Shown here: piece by piece, positions 1 through 64,000 of the stretch | How the letters are laid out: each line of letters begins with the position of its first letter | How positions within the stretch are numbered: position 1 is the stretch's first letter | Source of the DNA: an uncultured Ignavibacterium sp. | GTDB taxonomy: Bacteria > Bacteroidota > Ignavibacteria > Ignavibacteriales > Ignavibacteriaceae | Direction: 5' to 3' | NCBI GenBank assembly: GCA_964436775.1 | Contig: CAYTEN010000001.1 | Coordinates: 27,261-91,260, forward strand | DNA: 64,000 nt | Notes under the pieces: generated by a model | What the model was told of the DNA's origin: nothing | Database searches by the model: none | What the model saw: only the letters and a program-made list of their open reading frames with translations | Position numbers and translations under genes: made by a program

Positions 1-2
1 GT

Positions 3-410
3 TACCAAGAAAAAAATACTCGGTTAGCCAATAAAATTGGATTATCAGAAGCTGAATTCAAGTGCCTGCGTCTATTTGGATCTGACAAAAGACTGAATAA
101 CACGAAAATTGCAAAGCGAATGAATCTAAGTGCGAGCAGATCTACAAGAATAATTGATGGACTCGTTGAAAAGGGATATATGTTTAGAGAACTTGATGGA
201 AAGGATTTGAGAGCTCTGAGTCTAACCTTATCCAGAAAAGGAAAATTATTTATTCGTAATTTAGATAAGTCTTATGTAGATATAAATTATAAGATTTTAA
301 AAAAGATTAAGATTTCAAAACGTAAGCCTTTAATGATTGCAATGGAAAAACTCAATTCAGCTTCTGAAAAGTGGCTGCATAAGCCTACGAAAGCTTTCAC
401 TCGCAAATGA
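3..410 (+). CDS. MarR-family winged-helix transcriptional regulator (5' end cut by window edge)
   Basis: Frame 3 is open from base 3 into listed ORF 120..410 with no stop codon. 'LSEAEFKCLRLFGSDKRLNNTKIAKRMNLSASRSTRIIDGLVEKGYMFRELDGKDLRALSLTLSRKGKLF' fits the MarR HTH-plus-wing pattern. Confidence 0.7.
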   Translation, partial: YQEKNTRLANKIGLSEAEFKCLRLFGSDKRLNNTKIAKRMNLSASRSTRIIDGLVEKGYMFRELDGKDLRALSLTLSRKGKLFIRNLDKSYVDINYKILKKIKISKRKPLMIAMEKLNSASEKWLHKPTKAFTRK

Positions 411-470
411 ATAGGATTAGCCTAAGTTGATTAACCTGCCTGTCCGTGAGTGTTACACGACTCGAGTAAG

Positions 471-564
471 TCATTTTGAAATCTACCACGGCGGATTCAA
501 CTGAGAAATCTGTTTTATTAAATCATCCAGATGTCTCTCCCGCTTAAAATCGGGGTCGAAATGA
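471..564. repeat. Palindromic GC-rich intergenic element, copy A (nested inverted repeats TCATTTTGA / GAGAAATCT / 17 nt / AGATGTCTC / TCGAAATGA)
   Basis: Outer arms 471..479 and 556..564, inner arms 503..511 and 529..537. Same architecture and same 17-nt central spacer as the element at 29022..29116. Confidence 0.5.
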
Positions 565-654
565 AAAGAATAACAGTTATGCAACAGACTATGTCCGGCA
601 GGCAGACTTAAAGCAATAGAGATTAATAAAAAAAGAACTAAATATTACTTGACT

Positions 655-1404
655 TTATTTCTTAAGAAATGGAGTCAGTAAATCAATAGGTACTGGAAAA
701 ATAGTTGTTGAATTTTTCTCGGATGCAACTTCTGTTAGAGTCTGCAAAAATCTTAATTGCAGAGCCATTGGCTGTCCTGAAATAACTTCGGCAGCATCTC
801 TCAGTTTCTGGCTTGCCTGAAATTCACCTTCAGCATGAATGATTTTTGCTCGCCTCTCTCTTTCTGCTTCTGCCTGTTTTGCCATCGATCGCTGCATCTC
901 AATTGGAAGATCAACGTGTTTTACTTCAACATTTGAAACTTTTATTCCCCACGGATCAGTATGGGTGTCTATAATTTTTTGGAGTATTTTATTAATTTTA
1001 TCTCGCTCTGAAAGTAATTCATCAAGCATTGATTGACCGAGAACGCTTCTAAGAGTTGTTTGAGAAAGTTGTGAAGTAGCGTTGAGATAATTTTCAACTT
1101 CAACTATTGCTTTGTTAGCATCTATAACCCGAAAATAAACAACTGCGTTAACTTTTAGTGAAACGTTATCTTTTGTGATAACATCCTGCGGTGGAACATC
1201 TAAAACTACAATTCTTAGACTAACTTTAATTAATCGATCGACAATGGGAATTAAAAAAATTAGTCCAGGTCCTTTTGTATCGATCAATCTTCCCAATCTG
1301 AATATAACTCCTCGTTCATATTCTTTTAATATTCTGATTGCATTGGCAAGAATGAAAATGACAAAGGCAATTATTATAACTAGAATCGTCATTGATGGTG
1401 GCAT
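655..1404 (-). CDS. SPFH/band-7 (stomatin-like) membrane protein
   Basis: N-terminal TM helix then '[13 protein letters not shown]...[14 protein letters not shown]...[14 protein letters not shown]...VVYFRV', typical of stomatin/prohibitin homologues. Lies directly downstream of nfeD, the known operon pairing. Confidence 0.9.
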
Positions 1405-1440
1405 AAAAATCTCCTTGTTTTAATTTATTATAAAATTATC

Positions 1441-2721
1441 CTAAACTTCGCTTACCATTAGTGTAAGATTAGAAATTCCTTCAACTTTTATTTTTTGTCC
1501 GGTCTTAATAGTTCCCGCTACACTTTTGGATTTCCATATTTCTCCATGCACTCTTACCTCTCCTTCAGGATCAAGATCTGATATAGCAACTCCTATTTCT
1601 CCGATAATTCCCTCGGCACCAGTTGTGGGTTTCCTTCTCTGAGCTTTAATCCCCAAAGTAATTGCAAATGTAAAAAACAAGATGGTGAGTACGACAACGG
1701 TAGCTATAATTTCCCAAGAGATTTTGAACACTTGTCCAAATGAATTAACATCAATTAACATAATCGATCCTAAAGTTAATGAGATAACTCCACCGATAGT
1801 TAGAATACCATGACTAACAATTTTAATTTCCAGTATAAATAAAATTACGGCAAAGACGATTAGTGCAAGGCCTGCATAATTGATGGGAAGTGTATGCATT
1901 GAATATAAAGCAAGAATAAGACAGAGGACTCCTATCACGCCGGGGAAAATTGCTCCAGGATTATAGAGCTCAAAAAACAATCCATAAATACCTAGCATAA
2001 ATAATACGTAAACAAGATTTGGGTCGCTGAGTATATTTAGAAGTATTTGAGAAAAGGTCATACCTAAATTAATTATTTCTGCATTCTTTGTATTAAGAAC
2101 AACTTTTCCTGATGACGTTTCAACTTCTTTACCATCAATCTTTTCTAAAAGATCTTCTACGTTGTTTGCTATTAAATCAATGACGTGCAATTTTAATGCT
2201 TCATTTTCGGTAATTGAAAGACTTTTTCTTACAGCGTCTTCACTCCATTGTATATCCCGATTTCTTTTTTCACTGATTGTTCTAATAAATGCCGCAGCAT
2301 CATTAGTTGCTTTTTCCATCATTATTGAATCTTGAGTTCCTTGCAATGTAACAGGATGTGCAGCGCCAATATTAGTTCCCGGAGCCATAGCTGCTATGTT
2401 TGCAGCAATAGTAACAAAAACACCTGCGGATGCAGCTTGCGAGCCAGATGGAGCTACGTAAACTATAACAGGAATTTTTGATTGCAGAATATCAGTAACT
2501 ATAACGCGTGTTGATTTTAATAGTCCACCGGGAGTGTTAAGTTTTATTATCAAGCATTCAGCCTTTTCCTGAGTGGCTTTTTCAATTCCACTGCGGATAT
2601 AATCTGCACTAGCTGGTTGAATGGTTCCATCAACGTTTATGATAACTACTTTTTTGGGCTGACCTAAAGATGAGATATTGAGGAGAGTTAAAACGGCAAA
2701 TATGTAAATGAATTTGCTCAT
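1441..2721 (-). CDS. nfeD: NfeD-family membrane-bound ClpP-class serine protease
   Basis: Signal peptide, ClpP-like domain ('LNTPGGL', 'PSGSQAASAGVF'), several TM helices, and a C-terminal OB-like NfeD domain ('GEVRVHGEIWKSKS'). Confidence 0.9.
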   Translation of the reverse strand: MSKFIYIFAVLTLLNISSLGQPKKVVIINVDGTIQPASADYIRSGIEKATQEKAECLIIKLNTPGGLLKSTRVIVTDILQSKIPVIVYVAPSGSQAASAGVFVTIAANIAAMAPGTNIGAAHPVTLQGTQDSIMMEKATNDAAAFIRTISEKRNRDIQWSEDAVRKSLSITENEALKLHVIDLIANNVEDLLEKIDGKEVETSSGKVVLNTKNAEIINLGMTFSQILLNILSDPNLVYVLFMLGIYGLFFELYNPGAIFPGVIGVLCLILALYSMHTLPINYAGLALIVFAVILFILEIKIVSHGILTIGGVISLTLGSIMLIDVNSFGQVFKISWEIIATVVVLTILFFTFAITLGIKAQRRKPTTGAEGIIGEIGVAISDLDPEGEVRVHGEIWKSKSVAGTIKTGQKIKVEGISNLTLMVSEV

Positions 2722-3299
2722 TGAGAACTCTTATAGTTTAATGCTATTCAAACGTATATAAAAAATCTCATTGAAGCAATTCCTTAAAAATTTTAAACAT
2801 CCTAAAATATAGTTAACTGAAGAATCTTTATACACAAATAAATTAATTGAAAATAATCAAAAAGCTCATCAGTTTTGTAAAAATTAAAAACCTTTTATTG
2901 ACTATTTAATATTATCGTTGCCCATAATAATTAACCAGTTAACCTGACCAGATATTTTAGAATACAGACTAAACTTTTCCATCTCGAGACATAATTTCAT
3001 TTTGAGTTATACACTATGCATAAAAAATGTCAAAATACAATGATTATTTGGTATATCTATTGTGTATTAAAGGAAAAATTAATGGTTCTAATGGAATTCG
3101 TAATAATTGCTGTTATAATATTTTTTATTAGTCTGGTTGTTATTTTATACCGTAAATCCAGAAAATCACGCGATGAAATGAACAAACTTTTTTTATAAGG
3201 TTATCTCCTAAAAGCTCTCACATACTTCATTTCCTTAACTTTTTATTGAATTCTGGCTTAAGCCTATATATATTTGACCTTGAACAAATCAGGTTTAGC

Positions 3300-4196
3300 A
3301 TGAAAGAAAAAGTAATCCTTCAAACAAATTTTCCTAAGTTAAAATTTTTTAAAAGAGGCAAAGTTAGGGACATTTATGATCTCGAAGATTATTTTTTGAT
3401 AATCTCCACTGATAGACTTTCGGCATTTGATGTGATTATGGCACAAGGAATTCCTTATAAGGGGAAAGTATTAACAAAAATATCCGAATTTTGGTTTGAC
3501 TATTCCAAAAGCATTATTAAAAATCATCTTGTAACAACTGATGTTAATAAATTTCCTAAAGTGTGTTTAGAATATGCTGAAGATTTATCGGGTAGAAGTA
3601 TGCTTGTAAAAAAAGCCGAAGTTGTTCCAATTGAAAGCGTGGTGCGTGGATATATAACAGGATCTGGATGGAATGATTACAAAAAAACTGGTGAGGTTTG
3701 CGGAATCAAGCTTCCAGCCGGAATGCTTGAATCAGAAAAATTTACAGAAACGCTTTTTACGCCAGCAACAAAAGCTGAGATAGGATTACACGATGAAAAT
3801 ATATCTGAAGCAAAAGCAAAAGAAATTGCCGGTATAGAAACAATTAGTTTTGTAAAGCAAAAATCGATAGAAGTATACAATAATGCTTTTAAATACGCTA
3901 AAGGTAAAGGAATTATTATTGCTGATACTAAAATGGAGTTTGGCAAAATTGGTAATGAGATAATTCTAATTGATGAATTGCTAACTCCAGATTCATCGAG
4001 GTTTTGGCCGTTAGATAAATATCAGAAAGGAAAATCTCAGGAAAGTTTTGATAAGCAATTTGTCCGTGATTATTTAATTTCAATAAAATTTAATAAACAG
4101 CCTCCACCTCCACCATTACCGGAAAATATAATTCGAAAGACTAGTGAAAAATATCTTGAAGCTCTGGAAATGGTGACCGGTGAAAGAATAAATTAA
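3300..4196 (+). CDS. purC: Phosphoribosylaminoimidazole-succinocarboxamide (SAICAR) synthase
   Basis: 'GKVRDIYD...LIISTDRLSAFD', 'VVRGYITGSGW', 'IIADTKMEFG', 'LIDELLTPDSSRFW' are canonical PurC motifs. ATG at 3300 is preferred over the listed TTG at 3246. Confidence 0.95.
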   Translation: MKEKVILQTNFPKLKFFKRGKVRDIYDLEDYFLIISTDRLSAFDVIMAQGIPYKGKVLTKISEFWFDYSKSIIKNHLVTTDVNKFPKVCLEYAEDLSGRSMLVKKAEVVPIESVVRGYITGSGWNDYKKTGEVCGIKLPAGMLESEKFTETLFTPATKAEIGLHDENISEAKAKEIAGIETISFVKQKSIEVYNNAFKYAKGKGIIIADTKMEFGKIGNEIILIDELLTPDSSRFWPLDKYQKGKSQESFDKQFVRDYLISIKFNKQPPPPPLPENIIRKTSEKYLEALEMVTGERIN

Positions 4197-4498
4197 TGCA
4201 TCCTGTAAAAATTCAAATTATTGAGAGTGCAATTCTTTCAATAGTTTGGGATGATGGTCGCAAAGATTTATTGGATCTGAATATGTTAAGAAAATTATGT
4301 CCCTGTGCAACTTGCATCACCGAAAGAGATAAACAGCATAAAATGTATATCCCAATTTTTGCTGATAATCAGATTACAATTAAAAACATTAATCAAGTAG
4401 GAAAGTATGCTATCCAAATTATCTGGAATGATGGGCACAGTACAGGTATTTATGAATATACGTTCCTTAGAAATTTATCAAAAAGAACTCATAGATAG
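4196..4498 (+). CDS. DUF971 (gamma-butyrobetaine hydroxylase-like N-terminal domain) protein
   Basis: 'LSIVWDDGRKDLLDLNMLRKLCPCATC' and 'IQIIWNDGHSTGIYEYTFL' match the DUF971 pattern. Start overlaps the purC stop. Confidence 0.75.
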   Translation: MHPVKIQIIESAILSIVWDDGRKDLLDLNMLRKLCPCATCITERDKQHKMYIPIFADNQITIKNINQVGKYAIQIIWNDGHSTGIYEYTFLRNLSKRTHR

Positions 4499-4503
4499 GA
4501 AAT

Positions 4504-5109
4504 ATGGTACTCCCAAATCAATTAACGGTATTGCGAATTATTCTAACACCGGTATTTCTGTATCTATTTTTATCGAGTGACCCGCTTCTGATTCAAATTT
4601 CATTGGGAATTTTTTTGATTGCAGCATTAACTGATTGGTATGATGGATGGCTTGCAAGAAAATTTAATTACATAACCAATTGGGGAAAATTTTGGGATCC
4701 TCTTGCTGATAAAATTTTAACATCAACAGCTTTTCTCGGTTTTGTATTTGTTGGTTTACTTCCATTGTGGATGGTTCTATTGATTATAATCAGAGATTTA
4801 CTTATTACTTTGTTAAGAGCTTTTGCAGATAGTCGTGGTTATAATTTTGTAACGAGTTATTATGCTAAATGGAAAACTTTATTACAAATGATTTTTCTTT
4901 ATTATCTTCTGATTGTTTATGTGGGTGCTAAAACATCGGTAATTTATATCGGTAGTGAAAAAGTTTTTGGATATTTGCTCAGTGAAGACCTAATCTATAT
5001 TGTAATGCTAACAATCACTGTTATAACTGTTCACTCCGGTATTACTTATTTATTAAAAAACAAAAATTTAATAAACAAACTATTTAATGAAACAAATAAA
5101 CTTGTTTGA
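4504..5109 (+). CDS. pgsA: CDP-diacylglycerol--glycerol-3-phosphate 3-phosphatidyltransferase
   Basis: CDP-alcohol phosphatidyltransferase motif 'DWYDGWLARKFNYITNWGKFWDPLADK'. Polytopic membrane protein. Confidence 0.9.
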   Translation: MVLPNQLTVLRIILTPVFLYLFLSSDPLLIQISLGIFLIAALTDWYDGWLARKFNYITNWGKFWDPLADKILTSTAFLGFVFVGLLPLWMVLLIIIRDLLITLLRAFADSRGYNFVTSYYAKWKTLLQMIFLYYLLIVYVGAKTSVIYIGSEKVFGYLLSEDLIYIVMLTITVITVHSGITYLLKNKNLINKLFNETNKLV

Positions 5110-5548
5110 AAAAATTATTGGTTCTGCCTTTTTTACAGGCTATATTCCTTTTGCTTCGGGAACATTTGGAAGTATAATAGCTTTAATAATTTATTTTATT
5201 CCTGGATTTGAAAAAATATGGATAATTATTCCAGCTATTATAATATTATTTGCTTATGGTGTTTATGTCTCTTTCAAGTTTGAGAATAATTATGGTAAGG
5301 ATCCTGCAGAATGCACAGTTGATGAAGTTGTTGGAACCTGGATTGCTTTAATTACTTTACCAAAAACTATTTTGATTACTTTAACTTCCTTTTTTATTTG
5401 GAGAATTTTAGATATAATAAAACCTTTTCCCGCCGGAACTTCAGAAAAATTAGCGGGTGGTTGGGGTATAATGGTGGATGATGTAATTGCTGGAATTTAC
5501 ACTCTAATTATTGTTCATTTAATTGTTTATTTATTTGGAGTTTATTAA
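5087..5548 (+). CDS. pgpA: Phosphatidylglycerophosphatase A
   Basis: 'DPAECTVDEVVGTW', 'WRILDIIKPFP' and 'GGWGIMVDDVIAGIY' are PgpA family motifs. Overlaps the pgsA end by 23 nt. Confidence 0.9.
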   Translation: MKQINLFEKIIGSAFFTGYIPFASGTFGSIIALIIYFIPGFEKIWIIIPAIIILFAYGVYVSFKFENNYGKDPAECTVDEVVGTWIALITLPKTILITLTSFFIWRILDIIKPFPAGTSEKLAGGWGIMVDDVIAGIYTLIIVHLIVYLFGVY

Positions 5549-5551
5549 AAA

Positions 5552-6808
5552 ATGAAAGCTTATTTACTTTCGATTGGCGACGAATTACTAATTGGCCAAA
5601 CAATTAACACAAATGTTGCTTACATAGGGAAGCTGGTTTCGGATATAAATATGTCGATTGAAAAATCAAGTGTAATTGGGGACGATCTTGAAACTATCAT
5701 TGAAGAATTAGATTATGCTTTTGCTAAAGGCGATATTATTTTTCTTACTGGTGGCCTTGGCCCAACTCACGATGATGTAACTCGTGCGGCAATTGTTGAT
5801 TACTTTAAAACTAAATTAGTTTTAAATGATGATGTGCTCGAAAATATAAAAAGTATGTTAGACCAAAGGGGAAGGAAATTAACCGAAACCCATAAAGATC
5901 AAGCAATGGTTCCGGAAATTGCAGAAGTTATAAGAAATGAAAATGGTACCGCTCCTGGTTATTGGATTGAGTGGAACAAAAAGATATTAATAGTTATGCC
6001 TGGAGTGCCATATGAGATGAAAGCAATGATGGACAATTTTATCATTCCAAAATTAGTTGATAAGATTGGTGAGCCAAGTGAATACATTAATAAACTAACT
6101 TTGCAAACAACTGGAATTCCTGAATCTCTTTTATCTGAAAAAATGGGTGATTTAAAAGAATTGTTACAAGGCGCAGAGCTTGCGTTTTTACCAAATGAGT
6201 ATGGAGTAAGGTTACGTATTACCGTTAAATCTTCAGAATTAGAAAAGGCTAAAGACTTATTATTAGAAATTGAGCAGAAGATAAGAGCTAAAATTGGTAG
6301 ATATATTTATGGACGAGACGATGAAACTTTAGAAGAGGTAATCGGACGATTATTAAAGGAAAGAGAGCTGAGAATTGCTGTTGCAGAATCCTGCACTGGT
6401 GGAGGTTTAAGCGATAGAATTACAAATGTTAATGGAAGCAGTAGTTATTTTGAGAGAGGTGTAGTGACTTACAGCAACGCGGCAAAAGTAGAATTATTGA
6501 AAGTTAATGAAGATATCATCGCAAAAGAAGGAGCCGTATCGCAGGAAGTTGCTATGCAAATGGCTGAAGGTGTGAAATCAATAAGCGGTGTAGATATTGG
6601 GATTTCACTAACGGGAATAATGGGTCCGACTGGGGCATCAACAAACAAACCAGTTGGAACAGTTTTTATTGGGTATTGTGATAATAAAGTTTGTACTGCA
6701 AAAAGATTTCAGTTTGGTGATGATAGAATTTTAAATAAGCATAGATCAACGCAAGCAGCATTAGAAATTTTAAGAAGAAATATACTCGGAATTCCGATTA
6801 ATGAGTAG
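5552..6808 (+). CDS. cinA: CinA family protein (MoCF-like N-domain + nicotinamide-nucleotide amidohydrolase PncC domain)
   Basis: 'IGDELLIGQTINTN', 'TGGLGPTHDDVTR', 'IAVAESCTGG', 'GISLTGIMGPTG'. Confidence 0.9.
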   Translation: MKAYLLSIGDELLIGQTINTNVAYIGKLVSDINMSIEKSSVIGDDLETIIEELDYAFAKGDIIFLTGGLGPTHDDVTRAAIVDYFKTKLVLNDDVLENIKSMLDQRGRKLTETHKDQAMVPEIAEVIRNENGTAPGYWIEWNKKILIVMPGVPYEMKAMMDNFIIPKLVDKIGEPSEYINKLTLQTTGIPESLLSEKMGDLKELLQGAELAFLPNEYGVRLRITVKSSELEKAKDLLLEIEQKIRAKIGRYIYGRDDETLEEVIGRLLKERELRIAVAESCTGGGLSDRITNVNGSSSYFERGVVTYSNAAKVELLKVNEDIIAKEGAVSQEVAMQMAEGVKSISGVDIGISLTGIMGPTGASTNKPVGTVFIGYCDNKVCTAKRFQFGDDRILNKHRSTQAALEILRRNILGIPINE

Positions 6809-7352
6809 ATTGTTTGTCGCACTTAATATGCATGAAACTGTTAAGTCTAAGTTAATCGAATTAAGAGATTCAGTTGCAGGGTCAAATTTTAAATGGGAAG
6901 CTAGAGAAAAACTACACTTAACACTAAAATTTATTGGAGATGTTCCGGAAGTGAATTTAATTCCTATCAAATCTGAATTAGATTTTCTACACAATTTTGA
7001 TCTTGTAAAATGTTCTATTATCAATTTTGGATTCTTTTTTAGAGATAAAAAGCCATCAATATTGTGGGCAGGGTTAAATATTGAAAAATCTATCTTTAAA
7101 ATTATTGAAAATATTGATTTAAAATTGGAAAAATTTTCTGTTAAAAAAGAAAGTAGAAAGTTTAGTCCACATTTAACATTGTTAAGAATAAAAAAAGATC
7201 CAGGAATTAACTTTGTTAACAGTTTCAAAAATTTTACATTTGAACCATTAAATTTTACTGCGAATACAATTTCACTTTTTAGAAGTGAATTACATCCGAG
7301 TGGATCAAAATATTTTGAAATCAAAAATTATAAACTTAAAGAATTGGAGTAA
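6801..7352 (+). CDS. thpR: RNA 2',3'-cyclic phosphodiesterase (2H family, LigT/ThpR)
   Basis: Two H-x-T-x motifs, 'HLTLKFIG' and 'HLTLLRI', at the spacing expected for 2H phosphoesterases. Confidence 0.85.
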
Positions 7353-8413
7353 TGATGGCTACCGATAGGGAACAAAAACTTAAAATAATTGATGAGGCAA
7401 TTGCCGGCATAGAAAAAACTTATGGTAAAGGCGCAATAATGAAACTTGGTGACGGTATTGTAAATGATATCGAGGCTATTCCAACTGGTGCTCTATCGTT
7501 AGATATTGCCCTTGGCATTGGCGGTATTCCGCGAGGAAGAGTAATTGAGATTTATGGACCTGAGTCAAGCGGTAAAACGACTCTATGTCTTCACATAATT
7601 GCGGAAGCACAAAAATTGGGTGGACTTGCTGCATTTATTGATGCTGAGCACGCACTTGATGTTAACTACGCAAAGAAATTAGGTGTTGATACACCTAACC
7701 TGCTTATTTCTCAACCTGATTTTGGTGAACAAGCGTTAGAGATCACTGATACGCTTGTTAGGAGTAATGCACTGGATGTTATTGTAATCGATTCAGTTGC
7801 TGCACTAGTACCGCGCTCTGAAATTGAGGGTGAAATGGGCGATGCAACTATGGCAGTGCAGGCTAGATTGATGTCTCAGGCTCTGAGAAAACTTACTGGT
7901 GCTATTTCTAAATCTAAAACCTCTGTTATTTTCATTAATCAATTAAGAAGCAAAATTGGAGTGATGTTTGGAAATCCTGAAACTACCACCGGTGGTAACG
8001 CACTTAAGTTTTATGCTTCTGTTAGAATTGATATAAGAAGAATTGCAGCTATTAAAGATGGTGAAAATGTAGTAGGCAATAGGACAAGAGTTAAAATAGT
8101 TAAAAGTAAAGTTGCTCCTCCATTTAAGCAAACGGAGATTGATATTATGTATAATGAAGGCATAAGCAAAACAGGTGATTTGGTTGATATGGCAACAGAA
8201 CTGGGAATTGTTAAAAAAGGTGGTGCATGGTTTACTTATGGTGAAGATAGAATTCAAGGAAGAGAACAGTTTAAACAGAAACTAATTGAGTTTCCTGAAA
8301 TGTGCAAGAGTCTTGAAATAGATATAAAAACCAAGCTTGGGCTACCAGGATTTAAAAATGAGTCGGTTGTAGAAGCAAAATCGGAAGAAAAACCTAAAGG
8401 AAAGAAAAAGTAA
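7352..8413 (+). CDS. recA: Recombinase RecA
   Basis: '[10 protein letters not shown]' Walker A, 'FIDAEHALD', '[10 protein letters not shown]' and '[37 protein letters not shown]' are near-canonical RecA. Confidence 0.98.
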
Positions 8414-8430
8414 ACAGTATTGAATGATAG

Positions 8431-9066
8431 ATGAAAATTGAACGAGTAAGTAGAAAAGATGAAAAGAATGTAAGTGTTTATTTCGATAACGATGAAAAAC
8501 TGATATTATCTGAAGATGTATTTTATCAAAGCGGTCTAAGGAAAGGCGATGAGGTTTCCAATGACCGCTTTTCTTTATTTGTTGAACAAAATATTATTTA
8601 TTATATCAAGCAAAGAGCGTTATCTTTTCTTTCAAGAAGATTTCATTCTGAAAGAGAGTTACTGATAAAATTAAAAAATAAATCTTATGATGAAAAATTA
8701 ATTAAAACAGTTTTAACCGATTTAACAGATAAAGGATTTATTGATGATCGGGTTTTTACAAAACATTTTGTTGAAGAAAAATTAAATAAAAAAAGATGGG
8801 GGAAAAACAAAATTAAAGCAGCTCTTTTCAGCAAAGGGGTTAGCGGTTCAATCATTGATGAGACACTCCTAAATTTTAAAGACCATAGTACTGAACTTGA
8901 TTTAGCTTTGGTATCAGCTGAAAAAAAAATTATTCAGTTAAAGAAGCGAAACATTAATCCCAAAAAATATAGACAAAAAATTACCGCGTTTTTAATATCT
9001 CGTGGATTTGATTTTGATACGTGTCATGAAGTTTGTGAAAAAATTATAAAGTCTGAATCTAATTAA
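8431..9066 (+). CDS. recX: Recombination regulator RecX
   Basis: Position directly after recA. Helical repeat protein with 'ALSFLSRRFHSERELLIKL' and 'GFIDDRVF', typical of RecX. Confidence 0.85.
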   Translation: MKIERVSRKDEKNVSVYFDNDEKLILSEDVFYQSGLRKGDEVSNDRFSLFVEQNIIYYIKQRALSFLSRRFHSERELLIKLKNKSYDEKLIKTVLTDLTDKGFIDDRVFTKHFVEEKLNKKRWGKNKIKAALFSKGVSGSIIDETLLNFKDHSTELDLALVSAEKKIIQLKKRNINPKKYRQKITAFLISRGFDFDTCHEVCEKIIKSESN

Positions 9067-9493
9067 CCGGTTTAATCTTTTCCTTAAGTTTGGTCAAAAA
9101 CGGTTTTAAATCTGTAAGAGTTATTTTTTCGGATGCATCATTTAAGTTAAACCATTTTCGTTTTCGTAAATTCTTTTCGGGATAATCTTGTAATTCTTCT
9201 GATACTTCCATCGAAAATACTCGTATTAAAGATTTCCCATTTTTCTTTTGCAATTTGAATGAGCCAAGTTCTACAGTTTCATTTTCTCCAATTACACCGG
9301 CTTCTTCAAAAGCTTCTTTCTTTGCTGATTCAAATGCTGAAAAGTTAAATTCAATAAAACCCTTTGGAAATATCCATTTTTTCTTTCGTATCGAGGTGAT
9401 TAGCAAAACCTCTAATTCACCTTGATTAATACGGTAGGGAATTACACATGATTGATTAAACTCATTTTCTAATTCTTTTATCTCTTCCATCAA
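9059..9493 (-). CDS. NUDIX hydrolase
   Basis: Nudix box-like 'PKGFIEFNFSAFESAKKEAFEEAGV'. Converges on recX with an 8-nt overlap. Confidence 0.8.
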   Translation of the reverse strand: MMEEIKELENEFNQSCVIPYRINQGELEVLLITSIRKKKWIFPKGFIEFNFSAFESAKKEAFEEAGVIGENETVELGSFKLQKKNGKSLIRVFSMEVSEELQDYPEKNLRKRKWFNLNDASEKITLTDLKPFLTKLKEKIKPVN

Positions 9494-9687
9494 AATGATA
9501 TTTGAAATTAAATATTTTTAATAAAAATCTTTTTCCGTTTTAAAATAGTTTATTATTACAATAGATAAAAATATTATTGGAGAATAATAACTGGAGATAT
9601 ATCAAGAGTAGATTAACTAATAAATTCTCATTGTAATTATATTTTTCTATATTTAATTTTTATATGTAAGAATAACAGGAATCCTAA

Positions 9688-10506
9688 ATGAATAAATCAG
9701 ATAAAAATGATAAGGTAATTTCCGCTTATGAAAAAGCCGCACAGGATGGGATTGATCCGCGATGCATTCCTCAAAAATTAACCGGGCCTGTTCCACAACA
9801 CGATGAGATTATTTATCCCTCTTATCCAAAAAGTGATCAGGAAAGCTGGAAGTATCTTTATGACAGACAAATGAAATTTTTGCCCGGCAGAGCTTGTGAG
9901 GAATATCTAGAAGGTGCAGAAAAAATAAATCTATCTCCAGATAAAATTCCATATTTAAAAGATTTGAGCCACATATTTTTTGGTACAACGGGATGGAAAG
10001 TGGCAAGAGTACCAGGTTTAATACACGAACAAGATTTTTTTGGAATGCTGAAGAGAAAAATTTTCCCTTCAACAGATTATATCCGAGGAAAAGAAGAACT
10101 GGATTATACACCTGCACCCGATCTTTTCCACGATATATTTGGTCATATGCCATTGCTTACAAATAAAAATTTTGCCTCATTCTATCAAAAATTTGGAGAA
10201 GCTGCTCACAAGGCTGTTGGAATTAATCGAACTTATCTTGAAACATTTCATTGGTTTACGGTTGAGTTTGGTTTGATTAAAAAGCAAGAAGGTATGCGTA
10301 TTTATGGGGCGGGGATTATTTCATCTCATGGTGAAGTTCAAAATACTTTATCAAAAAACGTAGAGGTTAAAAATTTTGATCCCGAAACCATAATCCATCA
10401 AGAATATGATGTCTGGCATTTGCAACCAATCCTTTTTGCGATAGAATCTTTTGAGCAGTTAGAAGATGGATTTAAAGTCTGGACTAGAAAAGCAGGATTA
10501 ATTTGA
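9688..10506 (+). CDS. phhA: Phenylalanine 4-hydroxylase (pterin-dependent aromatic amino acid hydroxylase)
   Basis: Iron-ligand region 'PDLFHDIFGHMPLL', plus 'HWFTVEFGL' and 'RIYGAGIISSHGE'. Confidence 0.9.
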   Translation: MNKSDKNDKVISAYEKAAQDGIDPRCIPQKLTGPVPQHDEIIYPSYPKSDQESWKYLYDRQMKFLPGRACEEYLEGAEKINLSPDKIPYLKDLSHIFFGTTGWKVARVPGLIHEQDFFGMLKRKIFPSTDYIRGKEELDYTPAPDLFHDIFGHMPLLTNKNFASFYQKFGEAAHKAVGINRTYLETFHWFTVEFGLIKKQEGMRIYGAGIISSHGEVQNTLSKNVEVKNFDPETIIHQEYDVWHLQPILFAIESFEQLEDGFKVWTRKAGLI

Positions 10507-10657
10507 AGTTAAATGGAACTTTTATCTCATCGTCTTGTTACCTATATCACCAAGTGATTGTATTTTTTGTATATCCAAGCCCTTTTGGTTAATTTTATTA
10601 AGAAAAAGTAGATAGCTTTCCTAAAAAATCTAAATTAAAATTATTAAGGAGTTTAAA

Positions 10658-11128
10658 ATGGCACTAAAAATTGGAGATAAAGCCCCTGATTTTACATTGT
10701 TTAATCAAGACGGCGAAGCAGTTTCACTTAGTTCATTCAGAGGGAAAAATGTAGTTGTTCTTTTTTTCCCGGCGGCAAATACCGGCGCCTGTACCAAAGA
10801 GATGTGTACTTTTAGAGATGAGCTTAAAGTATATGAAAATTTTAATGCAAAAATATTAGGAATTAGCGTTGACACCCATTTTGCATTAAAAATGTTTCAT
10901 GATAAAAATAATTATAATTTCCCGTTACTTAGTGATTTTAATAAAAAAACTATCAAAGCATATGATGTTATGTTAGATGTTTTTGTGCCTGGTAAATTTG
11001 ATTATTTTAATACTGCAAAGCGTGCTGCATTTGTTGTGGATAAAAATGGGAATATAAAATATTTTGAAGTGCTTGCAAATCCAGGCGATCAACCAAATTT
11101 TGATGGAATTAAAAAAGCATTAAATTAA
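10658..11128 (+). CDS. Peroxiredoxin (AhpC/TSA-redoxin family)
   Basis: 'FFPAANTGACTKEMC' peroxidatic Cys context and thioredoxin-fold length. Confidence 0.8.
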   Translation: MALKIGDKAPDFTLFNQDGEAVSLSSFRGKNVVVLFFPAANTGACTKEMCTFRDELKVYENFNAKILGISVDTHFALKMFHDKNNYNFPLLSDFNKKTIKAYDVMLDVFVPGKFDYFNTAKRAAFVVDKNGNIKYFEVLANPGDQPNFDGIKKALN

Positions 11129-11150
11129 ATATTAACTGGAGTAATTGCTC

Positions 11151-11609
11151 ATGCCAGAAGTTGGTAAAAAAGCTCCTGATTTTTCTTTAATAGATCAGGA
11201 TGGTAAAAAAAAATCTTTAAAAGACTTTAAGGGTAAAAAAGTAATACTATATTTTTATCCTAAAGATAATACATCAGGTTGCACTAAAGAGGCATGTAAT
11301 TTTAGAGATGATTTTCCAAAATTCAAAAAAACAGATGCTATCATACTTGGCGTTAGTCCAGATTCAGTCGAATCACACAAAAAATTTGCAAGCAAATATA
11401 ATTTACCTTTCACACTTCTTTCTGATGAGGATAAAAAAGTATTGAAGAAGTATGATGTTTGGAAAGAAAAAAGTATGTACGGAAGAAAGTATATGGGTGT
11501 TGTAAGAACAACCTATGTAATTGATGAAAATGGAAAGATCAAAAATGTATTCAATAAAGTGAAAGTTGATGGACACAATTCAGAAGTGATGGAAGCGTTA
11601 AAGGGATAA
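11151..11609 (+). CDS. bcp: Thioredoxin-dependent peroxiredoxin Bcp/PrxQ
   Basis: 'YFYPKDNTSGCTKEAC', 'ILGVSPDSVESHKKF', 'PFTLLSD'. ATG at 11151 is preferred over the listed TTG at 11145. Confidence 0.9.
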   Translation: MPEVGKKAPDFSLIDQDGKKKSLKDFKGKKVILYFYPKDNTSGCTKEACNFRDDFPKFKKTDAIILGVSPDSVESHKKFASKYNLPFTLLSDEDKKVLKKYDVWKEKSMYGRKYMGVVRTTYVIDENGKIKNVFNKVKVDGHNSEVMEALKG

Positions 11610-11610
11610 A

Positions 11611-12018
11611 ATGGTATATATAACGAGAAGAGAAACATTTGCCGCGGCTCATCGGCTATTTCAGGTCGGATTAAGTGATAAAGAGAATTTTAAGTTATTT
11701 GGGAAATGCAGCAATCCAAATTGGCATGGACACAATTATACTTTAGAAGTGGTTGTTGCGGGAGAAGTAAATCCTGAAACAGGATTTGTTCTAGATATAA
11801 AAAAACTAAAAGAAATAATTCATCAATACGTCATAAATAAAGTTGATCATAAGAATCTTAATATAGACACAGATTTTATGAAAGATCTTATTCCAACTTC
11901 GGAAAATATTGTAATGGCTATTTGGAAGCAGTTAGTTGATAAAATACCCGGTGGCAAATTGTACTCAGTAAAACTATATGAAACTGAAAACAATTATTTT
12001 GAATATCGCGGAGAATAA
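11611..12018 (+). CDS. 6-pyruvoyl-tetrahydropterin synthase (animal-type PTPS pattern; PTPS/QueD superfamily)
   Basis: 'AAHRL...[23 protein letters not shown]' and C-terminal '[16 protein letters not shown]' closely follow the mammalian PTPS sequence as I recall it, rather than the E. coli QueD 'CGRLHGHS' context. Confidence 0.8.
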
Positions 12019-12037
12019 ATTGAATAAAAATAAAACA

Positions 12038-12586
12038 ATGGATCTTATCAATAATTTAATCACTGAAATTGGAGAAGACCCAAAACGTGAAGGATTACTA
12101 AGCACTCCTAAAAGAGTTGCCGAAGCTTATGAATTTTTGACGAAAGGATATCATCAAAATATAGAAGAAGTTTTAAATGATGCAATCTTCACTGAAAAGT
12201 ACGATGAAATGGTAGTAGTGAAGAATATTGATTTTTATAGTTTATGTGAACACCATATGTTACCATTTTATGGAAAAGTTCATGTTGCATATATCCCAAA
12301 TGGAAAAATTGTTGGATTAAGTAAAATTCCAAGAATTGTTGATGTATTTGCACGAAGACTTCAAGTTCAGGAAAGAATGACTCAACAGATTGCAGATACA
12401 CTTGATAAATATTTACAACCAATTGGAGTAGCAGTTGTTTTGGAGGCTTTTCATATGTGTATGATGATGCGAGGTGTTGAAAAACAAAATTCGTCTGCTA
12501 CGTCAAGTGCTATGCACGGTGTATTTAAAGATGATGCGAAAACAAGAACCGAATTTCTTGACTTAATATCAATGCGGAACTTATGA
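12038..12586 (+). CDS. folE: GTP cyclohydrolase I
   Basis: '[15 protein letters not shown]', '[22 protein letters not shown]', '[10 protein letters not shown]', 'RLQVQERMT', 'HMCMMMRGV'. ATG at 12038 is preferred over the listed 11978, which overlaps the upstream gene. Confidence 0.95.
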
Positions 12587-13296
12587 CAAAAAATAAATCA
12601 GGTATCTGGATTACTGGTGCAAGCTCAGGAATAGGAAGATCTGCTGCTATTGAATTTGCAAAAACTGGATGTGATGTTTTTGTATCTTCAAGAAGGGTTA
12701 GTGAACTAGAAAGATTAAATTCTGAATTAGATGAGCAAAAACTTTCGGTAGAAATATTTCCCTGCAATATCGCATCAAGTCAAAACGTTGATCAGACTAT
12801 TAAAAAAATTACAGCGAATCATAAAATAAATTGTTTAGTCAATAATGCTGGAATTACCTCCTTTAAACTAGCTGAAGAAAATTCAGTTAATGAGATAAAT
12901 GAAATTATAAACATAAATTTACTTGGTTCAATTTATACTATTAGAGCTGTTCTTCCTCATATGATATCAAATGGAGGAGGAACAATCATCAATATTCTTT
13001 CCGTCGTTACTAAAAAAACTTTTACTAGAAGCACAGCATATTCAGCTTCAAAATGGGGATTGCTGGGTTATTCAAATGCATTGCGAGAAGAAGTTAGACA
13101 TCATAATATTAAAGTTGTTAATCTTATTCCCGGAGCCACGGAAACACCAATCTGGTCAAAAGAATTAAGGAATCAACATTCAGAAAGAATGATGTCTAGC
13201 GAAGAAATTGCTCGTGTTTTGGTTTGGGCTTATCTGCAAAAGGAGAATTTGGTTACTGAAGAAATAGTTCTTAGACCAATTCAGGGCGATCTATAA
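12583..13296 (+). CDS. Short-chain dehydrogenase/reductase (candidate sepiapterin reductase)
   Basis: '[11 protein letters not shown]' cofactor motif, 'NNAG', and catalytic 'YSASK'. Its ATG overlaps the folE stop (ATGA at 12583..12586). Confidence 0.85.
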
Positions 13297-13320
13297 AAAA
13301 GCCGGTTTGCCCGGCTTTTT
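13296..13320. terminator. Bidirectional rho-independent terminator
   Basis: 'AAAAAGCCGG-TTTGC-CCGGCTTTTT': 10-bp stem with A/T-run flanks, between convergent genes. Confidence 0.7.
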
Positions 13321-13352
13321 AGGTATGGTAAATTAAATTTTAACGACGATTA

Positions 13353-13841
13353 TCATTCAGGATTATTATCTCGATCTTGACTTCTGTTATGCATCCTATC
13401 TTTCATACCTTTTCTCATATGCAGTTTCATTTTATCAGCCTTTAATTGCATGTCTTTCCAAATCTGTTTTTGATTTGCATCCAAAATTTCATAAACGTCC
13501 ATCTGATGGTTAATTTTTTCAGCTTCAATTTTATTTTTGACTTCTTGCATTTCTTTTGTTACTCTCAACATGTCATCTCTTTTGACTATATCACCTGAAA
13601 GAATCTTTTCTTTCTCTAATTCTTTTTTCTTAAGCTGTAAGGTTAAATCTATTAAACGATCCTGAAAGTTTAATCTCAGATCTGAAATCTTTTTTTCTTG
13701 ATCTGCATTTAATTGTAATTTCTTTTTGACCATCTCACGCATATCACCCCGTCTACCATCATTTTTCATTTGAGCGAAATTAACTGAGCTAAAAAACAGT
13801 ATTATCAGCAAAGATAACACTACATATTTTAGATTTTTCAT
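13353..13841 (-). CDS. Periplasmic coiled-coil protein, Spy/CpxP-like (LTxxQ-type)
   Basis: Signal peptide 'MKNLKYVVLSLLIILFFSSVNFAQ', then helical K/E/Q-rich repeats such as 'LNADQEKKISDL'. Internal ATG at 13841 is preferred over 13889. Confidence 0.5.
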   Translation of the reverse strand: MKNLKYVVLSLLIILFFSSVNFAQMKNDGRRGDMREMVKKKLQLNADQEKKISDLRLNFQDRLIDLTLQLKKKELEKEKILSGDIVKRDDMLRVTKEMQEVKNKIEAEKINHQMDVYEILDANQKQIWKDMQLKADKMKLHMRKGMKDRMHNRSQDRDNNPE

Positions 13842-13972
13842 TTTTTTACCTTTCAATTTATTTAATGAATTATTTTGTCCATTTGACAAACAAAATTTAA
13901 ATTAGGTTTAAAGAGATTTCATTAAACCTTAAAAGAGTTCTGTTTGTCTAATTATTGACTAATTAAAAGTGT

Positions 13973-14524
13973 ATGCAAGATTTAACAAATGATGATATTC
14001 TGATAAAAAATTTTATCCAGGGGGATGAATCTGCTTTTAACAGATTAGCAACAAAATATCAGGAGAAAATTTACTGGCATGCACGAAGAATGACAGGAAA
14101 TCATTTAGACGCTGATGAAATTTTGCAGGAAGTTTTGATTGTTCTTTATAAAAAGCTCAAAACTTTTAAATTTAAATGTTCTGTTTATACTTGGATTTAT
14201 AGGATTACAAATACGAGAAGTATTAACTTTTTAAAGAAAAACAGACTTAGAAATTTTTTGACCTTGAACGAAATAAAAAGTTATAGAGACGATAGTAATA
14301 ACATAATCGCGGATTTAGAACAAAGACAAAAATTAGAAAAGATAGAAAAAGCTATTCAGAAATTACCGGTTAAACAAAGAGAAGTATTTATAATGAGAAG
14401 TTATGATGAAATGACGTATGAGGAAATTTCAAAAGTGACAGGGAAAAGCACAGGTGCTTTGAAAGCAAATTATTTTCATGCAATAAATAAATTGAAGGAG
14501 CTACTTAAAAATGATGAGCAATGA
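13973..14524 (+). CDS. ECF-type RNA polymerase sigma-70 factor
   Basis: Region 2 'DADEILQEVLIVLYKKL...YTWIYRITNTRSINFLKK' and region 4 'LPVKQREVFIMRSYDEMTYEEISKVTGKSTGALKANYFHAINKLK'. Confidence 0.9.
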   Translation: MQDLTNDDILIKNFIQGDESAFNRLATKYQEKIYWHARRMTGNHLDADEILQEVLIVLYKKLKTFKFKCSVYTWIYRITNTRSINFLKKNRLRNFLTLNEIKSYRDDSNNIIADLEQRQKLEKIEKAIQKLPVKQREVFIMRSYDEMTYEEISKVTGKSTGALKANYFHAINKLKELLKNDEQ

Positions 14525-15116
14525 TGAAAAATTTGATATGTATTTTTTTAATGAAATGAATGCAAAGGAAAAGCAAAGTTTTGAAGATGAAATTAAATCC
14601 TCCAAACAAATGGAAGAGGATTTCGACCGCTACAAAAAGGTTTTTGCACTTGTGCATGATTCAAAAAACATTAAATTAGATGCCCTATACACTCAAACCA
14701 TAATTCCTAATTTTAGAAATAGATTGGAGAAAAAGAAAAAGCTATCAATTTTAGTTAAATATGGTTATGCCTTTGCAGTATTATTTATTGCGGTAATAGG
14801 TTATTCTATTATTACGAACGTTATGAATGAAAAGCATAACTTACAACAAATTTATACTAGATTGACAAATGATGAAGTAAATTCTCTAGTATCTGAAATG
14901 AACATTGATGCAGAAAACTACTATGATGAAAACGCTATAGAAAAAATAGATTCTATTTATAATATTGAGTTGGTTAAAGATGTAAATGCATCACTCTATG
15001 ATAATAGTATCGAATCAGGATATAAAGATATTAACATTAAAGAACTGGATCAGTACCTTTCTGATAGGGATATTGATCTAATTTTTGCAGAATTATCTAA
15101 AAAAGAAATTATTTAG
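14511..15116 (+). CDS. Putative anti-sigma factor (single-pass membrane protein)
   Basis: Overlaps the sigma gene end by 14 nt. Short cytoplasmic N-domain, one TM ('YAFAVLFIAVIGYSIIT'), then a periplasmic domain. Called on position and topology only. Confidence 0.5.
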   Translation: MMSNDEKFDMYFFNEMNAKEKQSFEDEIKSSKQMEEDFDRYKKVFALVHDSKNIKLDALYTQTIIPNFRNRLEKKKKLSILVKYGYAFAVLFIAVIGYSIITNVMNEKHNLQQIYTRLTNDEVNSLVSEMNIDAENYYDENAIEKIDSIYNIELVKDVNASLYDNSIESGYKDINIKELDQYLSDRDIDLIFAELSKKEII

Positions 15117-15124
15117 AGGTAGTT

Positions 15125-15598
15125 ATGAAATCATTTTATTTTATTATAGCACTTTTTATTGGTATATCGATTACATCTTTTGCCCAGCCAGATAGGGGAA
15201 AGATGAAGAAACAGCGAAGTAAAATTCATCAGTTAGAAAAAATTAAACTTATCGAAGCGCTTAATTTGGATGAAAATACCTCGATTAAATTTTTTGTACG
15301 AAGGAATGATATGCAGAACGAAACAGAGTTATTGCAAGATAAATCTGATGACATTATGAATAAAATTGGAAATACAATCGATTCAAATGATAAAAATATT
15401 GAATCAGTGCAGAAACAATTAATTACTGAGTTACTAAATGTTAGGCAGAAGATGGATGATATTAGAAATCAATTTATTGATTCATTGAGTGATCTTTTAC
15501 CAACTGACAAAATTGCAAGATATCTTGTTTTTGAGCAAAAATTCAGAGAAGAAATCCGAAAAATATTATTTGATCGAAGACATCGCCCAGAAGAATGA
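15125..15598 (+). CDS. Secreted helical protein (Spy/CpxP-like), last gene of the ECF operon
   Basis: Signal peptide 'MKSFYFIIALFIGISITSFAQ' and helical K/E/Q/D-rich composition resembling 13353..13841. Confidence 0.5.
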   Translation: MKSFYFIIALFIGISITSFAQPDRGKMKKQRSKIHQLEKIKLIEALNLDENTSIKFFVRRNDMQNETELLQDKSDDIMNKIGNTIDSNDKNIESVQKQLITELLNVRQKMDDIRNQFIDSLSDLLPTDKIARYLVFEQKFREEIRKILFDRRHRPEE

Positions 15599-15674
15599 TC
15601 ACGCAAAAACAATATTGAACTTTTTCTAGTATTGATTTTCTAAAGCATGTAACATATTTTGTCACTTCAAATTT

Positions 15675-15758
15675 GCGGAAGTGGTGAAATTGGTATACAC
15701 GCTATCTTGAGGGGGTAGTGCCTTAATTGGCGTACGGGTTCAAGTCCCGTCTTCCGCA
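15675..15758 (+). tRNA. tRNA-Leu (anticodon GAG)
   Basis: Acceptor GCGGAAG/CTTCCGC, anticodon stem CTATC/GGTAG with loop TTGAGGG, long variable arm, T-arm ACGGG-TTCAAGT-CCCGT. Confidence 0.9.
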
Positions 15759-15801
15759 CAGCTGATGAACTATTTTTTTCAATAAATCCAGGAAAAATAA
15801 A

Positions 15802-16563
15802 ATGACAAGTAACAAATTTTTCTATGCTTTTTTGTTTTTATTAACCTTTTCTATGTTTGGAATTGCACAGGAAATGAAACCTGAAGCAGGGAAACTCTAT
15901 AATGAAGGCAATGCCTTATTAAAAAGTGGAAATGCAAATGCTGCTGTAGAAAAGTACGACGCTGCACTGCAAATAGAAAAAGATTATAGAACTTTTTATC
16001 AAAAGGGAATTGCACTTAAAAAATTGAACAAGCTTGATGAAGCAAAAACTGCTTTTGAGGAATCATTGAAATTAAATAAAGATTTTGAAGGTGGATTGAA
16101 CGCTCTTGGTGGCGTTTATTTTTCAATGGGTAACTATACTGCCGCTGCCGATAATTTTGATAAAATTCTAAAATCAAATGCTAGCGACAGAATAAAAAAT
16201 AAAGTGAAGAAAAATATTTCCCTCGCATATGCCAAATTGGGTAATGATGCTCTTTCTGGTGGTAATGCTGATAAAGGAATTGAATATTTAAAAAAGGCAG
16301 TTGAAAATGACAATTATGATGCTGCTTACCTTTCGCTTGCAAAGGTCTATTCAGAATTAGGTAAATGGGATGATTCTATTTCGGCTGCTGAAAATGCATT
16401 AAAATATAGATCCAAAATTTCCAAAGGCGGGCCATATTTTTATATGGGCATTTCCTACAGAGGGAAAGGTGATATAAGTAAAGCTAAAGAAATGTTTAAT
16501 CAAGCAACTGCAGATCCGACTTATAGAAAAACTGCTCAATATGAATTAGGATCAACAAAGTAA
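15802..16563 (+). CDS. Secreted TPR-repeat protein
   Basis: Signal peptide followed by repeated TPR-like 'A...Y..AL....' units, for example 'GNANAAVEKYDAALQIEKDY' and 'LDEAKTAFEESLKLNKDF'. Confidence 0.8.
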   Translation: MTSNKFFYAFLFLLTFSMFGIAQEMKPEAGKLYNEGNALLKSGNANAAVEKYDAALQIEKDYRTFYQKGIALKKLNKLDEAKTAFEESLKLNKDFEGGLNALGGVYFSMGNYTAAADNFDKILKSNASDRIKNKVKKNISLAYAKLGNDALSGGNADKGIEYLKKAVENDNYDAAYLSLAKVYSELGKWDDSISAAENALKYRSKISKGGPYFYMGISYRGKGDISKAKEMFNQATADPTYRKTAQYELGSTK

Positions 16564-16591
16564 GAAAAAAATAATTTTTCTATAAAATTGA

Positions 16592-16615
16592 CCCTCGGAA
16601 ACGAGGGTTTTTTTT
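16592..16615 (+). terminator. Rho-independent terminator
   Basis: 'CCCTCG-GAAA-CGAGGG' followed by T8. Confidence 0.7.
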
Positions 16616-16711
16616 CCCCATTTACTGTAATTCATTCTGGTGAAACTAACTAAATTCTCAACAATATTTTAATACTTTTCTTTAAAAGATTCCTTTATTT
16701 CATTTTGTGGC

Positions 16712-16739
16712 TTGACTTTATGATAATTCAGATTAATAT
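16712..16739 (+). promoter_or_regulatory. Possible sigma-70-like promoter (TTGACT - 16 nt - TAATAT)
   Basis: Hexamers at 16712..16717 and 16734..16739, upstream of the large TPR gene. Promoter consensus in this lineage is uncertain. Confidence 0.25.
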
Positions 16740-16814
16740 TTGCCAAAACAAATAAAAAAATTAATCCATGGTTTTGTGTTCTTTAGTAAAACAAGATCAT
16801 TTTGTTCTTAGAAT

Positions 16815-19800
16815 ATGATTTTTATCCATCCTAATCTTTTTAAAGGATTGAGTATGATCAAATACTTAGCAGTTTTTATTCTATTCGCTCTTAGTCCTAC
16901 TATGATCCAGTCTCAAACGGTTTCTGAAAAACTTGATGCTGCCATTACGGCTTTTCATCAGCAGCAATATGCTCAAGCTAATAGATTGTTTGAAGAATTT
17001 TTTAGTGATTATAAGATAATCGACGAGATATTTGCTACAGCAAAATATTACTCCGCCGAATCTCTATTAAAACTTGGGCGTAAAGATGAAGCTGCTATAA
17101 CATTTGAATATTTAGTAACCAATTATTTTTGGTCAAACTTCCGTGATAAATCTTTATACAACTTAGGATTGATCTACTATTCTGAATCTAAGTACGAAAA
17201 GTGCAGACTGAGATTTAAACTTTTACTAAGGGATTATCCTGAAAGTGAATTTGTAGGCAGTTCACTCTACTGGATTGGCGAATCATATTCTGCAGAAAAC
17301 AAACTTGATGAAGCAATCAAATTTTTGGAAGAAGCTGTTGCTGATAAAAGAAACAATAGTTTTGAAGATTATTCGATTTACACGCTTGCTAATGTCTATG
17401 AAAAAACAGGAGATTATAATAACGCAGCAAAATATTATGATATGCTTTTGACTTATCATAAAAATTCTAAGTTGGCTAATTCTGCTCAAATCAGAATTGG
17501 CATTTGTTACTTCAAATTAAAAGACTATCAATCGTCAATACTTGAATTAAAAAATCCAAAGTTAACAAACCTTCCTGCTGATGTATATTCTGAAAGTTTG
17601 TATTTGCTTGCAACTTCATATTACCGGGTTCAGGAATATCCAGATGCTGAAAAAACTTATTTAGAGGTTCTTAATAAATTCCCATCGTCTCAATATATCA
17701 AAGAATGTAAGTATGGTTTAGCCTGGACTTATTTCCAGCAGAAAGAATATAATGATGCTTTTATTCAATTTGATGAGTTATCGAATGGTGATGATAGTTT
17801 GGCTATCAAATCTTTTTTTTGGAAAGCGGAGTGTAAAAGATATTTAGGTAAAAATGATGAGGCTTACAATATTTATACACAGTTTCTAGAAAAATATCCT
17901 AATGATCCGTTGGCAAAAGAAGTACAATATCAGATTGGAGTAGTTTATTATAATGAAAATAATACTGATCTTGCATCCCGATACTTGCTATCAGCTAACG
18001 CTTCAAATAATGATAATATTAGGGCAAAAGCTTTCACTCTTCTTGGAGAAATTGAATTAGCTAAGGGGAATTACAGAGAGGCAAAAAACTATTTTGAGAT
18101 AGTTAAAGACTTGAACAATATTGATGAAGATGTAAAAAACAGATCTCTGATAGGATTGGGCATTGCACTTTATAATCTAAATGATAACAAGACAGCTATT
18201 AAATATTTGAATTATGTTGATAAACAAAATCCAAAATTTGAATCACAAAAATTAAATTTTTTTTTAGCGGAAAATTATTTTGCCACAGGTGACTTTAAGA
18301 ATGCTTTAAGTAGATACAACCAGGCTGTTGGAGATGACAAGGATTTATCAGCTCAAACACTTTATGGAAAAGCTTATGCATATTTTAATTTAGGTGATTA
18401 CGAAAACTCGGCTTATCAGTTTGCTGATTATATAAAGAAATATCCGAATGATAAAAGAACATACGATGCAAAATTGAGGTTAGCAGATAGTTACTTTGGA
18501 AGTAAAAATTTTGCGGCAGCAAGTAAGGTTTATAAAGAACTATTTAGCTCCAATGCAAAACTAAATACTGATCCTTATGCGCGATACCAATATGCTCAGG
18601 CTTTGTATAAATCAGGTAAGATAAATGATGCAATTGCTGAGTTCACCTCTATACAAGAAAAATTTCCAACTTCAGAATTTGCAGATGTTTCACTTTATAC
18701 TGTTGGTTGGATCTATTTTCAGAGAGGAAATTTTCCGGAAGCAATTTCTCAATACAGAATTGTTACAACAAAATATCCTAAGACTGCATTAGAGCCAATA
18801 ATTTATTATTCAATTGGCGATGCATATTTCAATATTGGTAAATACGATTCAGCTATTGTTAATTATGAAAGAGTAATCTCGCAATTCCCATCATCAAGTT
18901 ATGTTTTTGATGCAGTAAATGGAATTCAATCCAGTTATGTTGCAAAAGAAAATCCTGAGAAAGCTATTTCGTTTCTTGGAGAGTTTGTATCAAAAAATCC
19001 AAATCTAAGCTATTCGGATCAGTTACTTTTTAAGAGAGGGGAAATTTATTATGGTCTTGGAAAGTACGAATTAGCGAAGCAGGCCTACAAGGATTTCGCT
19101 TCAACCTATCCTAAGAGTAAATTCATCCCTGACGCATATTATTGGATAGGGAAAAGTGCCCAAAGTCTTAGTCAGAACGAAGAAGCGATATATAACTTCA
19201 ATAAAGTTTTTGAAAATTATAAAAACTCTGATCTTGCTGCCTCTTCTATACTTGAGATAGGTAATATTTTGAAATCGGATAAAAAATACGATGAGGCAAT
19301 TAAAATTTATGATAGTGGAGTAGCAAATTTAAGTAAATCCCAAAAAATTCCTGAGTTGTTATTTAATAAAGGGCAAACATTATTAGAAATGAAAAAAATT
19401 CAGGAAGCCTATTCTGTTTTTGATGAAGTAGTAATGAATTATCCGGAAACCATTTTTGCGGATAATTCGAAATTTGAATTAGCATTAATTGAAATAGCTG
19501 CTGGCAGATATGCTAATGCAGATAGTTATTTATCAGCTCTCGCTGAAAAAAGGTCCGATGATATCGGAGCAAAATCGCAATACTATTATGGGCTTTCACT
19601 TTTTAATCAAGCAAAATATAAAGAAGCTATTACAGAATTGATAAGGGTAAGAACTGTTTTTTCACGATATGATGAATGGGTTACTAAATCATATTTATTG
19701 CTAGGGGATTCTTATGTTAAACTTAATGATAAAAGGAATGCTGCTGAAATGTATCGAGCTGTTTTAGCAAAACATAGTGGCACCTCTTTAGGAATAGAAG

Positions 19801-19829
19801 CACTTAAGAAATTGAGGAAAGTACAATGA
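16815..19829 (+). CDS. Large (about 1000 aa) all-TPR / YbgF(CpoB)-like repeat protein, secreted
   Basis: Roughly 20 or more consecutive TPR-like units along the whole length. A signal peptide appears if translation starts at the ATG at 16854 ('MIKYLAVFILFALSPTMIQSQ'). Confidence 0.85.
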   Translation: MIFIHPNLFKGLSMIKYLAVFILFALSPTMIQSQTVSEKLDAAITAFHQQQYAQANRLFEEFFSDYKIIDEIFATAKYYSAESLLKLGRKDEAAITFEYLVTNYFWSNFRDKSLYNLGLIYYSESKYEKCRLRFKLLLRDYPESEFVGSSLYWIGESYSAENKLDEAIKFLEEAVADKRNNSFEDYSIYTLANVYEKTGDYNNAAKYYDMLLTYHKNSKLANSAQIRIGICYFKLKDYQSSILELKNPKLTNLPADVYSESLYLLATSYYRVQEYPDAEKTYLEVLNKFPSSQYIKECKYGLAWTYFQQKEYNDAFIQFDELSNGDDSLAIKSFFWKAECKRYLGKNDEAYNIYTQFLEKYPNDPLAKEVQYQIGVVYYNENNTDLASRYLLSANASNNDNIRAKAFTLLGEIELAKGNYREAKNYFEIVKDLNNIDEDVKNRSLIGLGIALYNLNDNKTAIKYLNYVDKQNPKFESQKLNFFLAENYFATGDFKNALSRYNQAVGDDKDLSAQTLYGKAYAYFNLGDYENSAYQFADYIKKYPNDKRTYDAKLRLADSYFGSKNFAAASKVYKELFSSNAKLNTDPYARYQYAQALYKSGKINDAIAEFTSIQEKFPTSEFADVSLYTVGWIYFQRGNFPEAISQYRIVTTKYPKTALEPIIYYSIGDAYFNIGKYDSAIVNYERVISQFPSSSYVFDAVNGIQSSYVAKENPEKAISFLGEFVSKNPNLSYSDQLLFKRGEIYYGLGKYELAKQAYKDFASTYPKSKFIPDAYYWIGKSAQSLSQNEEAIYNFNKVFENYKNSDLAASSILEIGNILKSDKKYDEAIKIYDSGVANLSKSQKIPELLFNKGQTLLEMKKIQEAYSVFDEVVMNYPETIFADNSKFELALIEIAAGRYANADSYLSALAEKRSDDIGAKSQYYYGLSLFNQAKYKEAITELIRVRTVFSRYDEWVTKSYLLLGDSYVKLNDKRNAAEMYRAVLAKHSGTSLGIEALKKLRKVQ

Positions 19830-21421
19830 AGCTTAATCTAATTCTAATATTTTTTGTTTTATCATTTTATGCGTTAGCACAAGATGAAAATCAAAAAAAT
19901 CCTAATGTTGAGCTACCTGATTTTGTTATAACTGGCACAAGCAAAGTTAGCATAAACAAGGTTGATAAGATAAAACCCGATTTTGTTTCTACAATTTCGG
20001 AAGAATTTTTAAAACCTTCCTTTTCACCGGAAGAGTTGCAAATTGGAGATTTCTCTAATCCAATAAAAAATGATATGAGTTTTTTGGATCAGGTAAATTA
20101 TTACAATGGAAATATCAGAGCAGGTATTGGAGTCTATACAATTCCTACTGTATGTGTTAACTATGCTCAACCATTTACAAATGGAATTATAGAGGGAATG
20201 TTTGATGGTGCCTTTACCAGAGCTTATGTTGATAATAGTGATAGATATAAAACAAGGGCAACATTTAATTTACTTTATTGGTCTGATATTGAAGGTCAAT
20301 ATTTCCCTGGGACTCAGTTTAATTTAAACGGGAATTATGGGACCACAAGCTTTAAATTTTTTGCATCTGATAATCCTGAAGAAAGAAGAAGTATTAACTC
20401 TGGTAAAATAGAGGCGGCAATTAAAAATGATTTTAACAGGAACTTTTTGTTTGGCTTAAGTTTTACAGATAATGTGTCAAATATTTCACAAGAGCAGTTC
20501 ACGGAAAATAGCATCAGGTTAAAAGGAGAAAGTCTAATTAAATTTTCTGCATTTAATCTTGGTGTGGCAGCAGATTATAGAAATCACTCAATCAAAAATC
20601 TTATTGGTGATAACTCTGGTAAAGATTTCTTCTTACTCAGACCAACGGCCGGATTTCTGTTTACAGAATTAATAAAAGGATCTTTTGGTTGGACTTTTTC
20701 GAGTGGTGCTGGGAACACATATAATGCACTTTATGCTTCCGCAGCAATAAAGCTAGATAAAAACCTTACACTATTTGGTGAGTATGCACCAACAGCGGAG
20801 TTTCAAAGTCCTGGCACTTTCTTATTAAAAAACAATTACTTTAAAGTTGATAGTATAGGAAGTATTTATTGGGAAAGAAAAAATTCATTTAACGCTATAA
20901 TTAAATATGAGTATGATACGTATTTCCAAATCGATGGAGGTTTCAATTATTTTTCTTCTGATAATTTTCCGTACTTCATAAATTCATCCGATTCTGGAAA
21001 ATTTGAATTAGATTATGGTAGTGTGGAAAGCATTAGTCCATTTGTGAATTTTTTATTTTATCTTGGGCCATCAGGCGAATTTTATAGTTCTTTAAAGTTT
21101 CCTAACGTTACATTTGATAATGGAAATGTAATCCCATATTCACCTAAGTTTGAAATAAATGCAACTTATTCTTACAAGTTTAGTCCTGAAATTAAAGGTT
21201 CTGCTAGACTTGATTATTTTTCAAAAAGATATTCTGATATAGAGAATAAAATATCCATTGGCGATTGTCTGGATTTGGGTTTATCCGTCATCTATACATT
21301 CAAACCTAATCTGGATTTTACACTTGATATCAATAACTTATTGAATCATAAAAATTATTTTTGGAATGGTTATAAAGAATTACCATTGGATGTTATTTTA
21401 GGAATAAATTATCGTTTGTAA
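19826..21421 (+). CDS. Predicted outer-membrane beta-barrel protein of unknown function
   Basis: Signal peptide 'MKLNLILIFFVLSFYALAQ' and alternating-hydrophobicity strands rich in G/Y/F/N. ATGA start/stop overlap with the TPR gene. Confidence 0.5.
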   Translation: MKLNLILIFFVLSFYALAQDENQKNPNVELPDFVITGTSKVSINKVDKIKPDFVSTISEEFLKPSFSPEELQIGDFSNPIKNDMSFLDQVNYYNGNIRAGIGVYTIPTVCVNYAQPFTNGIIEGMFDGAFTRAYVDNSDRYKTRATFNLLYWSDIEGQYFPGTQFNLNGNYGTTSFKFFASDNPEERRSINSGKIEAAIKNDFNRNFLFGLSFTDNVSNISQEQFTENSIRLKGESLIKFSAFNLGVAADYRNHSIKNLIGDNSGKDFFLLRPTAGFLFTELIKGSFGWTFSSGAGNTYNALYASAAIKLDKNLTLFGEYAPTAEFQSPGTFLLKNNYFKVDSIGSIYWERKNSFNAIIKYEYDTYFQIDGGFNYFSSDNFPYFINSSDSGKFELDYGSVESISPFVNFLFYLGPSGEFYSSLKFPNVTFDNGNVIPYSPKFEINATYSYKFSPEIKGSARLDYFSKRYSDIENKISIGDCLDLGLSVIYTFKPNLDFTLDINNLLNHKNYFWNGYKELPLDVILGINYRL

Positions 21422-21469
21422 TTTATTTGTAGAATTATAATTAGTTTTTAGTAATAGATATAACTCAAG

Positions 21470-23317
21470 ATGACAAAAGCAGAACTAATAATCAAATTTG
21501 CTAATACAGTTGGCATCAATGATGCAGATGCAAAAATATTTTTTGAGCTACTTTTAAAAAGATTGTCTGCCAACCTTAGATCAAGCCAATCAATTTATAT
21601 ACCTGAATTTGGTTATTTCCATCTGATCAAAGGTAAGATTAAAAAACCAGCTTCAGAGTTTGAGGGTATTGAAAACTCTGAAGAGCTGTTAGACATAATC
21701 CTTTATTCAGAAGAAGAAAAATTAAGTGAATCCGAAACAAAGGGATTTGTATTCAACGTTCCATTTACTGATGAAGATGATTATCAGGCTATTGATTCAT
21801 TTTTTAGTTTAAGTATTGGGAAACCCGTAATTCCGTTAAGAGGAGTTTTAACTGATAACAGTTATATACCCACATCTGGATATGACAATAGACGAATACT
21901 TGAGTTAAAAGTAGAAGAGATAATTGTCAAATCAAAAATAATCACTTCTGAAGAGCAATTTCCAAATCTGATTATAGATGCAAGGTCTTACAATTCTAAT
22001 GAAGTGAAATTGGAGAAGGACGAAGAAGATTTAGATCAATTGCTTTCTGATGATGAAATAGCCGATGGAAAAGAGGCAAAAACTGAAGAAGCAAATGTTG
22101 TCAAAAACATTGCTTGGGACTTCGGAGAAGATTTTTCGAAGAAAATTTCTGCTCAGTCTGTCTTTGAACTTGCGGATGAAAGAATAAATAATCCATCAAC
22201 GGAAAACGTGAATAAATTCGAATCTGAGAAAGAATTAGAAATTATAAAAGATGAAGAGAATATTCTTGATGAACTTTTAGAAAATGAAAAAGATAAGGAA
22301 GAGCAAAATTTAACATTGACTCCTAGTGAAATTGTTAAAAGCAAGGATTCTGAGCTGTCTGTGAATGATGTTGACCTGACTGAAACTGAAAAATTAATTG
22401 ATGATTTGAACAAATTTGAAGAAGTTAAATCTGACAGTACTGATAAAAAAAATGCAGAGGAAGAAATTTCAGATGAGGAATTCTGGAAAACAGCTTCAAA
22501 ATATTTTGAAACTTATAATCCTCAAGAAATGCCATCAGATCAAACCAACGAATTTACAGAGGTTAAATCGACAGCATCTAATCTTGGGGCATTTAAATCA
22601 AAGGAAAGTAAAATAAAACTTATTGCTGATGAGGATAATGTTGAGTCAATTGTTGATGAAAATTTAGAAGAACCTATTGATGACTCCTCGACAGAAAATG
22701 ATGATATTAATATCAAAACTAAAAGAAAAGGGAAGAAGTGGATATTTATTGTATTGCCTATATTAATCATTTGTGCAGCGGCTGCCTATTATTGGTATTC
22801 ACAGATCAATAAGAACAGTGCCAATAAAATTAATAATACTGAGCTATCACTAAATTCCAATAAAGCAAATATTATTGAGCGGGATTATAAAATCCCTATA
22901 ACTTATCCATATTTACCCGAAAATACTGTTGCTGAAAATAAAATTGTTCAAGACAAGAAAATTAGCTCAGAAGAAACACCTCTTACTGATTCTAAAAAAC
23001 CCGAAGTTGAAAATGAGAAATCGCAACCACATAAAAATGAGATAAAACTCAATACGAAAAATTTAGTTCCGAAAGGTAGCCCGGTAAGCGTTGGTAATAA
23101 CATTTATAAATATGGGGAAATTTATGTTGTTCAGGTTGCATCATTCAGATCAAAATCGATTGCTGAGAATGAAGCTGGCAGATACAGGAACAAAGGTTAT
23201 AATTCTTTTGTAGAACCAGTTGAAATTTCAGGAAAAGGGTTGTGGTACAGAATAAAGGTTGGTAATTTTTCATCAACAATGGATGCTAAAGAGTTTATTT
23301 CTAAAAATAATCGATAA
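21470..23317 (+). CDS. HU-like N-terminal domain / acidic linker / TM / C-terminal SPOR domain protein
   Basis: 'MTKAELIIKFANTVGINDADAKIFFELLLKRL' is HU/IHF-like. Long D/E/K-rich low-complexity region, TM 'WIFIVLPILIICAAAAYYWY', and SPOR-like 'VVQVASFRSKSIAENEAGRYRNKGYNSFVEPV...LWYRIKVGNFSS..DAKEF'. Confidence 0.75.
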   Translation: MTKAELIIKFANTVGINDADAKIFFELLLKRLSANLRSSQSIYIPEFGYFHLIKGKIKKPASEFEGIENSEELLDIILYSEEEKLSESETKGFVFNVPFTDEDDYQAIDSFFSLSIGKPVIPLRGVLTDNSYIPTSGYDNRRILELKVEEIIVKSKIITSEEQFPNLIIDARSYNSNEVKLEKDEEDLDQLLSDDEIADGKEAKTEEANVVKNIAWDFGEDFSKKISAQSVFELADERINNPSTENVNKFESEKELEIIKDEENILDELLENEKDKEEQNLTLTPSEIVKSKDSELSVNDVDLTETEKLIDDLNKFEEVKSDSTDKKNAEEEISDEEFWKTASKYFETYNPQEMPSDQTNEFTEVKSTASNLGAFKSKESKIKLIADEDNVESIVDENLEEPIDDSSTENDDINIKTKRKGKKWIFIVLPILIICAAAAYYWYSQINKNSANKINNTELSLNSNKANIIERDYKIPITYPYLPENTVAENKIVQDKKISSEETPLTDSKKPEVENEKSQPHKNEIKLNTKNLVPKGSPVSVGNNIYKYGEIYVVQVASFRSKSIAENEAGRYRNKGYNSFVEPVEISGKGLWYRIKVGNFSSTMDAKEFISKNNR

Positions 23318-23338
23318 TTCAAACATAGAAGGATAAAT

Positions 23339-23995
23339 ATGAATTTATTAAATATTTTCTTAAAAGGTGGCACCATAATGTGGTTTATACTGTTAAGCTC
23401 AATCATTGGGTTGGCAGTAGTGATAGACCGTTTCATTGTCTTGCGTAAAGCCAAGATAAATGTTCCAGCTTTTATGGTAAGGATAAGAGGCTTTATAAAG
23501 AAAAAAGATATTTCTGGCGCAATCAGTTATTGTATGCAGGAAAAATCTCCTGTTGCAAATATTGTTCGCAAAGGATTGAAGAAATACAAATTTGGGCATG
23601 ACAGAGTTAAGGACGCGATTGAAAATGCTGGTAGTCAGGAAATAAGCAAACTGGAAAAAGGCTTACCGGTTCTTGCTAGTGTTGCGGGTATTGCACCTTT
23701 ACTTGGATTCCTAGGAACAGTAACTGGAATGATTTCTGCTTTTATGACAATTCAGGATCTTGCAGGCGCTGCAAATCCAAGTGATCTGGCTGGTGGAATT
23801 TGGGAAGCGCTAATCACAACTGCATTTGGGTTGATAGTTGGTATCCCTGCATTGGCATTGTACAACTACTTCCTCAGTGCAGTAAAAAAATTAGTTGGTG
23901 AGATGGAAACAGTTGCAAATGATGTTATTGATGTGATACAAGAAGGTGGGAAAGATGATGTTGATATTGATGATGAAATTGAAATGGAATTATAG
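23339..23995 (+). CDS. exbB: MotA/TolQ/ExbB proton-channel protein
   Basis: 'LASVAGIAPLLGFLGTVTGMISAF' and 'ALITTAFGLIVGIPAL' are canonical ExbB/TolQ motifs. Confidence 0.9.
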   Translation: MNLLNIFLKGGTIMWFILLSSIIGLAVVIDRFIVLRKAKINVPAFMVRIRGFIKKKDISGAISYCMQEKSPVANIVRKGLKKYKFGHDRVKDAIENAGSQEISKLEKGLPVLASVAGIAPLLGFLGTVTGMISAFMTIQDLAGAANPSDLAGGIWEALITTAFGLIVGIPALALYNYFLSAVKKLVGEMETVANDVIDVIQEGGKDDVDIDDEIEMEL

Positions 23996-24002
23996 GTAAG
24001 AT

Positions 24003-24407
24003 ATGAAATTTAAAACTTCAAATGAACCAATGAGCATTTTTGCTTATTCGTCATTAACAGATATTGTTATGCTTCTACTAATCTTCTTTTTGCTTACTTC
24101 ACAGTTTGTTATTCAAACGGGTGTTAAGGTTAAATTACCCGGTTCAAAAATGAATGATAAATCAGAACCATCTACAATGATTGTTACCTTAACTTCTGGT
24201 GGAGGAGTATACGCCGGTGAAGATGAGATTAGCATTGATCAACTACCTGCTAAGCTTGGTGAGTTGAAATCCCAAACAAATCAGGATAATTTAATTATCA
24301 GAGCTGATAAAACAGTTGCAATAGACTTGGTTATTAAAGTTATAGATGCAGCAAAAATTTCTAATATAGATAAATTTACAATAGAGACTGAAAAAGAAAG
24401 CCCTTAA
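24003..24407 (+). CDS. exbD: ExbD/TolR biopolymer transport protein
   Basis: 'LTDIVMLLLIFFLLTS' TM with conserved Asp, followed by a periplasmic domain 'IIRADKTVAIDLVIKVIDAAK'. Confidence 0.9.
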   Translation: MKFKTSNEPMSIFAYSSLTDIVMLLLIFFLLTSQFVIQTGVKVKLPGSKMNDKSEPSTMIVTLTSGGGVYAGEDEISIDQLPAKLGELKSQTNQDNLIIRADKTVAIDLVIKVIDAAKISNIDKFTIETEKESP

Positions 24408-24408
24408 A

Positions 24409-25113
24409 ATGTATTTGTCAAATCAAAATATTACAAGAGTATCTTATTCAGCTTCTCTTTTATTCCATATTATACTTCTATTACTTTTTTTAATAATTAA
24501 TTTTTCTATTGATTATAAACCAAAAAATTATGTGGAGCTTTCTTTTGGTATTTTGGGTGAGCAAGGTTCATCTGGGGCAATTGGCGATCAACTTAATAAA
24601 ACTGAAGAATTGGCAAAACCTCAACAAGAAACTGTAACTGAAAATAAAAGTAAAGAAGTAAAGGAAGTCGAACTTCCCAAAGCAAAGAATATTGAAAAGG
24701 AAAATGTTATTGTTCCGGCAAAAAAAGATAAAGAAGTAAAAAAGGAAACTAAAAAAGAAAATACAAAGCAGGAAAATTCAAATACTTCAAACACTGGACA
24801 GGGAAATCTTGCAAAAGGTGAGGGAAGCTTTGGTTTTGATATTCAATGGGGAGGAAGTGGGACAAGGAAAATTTATAGTTACAGTTTACCCGATTATCCT
24901 GAAGGTGTTAATAAAGAAATAGATATTAAACTAAAGTTTACTATTAAACCAGATGGAACTGTAGGTTCAATATTCCTTTTATCAAAAGCAGATACTAGAT
25001 TAGAAAATGCGGCTATAAATTCTTTGTGGCAATGGCGTTTTGAACCACTTTCCGGAACTCAGCAGCAGGCGGATCAGTCAGCAGTTATAGTTTTCCCGTA
25101 TCGACTGAATTAG
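24409..25113 (+). CDS. tonB: TonB/TolA-like energy transducer
   Basis: N-terminal TM, K/E/P-rich spacer, and TonB_C-like 'YPEGVNKEIDIKLKFTIKPDGTVGSI...NAAINSLWQWRFEP'. Confidence 0.8.
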   Translation: MYLSNQNITRVSYSASLLFHIILLLLFLIINFSIDYKPKNYVELSFGILGEQGSSGAIGDQLNKTEELAKPQQETVTENKSKEVKEVELPKAKNIEKENVIVPAKKDKEVKKETKKENTKQENSNTSNTGQGNLAKGEGSFGFDIQWGGSGTRKIYSYSLPDYPEGVNKEIDIKLKFTIKPDGTVGSIFLLSKADTRLENAAINSLWQWRFEPLSGTQQQADQSAVIVFPYRLN

Positions 25114-25384
25114 GTTCTTCTCTATAATAAAACCTGTAAAAGAAAAATTCTACTATTGATAAAATTGTAAGTGAAAATGTGTCGCGATCGAATTGAATAC
25201 CCAATCCTTTTGGTTCCAAAACTAATTTTGCCACTATTCCTGAAATCGTCCAACCAACCGTAAATAATATAGCAATCAAAACAACATTTAATAATCCGGC
25301 AGAAGTGCTTTCATCCTGCCATTTCTTTGTAAATATGACGAGTGCAAAAATAAAATGTGCCGAAAAAATAAAAGCAGTTATCAC
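25085..25384 (-). CDS. Small integral membrane protein (3 predicted TM), unknown function
   Basis: Hydrophobic segments only. Last gene of a minus-strand four-gene string. Confidence 0.45.
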   Translation of the reverse strand: MITAFIFSAHFIFALVIFTKKWQDESTSAGLLNVVLIAILFTVGWTISGIVAKLVLEPKGLGIQFDRDTFSLTILSIVEFFFYRFYYREEPNSVDTGKL

Positions 25385-25398
25385 AATTAATCGCCTTC

Positions 25399-25899
25399 TT
25401 ATTTTAGATTACGGTTCGCAAGACGAACGCCAAGAATACCACCAAGCATTCCGAATAAAGAATTGATTAAAAAATTACTGAAGAAAATCAGTACTAGATA
25501 TAATACAGAAAAGCCGGAATTTTCAATCTGTTTAGCCATACCTTTCATCAACTTTAAGGAATCATCTATGAGTGGCCCTAAATTCCATTGTCTCATAATC
25601 AATTCAGACTGTGGTAAACTTTGAATAAAATCATTTGTCTTTGCAAAATAAGTTACCAGCATTTCAAATAATGTAATGAAAATGGTAGCAACAACTCCGG
25701 TTAAAAAACCAAATCCCACACCTTTGCTGATGATAACCTTTTCTGTAGAGTGAGTGATTTTTTTATCAAGAAAGATTGCAAATACAGCAGCACCTGGAAT
25801 TAATAAACAACAACTAAAATTTTTTATACCAGGGACAGTTGCTAAAACTGCAGCTCCAAATCCGCACACAATTGCTGGTAAATATTTTCTAATGTTCAT
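25399..25899 (-). CDS. Integral membrane protein, unknown function
   Basis: Four to five hydrophobic helices. Start overlaps the stop of the upstream DUF2085 gene. Confidence 0.5.
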   Translation of the reverse strand: MNIRKYLPAIVCGFGAAVLATVPGIKNFSCCLLIPGAAVFAIFLDKKITHSTEKVIISKGVGFGFLTGVVATIFITLFEMLVTYFAKTNDFIQSLPQSELIMRQWNLGPLIDDSLKLMKGMAKQIENSGFSVLYLVLIFFSNFLINSLFGMLGGILGVRLANRNLK

Positions 25900-26378
25900 T
25901 ATTTAAAATCTATTTTTCTGTAAAGAGAAATTTCAATCGCATTCAAAATATAAAGAAATACAGCTGAACCGAAAAGAATGCCAGTAAAGACAGCAATGAT
26001 TTTATTGTATCCATATATACCAATAGAATACAAAATTACATCTGTTAGCACTGGGATTGATAAAAAGAACAATGTAGCAGTTTTTATTTGAATATTAGTT
26101 TTAATAAATAGTAAAATAAAAGATGTTATCAATACAGAGAAATATATTCCCGTGCATCTTGAGCAAACTAAAAATGGAGTATTACTGCAAGTAAAAGATT
26201 TTTCTAAAGTTTGATGGCAAACAGTTGAATATCCGAGTTTAAGATATGGATAAACTGAATGAAGTAAATTAATGTTAAGGCAAGGTGAGATAATTCCAAT
26301 AAAACAAATTAGCGCAACTACAAATAAAAATAATCTAATAAAAAATCTAATCCTAAGATGTTCGATAGATCTTTCCAA
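25899..26378 (-). CDS. DUF2085-like membrane protein
   Basis: 'CHQTLEKSF' ... 'VCSRCTGIYF' Cys/His pattern between TM helices, as in DUF2085. Confidence 0.65.
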   Translation of the reverse strand: MERSIEHLRIRFFIRLFLFVVALICFIGIISPCLNINLLHSVYPYLKLGYSTVCHQTLEKSFTCSNTPFLVCSRCTGIYFSVLITSFILLFIKTNIQIKTATLFFLSIPVLTDVILYSIGIYGYNKIIAVFTGILFGSAVFLYILNAIEISLYRKIDFK

Positions 26379-26387
26379 GATTGATTA

Positions 26388-27239
26388 TTATAAAACTTTA
26401 TTAAAGATTAGTATGGAATTGCTTGAAAGAACGAATAGTCTGTTGTTGAAAATCATTGATGATATTATTTCTGGTGACTCTTCCAACCCAAGCAATTTGA
26501 GTGCAGATAATTTTTTATCATCCAAGTCAAGGTTACTGTAATAAATTTCTTTATTTGAAGTAACAGTTAAATTATTAAACAATATCCTGATGCTGTTAAG
26601 ATTTACTCCGCAATCAATTTTTTGGATTCCATTTCCGTATTGATCAAACACAACAATATAATCTTCATCAATTATAAATACATAATTGTTTGATGCAATT
26701 GCCATTTGCAGCGGGTTGATAAGCATAAAATTACCTGCATCAAAACCGCCAAAGTTTTGCTGAAAGTTTCCAAAAATATCAAACTTCAGTGCTCTATTAT
26801 TTTCAGAATCTATTAAATAAAGATCACCCTGATTTGAAGTAGCACAGCTCAAAGGATAACCAAAAATCTCTTGAGAGTTATCACTGTCGCGCGTGTAAAG
26901 CGAAGAAACATAATTTAGATTTTTATCAAACCTTTTAATCCGGTGATTGTTTTTATCCGCAATATATACAGTAAGTGGATCCGCAAAAACATCTGTTGGA
27001 TCATCAAATGAATTTTGAGTCCAGCCATAACCACCAAAAGTTTTAATCATATTCCCTAAGGTGTCTAATAAATAAACTTCATTATTACGGTTATCTGTTA
27101 CATAAACTAATCCATTCGCCGTTATATAAAATGATGAGGCATGATTAAATTTTCCAATAGATTCAGTAAACTCAAAACTTTGTGTGTATGAAACTGAAGA
27201 TATTAGAATAAAAAGTAAAAATAATTTTTTCATTAACAA
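26388..27239 (-). CDS. Secreted NHL-repeat (six-bladed beta-propeller) protein
   Basis: Signal peptide and repeated 'P.dV..D....vYIaD..NhRI..fD..gn' units, for example 'VYVTDNRNNEVYLLDTLGN', 'VYIADKNNHRIKRFDKNLN' and 'LYLIDSENNRALKFDIFGN'. Confidence 0.75.
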   Translation of the reverse strand: MLMKKLFLLFILISSVSYTQSFEFTESIGKFNHASSFYITANGLVYVTDNRNNEVYLLDTLGNMIKTFGGYGWTQNSFDDPTDVFADPLTVYIADKNNHRIKRFDKNLNYVSSLYTRDSDNSQEIFGYPLSCATSNQGDLYLIDSENNRALKFDIFGNFQQNFGGFDAGNFMLINPLQMAIASNNYVFIIDEDYIVVFDQYGNGIQKIDCGVNLNSIRILFNNLTVTSNKEIYYSNLDLDDKKLSALKLLGLEESPEIISSMIFNNRLFVLSSNSILIFNKVL

Positions 27240-27482
27240 TAACTTTTATTGTGTTACTTAATTTAAGTCAAGATGTCTATTAATCTCAAGTAAAAATTTG
27301 ATTTAAGAATCTGCTTTAAAATAGATTCAAATAATTAGAAATTTAGTATTATATATTTATCATTACTTAATAAATTCTCAGGTTTATGGAGTTTTTAACT
27401 TTAATAATATAAGATTGTTATTATTTAATCTTATTTTTCCGACAGAATAAATTTGGATCTTGTACAAAATGTCAGGACACAG

Positions 27483-28622
27483 ATGCCACGAACTACTGAG
27501 AAAAATAAAATCTTATTAAACGCAAGAATTTTTCTCCCGCTAATTATCACATTTTCTTTTCTCTTTTTAGGGTGGGGATACATAGGCCATAGAATTATAA
27601 ATTATAACACTATTTTTTCTGCACTTCCGAAAATGCCATTCTTTGAAACGTGGGCGGATTTGCTCGCAGCTCACGCGTCAGATGCAGATTACAGGAAATC
27701 AAGTGATCCGACTGAAGGGCCAAAACATTATATCGATATTGATAATTATGCGGAATTTATCTCAACTGGAACCATTCCACAAAACTATGATTCATTAGTT
27801 GCTAAACATGGATTGACATTTGTAATAGCACAGGGCACTCTTCCATGGGCTATATTAAACACTACCGATTCCCTGCAGGCAGCTTTCGCAAGAAATGACA
27901 TGAACAAAGCAATGTTATTTGCGGCGGACCTTGGTCATTATATTGCGGATGCCCATATGCCCTTACATATAACCAAAAATTTTAATGGTCAGTATTCAGG
28001 TCAGAACGGTGTGCATTCTCGTTACGAAACAAATTTGATTGGGCAATTCCAAAACCAGATAATTTACGATGGTGATAGTCTAAAATATATAGACAATTTA
28101 CCTGATTATATCTTTAATATGCTTTATGATAATTATTTTTATGTGGATTCAGTTTTATATGCTGATGCAGCCGCAAAAACATTTGCCGGCAACAATGTGG
28201 ATGGTGTTTATTATAATAAATTATGGGAGATTTCAAAAAATTATACTATAGATTTATTTAAGAAAGCTTCTTATAAATTAGCCTGTGTAATTTATACTGC
28301 ATGGATTAATGCCGGAGGCTCGCGAGCAGGAATTACGAAAAATAAAAATAATTTATTATCAGGTTTTTCATTAGCACAAAATTATCCTAATCCTTTTAAT
28401 CCAAGTACAATGATTAGTTATAAGTTACCTATTGGCACCGTAACCACACTTAAAGTATTTAATATTCTAGGAAAGGAAGTAACTACGCTTGTTGATGAAT
28501 ACAAAGCTTCCGGCGATTATGAAATGGCATTAGATGCGGAAGCATTACCAAGTGGAGTTTATTTTTATCAACTAATAGCTGGAGATTATTTAAGCACAAA
28601 GAAAATGATACTGTTGAAATGA
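27483..28622 (+). CDS. S1/P1 nuclease-like (zinc phospholipase C fold) protein with T9SS C-terminal sorting domain
   Basis: 'GWGYIGHRII', 'PKHYIDIDNY' and 'ADAHMPLHIT' resemble S1/P1 nuclease metal sites. C-terminal 'LAQNYPNPFNPSTMISYKLP...GVYFYQLIAGDYLSTKKMILLK' is a Por_Secre_tail. ATG at 27483 is preferred over the TTG at 27453. Confidence 0.7.
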   Translation: MPRTTEKNKILLNARIFLPLIITFSFLFLGWGYIGHRIINYNTIFSALPKMPFFETWADLLAAHASDADYRKSSDPTEGPKHYIDIDNYAEFISTGTIPQNYDSLVAKHGLTFVIAQGTLPWAILNTTDSLQAAFARNDMNKAMLFAADLGHYIADAHMPLHITKNFNGQYSGQNGVHSRYETNLIGQFQNQIIYDGDSLKYIDNLPDYIFNMLYDNYFYVDSVLYADAAAKTFAGNNVDGVYYNKLWEISKNYTIDLFKKASYKLACVIYTAWINAGGSRAGITKNKNNLLSGFSLAQNYPNPFNPSTMISYKLPIGTVTTLKVFNILGKEVTTLVDEYKASGDYEMALDAEALPSGVYFYQLIAGDYLSTKKMILLK

Positions 28623-28764
28623 AAATGAATCCTGAATTTTAAGAATTAGTACTCTTTTGTTATTAGTCTTGTATATAATTTAATATACTCGTTATAATTT
28701 CTAAATTGCATTTATATAGTGCCTTCGATATATTTCGATCCGAAAATTGTAATAAAAATCAAAT

Positions 28765-28836
28765 TGTCCTATGGTGTAATTGGCAACACGCAACACTCTG
28801 GATGTTGAGTTTAAGGTTCGAGTCCTTATAGGACAA
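28765..28836 (+). tRNA. tRNA-Gln (anticodon CTG)
   Basis: Acceptor TGTCCTA/TAGGACA (U1-A72), anticodon stem CAACA/TGTTG with loop CTCTGGA, T-arm TAAGG-TTCGAGT-CCTTA. Confidence 0.9.
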
Positions 28837-28911
28837 CAAATCAATTGACAATGTATAATTCACAATTAAGAAAATTGTTAATTGCAAATTTTCAATTATT
28901 AATTTTACACT

Positions 28912-28985
28912 GGCGCGTTCGTCTAGTGGCTTAGGACACCGCCCTCTCAAGGCGGGGATCACGGGTTCGAATCCCGTACGCGCTA
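28912..28985 (+). tRNA. tRNA-Glu (anticodon CTC)
   Basis: Acceptor GGCGCGT/ACGCGCT, D-arm GTCTAGTGGCTTAGGAC typical of tRNA-Glu, anticodon stem CCGCC/GGCGG with loop CTCTCAA, T-arm ACGGG-TTCGAAT-CCCGT. Confidence 0.9.
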
Positions 28986-29021
28986 CAAAATTAAATTATT
29001 TTCATTTTTGATTGGTAACTA

Positions 29022-29116
29022 TCATTTCGAGTGAGCCCGTCCGTCCGGTAGGCGGGTCTGCGAACGAGAAATCTAATGTCGAAAATTATTAAGATTTCTC
29101 CTTTCGATCGAAATGA
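29022..29116. repeat. Palindromic GC-rich intergenic element, copy B (TCATTTCGA / GAGAAATCT / 17 nt / AGATTTCTC / TCGAAATGA)
   Basis: Outer arms 29022..29030 and 29108..29116, inner arms 29066..29074 and 29092..29100. GC-rich insert 'CCCGTCCGTCCGGTAGGCGGGTCTGCG' in the 5' arm. Related to copy A at 471..564. Confidence 0.5.
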
Positions 29117-29179
29117 CGAAAGAAGTTTTATTGTCTTTCCAAATTTATTTAGGAATCTTTTTTTATTAGAAATTATAAA

Positions 29180-29229
29180 AGCTGAAACAATTTCAGCTTG
29201 ACAACCAGAAGGCTATTTAAATAGCCTTT
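29180..29229 (+). terminator. Two tandem hairpins (possible terminator of the tRNA transcript, or an operator)
   Basis: 'AGCTGAAA-CAA-TTTCAGCT' (29180..29198) and the 20-nt perfect palindrome 'AAGGCTATTTAAATAGCCTT' (29209..29228), followed by T-rich 'TCTTTATTTT'. Confidence 0.4.
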
Positions 29230-29245
29230 CTTTATTTTAGACATT

Positions 29246-29590
29246 ATGAAGAGATTTAATAAGCATATTTTTATTTGTGAAAACAAAAGACCGGAGGGAC
29301 ATCCGCGCGGATGTTGTTCCGATAAAGGAAGTGCAGAAATTCGCGAACATTTCAAAACTCGCTTAAAAGAACTTGGGTTGAATACAGATGTAAGAGCTAA
29401 CGCTTCTGGCTGTCTTGATGCTTGCGAATTTGGTGTCTCAGTTGTGATTTATCCTGAACAGATTTGGTACGGTGGTGTTACAAAAGATGATGTTGAAGAA
29501 ATAATTCAGTCTCATATCATAGATAACAAACCATTAGATAGATTAAAAATAAATCATCCAAGATATAATAAAGATGTCTTTAAAGACTGA
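29246..29590 (+). CDS. Thioredoxin-like [2Fe-2S] ferredoxin domain protein
   Basis: 'HIFICENKRPEGHPRGCCSDKGS' and 'ASGCLDACEFGVSVVIYPEQIWYG' match the (2Fe-2S) ferredoxin-like family pattern. Confidence 0.8.
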   Translation: MKRFNKHIFICENKRPEGHPRGCCSDKGSAEIREHFKTRLKELGLNTDVRANASGCLDACEFGVSVVIYPEQIWYGGVTKDDVEEIIQSHIIDNKPLDRLKINHPRYNKDVFKD

Positions 29591-30242
29591 TAAAGAATTT
29601 GCTAAAAAAGTTTTTGATATTCTAAAAAAGCAGTATCCCAAAGTTAAACCGGCTTTAGAATATTCAAATCCATTTGAGTTATTAATTTCTACTATTCTAT
29701 CTGCACAATGCACGGATGAGAGAGTGAACATTGTAACCAATAAGTTATTTAGAAAATATCACTCTCCAAAAGATTTTGTAAATATTAGTAATGAAGAATT
29801 GGAGAAAGATATTTTTTCAACAGGATTTTATAGACAAAAAGCAAAAAGCATTAAAGCTTGTTGCGCAGAATTAATAAAAAACCATAATGGCAGAGTTCCC
29901 GCAGATTTTGATGAGTTGGTCAAACTGCAGGGGGTTGGAAGAAAAACAGCTTCTGTTGTTGCAGGGAATGCTTTTAGCATTCCAGCGATTGCGGTTGATA
30001 CACACGTAAAAAGATTATCAAATCTTTTAGGCTTTATTGATTCAACGAATCCCGATAAAATTGAAATACGCTTAAAAGAATTGCTTCCGAAAGGTTACTG
30101 GATTAACGCATCTCACTGGTTAGCAACACATGGAAGAAAAATTTGTATAGCAAACAGACCAAAATGTTTGGAGTGTGTTTTAGCAGATCTTTGCCCAAGT
30201 TACAATCCACAATCAAAAAAAGATAGGGCGGTAAATGGATGA
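29574..30242 (+). CDS. nth: Endonuclease III
   Basis: 'LISTILSAQCTD', HhH-GPD 'LVKLQGVGRKTASVV', 'AVDTHVKR', and the FeS cluster loop 'CIANRPKCLECVLADLC'. Confidence 0.95.
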   Translation: MSLKTDKEFAKKVFDILKKQYPKVKPALEYSNPFELLISTILSAQCTDERVNIVTNKLFRKYHSPKDFVNISNEELEKDIFSTGFYRQKAKSIKACCAELIKNHNGRVPADFDELVKLQGVGRKTASVVAGNAFSIPAIAVDTHVKRLSNLLGFIDSTNPDKIEIRLKELLPKGYWINASHWLATHGRKICIANRPKCLECVLADLCPSYNPQSKKDRAVNG

Positions 30243-30798
30243 TTCAAGAAACAGAGAATATTGTTTATCAATATTACAAGAGCACACGAAAAGCGACAGC
30301 TTGTTAAAGCACTCTTATGCTGTAGAATCTTGTGTGAGAGCTTACGCTGAAAAGTTTAATGAAGATGTTGAGTATTGGGGTAATGTCGCACTGCTTCATG
30401 ACTTTGATTATGAGAAATTTCCAACTGCTGAAGAACATCCATTTAAAGGAGCTGAGATTTTAAAGGAAAAAGGATTTGATGATATTTTTGTGAAATCAAT
30501 TCTTTCTCACGCAGATTATAGCGGTGAACCACGAGATACTTTACTCAAAAAAGTTTTATTTGCCTGCGACGAAATAGCAGGATTCATAACTGCAGTTACC
30601 TATGTACGTCCATCAAAATCCATAAGTGAGGTTGAGTTAAAGTCGGTTAAAAAGAAAATGAAAGATAAAGCGTTTGCCAAAGCAGTTAGTCGAGACGATA
30701 TAATAAATGGTGCTGACGGTTTAGGTATTCCTCTTGATGAGCATATTCAATTTTGTATTGATGCTATGAAGAAAAATAAAGATGAACTTGGTTTATGA
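30235..30798 (+). CDS. HD/HDIG-domain metal-dependent phosphohydrolase
   Basis: 'LLKHSYAVE' and 'ALLHDFDYE' give an H...HD signature. Confidence 0.75.
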   Translation: MDDSRNREYCLSILQEHTKSDSLLKHSYAVESCVRAYAEKFNEDVEYWGNVALLHDFDYEKFPTAEEHPFKGAEILKEKGFDDIFVKSILSHADYSGEPRDTLLKKVLFACDEIAGFITAVTYVRPSKSISEVELKSVKKKMKDKAFAKAVSRDDIINGADGLGIPLDEHIQFCIDAMKKNKDELGL

Positions 30799-31244
30799 AA
30801 GTTGGTGATTTAGTAGATAATTTTAAATTAACTGATCAGATTGGAAATCAATTTGATTTGTATCAAAATTTGGACAAACATGTTTTACTTGTCTTTTATC
30901 CAAAAGACAACTCTTTGGTTTGCACAAAACAACTAGTTGATTATTCTTCGAATCGTCAGGAATTAATTAAGTATAATGTAAAAATTATTGGGATAAATAT
31001 AGAACCTATAGAATCTCATAAATTATTCTGTAATAGAAAAAACATTAATTTCCCTATTTTAAGTGACTCTGATAAAAAAGTTAGCCGACAATTTGATGCT
31101 TTAAATCTTTTAGGGCAAAATAAACGAAAATTGGTTCTTATGGGGAATAATAAAAAAATTAAATTTGTCCGATCATCAGCCTCTATTTTCTACTTGAACA
31201 CACAACAATTGCTAGAGGAATTTAAAATAGCGCAACTAATATAA
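30795..31244 (+). CDS. Peroxiredoxin-like (AhpC/TSA, Bcp-type) protein
   Basis: 'LVFYPKDNSLVCTKQL', 'IIGINIEPIESHKLF', 'FPILSDSDKKV'. Confidence 0.7.
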   Translation: MKVGDLVDNFKLTDQIGNQFDLYQNLDKHVLLVFYPKDNSLVCTKQLVDYSSNRQELIKYNVKIIGINIEPIESHKLFCNRKNINFPILSDSDKKVSRQFDALNLLGQNKRKLVLMGNNKKIKFVRSSASIFYLNTQQLLEEFKIAQLI

Positions 31245-31367
31245 AGACTTGACTCTTTGCTATGTATGTGCCTAATTTTGCATAAAAATAAGGAGAGAGT
31301 TTAGAGGTTTTTGCTACATAGCTGAAAAGGTTTATAAATTAAATTATCTGTCATTAGCCTAATTGAA

Positions 31368-34300
31368 ATGAAAAGCAAAATCTCTTTATTTTTTCTTTTG
31401 ATATCTGCATCATTCCTATCTGCACAGGAAGATATAAAAGTCTTATCTTCAAGTTTCAACTCAGTTACAATCGAATATTCTCCAATTTATGTTGATACTT
31501 CTATAGTTAAAACTGATAATGGAGATTTTAGAAAAGTTGAAATATTAGATGGTGCAATTGATAATTCAAAAAATTGGGGTCTGCCTGCTATTCCTAAACG
31601 AAAAATTAGCGTTGGAGTACCAACCGAGTTTGGAAATATTATTGAGGTTTTATCTTCGGCTTATAAAGAGTTTTCCGGGCAGGTTATTCCAATACCATAT
31701 TTACAACCCGATTCTCAATTTTTTTCATACATTTACAAGAAAAATTCAAATTATTCATCTTTCAATTCTAATGCAGACTTAATATCATTCGGTGAGTTTG
31801 GTTTGTTGCGAGATGTCAATACACAAATTGTTGAGGTTTCTCCCGTAAAGTTTGATGCCTCACTCAATAAAATTAAGCTGTACACCAAAATAGTTTTTAG
31901 AATAAACTTTGGTAACACGGCCACAATTAGCGGCCAGCCAGCAGATGATTTGATAAATGGAGTTCTTGTAAATTATAATGTTGCAAAGTATTGGAATAAA
32001 AATAACACAAATCTTAAAAAAGCTGCCATAACAAATAGTGTACTTTCAGCAGGGAAATGGGTAAGATTTGAGGCGCCTGAAGAAGGGATGTATAAAATTT
32101 CAAGAACAGCGTTATCTACTTTTGGTATTGATCCAAACACAGTTGATCCGAGAACAATAAAAATTTATAATAATGGCGGTAAAACTTTACCGGAAAATAT
32201 AAACTCTTCCCGCCCCATTGATCTTGTAGAAAACGCGATCCAAGTTGTGGGAGAAGAAGATGGCAAATTTGATGATAACGATTATATAATTTTTTATGGC
32301 AGAGGAAGCAGTTTTTGGGATTATGATACTGATGGCACAACGATTACGAGATTTTTTCATCCTTACTCAAAAGTTAATTATTATTGGATTACATCCGGTG
32401 GCGTTAACGGCAAAAGAATAGTCGATAAACCCGGATTGAATACAACGCCTTCGAATACTCAGACTACAACAAAAGCCTTTGCATTCTGGGAAGAAGATAA
32501 AATAAACTTAGGTAAATCTGGTCGTCAATTCCTAGGTGATGATTTTTCTCAATCTGTTAATGCTAGAACTTATATGAATAAACTTGATGGAAGAGTAGCT
32601 ACTTTTCCTATTAGTTATAATTTATATTTTGTGATCGGTTCATCCAGCGGTATGACTCTGACAGTGTCAGAGAATGGCAATCAAATATTTTCACAGAATC
32701 TTAATGGATATGGGACAGCCCCTTATACAGCTGGTTATTCATATTCACGATCGTTTAACTTTAATGGTGATCTGCCTGATAATAGAAGTGTGCTTAGCTT
32801 AAAAGTTTCACCCTCCTCCAATTCAGCCATTGGTTATCTAGGCTATTTCACAATTCAGTACGAAAAAGAATTGAAAGCCTTTGGTGATAATCTTTTATTC
32901 TTTTCCAATCCTATGTCAGGAATTATTGAGTACGATTTAAATGGATTCAGTTCATCTGATATTAAAGTATATGACATTACAAATTATTCGGATGTAAAAC
33001 TTGTTACAAGTTATTCAGTTTTAAGTGGAGGGGATTGTAGATTTCAATTTGATGAAATATCCAATCAGAGATCAAAATATTATGCTGTTGGCAGTGGTGC
33101 TTTTAAAACACCAATCAACCCGGTAGAAGTACAAAATTCCAACTTAAGAGGAGAACCCACTGGCGCAAAGTTTCTAATAATTACTAACAAAAATTTTAAC
33201 GATGCTGCAAACAGTCTTAAAACTTATAAGGAAAACCAAGCTCCGGTAACAATTTCAACTTATGTTGCAGATGTTGATCAGATTTTCAATGAGTTTTCGT
33301 CTGGGATAATGGATCCTACAGCTGTACGCGATTATATAAAATATGCTTTTGACAACTGGCAGATTAAACCACAATTTGTCTTATTATTTGGTAAAGGAAC
33401 TTACGACTATAAAGATGTAGAAGGCTATGGTGATAATTTTGTTCCCACTTGGCAATCCATCGAATCACTTGCACTGATTGATTCATATACAACAGATGAT
33501 TTCTTTGTGCGCGTTTCGGGCACTGATCCGCTTGTAGATCTTTCCCTTGGAAGAATCACTTGTCGGTCAGCCGAGGAAGCAAACGCTATTGTAAATAAAA
33601 TTAAAGACTATGAATTAAATCAGCAGAAGGGCAATTGGAGAAATTTAATAACATTAATTGCTGATGACGGATATACTTCTACAACTTATGAAGGAGCTGA
33701 ACATACTGCTCCATCAGAAGATCTTGCCAGAACTTATTTCCCTAAATCTTTTGATATAAATAAAATTTATAGTGCTGCTTACCCAGATGTTTTAACCGGT
33801 CAAGGAAGACGAAAGCCAACTGTAAATCAAGCGATAATTAATGCGATGAATGATGGGACACTTTTTGTAAATTATATCGGGCACGGAAGCCCTGAGCTTT
33901 GGGCGCATGAAGTAGTTTTTGAGAAGAGCGTATCAATTCCACAATTAAAAAATGATAAATATTTTTTCCTTTGTGCTGCTACTTGTGATTTTGGATATTT
34001 TGATATTCCTAATTTCCAAAGTGCTGCAGAAGCAATGATGTTTTTACCGAACTCAGGAGCCATAGCTTCATTTACAGCAGCTAGGTTAGTTTACTCCGGG
34101 TATAACCATTTACTTAATAATATTTTGGTACAAGCTTTATTTAATTCTGGCCGAGATACTCTAAATTTGGGAATTCCTATTGGAAAAGCTTCATTTATGG
34201 CAAAACAGGTTAGATATGATGTAAATGATCAAAAGTACAATATTTTTGGAGATCCAACACTAAGATTATTAGTTCCACAGTATTCAGCTAATATCGATTC

Positions 34301-35342
34301 TGTAAATGGCCAAGCGCTATCAGCAAACATTCAGATAAAGGCATTAAGTAAATCAAAGATTGAGGGACGAATTTTAAGACCTGACAACACAACGTGGGAT
34401 GATTTTAATGGCGAAGGGTTATTAACCTTTTTTGATTCTGAAAGAACAGTACTTCTTGAACAGATTGGCAATTACCCTGTAACTGTTCAAGGCGGAGTAA
34501 TTTTTAATGGAAGAGTTTCAATTAATAACGGAAAATTTTCTACTGAATTTGTTGTTCCTAAAGATATATCATACGAAAATAAAAATGGTAAAATTATTTT
34601 TTACTTCTTAAATAGTTCTGTTGATGGACTTGGTTTTACAGATAAAGTACTTGTTGGTGGAACCGATAGTTCTGTAGTTAATGATGGTAAAGGTCCTTCG
34701 ATAGAAATATTTTTTGATAACGTTGCATATTCTAATGCATATCTTGTTAATTCAGATCCAAATCTTATAGTAAAACTTTCTGATGAAACCGGACTTAACA
34801 CAACCGGAACAGGAGTCGGACACAAGCTTGAAGGAATATTAAATCAGCAATCAACTGATCCTATAGATTTTACAAATTATTTTAAAGGAGATCTTGATGC
34901 AGATGGTAAAGCTGGTAAAATCAACTATAAGTTTAATAATTTAGGATCAGGTGAATATCAACTCTTAGTTAAGGCTTGGGATGTGTTCAATAATTTTTCG
35001 GAAGAAAATACATTCTTTAGTGTTGTTGAAGACAATGATCTTACAATCAGAGATATTTATAATTACCCTAATCCATTCAGGGAGAAAACCCAATTTACAT
35101 TCCAGCATAACCTTTCAAAACCAATTGATGTTAAAATTAAAGTATATACTATTGCTGGTAGGTTAATTAAAGAAATTGAAAAGGTAAATTTGAACGAAAA
35201 ATTTGTTGTTGTTGATTGGGATGGACGCGATACTGATGGTGACCAATTAGCAAACGGCACTTATCTATACAAAATCATTGTTAAATCTTCTGATGGTGAA
35301 TTTCAAAAAAGTGTTTTAGGCAAATTAGCTGTAATAAGATAA
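31368..35342 (+). CDS. porU: Type IX secretion system sortase PorU (C25 gingipain-like peptidase)
   Basis: C25-type catalytic His/Cys contexts 'VNYIGHGSPELWAHE' and 'FFLCAATCDFGYFD'. C-terminal Por_Secre_tail 'YNYPNPFREKTQFTF...GTYLYKIIVKS'. Immediately upstream of porV, as in Bacteroidota. Confidence 0.8.
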   Translation: MKSKISLFFLLISASFLSAQEDIKVLSSSFNSVTIEYSPIYVDTSIVKTDNGDFRKVEILDGAIDNSKNWGLPAIPKRKISVGVPTEFGNIIEVLSSAYKEFSGQVIPIPYLQPDSQFFSYIYKKNSNYSSFNSNADLISFGEFGLLRDVNTQIVEVSPVKFDASLNKIKLYTKIVFRINFGNTATISGQPADDLINGVLVNYNVAKYWNKNNTNLKKAAITNSVLSAGKWVRFEAPEEGMYKISRTALSTFGIDPNTVDPRTIKIYNNGGKTLPENINSSRPIDLVENAIQVVGEEDGKFDDNDYIIFYGRGSSFWDYDTDGTTITRFFHPYSKVNYYWITSGGVNGKRIVDKPGLNTTPSNTQTTTKAFAFWEEDKINLGKSGRQFLGDDFSQSVNARTYMNKLDGRVATFPISYNLYFVIGSSSGMTLTVSENGNQIFSQNLNGYGTAPYTAGYSYSRSFNFNGDLPDNRSVLSLKVSPSSNSAIGYLGYFTIQYEKELKAFGDNLLFFSNPMSGIIEYDLNGFSSSDIKVYDITNYSDVKLVTSYSVLSGGDCRFQFDEISNQRSKYYAVGSGAFKTPINPVEVQNSNLRGEPTGAKFLIITNKNFNDAANSLKTYKENQAPVTISTYVADVDQIFNEFSSGIMDPTAVRDYIKYAFDNWQIKPQFVLLFGKGTYDYKDVEGYGDNFVPTWQSIESLALIDSYTTDDFFVRVSGTDPLVDLSLGRITCRSAEEANAIVNKIKDYELNQQKGNWRNLITLIADDGYTSTTYEGAEHTAPSEDLARTYFPKSFDINKIYSAAYPDVLTGQGRRKPTVNQAIINAMNDGTLFVNYIGHGSPELWAHEVVFEKSVSIPQLKNDKYFFLCAATCDFGYFDIPNFQSAAEAMMFLPNSGAIASFTAARLVYSGYNHLLNNILVQALFNSGRDTLNLGIPIGKASFMAKQVRYDVNDQKYNIFGDPTLRLLVPQYSANIDSVNGQALSANIQIKALSKSKIEGRILRPDNTTWDDFNGEGLLTFFDSERTVLLEQIGNYPVTVQGGVIFNGRVSINNGKFSTEFVVPKDISYENKNGKIIFYFLNSSVDGLGFTDKVLVGGTDSSVVNDGKGPSIEIFFDNVAYSNAYLVNSDPNLIVKLSDETGLNTTGTGVGHKLEGILNQQSTDPIDFTNYFKGDLDADGKAGKINYKFNNLGSGEYQLLVKAWDVFNNFSEENTFFSVVEDNDLTIRDIYNYPNPFREKTQFTFQHNLSKPIDVKIKVYTIAGRLIKEIEKVNLNEKFVVVDWDGRDTDGDQLANGTYLYKIIVKSSDGEFQKSVLGKLAVIR

Positions 35343-35451
35343 GTTATTACTAAAAAAATGGGTTTCTTGTAATTGTTCTTTTATATATTTAACTCTTAAA
35401 ATCGAATTAAAAAAAGATTAACATATAATTATATATTTCGGAGGAAATAAA

Positions 35452-36645
35452 ATGAAAATAATTCTTAGGCTAATGATGATCAGCATGTTGTTCGGCTTAT
35501 TGGGTGCTGTATCGTATGGACAAGGTGAATCTGCTGTTCCATTTCTGTTACTAGCTCCCGATTCACGCGCCGGTGGTCTAGGTGAATCTGGTACCGGTCT
35601 AGCAGATAATTCTTCTGCTATTTTTTGGAATCCTGCAGGAATTGCATTTCAAACTGGAACAGAGGTTAGCATTACGCATAGTAATTGGTTACCCCAATTT
35701 AATCTGGATTTATTCTACGACTACCTTACCTATAAGCAATATATTGAAGAGTTGAGTGGAAGTATTACTGGTAGCATAACTTATATGAATTTTGGTGAAT
35801 TTGTAAGAACAGGCGAGAATGATCCAACACCGCTTGGAACATTTAGATCATTTGATGCAGCTCTTACACTTGGTTATGCAACAAAGGTTTCTTCTGATTG
35901 GGGATTGGGGCTTAATTTTAGAATAATTCATAGCCGTTTATCAGATCAAGGTGTTGGTGAAGAAAAAGGGCAAGGTGTAGCAACTTCTGTAAGCTTTGAT
36001 GTTGCTACGATGTGGAGACCGGATAAATTTGTTATACCACTCATCGATGAAGATATTGGTAATAAAATAAGTCTTGGTATTAATCTAAGCAATTTGGGTC
36101 CAAAAATTTATTATATAGATAAAGCTCAAGCTGACCCTATCCCAACTAATTTCCGGTTAGGTTTTGCATATAAAGTAATATCTGATGAATTCAATAGTTT
36201 GATCTATACATTGGATTTTAGCAAACTTCTTGTAAACAAAACTACAACCCAGGTAATTTCCGGTACAGATACTTCAACAGTTTCTCATTCAGATGAATGG
36301 TACAAAGCTATATTTACAGCTTGGGGCAATAAACCATTTCGAGAAGAACTAAGAGACATTGTAACTTCAATGGGACTAGAATACTGGTATGGAACTCCAG
36401 GTGATTTTCTTTTTGCTTTAAGAACAGGGTTCTTTTATGAAGATCCATCTTATGGAAATAGAAAATTTGTTACTTTCGGTGCCGGTATTAGATATGACAT
36501 TTACGGTTTTGATTTCAGTTACATTACAACATCAGTTTTTAAAGGTGGAGAAAACCATCCGCTATCGGACACTTTGAGATTTACTGTACTAATTGGTTGG
36601 GGTGCTGTTCCGGAATCAACCGGAGGATTGCCAAGGGGAATCTAA
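35452..36645 (+). CDS. porV: T9SS outer-membrane shuttle/channel protein PorV (LptO)
   Basis: Signal peptide then 'ESAVPFLLLAPDSRAGGLGESGTGLADNSSAIFWNPAGIAF', the characteristic PorV/PorQ N-terminal motif. Beta-barrel strands end in an aromatic-rich C-terminus. Confidence 0.85.
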   Translation: MKIILRLMMISMLFGLLGAVSYGQGESAVPFLLLAPDSRAGGLGESGTGLADNSSAIFWNPAGIAFQTGTEVSITHSNWLPQFNLDLFYDYLTYKQYIEELSGSITGSITYMNFGEFVRTGENDPTPLGTFRSFDAALTLGYATKVSSDWGLGLNFRIIHSRLSDQGVGEEKGQGVATSVSFDVATMWRPDKFVIPLIDEDIGNKISLGINLSNLGPKIYYIDKAQADPIPTNFRLGFAYKVISDEFNSLIYTLDFSKLLVNKTTTQVISGTDTSTVSHSDEWYKAIFTAWGNKPFREELRDIVTSMGLEYWYGTPGDFLFALRTGFFYEDPSYGNRKFVTFGAGIRYDIYGFDFSYITTSVFKGGENHPLSDTLRFTVLIGWGAVPESTGGLPRGI

Positions 36646-36651
36646 TTTAGT

Positions 36652-39600
36652 ATGAATAAAGTTCTTCTTTCCATTGCTGTTTGTATTATTACTTTGGGCA
36701 GTTTATCTGCCCAAAGTTTTGTTGGAAAAATTAATCCTTTCCCAAATCAATCTGTTCAAGCTGCTACTGATGATACAATTAAAATTTTAGCTGTTATGGT
36801 CAACTTTCAGGAAGATCGCGATGGTGCTACGTTTGGCAATGGTAAATTCGGATCTATTTATTCTAAAGATTATAGTAATGATATTCTTGATCCGTTACCG
36901 CACAATAAAGAATATTTTGAATCCCATCTTACATTTGTGAAAAATTATTATCAAAACGTATCAGAAGGTAAAGTTCACCTTTCGTTTACAGTTCTGCCGG
37001 ATACTTTTTCAGTTTCTAAAACTATGAGAAACTTTGCACCCGATATTAATTCTAGTGATTTTACGACACTTGGACAATTCGCGCAAGAAGTTTGGACAAA
37101 AGCTGATCAGATGAATCCTGGTTTTAAATTTTCTGATTATAATGTATTTCTAATTTTTCATGCAGGAGTTGGACGAGATATTTCTTTACCTGGAAGTTTA
37201 GGAAATGAGCGAGATTTACCTTCAGTTTATATAAGTGAAAACTCTCTTAAAAATATTTTTGGACAAAGCTTTGATGGGTTTCCTGTATCAAATGGATCTT
37301 TTAAAATTAAAAACAGCATGGTTATTCCGGAAACAGAAAGTAGAGAACTCGATGGTATTTCAGGAAAAGTTTTATTCGAAATAACAATAAATGGTTTGTT
37401 AGTGGCTAGTGTTGCAAGCCATTTAGGTTTGCCAGATCTTTTTGATACTGCAACAGGATTAAGCGCCATAGGAAGATTTGGTTTGATGGATGGACAAGCC
37501 ATCTTTGCTTATAACGGATGCTTTCCACCAGAGCCATCTGCTTGGGAAAAAATATATTTAGGATGGGCAGAACCTGTTACTGTTAATCCTGGTAATTATG
37601 ATATAGATCTGGTAACAAAATTAGCAGCAACAGTATCCGATACTGTTATTTTAAAAGTGCCTCTAAACTCATCCGAGTATTATTTAATTGAAAACAGACA
37701 GAGGGATGCTTTGAAAGATGGAGCAAAAGTAACTATTAAATCTAACGGTAATAATTTCACAAAAACTTTTCTAAATGATACAACCGGATTTTATAGTTAT
37801 AATACTGACTCGTTGTCAGGTGTGATTGAAGATGTAGATGAATATGATTGGGCTTTGCCTGGCAATGGAATTGTTATTTGGCACATAGATCAAAATGTTA
37901 TCGATGAAAAAATAGCTGACAACAAAATCAATACAAATAAAACAAGACGTGGTGTGGATGTTGAAGAAGCTGACGGTGTGCAGGATATTGGAGAAACCTT
38001 TACAACAATATTTGGTGATCAAGTAGTGGGTGAAGGAACCGCACAAGATTTTTGGTATGCAAACAACAAAGCAAAACTATATAAAAATAGATTTGATAAA
38101 GATACAAGACCAAATACAAACACAAATACTGGCGCAAATAGTTTAATTAGCTTCAATAATTTTTCTTCAATCTCAAACAAAATGTCTTTTAAATTAGAGT
38201 ATGGAGATTCGGTTATTAAACCGATCTTTGCGAAAGAAATTAATTTTCAATATCCAGTTTATAATTTATCCAAAGGATCAAACCCCAACAAAAATCAATT
38301 CTGTTTTTTAGTGGGTACAGATTTAATAATTTTTGAAGATGATACAAAAATAGATTCAATACCCGAATTTTCATCATTCAAGATATCTTCAGTTTACTTC
38401 AATAATACTACCTATTATGTTGGAACTTTAGAAAATAAGCTTAATGTTTTTATGGATAATGGCACTCAACAATATTTATCTCGTTTTTCATTAAATACAG
38501 TAATAGATGCTCCACCATTGATTGTAAAAGATCCTATTGATAATTATAAAATTTTGATTGCAACGGATGATCAAAAAATCATTTCTTATTCGTTAGGCAG
38601 TTTACCATCAAACAATCCAGATACTCTAAGAATTCAAACTTTCCCAACTGATGTTAGGTTCTCTAAAGTAGCTTCAGATGGAAATGAAGTTGTTGCAATT
38701 GGAAGTAATCTTATTAATCTCTATAATCCTTACTCCTTAATTGTTGCAGATGGATTTGAGTATAAATTAAATAATGAAAGATTTATCGACTTAGCTTTAA
38801 GCAAAGATGCGGAGAATAAATCTATTTATGTGGCACTGACTGCTGATAATAATTTTTATATTTTTGTCGATAAAAAACTCTATTCAACTTTTTCATTGCC
38901 ATCATCAGTTCCAATAATTTCATTTTCGCTTGTTGATTTGAAACAAGATGGAAATAATTATATTGTTTTCACAGATGGTAAAAAACTTGAGGCTAGAAAT
39001 TTAACTGGCGCTTCAGCCATCAATTTCCCAAAGTCAGATCCTCAGGGCAATAACTTTGTTGGGACTCCATTGGCTATGGATTTTGAAGGAGGAAATAATG
39101 CTGAGATTATATCTTATACTAAAGATGGGAGAATATTTGCTTTTGATGGCAATACAGGAAAAATTGTAAATGGTTTCCCGATCAGTGTTGGCAATAATAT
39201 TGATGTTATCCCTGTCCTTTTTAATAGTAATAATAAATCATCTTTAGCAGTAATAGACAGTAAAAAATATTTCTCTACATGGAATATCGGATCTACTGTG
39301 GGAACATTATTCTGGGCAGAAGAAAACGACGACAACCAAAATACATCTTTTGTAACTGCTGCAAAAAATTCAAATTTCATAAATCAGTTTTTCCCTACAA
39401 GTCGTGCTTATAATTATCCAAATCCTGTTTATAATGGACAAACAGCAATACGTTATTACGTTGATGAAGATTCTAAAATAAATATTAAAATTTTTGATCT
39501 TGCCGGAGGATTAGTTGCCGAATTAAATAATGAGGCAAGAGGTGGATATGATAATGAAACTATTTGGAAAGTCAGTGATATTCAAAGTGGAGTTTATCTT

Positions 39601-39672
39601 GCAAGAATTGAAGCGATTGGAATCAGTGGAAAATCAGAATCTGTTATAATTAAAATTGCTGTGGTGAAATAA
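36652..39672 (+). CDS. M6 (immune inhibitor A)-like domain protein with degenerate active site, beta-propeller-like repeats and T9SS C-terminal domain
   Basis: 'IKILAVMVNFQEDRDG' and 'SHLGLPDLFDT...GLMDG...PSAWEKIYLGW' resemble M6 peptidases. No HExxH occurs anywhere in the ORF. C-terminal 'YNYPNPVYNGQTAIRYYV...GVYLARIEA...IKIAVVK' is a Por_Secre_tail. Confidence 0.6.
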   Translation: MNKVLLSIAVCIITLGSLSAQSFVGKINPFPNQSVQAATDDTIKILAVMVNFQEDRDGATFGNGKFGSIYSKDYSNDILDPLPHNKEYFESHLTFVKNYYQNVSEGKVHLSFTVLPDTFSVSKTMRNFAPDINSSDFTTLGQFAQEVWTKADQMNPGFKFSDYNVFLIFHAGVGRDISLPGSLGNERDLPSVYISENSLKNIFGQSFDGFPVSNGSFKIKNSMVIPETESRELDGISGKVLFEITINGLLVASVASHLGLPDLFDTATGLSAIGRFGLMDGQAIFAYNGCFPPEPSAWEKIYLGWAEPVTVNPGNYDIDLVTKLAATVSDTVILKVPLNSSEYYLIENRQRDALKDGAKVTIKSNGNNFTKTFLNDTTGFYSYNTDSLSGVIEDVDEYDWALPGNGIVIWHIDQNVIDEKIADNKINTNKTRRGVDVEEADGVQDIGETFTTIFGDQVVGEGTAQDFWYANNKAKLYKNRFDKDTRPNTNTNTGANSLISFNNFSSISNKMSFKLEYGDSVIKPIFAKEINFQYPVYNLSKGSNPNKNQFCFLVGTDLIIFEDDTKIDSIPEFSSFKISSVYFNNTTYYVGTLENKLNVFMDNGTQQYLSRFSLNTVIDAPPLIVKDPIDNYKILIATDDQKIISYSLGSLPSNNPDTLRIQTFPTDVRFSKVASDGNEVVAIGSNLINLYNPYSLIVADGFEYKLNNERFIDLALSKDAENKSIYVALTADNNFYIFVDKKLYSTFSLPSSVPIISFSLVDLKQDGNNYIVFTDGKKLEARNLTGASAINFPKSDPQGNNFVGTPLAMDFEGGNNAEIISYTKDGRIFAFDGNTGKIVNGFPISVGNNIDVIPVLFNSNNKSSLAVIDSKKYFSTWNIGSTVGTLFWAEENDDNQNTSFVTAAKNSNFINQFFPTSRAYNYPNPVYNGQTAIRYYVDEDSKINIKIFDLAGGLVAELNNEARGGYDNETIWKVSDIQSGVYLARIEAIGISGKSESVIIKIAVVK

Positions 39673-39694
39673 TCTCCGTTTACAACTCACAACT

Positions 39695-42124
39695 TTGACC
39701 TTATACTCTATGAAATTCTTTTTAATAATATCATTTCTCTTATTTTTCGTCACCAATAGTTTTGCCCAGTTTACAGACTTTCATCCTGAACTCGAGTGGT
39801 ACACAATAAAAGGTAAACATGCTGATATTCATTTTCACGATGAGGCAGAAAGAACAGCTCAGGTTGTAGCAAAAATTGTAGATGAAGTATGGGATCCAAT
39901 TTGTTCGCTCTACGGCTATGAACCTGATAGAGTTCATTTTATAATAAAAGATATTGATGACTACTCAAACGGTGCCACCTATTTTTTTGATAACAAAATT
40001 GAGATTTGGACATGTGCATTAGATTTTGATTTACGTGGAGCACATAATTGGCTAAGAAATGTTATCTCCCACGAGTTTACACATATGGTTCAAATCCAGT
40101 CCGCTATGAAAGCGTCCAGAAGTGTTCCCGCATTATTTTTACAAGTGCTTACTTATGAGGATAAAAGAAGGCCGGATATTCTTTATGGATTCCCAAATGT
40201 TGTAGTGTCATATCCTTTAGCAATGATTAACGTGCCTGCCTGGTTTGCTGAAGGAACCGCACAATATATGAGAAAGGAATTTAATTATGATAACTGGGAT
40301 TCGCATCGTGATATGATTTTGCGTTCTTATGCATTAGATAATAATATGCTTACGTGGAATGAAATGGGTGTATTTGGTAAAACAAGTTTGGGCAATGAAT
40401 CAGTATATAATTCGGGTTTTGCTTTAACAAGTTATATCTCACAAAAATATGGTGAAGATAAGCTAAGAGATATAACTAAAGCTTTAGGAAATTTTGGAAA
40501 TTTTACTATTGATGCAGCTTTTAAAGATGTAATAGGTAAGAATGGAAACGAGATTTACGATGAGTGGAGCAGCTTCTTAAAAAATGATTACCGTAAACGT
40601 AGTCAAAAAGTATTATCAAATTTAGTTACCGGCGAACAGATTGCTAAAGAAGGGTTTGGAAATTTCTATCCGATCTTTTCTAAAGATGGTAAAAAAGTTT
40701 ATTACATCTCAAATAAATCATCAGATTACTTTGCACCTTCAGGAATATATGAATACGATCTAATATCTAAAACTGAAAAAAATATTGTTAGCGGTGTCAG
40801 ATCAACATTTTCTTTTACTCCAGATGGAAATAAAATAATTTATGCCAAAATCACCGAAGATAATCCTGAATGGTACAATGTTCATGATTTATTTGTTCAT
40901 GATTTAACTTCTGAAAAGGAAACCAGGTTAACAGAAGATCTTCGGGCAAATCAACCATCAATTTCGAATGACGGAAAGCACATTGTTTTCATTTATCAAA
41001 AGGACGGTACTACCAATCTTGGCTCAGTAGATGTGGATGGGAAAAACTTTAAACGATTGACATTTTTTGAAAATGGGGAACAGGTTTATAATCCAAAATT
41101 CTCTCCGGATGATTCTTACATTGTATTTGATTATTCTTATGCAAATACTCGAGATATTGCAAAGGTTAATTCAACCGGAGGAAATGTAGAATTTATAATT
41201 GCTTCTGGTCATGATACTAGAAATCCCACCTTCGATAAAAATGGTAAACTAATTTATTCATCTGATGAAACCGGTATTTTCAATCTATACGCTATGGATC
41301 TTCATACAAAAAATATAAGACAGTTAACCAATGTTCTTGGTGGTGCTTTTATGGCAAACGCATCGGATGATGGCGATATAGTTTATTCAGGTTATACTTC
41401 TGCCGGATATAAGATCTTCAATATCGATTTGGATGAACAAAAGAATATAATTAAAGGGGATGATTATGTTAAGTTAAAAAATCCGCCTTTGAATATTGAC
41501 AAACCTTTAGGCGATATTAATAATTTTAATATTGTTTCATTAAAAAATTATGATGATAAAAATTTAACTGATCTGCCAAAAGAGAAATATACTGGTGCAT
41601 TTTCTCGTTTAACATTTTTTCCATTCTTACGTTTTGATAATTACAATACAGGAAATAGCTTATTAGAAAAATTTAAGCCAGGTCTATTAGTTGCCTCAAG
41701 TGATATGCTTAACAGATATGCAATATTTGCCGGTGGTTCCATCAATACAAGATTAGAAAGAGATTTGTTTTTAATTTTTGATTATAAAAATAAACTTCCG
41801 TTGTTAACATCAATCGGATTAAGACCAGAATTATCATTAGAGCTTTACAGTATTAGCCGAAAAGCAGATGTCGATGTTTCCTTTGGTGCTGATACTACTG
41901 GTGGAACTGTTAATTATGATTTTATTATTCCAACTAGTGTTACTTATGATTTGTTTGAATTTGATTTCATTGTCCGCCATAGATTATTCTCTCGAGATCA
42001 AAATTTACAGTTAAAATTTACTTTCAGTACTTATACAGCAACTCTTGGCAGCTTTATTCTACCTGATGTGCAGAATACTCTATATCCAACTACTAAGGAT
42101 AATTATTTTAGGAAGAAATCTTGA
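39695..42124 (+). CDS. HExxH peptidase-like domain + TolB/PD40-type beta-propeller protein (5' part of a frame-broken gene)
   Basis: Signal peptide from the ATG at 39710 ('MKFFLIISFLLFFVTNSFAQ'). 'VISHEFTHMVQ' gives HExxH at 40070..40084. PD40-like repeats 'FTPDGNKIIYA', 'SISNDGKHIVFIY', 'FSPDDSYIVFDY', 'PTFDKNGKLIYSS'. Ends at a TGA shortly after the frame break. Confidence 0.7.
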   Translation: MTLYSMKFFLIISFLLFFVTNSFAQFTDFHPELEWYTIKGKHADIHFHDEAERTAQVVAKIVDEVWDPICSLYGYEPDRVHFIIKDIDDYSNGATYFFDNKIEIWTCALDFDLRGAHNWLRNVISHEFTHMVQIQSAMKASRSVPALFLQVLTYEDKRRPDILYGFPNVVVSYPLAMINVPAWFAEGTAQYMRKEFNYDNWDSHRDMILRSYALDNNMLTWNEMGVFGKTSLGNESVYNSGFALTSYISQKYGEDKLRDITKALGNFGNFTIDAAFKDVIGKNGNEIYDEWSSFLKNDYRKRSQKVLSNLVTGEQIAKEGFGNFYPIFSKDGKKVYYISNKSSDYFAPSGIYEYDLISKTEKNIVSGVRSTFSFTPDGNKIIYAKITEDNPEWYNVHDLFVHDLTSEKETRLTEDLRANQPSISNDGKHIVFIYQKDGTTNLGSVDVDGKNFKRLTFFENGEQVYNPKFSPDDSYIVFDYSYANTRDIAKVNSTGGNVEFIIASGHDTRNPTFDKNGKLIYSSDETGIFNLYAMDLHTKNIRQLTNVLGGAFMANASDDGDIVYSGYTSAGYKIFNIDLDEQKNIIKGDDYVKLKNPPLNIDKPLGDINNFNIVSLKNYDDKNLTDLPKEKYTGAFSRLTFFPFLRFDNYNTGNSLLEKFKPGLLVASSDMLNRYAIFAGGSINTRLERDLFLIFDYKNKLPLLTSIGLRPELSLELYSISRKADVDVSFGADTTGGTVNYDFIIPTSVTYDLFEFDFIVRHRLFSRDQNLQLKFTFSTYTATLGSFILPDVQNTLYPTTKDNYFRKKS

Positions 42125-42830
42125 AGCAAGATATACATGGAAAGCCATTTTACCATCGAAGGATGCTGAAATAAATCCTGTTGGATTCTCAATTGATCTC
42201 GCATACAATTATGAGTTTAATAAATTTAACGATAAAGGTGAGTACACAATAGAAGATGGGATTCTTAAACCACGTTACTCAAATTATAATTTTCACCGGG
42301 TAGAATTAAAAACAGGATTGTATTTACCTGTTTTTGACTCTCACACAATTAATACCTCTTTAAGAGTTGGTTCAATACTTGGGCCACAACAACCTGATTT
42401 TTTTGATTTTTACTTGGGCGGATTAATTGGAATGAAAGCTTATCCCTTTTATGCTATCAGCGGAAATGAAATTGCATGGTTAGACTTTACATACCGTTTC
42501 CCGCTCTTCAGAGATATTGATGCAAAGATTGGGCATCTTTATTTAGATAAAATATTTCTTTCTTTTAATGGAGATATCGGCAACGCCTGGACTGGAAATT
42601 TATCTTCTGCCGGAAAATTTAAAAAAGGTGTGGGAGCAGAATTAAGATTGCAGTTAAATTCTTATTATCTATTTCCCACAAGTATTTTCTTTAATGCATC
42701 TTATGGGTTTGATGAATTTTCTAGAGTTATTAATAATCAAACCATAAAGTATGGCAAAGAATGGAATTTTTATGGTGGTGTTTTATTCGGGTTTGATATC
42801 TTAAATTTTAATAAACCGTTCAGACAGTGA
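42045..42830 (+). CDS. Omp85/surface-antigen-like beta-barrel segment (3' part of the same frame-broken gene)
   Basis: No signal peptide of its own, and the listed start is a TTG. 'YLGGLIGMKAYPFYAISGNEIAWLDFTYRFPLF' and 'GVGAELRL...FFNASYGF' resemble Bac_surface_Ag barrels. The reading frame continues the upstream ORF after a +1 shift near 42106..42112. Confidence 0.6.
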   Translation: MAALFYLMCRILYIQLLRIIILGRNLEARYTWKAILPSKDAEINPVGFSIDLAYNYEFNKFNDKGEYTIEDGILKPRYSNYNFHRVELKTGLYLPVFDSHTINTSLRVGSILGPQQPDFFDFYLGGLIGMKAYPFYAISGNEIAWLDFTYRFPLFRDIDAKIGHLYLDKIFLSFNGDIGNAWTGNLSSAGKFKKGVGAELRLQLNSYYLFPTSIFFNASYGFDEFSRVINNQTIKYGKEWNFYGGVLFGFDILNFNKPFRQ

Positions 42831-42844
42831 TAGAAAGAATTGAG

Positions 42845-43705
42845 ATGAAAAATATTTTTTTGATTTTTATTATCTTTACCGCATTTACTTTTGCACAGCA
42901 AAAAAGTGATGCAAATTTATTCACAGGTAATTTATCTGTCGATGCGAAGACCATCTTAGACAATTATAAAGAACACTTAACTCCCCAAATGACAATTATA
43001 AATAGCAATAAAAAATCGCCCTTGTTGGCGGGAATTTTTTCTTTGCTGATACCCGGCGCTGGTGAACTTTATACTGGAGAATATTTGAAAGCGGGGATAT
43101 TTGTTGCTTTAGAGGCAGCAGTTGTTGGGACTGCAATTGTTTATGATAATAAAGGTAATAAAAAAACAAATGAGTTTCAGGATTATGCCGACGCTTATAA
43201 GAATCCTGAGCACAATTGGAGTGTAGTGAGATATGCTGAATGGCTTGTTCTATACGAAGGAGCCGATCGAAATAAAATAATAATAAGTGAAGACCCAAAT
43301 ATACCACCTTGGGAAAGAGTAAACTGGAAAGAATTAAATTCTGCTGAAACAGGTTCACATCACTTACCACCCCATGGTGAGCAACAATATTATGAACTGA
43401 TTGGAAAATATCATCAATATTCTTCTGGCTGGAATGACTTTATTGGTGGCGGTAATAAAGAAATAATATCACCGAATTATCATTTTTATTCACAAATGAG
43501 AGGAGATGCAAATAGTTTTTATTCTGTTGCATCAACAGCTGTAATTGGTATTTATGTTAATCACTTTTTAAGTGTGCTGGATGCAGTTTGGTCATCTATT
43601 CAATACAATAAAGACATTACTGTTAATGTAAGATTAGAAAATATCCAGGTTACAGAATATCGATCTGAATTTTATCCGGTTATGCACATTACCTACAATT
43701 TTTAG
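42845..43705 (+). CDS. Secreted/membrane protein of unknown function (DUF5683-like N-terminal motif)
   Basis: Signal peptide 'MKNIFLIFIIFTAFTFAQQ'. 'SPLLAGIFSLLIPGAGELYTGEYLKAGIF' resembles the DUF5683 motif. The listed GTG start at 42827 overlaps the previous stop. Confidence 0.45.
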   Translation: MKNIFLIFIIFTAFTFAQQKSDANLFTGNLSVDAKTILDNYKEHLTPQMTIINSNKKSPLLAGIFSLLIPGAGELYTGEYLKAGIFVALEAAVVGTAIVYDNKGNKKTNEFQDYADAYKNPEHNWSVVRYAEWLVLYEGADRNKIIISEDPNIPPWERVNWKELNSAETGSHHLPPHGEQQYYELIGKYHQYSSGWNDFIGGGNKEIISPNYHFYSQMRGDANSFYSVASTAVIGIYVNHFLSVLDAVWSSIQYNKDITVNVRLENIQVTEYRSEFYPVMHITYNF

Positions 43706-43848
43706 CTTGTTTAACAACTGATATTATGAAATATCTCAATGGAATAAATTGAGAGATGTGTTTGTTAAATAACTTGATGATTGTTAATAGATTAAATCTT
43801 AATAATTGAACTTTTCATTCCCACTTCATTATTTTATATTTTTTAACT

Positions 43849-45159
43849 ATGAAATTACCTTTAGTTGCAATAGTAGGCAGGCCCAACGTAGGAAAATCTA
43901 CACTTTTTAACAGATTGTTAGGGAAAAGGGAAGCCATAGTTGATGATAAAAGCGGTGTAACACGCGATAGAAATTACGGCGAGTGTGAATGGAACGGAAA
44001 AATGTTCAGATTGATAGATACCGGTGGCTTTGTTCCTGAATCAACTGATCAATTTGAATCTGCGATTCGTGAACAAGTTGAAGTAGCTGTTAATGAGGCT
44101 GATGCAATTATTTTTCTTGTTGATTTAAAGGCTGGCGTAAATCCAATCGATAACGTTATTATTAACATGCTCAGGCAATCCAATAAAAAATATTATTTAG
44201 TTGTTAATAAAGTAGATGCCGAAGTGCATGTTGCTGCTGCATCTGATTTTTATTCTTTGGGTGTTGACACGATCTATGATATTTCTGCAGTAAGCGGGAG
44301 ACACACAGGAGATTTGCTAGACGGAATCACCCAAGATTTTCCAACAATGGATTTGATTGAAGAAGATAAACGATTAAAGATTGCAATTGTTGGAAGACCG
44401 AATGTCGGTAAATCATCTTTAACCAATGCTCTGTTAGGGAGTACACGAAGTATTGTCACAGATATTCCAGGAACAACACGTGATAGTCTCGACTCAGTAT
44501 TGAAATATTATAGTGAAGAAATTATCTTGATTGATACAGCAGGATTAAGGAAAAAGAAAAAAATTGAAGAGAGTATTGAATTTTTCTCAAACATCAGAAC
44601 ATATAAAGCTATTAGCGAAAGTGATGTAGCTGTTGTAATGATTGAAGCTAAAGTTGGATTTGAAAAACAAGATCAAAAAATTATTGATGAAGTTGTTAGA
44701 TGGAGGCGGGGTTTAATAATAGCAGTTAATAAATGGGATCTAGTGGAGAAAGAAACAAATACAGCTCGAGAATTTGAAAAAACAATTAAAGAAAAATTAG
44801 GTACAGTAGATTATGCCCCAATAATATTTATTTCTGCGTTAACAAAGCAAAGAATATTTAAACTGCTTGAACTTTGCCAAAAAATTCAGAGTGATAGAGT
44901 AAAAAAGATTCCTACGTCAGAACTAAATGATACTTTATTACCAGAGATTGAAAAAAATCCACCTCCCGCATCACCAACCGGAAAAGATGTGAGGATTAAA
45001 TTTATTTCTCAAGTGGGCGAACATTATCCTATATTTTTATTTTTTGCCAATTTCCCCAAATATATTCCGGACCATTACCGTAGATTTTTAGAAAGATTAA
45101 TTAGAAGAACTTATGGTTTCGAAGGTGTTCCGATCACAGTTAGTTTTAGGCAAAAATAA
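43849..45159 (+). CDS. der: Ribosome-associated GTPase Der (EngA)
   Basis: Two G domains ('GRPNVGKSTLFN', 'DTGG'; 'GRPNVGKSSLTN', 'DTAG', 'NKWD') plus a KH-like C-terminus. Confidence 0.95.
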   Translation: MKLPLVAIVGRPNVGKSTLFNRLLGKREAIVDDKSGVTRDRNYGECEWNGKMFRLIDTGGFVPESTDQFESAIREQVEVAVNEADAIIFLVDLKAGVNPIDNVIINMLRQSNKKYYLVVNKVDAEVHVAAASDFYSLGVDTIYDISAVSGRHTGDLLDGITQDFPTMDLIEEDKRLKIAIVGRPNVGKSSLTNALLGSTRSIVTDIPGTTRDSLDSVLKYYSEEIILIDTAGLRKKKKIEESIEFFSNIRTYKAISESDVAVVMIEAKVGFEKQDQKIIDEVVRWRRGLIIAVNKWDLVEKETNTAREFEKTIKEKLGTVDYAPIIFISALTKQRIFKLLELCQKIQSDRVKKIPTSELNDTLLPEIEKNPPPASPTGKDVRIKFISQVGEHYPIFLFFANFPKYIPDHYRRFLERLIRRTYGFEGVPITVSFRQK

Positions 45160-45173
45160 ACAGTAATAATATT

Positions 45174-45803
45174 ATGAATAAAAATTTTTTTCTCATAGAG
45201 CATCCCATAATTAAAAGGGATGTTACTATTTTGCGAGATGTTAATACCACTTCTGAAACATTTCGTGCAGCCTTACAGAGAGTATCAAACATTTTAGCCG
45301 TTGAGATATCAAAAAACTTTAAACTTTCAGCAATCAATGTTGAAACTCCGCTCGAAGAAACATCAGGATCAAAATTAACACACGATGTAATTCTCGTCCC
45401 TGTCTTAAGGGCTGGTCTTGGAATGGTGAACGGATTTCTGCAGATCATTCCAGAAGCAAAAGTGGGACATATAGGATTGCAACGAGATGAGGAAACACTG
45501 AAACCCATAGAATATTACTACAAAGTTCCCAAAAATTTGAAAATGGCTGAAGTAATTATGATTGATCCGATGCTTGCTACTGGCGGAAGCGCATCTGAAG
45601 CATTAAAGTATCTTAAACAAAGAGGTGCAACAAAATTAGTATTCGCTTGTCTTGTTGCTGCCCCTGAAGGAATAAAAAGAATTGAAAAGAATCATCCGGA
45701 TATCAAAATATTTGCAGCCGCTTTAGATCGTGAATTAAACAGCAAAGGTTATATTCTTCCCGGATTAGGAGACGCAGGTGATAGAACATTTGGTACACTT
45801 TAA
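45174..45803 (+). CDS. upp: Uracil phosphoribosyltransferase
   Basis: 'LVPVLRAGLGM', PRPP loop 'IMIDPMLATGGSA', and 'YILPGLGDAGDRTFGT'. Confidence 0.95.
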   Translation: MNKNFFLIEHPIIKRDVTILRDVNTTSETFRAALQRVSNILAVEISKNFKLSAINVETPLEETSGSKLTHDVILVPVLRAGLGMVNGFLQIIPEAKVGHIGLQRDEETLKPIEYYYKVPKNLKMAEVIMIDPMLATGGSASEALKYLKQRGATKLVFACLVAAPEGIKRIEKNHPDIKIFAAALDRELNSKGYILPGLGDAGDRTFGTL

Positions 45804-46818
45804 TTCTAAAAAAATATTTGTTTTTTTATCCCTCTTCGCCCTCACACAAATTTCTGCTCAAGTTTATCCGGATAAGTCAATTCATAATACTTTAAAGGCT
45901 GGTATTAAATTAATTGTTGAGCAAAAATATAATGATGCACAAAAATTATTTGATCAATTCGATAAATCAAGGAGTGATCTGCCACTAGGTAAAATCTATT
46001 TGGCTGCAACTCAAATTGCAAAATGCTTCGATTATCAAGAACCTTTTAATGATGAATTAATTACGCCTTATTTGGAAAGTGCTAAAAGTATTTCTGAATC
46101 GTTGTTAAATAAAGATGATAAAAATATTTGGTATAATTACTTTTTTGCTTTAACACAGGGTTATATTGCCTATTACGATGCTCTAAAGGAAGATTGGTTT
46201 TCGGCATTTTCAAATGGGTTAATTTCGGTTAGAGCTTTTGATTATTGCTTAGAGCTGGATCAAAATTTTTATGAATCTTTTATAGCAATTGGTAATTATA
46301 AATTTTGGCGAAGTAAAAAAACTGAATTCTTGAATTGGCTGCCATTTGTACCTGATGAAAAAGAACTTGGGATAGATTATCTTAAAAAAGCAATTAATCA
46401 ATCAGGATATAATTCACATCTTGCAATTCATTCACTAATTTGGATATACATTGAGCAAGAGGAATATTCTAAGGCAATCGAGATTGCAGATTCGGCGCTT
46501 AAAAGGAATCCTCAATCGAGACTTATCAAATGGGGATTAGCAAGAGCTTATGAAAATGTTGAGCCTGTAAAAGCGGTTGCACTATATGGAGAAATATTGC
46601 TCTCTTATCCAACTGACCTAATATTAAATAAAATAAATGAGGTTACACTTAAACATTTGATTGCTCAACAAGAGGCTAAATTAGGCAAAAAACAGCAAGC
46701 ACTTGATCTTTGTAACGAAATTCTTGGCATAAAAGGATATAATGACTTTGAACTTAATAAACTAAACAATAGACTTGGTAGGGTAAGGGATCTGAAAAAC
46801 GAACTGATGCTAAAATAA
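45778..46818 (+). CDS. Secreted helical (TPR-like) protein of unknown function
   Basis: Hydrophobic signal-like 'KKIFVFLSLFALTQISAQ' then helical repeats. The start codon is uncertain: the listed GTG overlaps the upp end. Confidence 0.5.
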   Translation: MIEHLVHFNSKKIFVFLSLFALTQISAQVYPDKSIHNTLKAGIKLIVEQKYNDAQKLFDQFDKSRSDLPLGKIYLAATQIAKCFDYQEPFNDELITPYLESAKSISESLLNKDDKNIWYNYFFALTQGYIAYYDALKEDWFSAFSNGLISVRAFDYCLELDQNFYESFIAIGNYKFWRSKKTEFLNWLPFVPDEKELGIDYLKKAINQSGYNSHLAIHSLIWIYIEQEEYSKAIEIADSALKRNPQSRLIKWGLARAYENVEPVKAVALYGEILLSYPTDLILNKINEVTLKHLIAQQEAKLGKKQQALDLCNEILGIKGYNDFELNKLNNRLGRVRDLKNELMLK

Positions 46819-46911
46819 TTTTTTCTAATTGACCCATCTCGCCCTTTAACAATTCATTAAAAAAAATTAAATTGATTCCGATTTATAAAACGTTGTATAG
46901 TATTTATCAAT

Positions 46912-49083
46912 ATGTCTGTCAGTAATCCAAAATATCAAAAAATGCTTGACAATCTTTTGAGGATTTGCAAAACGAGTTTACCAAAAGTAGACGAAGCAAT
47001 GATAACAAAGGCTTTTGAGCTAAGTTTAGAAGCGCACAAGAACGATAGGCGTGCTTCTGGAGAACCATATTTTACGCATCCTTATGAAGTAGCAATGGTA
47101 GTTGCTGAAGAATTTCCTCTTGATGATATTACTATTGTTAGTGCTTTATTGCATGATGTGATTGAAGATACTGAGTTTGATTTCGATCTTATCCGAAGAG
47201 AATTTGGGAAAGAGATTGCTGAAATTGTTGATGGTGTTACAAAGATAAGCGGCATATTTCGTGGACACGATATAACAAAAGCGGAGAACTACCGTAAACT
47301 TTTACTTTCAATGGTTAAAGATGTTAGAGTAATTTTAGTAAAATTTGCTGATCGTCTTCATAATATGCGAACATTAGAGTTTGTAAATCCGGATAAGCAA
47401 AGAAGAATAGCCCAGGAGACTTTAGAAATCTATGCACCATTTGCACATCGATTTGGTTTAGGAAAAGTTAAATGGGAACTGGAAGATCTTTCATTCAAAT
47501 ACTTAAATCGTGAAGCTTATGAAGAGCTTGCAAGAAAATTAAAAGCCAAAAGAAAAGACCGTGAGTCATATATAAAAAAGTTTTCAGATCCACTTATAAA
47601 AAATCTTAACGAAGCAAAAATAAAATTTGAAATGAGTGGCAGGGTAAAACATTTATATAGCATTTACAGAAAAATGGTAAGAAGAAACAAACCATTTGAA
47701 GAGATTTATGATCTATTTGCAATAAGGATTATTCTTGATACAGCTAATCGAAACGATTGTTACACAACTTTGGGTATTGTCAATCAAATCTATCTACCCG
47801 TTCCTGATAGATTTAAGGATTATATTTCTATCCCAAAAACAAATAACTATCAATCAATTCATACAACAGTTGTAGGCCCTGAGGGTAGACTTGTTGAGAT
47901 ACAAATACGTACAAACCAAATGCACGAGGTAGCTGAAAAAGGTGTAGCTGCTCACTGGCGTTATAAAGAAAACAAAACAGTTTCTGATGGTGAACTGGAA
48001 AATTGGGTTAATTGGATTCGGGACATTTTTGAAAATGCTTCGAAAGATGATCAGAAAAAAGAATTATTAGAAAATTTCAAACTTAATCTTTACCAAGATG
48101 AAATTTACGTTTTTACACCTAAAGGTGATTTAAAGAGATTACCAGTTGCCTCAACTCCTGTGGATTTTGCATTTGACATTCATAGTAAAGTTGGATTCCA
48201 TTGTATAGGCGCTAAAATTGATGGTAAAATAGTTCCCCTGGATACAGAATTACACAGCGGCGATCAAGTTGAAATTATTAGTTCAAAGAATCAACATCCA
48301 AACAAAAACTGGATAAAATTTGTTAAGACTCAAAAAGCAAAAAATGAAATAAGGAAATGGTTAAATAAAGAAGAGCAGACTATTGTAAACAGCGGTATGG
48401 AAATATGGGAAAAGAAATTAAAAAAAATGAAGTTATCTTTTACACCTGATAATGTCTTACAAATTGCTCATTCTAATAAGTTTGATAATTCAAGACAATT
48501 CTACAAGGCAATAGCTCAAAATCAAATTAATATTGATGAAGTGCTAACGGCCACAACAGAAAAGAATAAAAAGGAATTCGAAAAGGATGCCGAGTTCGAT
48601 AAGTTTGCAAACGTAGCTAGAACGGATATAGGTGGGATTTTAGTTGATGGAAAGAAATCAAGTATACTTTACAACTATGCTAAATGTTGTAATCCCATTC
48701 CTGGTGATCCTGTGATTGGTTATATTACAGTAGGTGAGGGGATAAAAATACATCGTAAAACGTGTGCTAATCTAATTAATTTATCCTCAAATGACGCAAG
48801 TAAGTTAGTCAGTGTGCAATGGCCGGAAGCAGAAGGATCACTATTTGTAGCTGGTATTTCTATTAAAGGTAAAGATAGACCAGGAATTCTTAACGATGTT
48901 TCGCATTCAATAGTAACATTTCAAAACACGAATATTAAATCAATAAATATAAATACCAGTGATTCAGTGTTTGAAGGCAGCGTAACAGTTTATGTAAACA
49001 ATCTTGATCATCTTAATAGAATAATAGAAAGATTAAAAAAAGTTCAAGGTATTTTTAATGTCGAAAGATTCGAAAGTAATTGA
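46912..49083 (+). CDS. relA: Bifunctional (p)ppGpp synthetase/hydrolase RelA/SpoT homologue
   Basis: HD hydrolase 'LLHDVIEDT', synthetase 'LYSIYRKM...IYDLFAIRIIL' and 'YQSIHTTV', TGS 'IYVFTPKGD', and a C-terminal ACT-like domain. Confidence 0.95.
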   Translation: MSVSNPKYQKMLDNLLRICKTSLPKVDEAMITKAFELSLEAHKNDRRASGEPYFTHPYEVAMVVAEEFPLDDITIVSALLHDVIEDTEFDFDLIRREFGKEIAEIVDGVTKISGIFRGHDITKAENYRKLLLSMVKDVRVILVKFADRLHNMRTLEFVNPDKQRRIAQETLEIYAPFAHRFGLGKVKWELEDLSFKYLNREAYEELARKLKAKRKDRESYIKKFSDPLIKNLNEAKIKFEMSGRVKHLYSIYRKMVRRNKPFEEIYDLFAIRIILDTANRNDCYTTLGIVNQIYLPVPDRFKDYISIPKTNNYQSIHTTVVGPEGRLVEIQIRTNQMHEVAEKGVAAHWRYKENKTVSDGELENWVNWIRDIFENASKDDQKKELLENFKLNLYQDEIYVFTPKGDLKRLPVASTPVDFAFDIHSKVGFHCIGAKIDGKIVPLDTELHSGDQVEIISSKNQHPNKNWIKFVKTQKAKNEIRKWLNKEEQTIVNSGMEIWEKKLKKMKLSFTPDNVLQIAHSNKFDNSRQFYKAIAQNQINIDEVLTATTEKNKKEFEKDAEFDKFANVARTDIGGILVDGKKSSILYNYAKCCNPIPGDPVIGYITVGEGIKIHRKTCANLINLSSNDASKLVSVQWPEAEGSLFVAGISIKGKDRPGILNDVSHSIVTFQNTNIKSININTSDSVFEGSVTVYVNNLDHLNRIIERLKKVQGIFNVERFESN

Positions 49084-49517
49084 TGATTTTATCTGATGAA
49101 AACAGAATAATGGGAATTGATTACGGTAATAAAAGAATTGGCATATCACTTTCTGATCCTTTAAAAACTTTTGCGTATTCATATTCTGCGATTCAAAATA
49201 ATAATCGGAAATTTATTGAGCTTGGACAAGTAATAAAGGAAAAGGGGATTGTTAAGATCATTTTGGGAATACCAAATGAAATTAAACCTTCATCAACTTC
49301 TATTGTAGAAGATGTAAAGAAATTTAAATTAGATTTGGAAAAAAAATTTAGTCTTGAAGTAATACTTTGGGATGAAACCTATACTTCTGTAATTGCGGGT
49401 CAGAGGATACTAGAGTCAATTAAAAGTAAAAAGAAACGGAAAGATAAATCACTTCTTGATATGGATTCTGCTGCCATCATTCTTCAAGAATATTTGGATT
49501 CTGTTAGTAAAAATTAA
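49083..49517 (+). CDS. ruvX: Holliday junction resolvase-like nuclease RuvX (YqgF)
   Basis: 'MGIDYGNKRIGISLSD', 'IILGIP', 'WDETYTSV'. The true start may be the ATG at 49110, since family members usually begin just before 'GIDYG'. Confidence 0.88.
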   Translation: MILSDENRIMGIDYGNKRIGISLSDPLKTFAYSYSAIQNNNRKFIELGQVIKEKGIVKIILGIPNEIKPSSTSIVEDVKKFKLDLEKKFSLEVILWDETYTSVIAGQRILESIKSKKKRKDKSLLDMDSAAIILQEYLDSVSKN

Positions 49518-49521
49518 CAGA

Positions 49522-49550
49522 TTGACTTTGCCTCTCATAGAACCTATTTT
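49522..49550 (+). promoter_or_regulatory. Possible sigma-70-like promoter for the BMC-domain gene pair (TTGACT - 17 nt - TATTTT)
   Basis: Hexamers at 49522..49527 and 49545..49550. A GGGAG Shine-Dalgarno-like box lies about 8 nt before the ATG at 49583. Confidence 0.3.
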
Positions 49551-49582
49551 TTAATATTAAAATTATTATTGGGAGCACGCAA

Positions 49583-49870
49583 ATGCTATTTGAATCATTA
49601 GGTATTATCGAAACTGGCAGTGTTTCAAGTTCATTGAAGGTTATCAATGAATTTAATAAAATGAGTGACATTAAACTTATTGGAAATCAAGTCTTAGGTG
49701 ATGGAATAGTTTCGGTTTTTGTAAAAGGACATTTGGGAGCAATCCGGAAATCTTTGAATCACGGAGCAGAAATCCTAAATTACTCAAATGAGTTTCGAGG
49801 GTCCCATGTAATTCCTATGCCTCATAAAGATTTACTTTCAAAATTTAAATTGGAAAGAAATGATTTATGA
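49583..49870 (+). CDS. BMC-domain (bacterial microcompartment hexamer-type shell) protein
   Basis: 'LGIIETGSVSSSLKVINEFNKMSDIKLIG...GDGIVSVFVKGHLGAIRKSLNHGAE...SHVIPMPHKDL' aligns position by position with the PduA/EutM/CcmK pattern 'LGMVETKGL.AAIEAADAMVKAANV.LVG..KIGSGLVTV.VRGDVGAVKAA.DAGA....VG.....HVIPRPH.DV'. Confidence 0.85.
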   Translation: MLFESLGIIETGSVSSSLKVINEFNKMSDIKLIGNQVLGDGIVSVFVKGHLGAIRKSLNHGAEILNYSNEFRGSHVIPMPHKDLLSKFKLERNDL

Positions 49871-50673
49871 TAAACTCCATTGGATTAATTGAATCTAAAG
49901 GTTTTGTTGCTTTAGTGGAAGCAGCAGATGTTATTCTGAAAAATTCTCCAGTAAAAATACTTGGAATTAAAAAACTGGAAAACGGTATAGCCTCTCTTTC
50001 TATTTATGGTGAATCAGAATATGTAAAATCAGCCGTTGAGTCAGCAACTGAGGCGGGAAAAAGAGTAGGTGAAATTTATGCATATTCAGTAGTGGATAAC
50101 CCGAGCGATGAATTGTTAAATATCATTAGTGAAATATTTGATTTAGAAGATGGGAAATTTTCTAACTCCCTAAAAACAGATTTAAAACTAGTTGAAAAAA
50201 AAGAGAAAAAGGAAACCATCTTAGAGGAAATTTCTAGCTTAAATGAGTCAACTGTAATAAAAAGTGATAAAGAAATATCAACCAAAATAAATAAATCAAA
50301 ACAAGAAAAAAGATTATCAAATAAACCCCCATCTGTTGTTCAAAAGAAATCGAGACCAGTAAAAGTTATTTATTCTGAATCGGGTTCAGATTCAAAAGAT
50401 ACTCTAAGTACGATTGAGAGATTACGCCAGGAAGCTTTAGGATTGTCTTTTGAGGATGAAAAAAGGGGGAAAAATGATTCTCATAGGATAAAAATTGAAA
50501 ATAAAAATAATATTCCGAATAACTCAAGAGTCGACTTTGAATTAATTAATGGTATGAATGTTCATAAATTAAGAAATTATGCTCGTGGATTTGAGGATTT
50601 TCCAATCAAAGGACGGCAGATTTCAAAAGCAAACAGAGACGAGCTGATTGATCTATTTAAAACTATTAGTTAA
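49867..50673 (+). CDS. BMC-domain shell protein with long C-terminal extension
   Basis: The N-terminal ~90 aa 'IGLIESKGFVALVEAADVILKNSPVKILGIKKLENGIASLSIYGESEYVKSAVESATEAGKRVGEIYAYSVVDNP' form a clear BMC domain. About 180 aa of K/S/E-rich sequence follow. ATGA overlap with the previous gene. Confidence 0.85.
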   Translation: MINSIGLIESKGFVALVEAADVILKNSPVKILGIKKLENGIASLSIYGESEYVKSAVESATEAGKRVGEIYAYSVVDNPSDELLNIISEIFDLEDGKFSNSLKTDLKLVEKKEKKETILEEISSLNESTVIKSDKEISTKINKSKQEKRLSNKPPSVVQKKSRPVKVIYSESGSDSKDTLSTIERLRQEALGLSFEDEKRGKNDSHRIKIENKNNIPNNSRVDFELINGMNVHKLRNYARGFEDFPIKGRQISKANRDELIDLFKTIS

Positions 50674-50716
50674 CTATCATATTAGTATTATTAATTTTTG
50701 TCATTAAGGCTAGCAA

Positions 50717-51631
50717 TTGAAAAATAAAGTTGTCATAATAATTTTTTCACTTATTTTCTCAATAATTGTTTGGGGCTCTATTACTCTTTCTGATGAATTT
50801 TTCACTTCCTACGATTTAAATGTTGTGACAATTAATACTCCAAAAGGTTTTGTTTGTGGAGAAACAAATCCTAAAACAATTGAAGTAAAATTGAAGGCAA
50901 AGGGATGGCAGCTCTTAAATCTTAATCTGAATCCATCGACGGAATTTTTTGTATCAGTCAGTGGTGATAGTGGTTCTATTACAGCCGATGCTTATAACCA
51001 AATTCCGGAAAACACCTGGCTTGGCTCTGGGACAAGTATTATTGATATATCACCGAGGAAAATTTCTCTTGATGTTGAAAAAATAAAAATAAAAAAAATT
51101 AAGGTTGAAGCAGTCACTGATTTAACCTTTCAAAAGGGATATGGACTAGCAACCCATATAAAAATATATCCAGATTCTGTGTTAGTTGCAGGCCCAAAGA
51201 GTGCAATTGAAAAAACATTTTCGGTTAAAACAAAAAAGATTTCATTTAAATCTCTTGATAGAAATACCAAGATAATAACAGAGTTGGATGATTTACCCGG
51301 ATTTGAATATCAGCAAAACCAAGTTGAACTTACATTTGATGTTCAACGGATAGTTGATAATTTGGTTGAAGGAATTAAGGTTGTAGTAAAGAATATACCA
51401 AGAGATCGAGATGTTGTTCTCATTCCAAATTTTATTAATTGCAGTTTAAGAGGCGGCATAAATATAATTGGTAAGATAACCTCGGATCAAATTACTGCCT
51501 CAATAGATTATAGAGACATAATACTAGATACACTTGGAAGCCTCAAACCTACAGTTAACATTCCAGCTAACTCCGAGCTATTGTATACAAAACCCGAAGA
51601 ACTGAGATACATTATCAAAAAATTTGAATAA
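50717..51631 (+). CDS. YbbR-like domain membrane-anchored protein (tentative)
   Basis: N-terminal TM, then repeated ~90-aa beta-rich units with 'P..V.V.G' style motifs ('PDSVLVAGPKSAIE', 'INCSLRGGINIIGKI'). TTG start. The family call is tentative. Confidence 0.45.
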   Translation: MKNKVVIIIFSLIFSIIVWGSITLSDEFFTSYDLNVVTINTPKGFVCGETNPKTIEVKLKAKGWQLLNLNLNPSTEFFVSVSGDSGSITADAYNQIPENTWLGSGTSIIDISPRKISLDVEKIKIKKIKVEAVTDLTFQKGYGLATHIKIYPDSVLVAGPKSAIEKTFSVKTKKISFKSLDRNTKIITELDDLPGFEYQQNQVELTFDVQRIVDNLVEGIKVVVKNIPRDRDVVLIPNFINCSLRGGINIIGKITSDQITASIDYRDIILDTLGSLKPTVNIPANSELLYTKPEELRYIIKKFE

Positions 51632-51654
51632 TCAAGAAAGTCAATTTTTATAAT

Positions 51655-52281
51655 ATGTTCATTTCATTTGAAGGTATAGATTTTTGCGGTAAATCAACGC
51701 AAGTTGAATTATTAAAAAATTATCTTATTAAGAATGGTAAAAAAGTACATCTAATTCGTGAACCTGGTGGGACGGAAATCTCTGAAAAGATTAGAGAAAT
51801 TTTACTTGACAAAAAAAATAATTCGATGGTAATGGAAGCAGAAGTATTTTTATTCTCTGCGAGCCGCGCACAATTAGTCAGAGAAATAATTCGTCCATAT
51901 TTGGAAAAAGGTTATTATGTAATTTCTGATAGATTTCATGATTCATCCACAGCTTACCAAGGTTATGGAAGAGGTTTACAACTAGATTCTATTTTAAAAA
52001 TTCATAATTTAGCCATCGGTAATACTATCCCAGATATAACATTTATAATTGATGTTCCAACTTCTGTTGCATTTGAACGAAAGAGAAAAAAATCTCTTAC
52101 CTCGTTGGATAGAATTGAATTATCAAAAAATACTTTTTATGAGCAAGTGCGAGTGGGATATCTGGAATTGGCAACTAAAGAAAACCGTTTTCGCGTGATT
52201 GACGGAACAAAAAATATTGAAGAAATTCATCAAAAAATTATCCATGAAATTAATTCCTTGGAAGGAACTAAACTTATATGA
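51655..52281 (+). CDS. tmk: Thymidylate kinase
   Basis: 'ISFEGIDFCGKSTQ' P-loop, 'REPGGT', 'DRFHDSSTAYQG'. Confidence 0.95.
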   Translation: MFISFEGIDFCGKSTQVELLKNYLIKNGKKVHLIREPGGTEISEKIREILLDKKNNSMVMEAEVFLFSASRAQLVREIIRPYLEKGYYVISDRFHDSSTAYQGYGRGLQLDSILKIHNLAIGNTIPDITFIIDVPTSVAFERKRKKSLTSLDRIELSKNTFYEQVRVGYLELATKENRFRVIDGTKNIEEIHQKIIHEINSLEGTKLI

Positions 52282-53933
52282 AGAGACGTAAGATTATTTT
52301 ATATACATCATTAACGGTTCTTTTGCTTTTCACATTCGGATTCGTTGTAAGTAAAAGCGATGTATATTTTGAGATAAGCAAAAACCTTGAGCTGTTTGGA
52401 AAAGTTTATAAAGAGATTTCGTTTAACTATGTAGATGAAGTTGATCCAAAAGAATTTATGAGAGCTGGTATTAAAGGAATGTTAAATAAACTGGATCCTT
52501 ACACAGTTTTTATTGATGAAAAAAATCAGGATGATATTGACATTTTAACAAACGGTAAATATGGCGGAGTTGGGATATCAATAGGTGTGCGTAGTGATAA
52601 AGTGACTGTTTTAGAAGTCTTGGAAGGGTATTCGGCTCAAAAGCAAGGCATTAGAGTTGGCGATAATATCATTAGAATACAGAACACTGATGTCAATCCT
52701 GAAGTATTAGATAAAATTTCTTCTTTAGTAAAGGGTGAGCCTGGAACTACTGTACAGCTTAAAGTATTAAGAACTGGTGAACAGGATACATTGACATTTA
52801 ATCTTGTTAGAGAAGAAGTGAATGTTAAAACTCTTTTATTTGAGGATTTTTATCCTCAAAACTCTGGAAATGTGTACTTAAAGCTTTCCAATTTTAGCAG
52901 ATCTGCAAGCGATGAGATAAGAAATGCTTTAAGAAAGTTAAGAGAAGAAAGAGAAATAAAATCTATTGTTCTTGATCTTAGAGGAAACCCTGGTGGACTA
53001 TTAGATGTTGCAGTTGATATTTGTGATAAATTTTTAAAAAAGGATTTACTTATTGTAACTACTAGAGGAAGGGAGCCACAGAGCGATAAAAAATATTATG
53101 CGAAAGAGGAACCATTAGCTGGAAATGAAAAATTAGTTGTATTAATAAATGGTGGTAGTGCTTCTGCTTCAGAGATTGTTGCTGGTGCTATACAGGATCA
53201 TGATAGAGGTATTATTTTAGGCACTAAATCTTTTGGTAAAGGATTAGTACAAACCATTACACCCTTAAGCTTTAATACATCCTTAAAAGTTACTACGGCC
53301 AGATATTATACACCCAGCGGAAGATGTATTCAAAAAATAAATTATTCTGAAAATAATAGTGTGATACCATTTCCGGATTCATTAGTGACAAATTCGTTTA
53401 ACACGGATAATAAAAGAGTTGTATATAGTGCTGGTGGAATTACTCCTGATACTACAGTTCAAGATGATGTGGAAAGTAAATTAGTTGAGGATCTGTTGGC
53501 AAAAGGATTAATATTTAATTTTGCAGATAAATATTTTTATGAAAATAAAAACACGTCATTTGATAAAATTAATGATAATAAACTGCTAGATGAGTTTAAA
53601 AAATATCTAATTACATCTAAATATAATTATCAATCATTAGCTGATAAAAAGTTGGATGAATTAGTGAAGTTAATTTCTGATGAACAGAATGCCGAACAGA
53701 TAAGTACAACAGTTAAAAATTTGAAAAATCAAATTTCAGGAATGTTTGATTCAGAATTCAAAAATAGTAAACAAGATATAATCAGTGATTTAAAGACTGA
53801 ATTGTCACTCAGATACTCTGGCAGAGAATTTGGGATTAGAGAGATTTTAAAACACGATTCACAATTTGCTGCTGCGCTCAAAATTATTAGCGACAATAAA
53901 GTATATAATAATTTACTCAAAAGGGATTTATAG
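52278..53933 (+). CDS. S41 family C-terminal processing peptidase with PDZ domain
   Basis: PDZ 'GYSAQKQGIRVGDNIIRI', 'LDLRGNPGGLL', catalytic region 'GGSASASEIVAGAIQDHDRGIILGTKSFGKGLVQ'. Confidence 0.9.
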   Translation: MKRRKIILYTSLTVLLLFTFGFVVSKSDVYFEISKNLELFGKVYKEISFNYVDEVDPKEFMRAGIKGMLNKLDPYTVFIDEKNQDDIDILTNGKYGGVGISIGVRSDKVTVLEVLEGYSAQKQGIRVGDNIIRIQNTDVNPEVLDKISSLVKGEPGTTVQLKVLRTGEQDTLTFNLVREEVNVKTLLFEDFYPQNSGNVYLKLSNFSRSASDEIRNALRKLREEREIKSIVLDLRGNPGGLLDVAVDICDKFLKKDLLIVTTRGREPQSDKKYYAKEEPLAGNEKLVVLINGGSASASEIVAGAIQDHDRGIILGTKSFGKGLVQTITPLSFNTSLKVTTARYYTPSGRCIQKINYSENNSVIPFPDSLVTNSFNTDNKRVVYSAGGITPDTTVQDDVESKLVEDLLAKGLIFNFADKYFYENKNTSFDKINDNKLLDEFKKYLITSKYNYQSLADKKLDELVKLISDEQNAEQISTTVKNLKNQISGMFDSEFKNSKQDIISDLKTELSLRYSGREFGIREILKHDSQFAAALKIISDNKVYNNLLKRDL

Positions 53934-53974
53934 TGACCAACTATCTTTAGGATTCAGATTGGTTAATTACTTTA

Positions 53975-54247
53975 ATGAAAATGAACAAAGCGATAATTAA
54001 AAAAGATCCATTACTCGACCAATGTCCTTCATGCAAAATGAATAATACAATTAGGAGATCCCACTCCCGTAACTTAAAAGAGAAATTCTTTAATCATTTT
54101 ACTATTTACAAAACATATCGTTGCAAGAATTGTGGGTGGAGAGGATACTTAAAAACGATCACTCTAAGTACTTCAACTATTAAAGTATTTCTGATTTATT
54201 TATGTCTGATAATAATTGCCGGATTTATTACTTATCAGATTTTGTAG
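53975..54247 (+). CDS. Small zinc-ribbon protein with C-terminal TM helix
   Basis: 'CPSCK...RRSHSR...YRCKNCGWRG' (CxxC...CxxC), then 'IKVFLIYLCLIIIAGFITYQIL'. Confidence 0.5.
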   Translation: MKMNKAIIKKDPLLDQCPSCKMNNTIRRSHSRNLKEKFFNHFTIYKTYRCKNCGWRGYLKTITLSTSTIKVFLIYLCLIIIAGFITYQIL

Positions 54248-54531
54248 CGCCTTCTATAAAAGTGAGTAATTGCTAATGGCAACTGTTTCAAATTCTAGTA
54301 TTAAAAATTCTAATTTGGGATTGCGCTGAGCGTTTGTTTTAAAAACATAATTTTATAACTTTAATGATAAAAAATATTAACTATTCATAACTTTTTATAC
54401 TTGAACAATCAGGGAGATCCTACTAAAATCCCTGTTATTCCGACATAAAAATTTAATAATAAAATCTTCGAGGGTATATTTCCTGTAAGAGAAATATTAT
54501 TTTTGGCCCTTAAACTGTTAAAGGGATTTTG

Positions 54532-55104
54532 ATGAAAAAATCTTTTCTGGATTATATATTTAGAAACAGGTTACCTGTTACACTTTTTGTAATTATTGCT
54601 TCGTTTACTGTTACATATTATGCATCAAGAGCTGAACGTGATGGGGTTGGCTACACGCCCAATCAGCCAATTAATTATTCCCATAAACTCCACGCAGGGG
54701 AGATGAAGATTGACTGCCAGTATTGTCACATTGGAGTAGAAAAATCCCGATTTGCAACTGTTCCAGCTGTATCTATTTGTATGAATTGCCATTCTATTGC
54801 ACGTAAAGATAGACCAGAAATTATAAAACTCACACAGCATTATCGTGATGGTAATCCTCTACTATGGAAAAGGATTCACAAAGTTCCAGATTATGCCTAT
54901 TTCAATCATTCTGTACATGTTAATAAAGGGATAAATTGCACTGCCTGTCATGGCGAAATTACCAACATGAAAAAAGTAGGACAAATGAATTCATTTACAA
55001 TGGGTAGTTGTTTGAATTGCCACCGCAATGCACACGATAAATTTCCTGAGCTAAAAGGTAAAATTAAGTCGGGACCTGAATATTGTTCCGCTTGTCATAG
55101 ATAA
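54532..55104 (+). CDS. actA: Alternative complex III subunit ActA (pentaheme cytochrome c)
   Basis: N-terminal TM plus five CxxCH motifs (CQYCH, CMNCH, CTACH, CLNCH, CSACH). First gene of the act operon. Confidence 0.9.
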   Translation: MKKSFLDYIFRNRLPVTLFVIIASFTVTYYASRAERDGVGYTPNQPINYSHKLHAGEMKIDCQYCHIGVEKSRFATVPAVSICMNCHSIARKDRPEIIKLTQHYRDGNPLLWKRIHKVPDYAYFNHSVHVNKGINCTACHGEITNMKKVGQMNSFTMGSCLNCHRNAHDKFPELKGKIKSGPEYCSACHR

Positions 55105-55138
55105 CAATAATTAAGTTATAAATAAAATAGATTTTAAT

Positions 55139-55315
55139 ATGGATAGAAAAAAATTCTTTACTTCAATTTCATTATGTGTAGTTGGAATTGCATTATTCAG
55201 AAATTTCCCTATGAAAATAATTTTAAAGCAATTTAATAAGAATAAGAAAGCAGTTAATGTCAAAGTTCATCCTCTTGCTGTTAGTAGAAAAAAAATAGGT
55301 GAAAAGAATGTCTGA
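55139..55315 (+). CDS. Unlisted 58-codon ORF between actA and actB (small membrane/TAT-signal-like peptide)
   Basis: Read by hand: '[58 protein letters not shown]'. Its TGA (55313..55315) overlaps the actB ATG (55308) in ATGTCTGA. Below the 60-aa cutoff of the ORF track. Confidence 0.3.
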   Translation: MDRKKFFTSISLCVVGIALFRNFPMKIILKQFNKNKKAVNVKVHPLAVSRKKIGEKNV

Positions 55316-58300
55316 TCAAAAAGCTGATAATTTAAATATAATCGAACCGACCCAGCAGGATGTAAATTATTGGAGAAGTTTTGAAGAATTGCATAATGAT
55401 CCAAATGTTTTAGAAGCAAGAAATCATGAATTTAAAGAAGGTACAACAGATGACTTTGATCCATTGCACTTATCTTCTATTTCCAGACGGAAATTTTTTG
55501 CATTGTTAGGAGCATCTGCTGCGCTAGCTGGAACTGCCTGTACAGATTATCGAGATAAAGGTGAAATTGTTCCCTACAATGTCAAACCTGAGGAAATTAC
55601 TATTGGAAAACCAAATTTTTATGCTTCTACTTGTACAGTTTGTCCTAATGCTTGCGGAATATTAGTTAGGACTCGTGAAGGAAGGCCTATTAAAGTTGAT
55701 GGTAATCCAGATCATCCTGTTAATAAGGGTAAAATTTGTTCTAAAGGGCAGGCAAATGTTCTAAATCTTTACGATCCCGAAAGACTTAGAACACCGCTTA
55801 AAAAAAATGAAACCGGATTTGATGAAATAAGCTGGAAAGATATTGATAATGAGATTCTTGCTACATTACTTTTTGCAGGAAATAGAGAAGTAGCAATCAT
55901 TACAAATACTATCACATCTCCAACTACAAAGAAAGTTTTGGATGATTTCACTCAAAAATTTCCAACTACAAAGATATATCCATACGAATTATTTAATGAT
56001 TCAATAAAAAATACTGCCTGGCAGAAATGTTATGGAACCGGAAATTATCCTTTATTGAAATGGGATGATGCAAAAGTTATAGTTTCACTAGAATCAGATT
56101 TCTTGGGTGTTGAAAACAATAGAATTGAAACGGCAAGAATGTTTGCTGAAAGTAGGAATGTCAATGATAAAAAATTTAATCGATTATATGTTATTGAAAG
56201 TAATCTTAGTCTTACTGGTTTAAACTCTGATTACAGATTAAGATTAAGACCTGATGCCCAATATGAATTTATAATGAGTTTGATAAATGAGTTGAAGACA
56301 AAAGAAGCAATAAATGTTTCATTAAATACTTCATCTTTTTCTCTTTCTTCATTTGCTTCCAAGTACAATCTTAAAAAAGATATTCTAAATCATCTTTTAA
56401 CTGATCTCCTATCCAACAAGGGTCGTACAATTATAAATGCCGGAAATTCTTTACCTGAGAAGGTCCATATTGCTGTGAATATTTTAAATTTTGCTTTAGG
56501 TAATTCAAAGTTGTACAGAAATGACTCATCTAAAAATAATTTATTGGATTTCTCCTCTACAAAAGATTTCGAACAATTAATAACAAAAATTAATAATGGC
56601 AATGTAGCGGCTGTAATACATTTAGATTGTAATCCCGTTTACCATTTAGCGCAGGATTTAGATTATGAAAAAGCTCTTGATAAAGTCGATATTGTTGTTG
56701 CATTATGTGAAAGAGACAGCGAGACAACGCATGCTAGTAATTATGTTCTTCCTATAAATCACAATTTTGAAAGTTGGGGAGATTCAAAAACCAGAACTGG
56801 TGTCATTTCTTTACAGCAACCTGTAATAGCACCGCTTGGAAATTCTAGACAAAAAGAGGCTATTCTTCTAACTTGGATTAGTGGCAAAACTGACGCTTTT
56901 TCAGAAAACTTATATCATGAATACTTGATGAAAAATTGGGAATCATCAATTTATCCTAAAATAAATTCACCTTTAGATTTCCGGAGATTCTGGTTTGGCG
57001 CTTTACACGATGGTATTGTCTTCACCAACGATGATGTTTCAGTTGCGACATCATTGCTTCCCAATGTGTTTTCACAAATGACTGCCGATGCTCAAAATCC
57101 TGAAGGTTATATAGTTATTTTGAGGGAAAGTTATCAGATTGGCGACGGAAGATTGGCACATAATGGTTGGTTACAGGAATTACCACATCCAATATCAAAA
57201 ATAACGTGGGATAATTATGCTGCTGTTTCTGAAAAAACTTGTAAAGCATTAGAAATAGAAAATAATGACTTAATTGAAATAACAGCAGGGAATAGAAAAC
57301 TGACTTTACCAGTTTTTATGCAAGCTGGAACCGCCGATGATGTTATTGCTATTGAATTAGGTTATGGAAGAAAGGATTCTGGTACTGTTGCTAGTGGAGC
57401 TGGTTTTAATGCAAATATTCTGATTTCCAAAAACAATGATCTGTCACCATGGATTTATACAAATGTATCAGTTAAGAAAACTGGGAAGAATTATGATTTA
57501 GCTTCGTCGCAAGAACATCATGCTTTTGATGATCCAAGTACAAAAGATTTACATAAATCAAGACATATAATCCAAGAGGGCACAGTTGCCGGTTATTTGA
57601 AGAATCCAAAGTTTATAAAAGAAAAACAAGAAGAAGATTTACCAAGCGTCTATGAACCACATCCGTATAATGGACTAAAATGGGGAATGGCAATTGATCT
57701 AAATAAATGTATTGGTTGCGGTGATTGTGTAATTGCTTGTAACGTTGAAAATAATATTCCGGTAGTTGGAAAAGATCAGGTTTTAAAGAGTAGGGAGATG
57801 CAGTGGTTAAGAATTGATAGATATTATTCAGGTACTGCCGATGATCCAAGTGTGAGTATTCAACCTATGCTTTGTCAACACTGTGATCAGGCGCCTTGTG
57901 AAAATGTTTGCCCTGTTGCAGCAACAAATCATAGTCCCGATGGATTAAATCAAATGGTTTATAACAGATGTGTCGGAACGCGTTACTGTTCTAATAACTG
58001 TCCATACAAAGTAAGAAGATTTAACTTCTTCAACTTCAGAGATCACTATAAAGATAGTTACCAGGAAAACCCTATACTTGCATTAATGCAGAATCCTGAA
58101 GTTACAGTCAGATCTCGAGGAGTAATGGAAAAATGTACTTTCTGTGTTCAGAGAATTGCTGAAGCAAGAGCAGATTCCACTCACGATAAACGAGAGCTTA
58201 AGGGTAGTGATGTCACAACGGCTTGCCAGGATGCTTGCGGAACAACCGCTATCCATTTTGGAGATATAAATGATAAAAAATCAGAATTTTATAAATATCG

Positions 58301-58400
58301 AAATCACGAACTTGGGTATTATGTGCTTGAAGAACTTAACATTAAACCGAATGTTACATACATCGCCAAACTTAGAAACATCCATTCGGAGGAAGCATAG
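55308..58400 (+). CDS. actB: Alternative complex III subunit ActB (molybdopterin-oxidoreductase-like module fused to 4Fe-4S ferredoxin module)
   Basis: TAT signal '[17 protein letters not shown]', N-terminal Cys cluster 'CTVCPNACG...CSKGQ', and C-terminal FeS motifs '[11 protein letters not shown]', '[14 protein letters not shown]', '[12 protein letters not shown]', 'CTFCVQR'. Confidence 0.92.
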
Positions 58401-59776
58401 TGAATATTGATTACTCCCAGGAAGCTCCTGTTGTAGCAGGAAGATTATCGCTAGTTCAGATTGAAGAATTGGTTGCACAACCAATGGATCTAAAGCCCGA
58501 TAAAAAATATTTTATTGCGCTTTCTATTTCAAGTTCAATATTACTAATCGGAGCTATCTGCCTCGCATTCAGTATTTACTATGGAACCGGACTTTGGGGA
58601 AACAATCAACCTGTTGGCTGGGCTTTTCCGATTGTAAATTTTGTTTTTTGGGTTGGTATTGGTCATGCAGGCACTTTGATATCAGCAATTTTATTTCTAT
58701 TAAGACAGAAATGGCGTACAGGTATTGCAAGATTTGCTGAAGCGATGACGATTTTTGCTGTTATGTGTGCCGGGATATTTCCTGTTATACACACAGGTCG
58801 ACCATGGTTAGCAGGTTATTTAATACCATATCCAAATCAGCATGGTCTTTGGGTGAATTTTACATCACCGCTTGTGTGGGATGTTTTTGCAGTTTCGACA
58901 TATTTTACTGTTTCATTAGTCTTCTGGTATGTCGGGCTCATTCCGGACTTTGCAACTTTAAGGGATAGAACTGCTTCAAAACTTAAAAAAAATATTTATT
59001 CGATTTTCTCATTGGGCTGGAGGCATTCAAACAGACATTGGACTCATTACGAAAAAGCCTATATGCTTCTTGCTGGATTTGCCACCCCATTGGTGCTATC
59101 TGTTCATACTATAGTTAGTTTTGACTTTGCTGTTTCAATTCTTCCAGGCTGGCACTCGACAATTTTCCCACCGTACTTTGTAGCCGGTGCAATTTTTTCA
59201 GGATTTGCGATGGTTGTAACTGTATTAGTTTTTGTTAGAAAAATATTTAATCTGGAACAAATAATTACTCTTGATCATCTCGAGAAAATGAATAAAATCA
59301 TTCTTGCGACAGGAATGATGGTTGGTTATTCTTATGCAATGGAATTTTTTATAGCTTGGTATAGCGGAGTTCCTGCTGAACAATTTGTATTCATAAATAG
59401 AGCTTTTGGCCATTTTGCCTGGGCTTACTGGATAATGGTAAGCTGTAATGTACTCATCCCACAATTCTTCTGGTTTAAGAAAATAAGAAGATCAGTACCC
59501 ATTATGATGGTAATTGTGATTTTAGTTAATGTGGGTATGTGGTTTGAAAGATTTGTTATTGTAGTAACATCACTTAGCCGGGATTTTCTCCCATCAAGTT
59601 GGGCATATTATAAACCAACAGTTTTTGATATCGGAATTCTTCTTGGAAGTTTCGGATTGTTTTTTACACTTGTGATCCTTTTTACTAAATCCTTACCTGT
59701 GGTTTCAATTTCGGAAATAAAAGCTGTTGCTGATGGTGCTCAACCTACGCATCACGGAGATGAGCATCATGCATAA
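58400..59776 (+). CDS. actC: Alternative complex III subunit ActC (NrfD/PsrC-like quinol-interacting membrane subunit)
   Basis: About 10 TM helices. '[35 protein letters not shown]' is typical of NrfD-family subunits. Position after actB. Confidence 0.9.
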
Positions 59777-60935
59777 CGATAAAAAATTATTTGGAATCGC
59801 AGCTACATTTATAACTCCTAATGAAATTATTAATGCTGCAAGAAAAATTGCAGCTGCAGGATTCTCGCAATTTGATGTAAACACACCTTATCCAGTTCAT
59901 GGTATGGATGATGCAATGAAGTTGAAACCTTCAAAGCTTGGGTTTGTGACTTTGGTGATGGGATTATTGGGTGCTTCGTCAGCATTACTTTTTATGTACT
60001 GGACCATGTCTGTTGACTATAGGATTGTAATAGGCGGAAAACCATTTTTTGCTTTACCTGCTTTTATCCCAGTCACTTTTGAAGTAACGGTATTATTGGC
60101 CACAGTTGCAACTGTTGTTGCGATGATCGCATTGTTTTTCAGATTACCTGACAATAAACATCCATTGCATGATACTGAATATATGAAGAGTGTGTCAGCT
60201 GATAAATTCGGCATTATCATTGAAACTTCGGATGTGAAGTTTGATGAGAAAACAGTTAAAGAGTTTATTCAAAATCTTCATCCATTTAATGTGGAGATGA
60301 TTTATTATCCTGAAGAAGAATCATATCCAATCTTTCAGCCAAAATTTATTGCATTTTTAATTGTAATTGCAGTCTTAGTATCAGGTACTACTTATGTTAC
60401 ATTAAATAAACTTTTATACATTACTCCTTACAACTGGATGATGGAGCAGGATAAATTAAATCCGCAGAAAGAAAGTAATCTTTTTGCAGACAAGTATGGA
60501 ATGAGAATCCCAGTAGAAGGAACAGTTGCAAGGGGATTTATTCCTTATCCATTTAAAGGACAGACTAATCCTACTGAAGTTTTATCAAATCCTTTCTTAC
60601 CAACCAAAGAAAACCTGGCATTAGGAAAAGCTAAGTTTAACATTTACTGCAGTCCATGTCACGGTTATTTTGCAGATGGAGATAGCAGACTTAGAGGTCA
60701 GTTTCCAAATCCACCAACTCTTCATTCCAAAAGGGCACTAGATTTTAGTGATGGGATGATTTATCATATAATTACAAACGGACAAAATGTTATGCCATCC
60801 TACGCTTCACAAATTACAAGAGATGAAAGATGGGCTATTGTTAACTACGTAAGAGTTTTACAGCTTGCAAAAAACGCTAAGGATTCAGATTTAATTGAGA
60901 TCAATAAGGAGACCGGTAGCAATGGCACAAACTGA
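59769..60935 (+). CDS. Fused ActD (DUF3341) - ActE (monoheme cytochrome c) subunit of alternative complex III
   Basis: The N-half '[44 protein letters not shown]' plus 2 TM is ActD-like. An extra TM '[18 protein letters not shown]' follows, then a cytochrome c domain with 'CSPCHG' and 'MPSY'. The ATG at 59769 overlaps the actC stop. Confidence 0.85.
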
Positions 60936-62112
60936 AATTAACTATCAGAAAAAAGATTTACCAGCTGGTTTATTTAAGATAGGATTGATACTTTTTCTTG
61001 CTGGATCAATATTAGCTATTCTTGCTTTTTTTATTGATCAAGAAAGAGCAGTGTTTAATTATCTTGTTACTTATATGATGATTGTGAGCATAGGTCTTGG
61101 CTCGCTGTTCCTAATTGCATTAGAATACATTGCAGGTGCCGATTGGAGTACTCCTATTAGAAGAATTCCTGAGTTCTTTGCCGGACTCTTACCTGTATTA
61201 CTTTTATTAGTTATTCCATTATTTATTTTTAATCATGATCTTTTCCATTGGGCTCATAAAGAAGCTATTGCTGATGATAAAATCTTACAAGGCAAAGCTC
61301 CTTATCTTAACGTTACATTCTTTATTGTTAGGACAATTATTTTTATAGGATTGTGGAGTTTATTCTATTGGGCAATGTCTAAAAATTCCCAAAAACAGGA
61401 CGAAACAAAGGATCAAACACTAACAAAAAAAAATATACGTTTAGGTGCTATATTCATTCCTGTATTTGCTCTCAGTATCACTTTTACTGCAATTGATTTT
61501 ATGATGAGCCTTGAACCACATTGGTTCTCAACAATTTTTGGAGTTTATTATTTTTCAGGAACAGTTGTAGCCGCTTTGGCTGCGGTTACAATAGCTGTGG
61601 TTTTGCTAAAAGAAAAAGGATACTTTAGTCCCTGGATGACTAATGATCATCTTTATAGTCTTGGATCCTTAATGTTTGCATTCATAAACTTCTGGGCTTA
61701 TATAGCCTTCTCTCAGTTCTTGTTAATATGGTATGCAGATTTACCTGAAGAAACATTTTGGTTTTTAACTCGTTGGAATGGTAGCTGGGCATTCTTCTCA
61801 ATATTTTTAATTATTGTACAATTTGCAGTCCCATATTTTGCTCTTCTCACGCAACCGTCAAAAATGAATCCCAAAGTTTTAAAGTTTATTGCAATTTGGT
61901 TGTTGTTTGCACATCTATTTGATTTGTTTTGGTTAATAATGCCGAATATGGCATCTATGAAAAACGGATATGTATTTAGTTGGATAGATTTTGTATTTCC
62001 GATTGCTGGTATTGGATTAGTAATGTTAATATTTAATATGCGTTCAAAGAAAGAGAATCTTATACCGATAGGGGATCCAAAATTAAAAAGAGGAATTGAT
62101 TTTCATCTCTAA
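60922..62112 (+). CDS. actF: Alternative complex III subunit ActF (second NrfD-like membrane subunit)
   Basis: Polytopic membrane protein after actD/E. The ATG at 60922 overlaps the upstream stop (ATGGCACAAACTGA). Confidence 0.85.
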   Translation: MAQTEINYQKKDLPAGLFKIGLILFLAGSILAILAFFIDQERAVFNYLVTYMMIVSIGLGSLFLIALEYIAGADWSTPIRRIPEFFAGLLPVLLLLVIPLFIFNHDLFHWAHKEAIADDKILQGKAPYLNVTFFIVRTIIFIGLWSLFYWAMSKNSQKQDETKDQTLTKKNIRLGAIFIPVFALSITFTAIDFMMSLEPHWFSTIFGVYYFSGTVVAALAAVTIAVVLLKEKGYFSPWMTNDHLYSLGSLMFAFINFWAYIAFSQFLLIWYADLPEETFWFLTRWNGSWAFFSIFLIIVQFAVPYFALLTQPSKMNPKVLKFIAIWLLFAHLFDLFWLIMPNMASMKNGYVFSWIDFVFPIAGIGLVMLIFNMRSKKENLIPIGDPKLKRGIDFHL

Positions 62113-62137
62113 TATTTTCTGAGATTTAAGGTTTTAT

Positions 62138-63067
62138 ATGAAAGACATTTTAGCTGGCATAAAAAGTAAAACTAGGCAGCATTTGAAAAATCCGGGAGCA
62201 GTTTTTGGATTATTGTATCCATATATTCTTGTAGTCGGATTAGTAATAGGAATTTACTATGTAAAAAACCTAGATAATATTTCAAGAGAAAATGTGCCTC
62301 CGGTTATTCAAGATACTACCGTTGTAGCTGATCTAATTTTGAAAAACGCTGTTTTTGTTCCACCTGTTAAAGTGCTTAAATTGAAAAATTCTACACCTGA
62401 GTTATTGGCTGAGGGTGAAAAGCTCTTTACATCAAACTGTTCTTCATGCCATGGTGAAAATGGAGCAGGTGGTGGTCCTGCTTCAAAAGGGCTAAACCCA
62501 GCACCACGTAATTTCACCTCGAAGGATAATTGGATAAATGGAACTAAGGTTTCACAAATTTATACAACACTTCAGGAAGGATTGCCACCAAGTGCTATGG
62601 CATCATATGATTATTTATTACCTGAACAGAAATTTGCTCTGGCGCATTACATTAGAAATACTTTTATTCCTAATCCTACTAATGATACCGATGATGATTT
62701 ACAAGCTCTTGATGCAACTTATAATTTATCAGCAGGTCAGCAAATTCCAGCACAAATTCCAGTTGCCAAAGCTTCTATGTTGATTATAACAGAAAATGAA
62801 AATCAAGTAAATAAAGTTAAATCTGCTTTGAATACATTAAATACTTTATCAAATGAAAATGGATTTAATGTGTTTAATAAAGTTTCAAAAGATTCTAAAA
62901 TCGCTTTGTCATTCCTACTGAAAAATGAGAGTTGGAAAGGAAGTTTATCAGATTTTATTAATCTTGTTGTTAACAATGTAAATCAAAATGGATTTAACGG
63001 TTCTGTATTTAATTTGAAGAACGATGAATGGTTATCCTTGCATAATTTTATGTTAAAATTAATTTAA
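62138..63067 (+). CDS. Membrane-anchored class I c-type cytochrome with C-terminal domain of unknown function
   Basis: N-terminal TM 'VFGLLYPYILVVGLVIGIYYV', heme site 'CSSCHG', distal 'PPSAMASY'. About 130 aa of unassigned C-terminal sequence. Confidence 0.75.
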   Translation: MKDILAGIKSKTRQHLKNPGAVFGLLYPYILVVGLVIGIYYVKNLDNISRENVPPVIQDTTVVADLILKNAVFVPPVKVLKLKNSTPELLAEGEKLFTSNCSSCHGENGAGGGPASKGLNPAPRNFTSKDNWINGTKVSQIYTTLQEGLPPSAMASYDYLLPEQKFALAHYIRNTFIPNPTNDTDDDLQALDATYNLSAGQQIPAQIPVAKASMLIITENENQVNKVKSALNTLNTLSNENGFNVFNKVSKDSKIALSFLLKNESWKGSLSDFINLVVNNVNQNGFNGSVFNLKNDEWLSLHNFMLKLI

Positions 63068-63079
63068 ATTCTGTTAACT

Positions 63080-63874
63080 ATGAAGAATATTTTATTACTC
63101 ATTTCGTTTGTGACTCTAATCTCTGCTTATACTTTTGCTGATGAAAAGCATATTGAAGTTGGCATTGATGAACAACTTGGTAAAAAAATTCCCTTGCAGG
63201 AATCATTTAAAGATGAGGATGGAAATACAGTTGTTCTGAAAGATCTTTTTACGAAACCAACAGTGTTATCATTTGTTTATTACAACTGTCCCGGAATATG
63301 CAGTCCGCTTTTACTGAGTTTGGCGGATGTTGTTAATAAATCAGACCTTATTACTGGAGTTGATTATAACATTGTTGTTATAAGTATGAATGAATTGGAA
63401 ACTCCAAAAGATGCATTGACAAAAAAGCATACTATTTTTCAGGCATTAGATAAAGAGATACCTCCCGAAAGCTGGAGATTTTTGACTGGTGATAGCGTTA
63501 CAATAAAAAAAGTTGCAGATGCTGCCGGTTTTTACTTTAAAAGACAAGGCAAGGATTTTTTGCACACAGGTGCATTCATATTCGTGGATAAAGATGGTAA
63601 AATTTGCAGATATCTTATCCCGAGTTTTAATGAAAGAAGTGGATTTGGGATACTACCATTTGATTTTAAAATGGCTATTATCGAGACATCTGAAGGAAAG
63701 ATTTCACCTACTATATCAAAAGTCTTACAGTTATGTTTTAGATATGATCCGGAAGGAAAGACTTATGTATTAAGTTTAACAAGAATTTTTGGTGCGATTA
63801 TCCTAATAGTAGTTATTATTTTCTTGATTTATTTAAGGTTTAAACCTAAAAAAGATTTTATTAAAGCGAGGTAA
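63080..63874 (+). CDS. SCO1/SenC copper chaperone
   Basis: Thioredoxin fold with 'YYNCPGICSP' (CxxxC) and a downstream His ('DFLHTGAFIF'). C-terminal TM helix. Confidence 0.85.
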   Translation: MKNILLLISFVTLISAYTFADEKHIEVGIDEQLGKKIPLQESFKDEDGNTVVLKDLFTKPTVLSFVYYNCPGICSPLLLSLADVVNKSDLITGVDYNIVVISMNELETPKDALTKKHTIFQALDKEIPPESWRFLTGDSVTIKKVADAAGFYFKRQGKDFLHTGAFIFVDKDGKICRYLIPSFNERSGFGILPFDFKMAIIETSEGKISPTISKVLQLCFRYDPEGKTYVLSLTRIFGAIILIVVIIFLIYLRFKPKKDFIKAR

Positions 63875-63882
63875 TTTTATAA

Positions 63883-64000
63883 ATGAGTGAAACATTAACA
63901 GTTCCAATAAATGGAAAGCATCCAAGTTATTTAGAATATCAAGGTAAACATAAAGGCTTGCTTGGTTGGATACTTTCTACTGATCATAAAAGAATCGGCA
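63883..64000 (+). CDS. Heme-copper (cytochrome c) oxidase subunit I, 5' fragment (runs off window)
   Basis: 'GLLGWILSTDHKRIG' matches the conserved subunit I N-terminal motif (W..T.DHK.IG). Only 39 codons are visible. Confidence 0.7.
   Translation, partial: MSETLTVPINGKHPSYLEYQGKHKGLLGWILSTDHKRIG

What the first reader, a model, noticed from the sequence alone, without database searches (positions are those of the whole stretch)
42045..42124. +1 reading-frame break at TTT-AGG inside a peptidase/propeller/beta-barrel gene
Seen: ORF 39695..42124 stops at the TGA at 42122, five codons after '...GAT AAT TAT TTT AGG AAG AAA TCT TGA'. The +1 frame is open across this point and continues 'GRNLEARYTWKAILPSK...' into a 240-aa Omp85-like barrel segment. 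That segment has no signal peptide and only a TTG 'start' at 42045. Reading ...D-N-Y-F then skipping A42110 gives a continuous protein of about 1040 aa; one extra T in the T4 run at 42106..42109 would give '...DNYFLGRNLE'. Three explanations are possible. It could be a homopolymer sequencing or assembly error. It could be a recent pseudogenising deletion. It could be a programmed +1 shift, since a slippery U-rich P-site codon followed by an AGG codon recalls the yeast Ty1 CUU-AGG-C site, if AGG is rare here.
Basis: seen in the sequence. Interest (0 to 1): 0.6.

Follow-up and report, generated by a model that had tools for sequence, protein, structure and literature searches.

The report
Two-base deletion splits one conserved gene
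The frame break is real in this assembly, but it comes from a two-base deletion found only here, in a gene that is intact in near-identical and related genomes, so it is an ordinary error or recent mutation and not programmed frameshifting.

Summary
ORF 39710..42124 stops at TGA 42122, and the +1 frame continues to 42830.

The cause is a 2-bp deletion private to this assembly.
- Five metagenome contigs are 99.93-99.95% identical to window 34710..47830. They read TTT ATA GGA where the window reads TTT A-- GGA, and they encode one intact 1040-aa protein.
- That gap is the only indel in 13 kb.
- All 20 congeners fetched also carry one intact ORF (DNYF[I/N]G).

Programmed +1 shifting is not supported.
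- The break is not conserved.
- AGG is not rare (10% of Arg codons), and a tRNA-Arg(CCU) gene is present.
- In-frame TTT-AGG occurs at chance frequency (85 observed, 92.5 expected).
- A shifted product would lack a residue that all 50 aligned homologues have.

The break lies in the middle of a beta-strand of a C-terminal Omp85-like barrel, so two working halves are implausible.

I therefore cannot say whether the deletion is an assembly error (about 50%) or a real, very recent loss-of-function allele (about 45%).

The gene is a WD40-Omp85-type protein in a conserved porU-porV cluster. Earlier notes of this scan described the same family on other DNA.

The parts
39710..42124 (+). Upstream part of the broken gene (804 aa from ATG 39710; a TTG at 39695 is also in frame). 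It holds a signal peptide, an HExxH MA-peptidase-like domain, a TolB-like propeller and the first ~7.5 strands of the barrel. It ends at TGA 42122, five codons after the deletion.
   Evidence: (the 804-aa product is on record from one contig only)
42106..42110 (+). Site of the 2-bp deletion. The window reads TTTTA-GG where five 99.9%-identical contigs read TTTTATAGG, so one TA of TATA (codon ATA, Ile801) is lost.
42015..42121 (+). Stretch in which frame 0 and frame +1 are both open. Alignment to homologues places the switch at 42109/42110.
42111..42830 (+). Downstream part in frame +1 (GRNLEARYTWK... to the stop at 42828-42830). It forms the second half of the Omp85-like barrel and is identical in protein sequence to residues 802-1040 of the intact allele P0003. 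The TTG 42045 and ATG 42066 'starts' lie in out-of-frame reading of conserved sequence.
31368..39672 (+). Upstream neighbours in the conserved cluster: porU (31368..35342), porV (35452..36645) and a T9SS-dependent M6-like inactivated metalloprotease (36652..39672).
42827..43705 (+). Downstream neighbour, a DUF5683-like protein that overlaps the end of the broken gene by 4 nt. It is conserved in this position in 7 of 7 relatives checked.

Best explanation
This is one gene for a ~1040-aa outer-membrane protein: signal peptide, HExxH peptidase-like domain, TolB-like propeller and C-terminal Omp85-like barrel. In this assembly alone it has lost one TA unit of the sequence TTT-ATA-GGA. The 2-bp loss moves the reading frame by +1. 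Translation ends five codons later at TGA 42122. The remaining 239 codons, the second half of the barrel, are left without a start codon or signal peptide.

Nothing about the site is a recoding signal. It is a plain deletion.

Shown: the deletion, its privacy to this assembly, and the intact state in all close and distant relatives.

Inferred: the truncated product cannot form a closed barrel.

My odds within this explanation are about 50% assembly or consensus error and about 45% real, very recent loss-of-function allele.
For: 1. Five contigs from five metagenome assemblies are 99.93-99.95% identical to window 34710..47830. They differ by 1-7 substitutions each and exactly one gap, 2 bases at 42108/42109. 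All encode the intact 1040-aa P0003.
2. The fused window protein equals P0003 at all 1039 shared residues and lacks only Ile801.
3. In the protein collection the truncated 804-aa and 254-aa products occur on one contig. Intact or partial products reading through the site occur on 9 contigs.
4. All 20 congeners fetched have one open frame of 1043-1059 codons between stops, with DNYF[I/N]G and TTT-AxT/AxC-GGx at the site. All 41 genomes of the order have the gene.
5. All 50 aligned homologues have a residue at position 801, and D797, Y799 and G802 are invariant.
6. Seven of the 8 substitutions in the 13 kb are synonymous, so the region is under purifying selection and the frame break is the outlier.
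7. The break falls inside strand 795-814 of the barrel.
Against: No reads could be inspected, so error and real allele cannot be told apart.

A 2-bp loss at only two TA units is not a typical short-read error.

The assembly is not riddled with indels. About 3 of ~430 orthologues compared are broken by something other than N gaps. That rate is compatible with either source.

Both halves remain perfectly conserved, which is also what a functional recoded gene would show.
Confidence: 0.96

Rival explanations
1. Sub-case A of the best explanation: the deletion exists only in the assembly, as a consensus or graph error, and the organism's gene is intact.
For: - The gene is core (41 of 41 genomes), sits in a conserved porU-porV cluster and shows no other decay.
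- A second frameshift in this assembly, A9 at G000 C5 ~33150, is also private. A 99.945%-identical metagenome contig has A8 with an open frame, and that is the only gap in 9 kb.
- Both indels seen in 22 kb of comparison break conserved coding frames. That pattern fits unfiltered errors better than polymorphism filtered by selection.
- The assembly is fragmented (273 contigs) and has N gaps with duplicated flanks.
Against: - A 2-bp deletion outside a long repeat is an unusual short-read error.
- The overall rate of non-N frame breaks is low, about 0.7% of genes compared.
- The assembly carries its own synonymous substitutions, so it represents a genuinely distinct strain that could carry its own indel.
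Confidence: 0.5
2. Sub-case B of the best explanation: the deletion is real in the sampled population. It is a very recent slipped-strand loss of one TA that inactivates the gene or leaves a truncated periplasmic product.
For: - Loss of one unit of a short tandem repeat is a standard spontaneous mutation.
- The assembly has four private substitutions in the same 13 kb.
- The low background of broken genes argues against systematic indel error.
Against: - The gene is kept intact in all 20 congeners fetched, in the 16 order-level genomes searched (one split only across two contigs) and in 5 conspecific contigs.
- No second lesion has accumulated.
- mutS and mutL are intact, so there is no sign of a mutator background.
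Confidence: 0.45
3. Programmed +1 ribosomal frameshift at UUU-AGG. The ribosome stalls on AGG, tRNA-Phe slips to the +1 frame, and a full-length protein is made.
For: - Both frames are open across the site, and the downstream part is perfectly conserved.
- The site has a superficial likeness to the yeast Ty1 CUU-AGG-C site (my own knowledge).
Against: - The break is absent from 5 contigs of 99.9% identity and from 20 congeners, so the 'site' was created by a deletion in this one assembly.
- AGG makes up 10% of Arg codons (3.6 per 1000) and is commoner than CGG or CGC. A tRNA-Arg(CCU) gene is present.
- In-frame TTT-AGG occurs 85 times in long ORFs against 92.5 expected, so it is not avoided.
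- After a +1 slip, tRNA-Phe(GAA) would face UUA with a G:A clash at the wobble position, unlike Ty1 tRNA-Leu(UAG) (established knowledge, inference).
- The shifted product would lack residue 801, which all 50 homologues have.
Confidence: 0.02
4. Two separately translated, functional proteins: a soluble peptidase-propeller and a stand-alone barrel.
For: Gene callers did output two products of 804 aa and 254 aa.
Against: - The split falls in the middle of a beta-strand of a single barrel domain.
- The first 15-22 residues of the downstream ORF are an out-of-frame reading of conserved sequence. It has no signal peptide, and no Shine-Dalgarno-like purine run is visible in the 20 bases before either candidate start.
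- No relative has this arrangement.
Confidence: 0.01

Closest known systems
Ordinary frameshift lesion (assembly indel or young pseudogene)
   Same: It is a 2-bp loss in a short tandem or AT-rich context with a premature stop a few codons later. It is private to one assembly, and the intact allele is present in the same species.
   Different: Nothing differs. The only open point is whether the lesion is in the DNA of the cells or only in the consensus.
Programmed +1 frameshift sites (bacterial prfB CUU-UGA-C; yeast Ty1 CUU-AGG-C)
   Same: A U-rich codon is followed by AGG, and the +1 frame is open.
   Different: - It is not conserved in any orthologue.
- The A-site codon is neither rare nor a stop.
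- The P-site tRNA cannot re-pair well in the +1 frame.
- The codon pair is common in ordinary genes of this genome.
- The product would be one residue shorter than every homologue.
WD40-Omp85 subfamily of the Omp85/TpsB superfamily (Heinz & Lithgow 2014, PMC4104836)
   Same: This concerns the gene itself. A C-terminal Omp85-type barrel is preceded by a TolB-like beta-propeller instead of POTRA domains.
   Different: - This protein also carries an N-terminal HExxH MA-peptidase-like domain.
- It sits in a conserved porU-porV cluster.
- No function has been tested.

Membership tests
Programmed +1 ribosomal frameshift site | The frame break and shift site are conserved among orthologues | tested here: not met
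   None of 5 conspecific contigs and none of 20 congeners has the break. All read TTT-AxT/AxC/ATA-GGx in one frame.
Programmed +1 ribosomal frameshift site | A slowly decoded A-site codon (rare sense codon with a scarce tRNA, or a stop) | tested here: not met
   AGG is 10.2% of Arg codons (3.57 per 1000) in 1160 long ORFs, and a tRNA-Arg(CCU) gene is present.
Programmed +1 ribosomal frameshift site | The shift-prone codon pair is avoided in ordinary genes | tested here: not met
   In-frame TTT-AGG: 85 observed, 92.5 expected.
Programmed +1 ribosomal frameshift site | The shifted product corresponds to the family's conserved protein | tested here: not met
   The product would lack residue 801, which all 50 aligned homologues have. 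The Y799-G802 spacing is invariant.
Programmed +1 ribosomal frameshift site | A full-length protein is actually made (junction peptide, ribosome profiling) | not testable with these tools
Real pseudogene (lesion present in the organism) | The lesion is supported by the underlying reads | not testable with these tools
Real pseudogene (lesion present in the organism) | Further decay (extra stops, indels, excess non-synonymous change) | tested here: not met
   Both halves are identical in protein sequence to the intact allele P0003. The one substitution in the gene is synonymous.
WD40-Omp85 subfamily (Omp85/TpsB superfamily) | C-terminal Omp85-type beta-barrel | tested here: met
   AF2 model of residues 620-1040 (pLDDT 75, pTM 0.70). 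Of the 50 Foldseek PDB hits listed, 48 are BamA barrels and 2 are the TpsB transporters FhaC and CdiB, at E 5e-8 to 1e-5 and TM 0.43-0.58. By sequence alone no Pfam Omp85 model matches at E <= 1, so membership rests on fold.
WD40-Omp85 subfamily (Omp85/TpsB superfamily) | A TolB-like beta-propeller, not POTRA, precedes the barrel | tested here: met
   Pfam PD40 at 4e-15. TolB structures match by sequence and by fold at E ~1e-10. The paper's description was read.

The most novel reading that the evidence does not exclude
The 2-bp deletion is real, and the strain still makes some full-length protein (minus Ile801) by low-level +1 slippage at UUU-AGG. That would be a newly arisen, unselected 'leaky' frameshift site rescuing a core envelope gene.
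Probability: 0.015. Interest if true: 0.5.

Novelty: already known. Interest (0 to 1): 0.07.

Why it matters
It matters mainly for annotation. The two called products (804 aa and 254 aa) should be read as one gene, disrupted or mis-assembled, and not as a recoding event or a novel split protein.

The case also shows that a TTT-AGG frame break in an AT-rich genome can look like a Ty1-type site by chance.

The gene itself is more interesting than the break. It is an unstudied WD40-Omp85 protein with a peptidase-like head, and it is fixed in the porU-porV cluster across this order.

Tried and rejected
- **Exact-protein look-ups.** Look-ups for two other window genes, meant to extend the conspecific comparison, found nothing on record.
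- **A generally error-ridden assembly.** I compared 718 ORFs from 1.2 Mb of a complete congener genome with this assembly by tblastn.
  - Of 11 split orthologues, 8 are caused by N scaffold gaps.
  - Only 3 are caused by real base-level shifts: this gene, an A9 run on C5, and a doubly shifted gene on C73.
  - The reverse control found 0 splits in the congener.
  - The rate of about 0.7% does not discriminate error from mutation.
- **Mutator background.** Rejected, because mutS and mutL are intact.
- **One-T homopolymer error.** Rejected, because adding a T gives a TAG stop.
- **Whole-protein fold search.** It returned only propeller hits. The barrel had to be modelled on its own.
- **Genome-wide look-up of earlier notes on frameshifts.** It returned nothing.

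Full report
**Observation**

- Frame 0 reads ...GAT AAT TAT TTT AGG AAG AAA TCT TGA and stops at 42122-42124.
- Frame +1 is open from 42015 to 42830 and reads ...GRNLEARYTWKAILPSK...
- ORF1 most likely starts at ATG 39710 (MKFFLIISFLLFFVTNSFAQ...), not at the TTG at 39695. That is where the relatives' proteins and the gene callers' product begin.
- One detail is wrong. An extra T in the T4 run produces TTT TAG, a stop. The frame is restored by removing one base or adding two.

**One gene, not two**

I searched 41 genomes of the same order with the joined protein and found a match in all 41.
- The 20 closest congeners (76-86% protein identity) each have a single open frame of 1043-1059 codons between stops covering both parts.
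- At the junction they read DNYF-[I/N]-G-[R/N]-N. That is one more residue than the window, encoded as TTT ATT/ATC/AAT/AAC GGx.

**The lesion is private to this assembly**

- The gene callers' two products (804 aa and 254 aa) are on record from one contig only.
- They fall in a 90% cluster whose representative, P0003, is an intact 1040-aa protein seen on 7 contigs. Two further members also read through the site.
- I fetched five contigs carrying P0003, from five different metagenome assemblies.
- They align to window 34710..47830 at 99.93-99.95% identity with a single gap of 2 bases.
- The variable columns are 8 substitutions plus that gap at 42108/42109.
- The contigs read TAT TTT ATA GGA AGA, and the window reads TAT TTT A GGA AGA. 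One TA of TATA is missing.
- The joined window protein is identical to P0003 at all 1039 shared residues.
- Seven of the 8 substitutions are synonymous. The assembly therefore represents a slightly different strain under purifying selection, and the frame break is the odd one out.

**Test of programmed +1 shifting**

- The break is not conserved (above).
- AGG accounts for 10.2% of Arg codons (3.57 per 1000) in 1160 long ORFs. That is more than CGG or CGC. A tRNA-Arg(CCU) gene is present.
- In-frame TTT-AGG pairs occur 85 times against 92.5 expected, so the genome does not treat the pair as hazardous.
- All 50 aligned homologues have a residue at position 801, and D797, Y799 and G802 are invariant. 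A shifted product would differ from every known family member.
- From established knowledge, Ty1 shifting depends on tRNA-Leu(UAG) re-pairing from CUU to UUA. Here tRNA-Phe(GAA) would face UUA with a wobble clash. This point is inference.
- I put programmed shifting at about 2%.

**Where the break falls in the protein**

An AlphaFold2 model of P0003, built with 50 homologues, has pLDDT 72. It shows four parts:
- a signal helix;
- a helical domain (residues 30-300) carrying HEFTH;
- a propeller (residues 309-572);
- an all-beta C-terminal region with strands of up to 26 residues.

Sequence and fold searches tie the propeller to TolB.

I modelled residues 620-1040 alone (pLDDT 75, pTM 0.70). Foldseek matched them to Omp85 barrels: 48 of the 50 listed hits are BamA of Flavobacterium johnsoniae, E. 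coli or Deinococcus, and two are the TpsB transporters FhaC and CdiB. E values run from 5e-8 to 1e-5 and TM scores from 0.43 to 0.58. No Pfam Omp85 model matches by sequence.

The break at residues 800/801 lies inside strand 795-814, roughly the eighth strand.
- The upstream product would therefore carry half a barrel.
- The downstream ORF would carry the other half. It has no signal peptide, and its first residues come from an out-of-frame reading.
- Two working proteins are implausible.

**Error or real mutation?**

I compared 718 ORFs of at least 200 aa, taken from 1.2 Mb of a complete congener genome, with this assembly.
- 11 orthologues were split.
- 8 of those splits are caused by N scaffold gaps.
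- 3 are caused by base-level shifts: this gene, an A9 run on contig C5, and a doubly shifted gene on C73.
- The reverse comparison found no split in the congener.

I checked the C5 site against a metagenome contig of 99.945% identity.
- That contig has A8 and an open frame.
- The extra A is the only gap in 9 kb.

Both indels found in 22 kb of conspecific comparison are therefore private to this assembly, and both break conserved frames. That pattern leans towards unfiltered error.

Three points lean the other way:
- a 2-bp loss at a two-unit TA repeat is not a typical short-read error;
- the overall break rate of about 0.7% is ordinary;
- the strain has its own substitutions.

mutS and mutL are intact, so a mutator background is not indicated.

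I leave it at about 50% error and 45% real recent allele.

**Context and what is known**

- The neighbours are porU, porV and a T9SS-dependent M6-like inactivated metalloprotease upstream. A DUF5683-like gene and der lie downstream.
- The order porU-porV-M6-like-target-DUF5683-like is kept in 7 of 7 relatives checked across the order. der follows in the five where it was found.
- The family corresponds to the 'WD40-Omp85' cluster of Heinz & Lithgow 2014 (PMC4104836, read).
- Earlier notes of this scan had already described the same fusion in other genomes. One follow-up named that paper and the porU/porV linkage. Another note reports an orthologue split by a frameshift at a different position.
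- In my own data the orthologues of G009 (one extra base at ...GFP|NF...) and G011 (at least five frame changes) are also broken, each at other sites. No genome shares this site.

**Verdict**

This is an ordinary, non-programmed 2-bp deletion in one assembly. Interest is low.

Noticed in passing
window 31368..45159; also L036-L045 (G018) and L089-L094: The gene order porU, porV, T9SS-dependent M6-like inactivated metalloprotease, the peptidase-propeller-Omp85 gene and a DUF5683-like gene is conserved in 7 of 7 relatives checked across four families of the order; der follows in the five where it was found. This suggests that the unstudied WD40-Omp85-type protein works with the type IX secretion attachment machinery.
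   Followed up: partly
G000 contig C5, about 33100..33200 (outside the window); L046 1531-1578: A second frameshift is private to this assembly. It has an A9 run where a 99.945%-identical metagenome contig has A8 and an open frame. This is the only gap in 9 kb.
   Followed up: yes
G000 contig C73, 1300..2150 (outside the window): A gene matching a 308-aa ORF of the congener changes frame twice within about 80 codons. It is either a true pseudogene or a local cluster of errors.
   Followed up: no
G000 C1 ~92268 (about 1 kb beyond the window's end), C93 ~2460, C34 ~19590, C80, C12, C6, C27, C101: Scaffold gaps of 10 or about 100 N, some with duplicated flanking sequence, shift the reading frame in at least 8 genes. 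These would be mis-called as split genes.
   Followed up: partly
L087 (G009:C1:1777000-1781000) and L088 (G011:C55:103500-107500): The orthologues in two other congeners are also frame-broken, at different places. G009 has one extra base at ...YGFP|NFV... (residue ~162). G011 has at least five frame changes. No genome shares the window's site.
   Followed up: partly
window 42827..43705: The downstream DUF5683-like gene starts at a GTG that overlaps the last 4 nt of the barrel gene. It is kept in that position in all relatives checked, which suggests translational coupling with the full-length gene.
   Followed up: no

What the first reader, a model, noticed from the sequence alone, without database searches (positions are those of the whole stretch)
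50137..50673. BMC-domain protein carries a ~180-aa disordered tail ending in a SAP/Rho_N-like helix-extended-helix motif
Seen: after the BMC domain (about aa 1-90), the second ORF continues with K/S/E-rich low-complexity sequence ('KKEKKETILEEISSLNES...KSKQEKRLSNKPPSVVQKKSRPVK'). It ends in 'FELINGMNVHKLRNYARGFEDFPIKGRQISKANRDELIDLFKTIS' (about 50536..50670). That pattern (h..h.V..LR.hA+.h.I.G.s.hsKa.R.ELI.hh) resembles the Rho N-terminal / SAP / LEM-type HeH fold, which in known proteins binds nucleic acid. Inference: a shell-type hexamer tethered to DNA or RNA, or to another partner, through a flexible linker. I do not recognise this architecture from described BMC systems.
Basis: partly seen in the sequence, partly recalled or inferred. 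Interest (0 to 1): 0.7.

Follow-up and report, generated by a model that had tools for sequence, protein, structure and literature searches.

The report
Microcompartment shell protein with tethered end-domain
This is a real, conserved shell protein of a bacterial protein organelle. It carries a long floppy tail ending in a small, positively charged helical knob, an architecture already catalogued in one sentence in 2021, and the knob probably anchors or positions the organelle in the cell.

Summary
ORF 49867..50673 encodes a BMC-H domain (aa 1-90), about 130 aa of K/S/E-rich disordered linker, and a compact domain of about 47 aa at the C-terminus. It is not a fusion artefact: the same architecture occurs in 308 species-level genomes. 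All 80 best loci are Ignavibacteriota and share the order relA-ruvX-BMC-BMC(tail)-ybbR-like-tmk-ctpA.

The end-domain is more conserved than the BMC domain. Every informative example sits at the C-terminus of a BMC-H protein.

The HeH/Rho_N reading is only partly supported. AlphaFold gives helix-loop-helix with high confidence. Rho_N is the commonest weak Pfam match (13 of 60 members), and hhalign against verified Bacillus Rho_N gives P of about 5e-4. Nothing reaches a curated threshold, and Foldseek finds nothing significant. Nucleic-acid binding is untested.

The architecture is not new. Sutter et al. [quoted passage not shown]

My best reading is a minor shell hexamer that displays six tethered basic knobs on the outer face and acts like EutK or PduK in positioning the compartment. 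Interest is moderate to low.

The parts
49583..49870 (+). Upstream partner BMC-H (95 aa), translationally coupled by a 4-bp overlap. Its edge motifs are derived (FNKMSD / IPMPH instead of KAAN / PRPH).
   Evidence: Pfam BMC E=1e-12. A BMC-H gene lies immediately upstream of the tailed gene in nearly all related loci.
49867..50673 (+). Whole tailed BMC-H gene (268 aa plus stop).
49867..50136 (+). BMC (PF00936) domain, aa 1-90. The edge Lys is kept (LKNSPV) but the canonical Arg is lost (VDNPS instead of IPRPH).
   Evidence: Pfam E=4.8e-16. AlphaFold2 pLDDT 89-95. Edge motifs.
50137..50406 (+). Linker 1, aa 91-180: K/S/E-rich, predicted disordered, variable in sequence and length among orthologues.
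   Evidence: pLDDT below 50 for aa 103-152 and 158-177. The alignment is gappy and unconserved here. Composition.
50407..50442 (+). Conserved short amphipathic helix STIERLRQEALG, aa 181-192 (family motif h..LR.EA).
   Evidence: Invariant T182, I183, R185, L186, R187, E189, A190 and G192 in 26 sequences. Helix 182-190 with pLDDT about 78. The motif is present in 190 of 277 tailed BMC-H proteins, and in 151 of 158 with linkers of 120-160 aa.
50443..50529 (+). Linker 2, aa 193-221: variable and predicted disordered.
   Evidence: pLDDT below 50 for aa 198-217..
50530..50670 (+). C-terminal ordered domain, aa 222-268: short helix, helix, FPIKGR loop, kinked helix. It is HeH/Rho_N-like, basic, and found only on BMC-H proteins.
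   Evidence: pLDDT 85-92 in the full-length model and 87.6 for the domain alone. Eight invariant and seven near-invariant positions across 60 diverse members. Weak Rho_N and SAP similarity. Located within 12 aa of the C-terminus in 346 of 353 proteins, always with a BMC domain when the protein is complete.
50717..51631 (+). Downstream YbbR-like membrane protein (304 aa). It is a syntenic neighbour in Ignavibacteriota only, and no functional link is shown.
   Evidence: Pfam YbbR E=2.7e-4, just under the cut-off. It is adjacent in the Ignavibacteriota loci but absent next to the pair in L003-L006.
49080..49517 (+). ruvX (YqgF), the conserved upstream neighbour in Ignavibacteriota. Context only.
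   Evidence: Pfam RuvX E=4.9e-33. Synteny.

Best explanation
The gene encodes the tailed hexamer of a FRAG1-type bacterial microcompartment, one of the scattered shell-gene loci typical of Ignavibacteriota. It is made together with the BMC-H encoded just upstream.

**Proposed mechanism.**
- The N-terminal BMC domain inserts into the shell as a hexameric tile.
- The C-terminus of BMC-H lies on the outer (cytosolic, concave) face. Each hexamer therefore displays six flexible tethers of about 130 residues.
- Each tether carries a short amphipathic helix and ends in a small basic three-helix knob with a Rho_N/SAP-like helix-extended-loop-helix topology.
- The knob binds a highly conserved, probably polyanionic ligand. 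My preferred candidate is nucleoid DNA, or RNA.
- The tailed hexamer would then act like EutK or PduK, as a minor shell component that spreads and positions the compartments rather than building the facets.

**Shown.** Domain architecture, disorder, conservation, exclusivity to BMC-H, pairing with a second BMC-H, and the predicted fold.

**Inferred.** Outward display (from solved shells of other BMCs), the nature of the ligand, and the positioning role.
For: **Architecture and conservation.**

**The knob is under stronger constraint than the shell domain.** Across 71 Ignavibacteriota species its core has 69% mean pairwise identity, against 50-56% for the two BMC domains. It stays nearly unchanged in Planctomycetota proteins with 15-30-aa linkers. 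This points to a ligand that is itself highly conserved.

**The knob is basic.** Net charge is positive in 263 of 277 proteins, median +4. The invariant residues are R22, R26 and R36, with K/R at further positions.

**Similarity to Rho_N and SAP is weak but consistent.**

**The knob occurs only on BMC-H C-termini.**, using the proteins.

**It belongs to genuine metabolosome gene sets.** In a Planctomycete locus the tailed BMC-H sits directly beside an aldehyde dehydrogenase, a BMC-H and two BMC-T genes.

**Literature.**
- Deleting eutK leaves Eut compartments static at the poles. The EutK tail is positively charged and was proposed to bind nucleotides. The PduK extension also affects compartment location (PMC12487888).
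- FRAG1 loci are described as having this tailed BMC-H 'analogous to EutK' (PMC8217296 supplement).
Against: - No direct evidence exists for any ligand.
- The similarity to Rho_N and SAP is below every curated or conventional threshold.
- HeH folds also mediate protein-protein contacts; LEM binding BAF is an example from my own knowledge. In Rho, the RNA contacts are made mainly by the adjacent OB fold, also from my own knowledge.
- Strict restriction of the domain to BMC-H proteins could equally mean that its partner is specific to BMCs.
- The window protein's own knob has a net charge of only +1 to +2.
- The linker is a polyampholyte, not consistently basic: net charge ranges from -78 to +18.
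- No ParA/McdA-like gene was seen beside the pair in the four non-Ignavibacteriota loci (L003-L006).
- In the window's lineage both hexamers have lost the canonical edge Arg, so normal incorporation into a shell is itself an assumption.
Confidence: 0.4

Rival explanations
1. The knob, and possibly the STIERLR helix, is a protein-protein adaptor. It recruits a BMC-specific partner to the shell surface or cross-links tiles like a capsid cement protein. Candidates are another shell tile (the BMC-P triplet or PduT-like BMC-T), the PduS/T pair, or a cytosolic enzyme feeding the compartment.
For: - The domain is found only on BMC-H proteins, as expected for a partner that exists only where BMCs exist.
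- The internal h..LR.EA amphipathic helix, flanked by disordered linkers, resembles encapsulation peptides as defined in PMC8217296.
- Weak SAM-like Pfam matches occur in 9 of 60 members (SAM_KIDINS220).
- FRAG genomes give no hits with known encapsulation-peptide HMMs, so recruitment must work some other way (PMC8217296 supplement).
Against: - The knob stays nearly invariant while the co-encoded BMC-H and the protein's own BMC domain diverge strongly in Ignavibacteriaceae. This argues against those tiles being the ligand.
- The tail is expected on the outside of the shell, so it is not a classical cargo-loading peptide.
- No conserved candidate partner gene accompanies the pair outside Ignavibacteriota.
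Confidence: 0.3
2. The tail is mainly an entropic brush. A long disordered polyampholyte on the outer shell face keeps compartments from clumping or sets their spacing, and the terminal knob only caps or weakly self-associates.
For: - Linker length is maintained at 120-160 aa in 158 of 277 proteins, while its sequence is free to vary.
- The PduK disordered extension influences compartment distribution (PMC12487888).
Against: - The knob is the most conserved part of the protein.
- The knob persists in proteins whose linker is shorter than 40 aa, 50 of 277. A brush would not explain that.
Confidence: 0.1
3. In Ignavibacteriaceae, including this window, the pair no longer builds a closed shell. 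It has been taken over as a hexameric scaffold for some housekeeping process encoded around it (relA/spoT, ruvX, tmk, ctpA).
For: - Both hexamers have lost the canonical (P/A)RPH Arg and the KAAN Asn. In Ignavibacterium album the motifs are degraded further.
- The pair sits in a same-strand block conserved across the phylum in the loci examined.
- There are no other BMC genes in the 64 kb window.
Against: - Synteny within one phylum is expected from vertical descent. It is not kept in other phyla.
- Melioribacteraceae have the same block with fully canonical motifs, and M. roseus has seven BMC-P genes elsewhere.
- FRAG1 genomes carry a BMC-P triplet.
- I could not scan the window organism's genome for BMC-P.
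Confidence: 0.1
4. The tail is an annotation or assembly artefact: a missed stop, a frameshift, or read-through into junk low-complexity sequence.
For: None. A few database entries consist of the tail alone. These are short fragments or split ORFs, for example L018, which has a 280-aa BMC ORF followed by a 53-aa tail ORF.
Against: - The ORF is continuous.
- Full-length orthologues cover 100% of the query.
- The end-domain is nearly invariant.
- The architecture is present in the great majority of the 80 genomes examined.
Confidence: 0.01

Closest known systems
FRAG1 BMC-H with large C-terminal extension (Sutter, Melnicki, Schulz, Woyke, Kerfeld 2021, Nat Commun 12:3809, supplementary locus descriptions)
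   Same: - Same phylum (Ignavibacteria).
[quoted passage not shown]
- Shell genes are scattered away from any enzymes.

The window protein is a member of this catalogued group.
   Different: - The catalogue gives one sentence and assigns no fold or function.
- It says the partner BMC-H has standard interface motifs. That holds for Melioribacteraceae-type pairs but not for the window's lineage.
EutK (ethanolamine-utilisation BMC-H with a C-terminal helix-turn-helix domain, Pfam PF16365 EutK_C)
   Same: - A BMC-H domain followed by a small, positively charged, ordered C-terminal domain that is thought to bind nucleic acid.
- A minor shell component.
- Its deletion mislocalises the compartments to the poles (PMC12487888).
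   Different: - There is no sequence relationship between the end-domains. PF16365 never appears in Pfam scans at E<=10.
- No EutK chain appears in the PDB sequence or Foldseek searches.
- The NCBIfam EutK model matches only the BMC part, aa 1-88.
- The EutK linker is short; here it is about 130 aa and contains an extra conserved helix.
[quoted passage not shown]
   Same: - A BMC-H with a long disordered C-terminal extension.
- The extension is reported to influence the subcellular location of the compartments (PMC12487888).
   Different: - The PduK extension carries a putative metal or Fe-S binding motif (PMC8217296, Supplementary Data 6) and no terminal ordered knob.
- No sequence similarity to it was detected.
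Rho_N (PF07498), SAP (PF02037) and HeH/LEM (PF12949) helix-extended-loop-helix modules
   Same: - Same size and same predicted topology.
- Same signature on the first helix (L..h.V.ELR.LA+), with a Gly in the loop and '+..ELI..h' on the second helix.
- Sub-threshold matches recur in a constant register.
   Different: - The loop is 5 residues longer, with its own invariant FPIKGR motif.
- Scores are below all gathering cut-offs.
- No significant structural match was found.

Membership tests
BMC-H shell protein (Pfam PF00936, single domain) | One PF00936 domain above Pfam's gathering score | tested here: met
   58.9 bits against a cut-off of 24.5, aa 4-79. The AlphaFold2 model of aa 1-90 has pLDDT 89-95.
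BMC-H shell protein (Pfam PF00936, single domain) | [quoted passage not shown] | tested here: not met
   The window has LKNSPV and VDNPS: the Lys is kept, the Asn and Arg are lost. The upstream partner has FNKMSD and IPMPH. Relatives in Melioribacteraceae and other phyla keep VKAANV and IPRPD. The protein is therefore a specialised hexamer, not a basal one.
BMC-H shell protein (Pfam PF00936, single domain) | Forms hexamers that are incorporated into a closed shell | not testable with these tools
   This needs expression, structure determination or multimer modelling.
FRAG1-type BMC locus (Sutter et al. 2021) | [quoted passage not shown] | tested here: met
   compared with the description retrieved.
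FRAG1-type BMC locus (Sutter et al. 2021) | A BMC-P triplet (green, grey and orange clades) elsewhere in the genome | not testable with these tools
   Only 64 kb of the genome is available.
Rho_N (PF07498) | Score at or above the Pfam gathering cut-off (24.9 bits) | tested here: not met
   The window domain gives no Rho_N hit at E<=10. Thirteen of 60 family members give weak hits, best E=2.9e-4. Hits examined individually scored 11.6-16.1 bits.
Rho_N (PF07498) | Profile-profile similarity to verified Rho N-terminal domains | tested here: inconclusive
   hhalign probability 31-39%, P=3e-4 to 5e-4, 36-41 aligned columns, above 300 of 300 shuffles. Against E. coli Rho the probability is only 1.4-2.4%.
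Rho_N (PF07498) | Three-helix bundle with a helix-extended-loop-helix core | tested here: inconclusive
   The predicted secondary structure fits. Foldseek gives no significant match: the best PDB hit has E=2.8, and the best viral-library hit is a Rho_N protein at E=0.63.
SAP (PF02037) | Score at or above the Pfam gathering cut-off (23.9 bits) | tested here: not met
   Five of 60 members hit, at 14.9 bits or less, covering only profile positions 1-17.
EutK C-terminal domain (PF16365) | Sequence match to the EutK_C model or to the solved EutK C-terminal domain | tested here: not met
   Absent from all Pfam scans at E<=10 and from the PDB sequence and fold searches.
Encapsulation peptide (amphipathic helix of about 15-20 aa on a flexible linker) | A short conserved amphipathic helix flanked by poorly conserved linker | tested here: inconclusive
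   STIERLRQEALG has its hydrophobic residues at i, i+3, i+7 and i+8 and is flanked by disorder. It is only 10-12 aa long, sits on a shell protein rather than on cargo, and is expected to lie outside the shell.

The most novel reading that the evidence does not exclude
The terminal knob is a true nucleic-acid-binding HeH module that hitches FRAG1 compartments to the nucleoid, giving them a built-in partition device that needs no ParA. In Ignavibacteriaceae the hexamer pair has lost the canonical tiling residues and sits in a core block (relA-ruvX-...-tmk) conserved across the phylum. There it would have become a vertically inherited, constitutively used scaffold rather than a facultative catabolic organelle.
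Probability: 0.12. Interest if true: 0.75.

Novelty: new member of a known kind. Interest (0 to 1): 0.4.

Why it matters
FRAG-type microcompartments are among the least understood BMCs. They have no known cargo, no recognisable encapsulation peptides, and shell genes scattered around the genome.

The tailed hexamer is their most distinctive component. Its end-domain is more conserved than the shell fold itself, so whatever it binds is central to how these organelles work.

Recent work shows that EutK and PduK, the other BMC-H proteins with C-terminal additions, control where compartments sit in the cell. A third, unrelated end-domain doing the same job would suggest that tailed hexamers as positioning devices are a general design principle.

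It would also offer a compact outward-facing tag for engineered shells. Two cultured hosts are available for testing: Melioribacter roseus and Ignavibacterium album.

Tried and rejected
- **PDB sequence searches** with profiles of the tail (A2, A3, A4) gave only chance-level hits: MORC2, mL116 and fumarase, E>=0.055.
- **Foldseek of the domain model** found nothing significant against PDB. The viral library gave Rho_N and SAP proteins among the top hits, all at E>=0.6.
- **hhalign against the E. coli Rho N-terminus** gave probability 1.4-2.4%. That Rho is too divergent to be informative.
- **SAM-domain reading** (SAM_2, SAM_KIDINS220 weak hits). I rejected it as the main reading because the domain has about 45 residues and three to four helices, against five helices in about 65-70 residues for SAM. 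The hits are no stronger than those to Rho_N.
- **DDHD and YodN hits on the linker** I put down to low-complexity noise.
- **A functional link to the flanking ruvX and ybbR-like genes** is not supported. The adjacency holds only within Ignavibacteriota and is absent in four loci from other lineages.
- **Stand-alone copies of the domain.** All 75 BMC-less hits are fragments of 176 aa or less, or split ORFs. Many still carry linker or IPRP remnants.
- **Promoter and terminator scan** showed no excess over shuffles and was uninformative.
- **Taxon names for the short-linker relatives** were mostly unavailable.
- **The literature search** found no paper linking microcompartments with SAP, Rho_N or helix-extension-helix.

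Full report
**What is in the sequence.** ORF 49867..50673 (+) is continuous and encodes 268 aa.
- Residues 4-79 match Pfam BMC PF00936 at 58.9 bits, E=4.8e-16.
- The ORF overlaps by 4 bp an upstream 95-aa ORF (49583..49870) that is also a BMC domain (E=1e-12).
- The 64 kb window holds no other BMC-domain gene.
- The window has 32% G+C.
- The flanks are housekeeping genes on the same strand: der, upp, a TPR protein, relA/spoT, ruvX, then the two BMC genes, then a YbbR-like membrane protein, tmk and ctpA. By synteny with L001, an alternative-complex-III cluster follows.

**Anatomy of the tail.** AlphaFold2 on a 26-sequence alignment gives these regions:

| Region (aa) | Prediction |
|---|---|
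| 1-90 | confident BMC fold, pLDDT 89-95 |
| 103-152, 158-177, 198-217 | pLDDT below 50, disordered |
| 182-190 | short helix, pLDDT about 78 |
| 222-268 | ordered module, pLDDT 85-92 |

- The terminal module consists of helices 224-228 and 232-240, a nine-residue loop (GFEDFPIKG), and helices 250-254 and 257-266.
- Folded alone with a more diverse alignment, the module reaches pLDDT 87.6 and pTM 0.70.
- The linker (aa 91-221) is 43% K+S+E with net charge +6.
I add that the tail contains a second conserved island, STIERLRQEALG (aa 181-192).

**It is not an artefact.**
- A whole-protein search returned 333 homologues. The best 120 all cover 98-100% of the query, are 251-302 aa long, and are 43-94% identical. 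Where named, they come from Ignavibacteria.
- In the alignment the BMC domain is moderately conserved and the linkers are unalignable and vary in length. The STIERLR island and the last 45 residues are nearly invariant.
- A scan of one genome per GTDB species found 308 genomes encoding the end-domain. The best 80 are all Ignavibacteriota, including Ignavibacterium album and Melioribacter roseus.
- In essentially all of these, where the contig allows, the order is upp-(TPR)-relA-ruvX-BMC-BMC(tail)-ybbR-like-tmk-ctpA.

**The end-domain belongs to BMC-H proteins.**
- A profile of the domain finds 727 clusters (at 50% identity) among 1.84 billion proteins at E<=1e-3, and 440 at E<=1e-10.
- Of the 353 proteins in hand, 278 have an N-terminal BMC domain. 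The other 75 are all 176 aa or shorter. They are partial ORFs or split genes, and many still show linker or 'IPRPDD' remnants.
- The domain lies within 12 residues of the C-terminus in 346 of 353. Only the best 150 of the 727 clusters were listed, so the rest are unchecked.
- Relatives with short linkers (150-170 aa in total) and fully canonical BMC motifs occur in Planctomycetota and unnamed lineages.
- In a Planctomycete contig the tailed gene sits directly beside an aldehyde dehydrogenase, a BMC-H and two BMC-T genes. In two other contigs the pair (plain BMC-H plus tailed BMC-H) stands alone among unrelated genes.
- The conserved unit is therefore the pair. The ruvX and ybbR neighbourhood is a feature of one phylum.

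**How conserved, and what varies.**
- Across 71 Ignavibacteriota species the core of the end-domain has 69% mean pairwise identity (minimum 49%). The tailed BMC domain has 50% and the upstream BMC-H 56%, with minima of 15%.
- Linker length ranges from 0 to 324 aa (median 131). Linker net charge ranges from -78 to +18.
- The end-domain has positive net charge in 263 of 277 proteins (median +4).
- The h..LR.EA helix is present in 190 of 277 proteins, and in 151 of 158 with linkers of 120-160 aa.
- Edge motifs split the phylum. Melioribacteraceae-type pairs are canonical: upstream VKAAKV/IPRPH, tailed VKAANV/IPRPD. Ignavibacteriaceae, including the window, are derived: window upstream FNKMSD/IPMPH, tailed LKNSPV/VDNPS. 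I. album is more degraded still.

**Is it HeH, Rho_N or SAP?**
- The window's own last 50 aa give no Rho_N or SAP hit. They give only SAM_2 at E=0.09.
- Scanning 60 diverse members one by one, Rho_N is the most frequent weak match: 13 of 60, best E=2.9e-4. SAM_KIDINS220 follows with 9, PDH_C with 8 and SAP with 5.
- Rho_N and SAP hits fall in one register. Profile positions 1-16 lie on 'LxxhxVxELRxLAR', and sometimes the match runs through both helices. In the ten members scanned individually they score 11.6-16.1 bits against cut-offs of 24.9 and 23.9.
- I recalled the B. subtilis Rho N-terminus and verified it. A database protein is 100% identical and carries PF07498.
- hhalign of the 60-member profile against that sequence gives probability 39%, P=3.1e-4 and 36 columns. 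It beats 300 of 300 shuffles (best shuffle 17.2 against 22.1).
- Against a 22-sequence Bacillaceae Rho_N alignment it gives probability 31%, P=5.1e-4 and 41 columns, with a five-residue insertion in the BMC-tail loop.
- Against E. coli Rho the probability is only 1.4-2.4%.
- Foldseek finds nothing significant in PDB (best E=2.8). In the viral library the top hit is a Rho_N-domain phage protein at E=0.63, with two more Rho_N proteins and a SAP protein further down.
- PDB sequence searches give only noise.
- My verdict: the topology and a consistent trail of weak matches favour a divergent HeH/Rho_N-like module, at about 0.6. It fails every membership threshold and should not be filed as Rho_N or SAP.

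**What is already known.**
- Sutter et al. 2021 state that BMC-H extensions of up to 200 residues exist, mostly C-terminal. They also say that Ignavibacteriae have 'FRAG' compartments whose shell genes are scattered over up to six loci (PMC8217296).
[quoted passage not shown] Encapsulation-peptide HMMs find nothing in FRAG genomes.
- Axen et al. 2014 report seven BMC-P genes in five loci in M. roseus (PMC4207490).
- The architecture is therefore catalogued, and the window gene is a further member. I found no paper that names the fold of the end-domain or links BMCs with SAP, Rho_N or HeH.
- The analogy to EutK is one of architecture only. EutK_C (PF16365) never appears in any scan, and no EutK chain appears in the PDB searches.

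**How it most likely works.**
- *Established elsewhere:* the N- and C-termini of BMC-H lie on the external face of the shell (PMC6787980). Deleting eutK leaves Eut compartments static at the poles. The EutK tail is positively charged and was proposed to bind nucleotides. The PduK disordered extension also affects compartment location (PMC12487888).
- *Inferred here:* the tailed hexamer is a minor tile that presents six tethered knobs to the cytosol.
- The knob is basic and more constrained than the shell fold. It is unchanged between lineages whose BMC domains have diverged beyond recognition of the edge motifs. This argues for a ligand that is itself nearly invariant.
- I favour nucleic acid (nucleoid tethering and partitioning) at about 0.35-0.4. 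A BMC-specific protein partner comes close behind at about 0.3.
- The internal amphipathic helix could be a second contact point. Its role is open.

**Limits.**
- I could not examine the rest of the window organism's genome.
- I could not model multimers or complexes, inspect model coordinates, or see the 577 lower-ranked clusters.

Noticed in passing
window 49583..49870 and 49867..50136; loci L052, L054, L082: Within Ignavibacteriota the canonical hexamer edge motifs decay stepwise. Melioribacteraceae keep KAA[KN]/IPRP[HD]. The window's lineage has K..../IP[ML]PH and LKNSPV/[VI][DE]NPx. Ignavibacterium album has VDKFGV/IAVPH and LKNTSV/LEKLN. The C-terminal knob stays nearly invariant throughout.
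   Followed up: partly
window 43849..53933; loci L007-L086: The two BMC genes sit inside a same-strand block (der-upp-TPR-relA-ruvX-BMC-BMC-ybbR-like-tmk-ctpA) kept across Ignavibacteriaceae and Melioribacteraceae. This is unusual for shell genes, which normally travel with catabolic islands.
   Followed up: partly
window 50717..51631: A 304-aa protein with an N-terminal hydrophobic segment and a sub-threshold YbbR match (21.7 bits against a cut-off of 22.3). It always lies directly downstream of the tailed BMC-H in Ignavibacteriota. No cdaA-like partner was seen nearby.
   Followed up: partly
window 21470..23317: A 615-aa protein with an HU-type Bac_DNA_binding match at aa 1-57 and a SPOR (peptidoglycan-binding) domain at aa 551-611, separated by about 490 residues with no family match. 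It would be a DNA-binding to cell-wall-binding fusion.
   Followed up: no
window 27453..28622 and 31368..39672: A type IX secretion cluster: a PorU-like C25 peptidase (1324 aa), PorV (397 aa), and two proteins with Por_Secre_tail sorting domains (1006 aa and 389 aa).
   Followed up: no
window 16815..19829: A 1004-aa protein made almost entirely of TPR repeats (TPR_6 263.8 bits), followed by a 531-aa ORF (19826..21421) with no Pfam match at E<=1e-5.
   Followed up: no
window 54529..about 62100: An alternative-complex-III-like cluster: a multihaem cytochrome, a 1033-aa molybdopterin/4Fe-4S subunit, and NrfD-like and ActD-like subunits. I inferred this from synteny with the annotated locus L001.
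   Followed up: no
window 53975..54247: A 90-aa ORF with two CxxC pairs (weak zinc-ribbon matches) and a C-terminal hydrophobic segment. It is conserved in position in L001 (94 aa, no Pfam match).
   Followed up: no
L018 (CAVOPZ010000020.1), L001/L017, L061: Some long-read MAGs show split genes. In L018 the tailed BMC-H is broken into a 280-aa ORF plus a 53-aa tail ORF. relA is fragmented into 4-9 pieces in L001/L017 and L061. These are probably indel errors, and they explain the apparent 'stand-alone' copies of the end-domain in protein databases.
   Followed up: partly
L003/L004 10001..14160: A compact Planctomycete shell-plus-enzyme set: tailed BMC-H (151 aa, linker about 15 aa), aldehyde dehydrogenase (543 aa), BMC-H (98 aa), a 210-aa CsoS1D_N protein, a 207-aa BMC protein, and a 119-aa ORF with no family match that could be an unrecognised component.
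   Followed up: no
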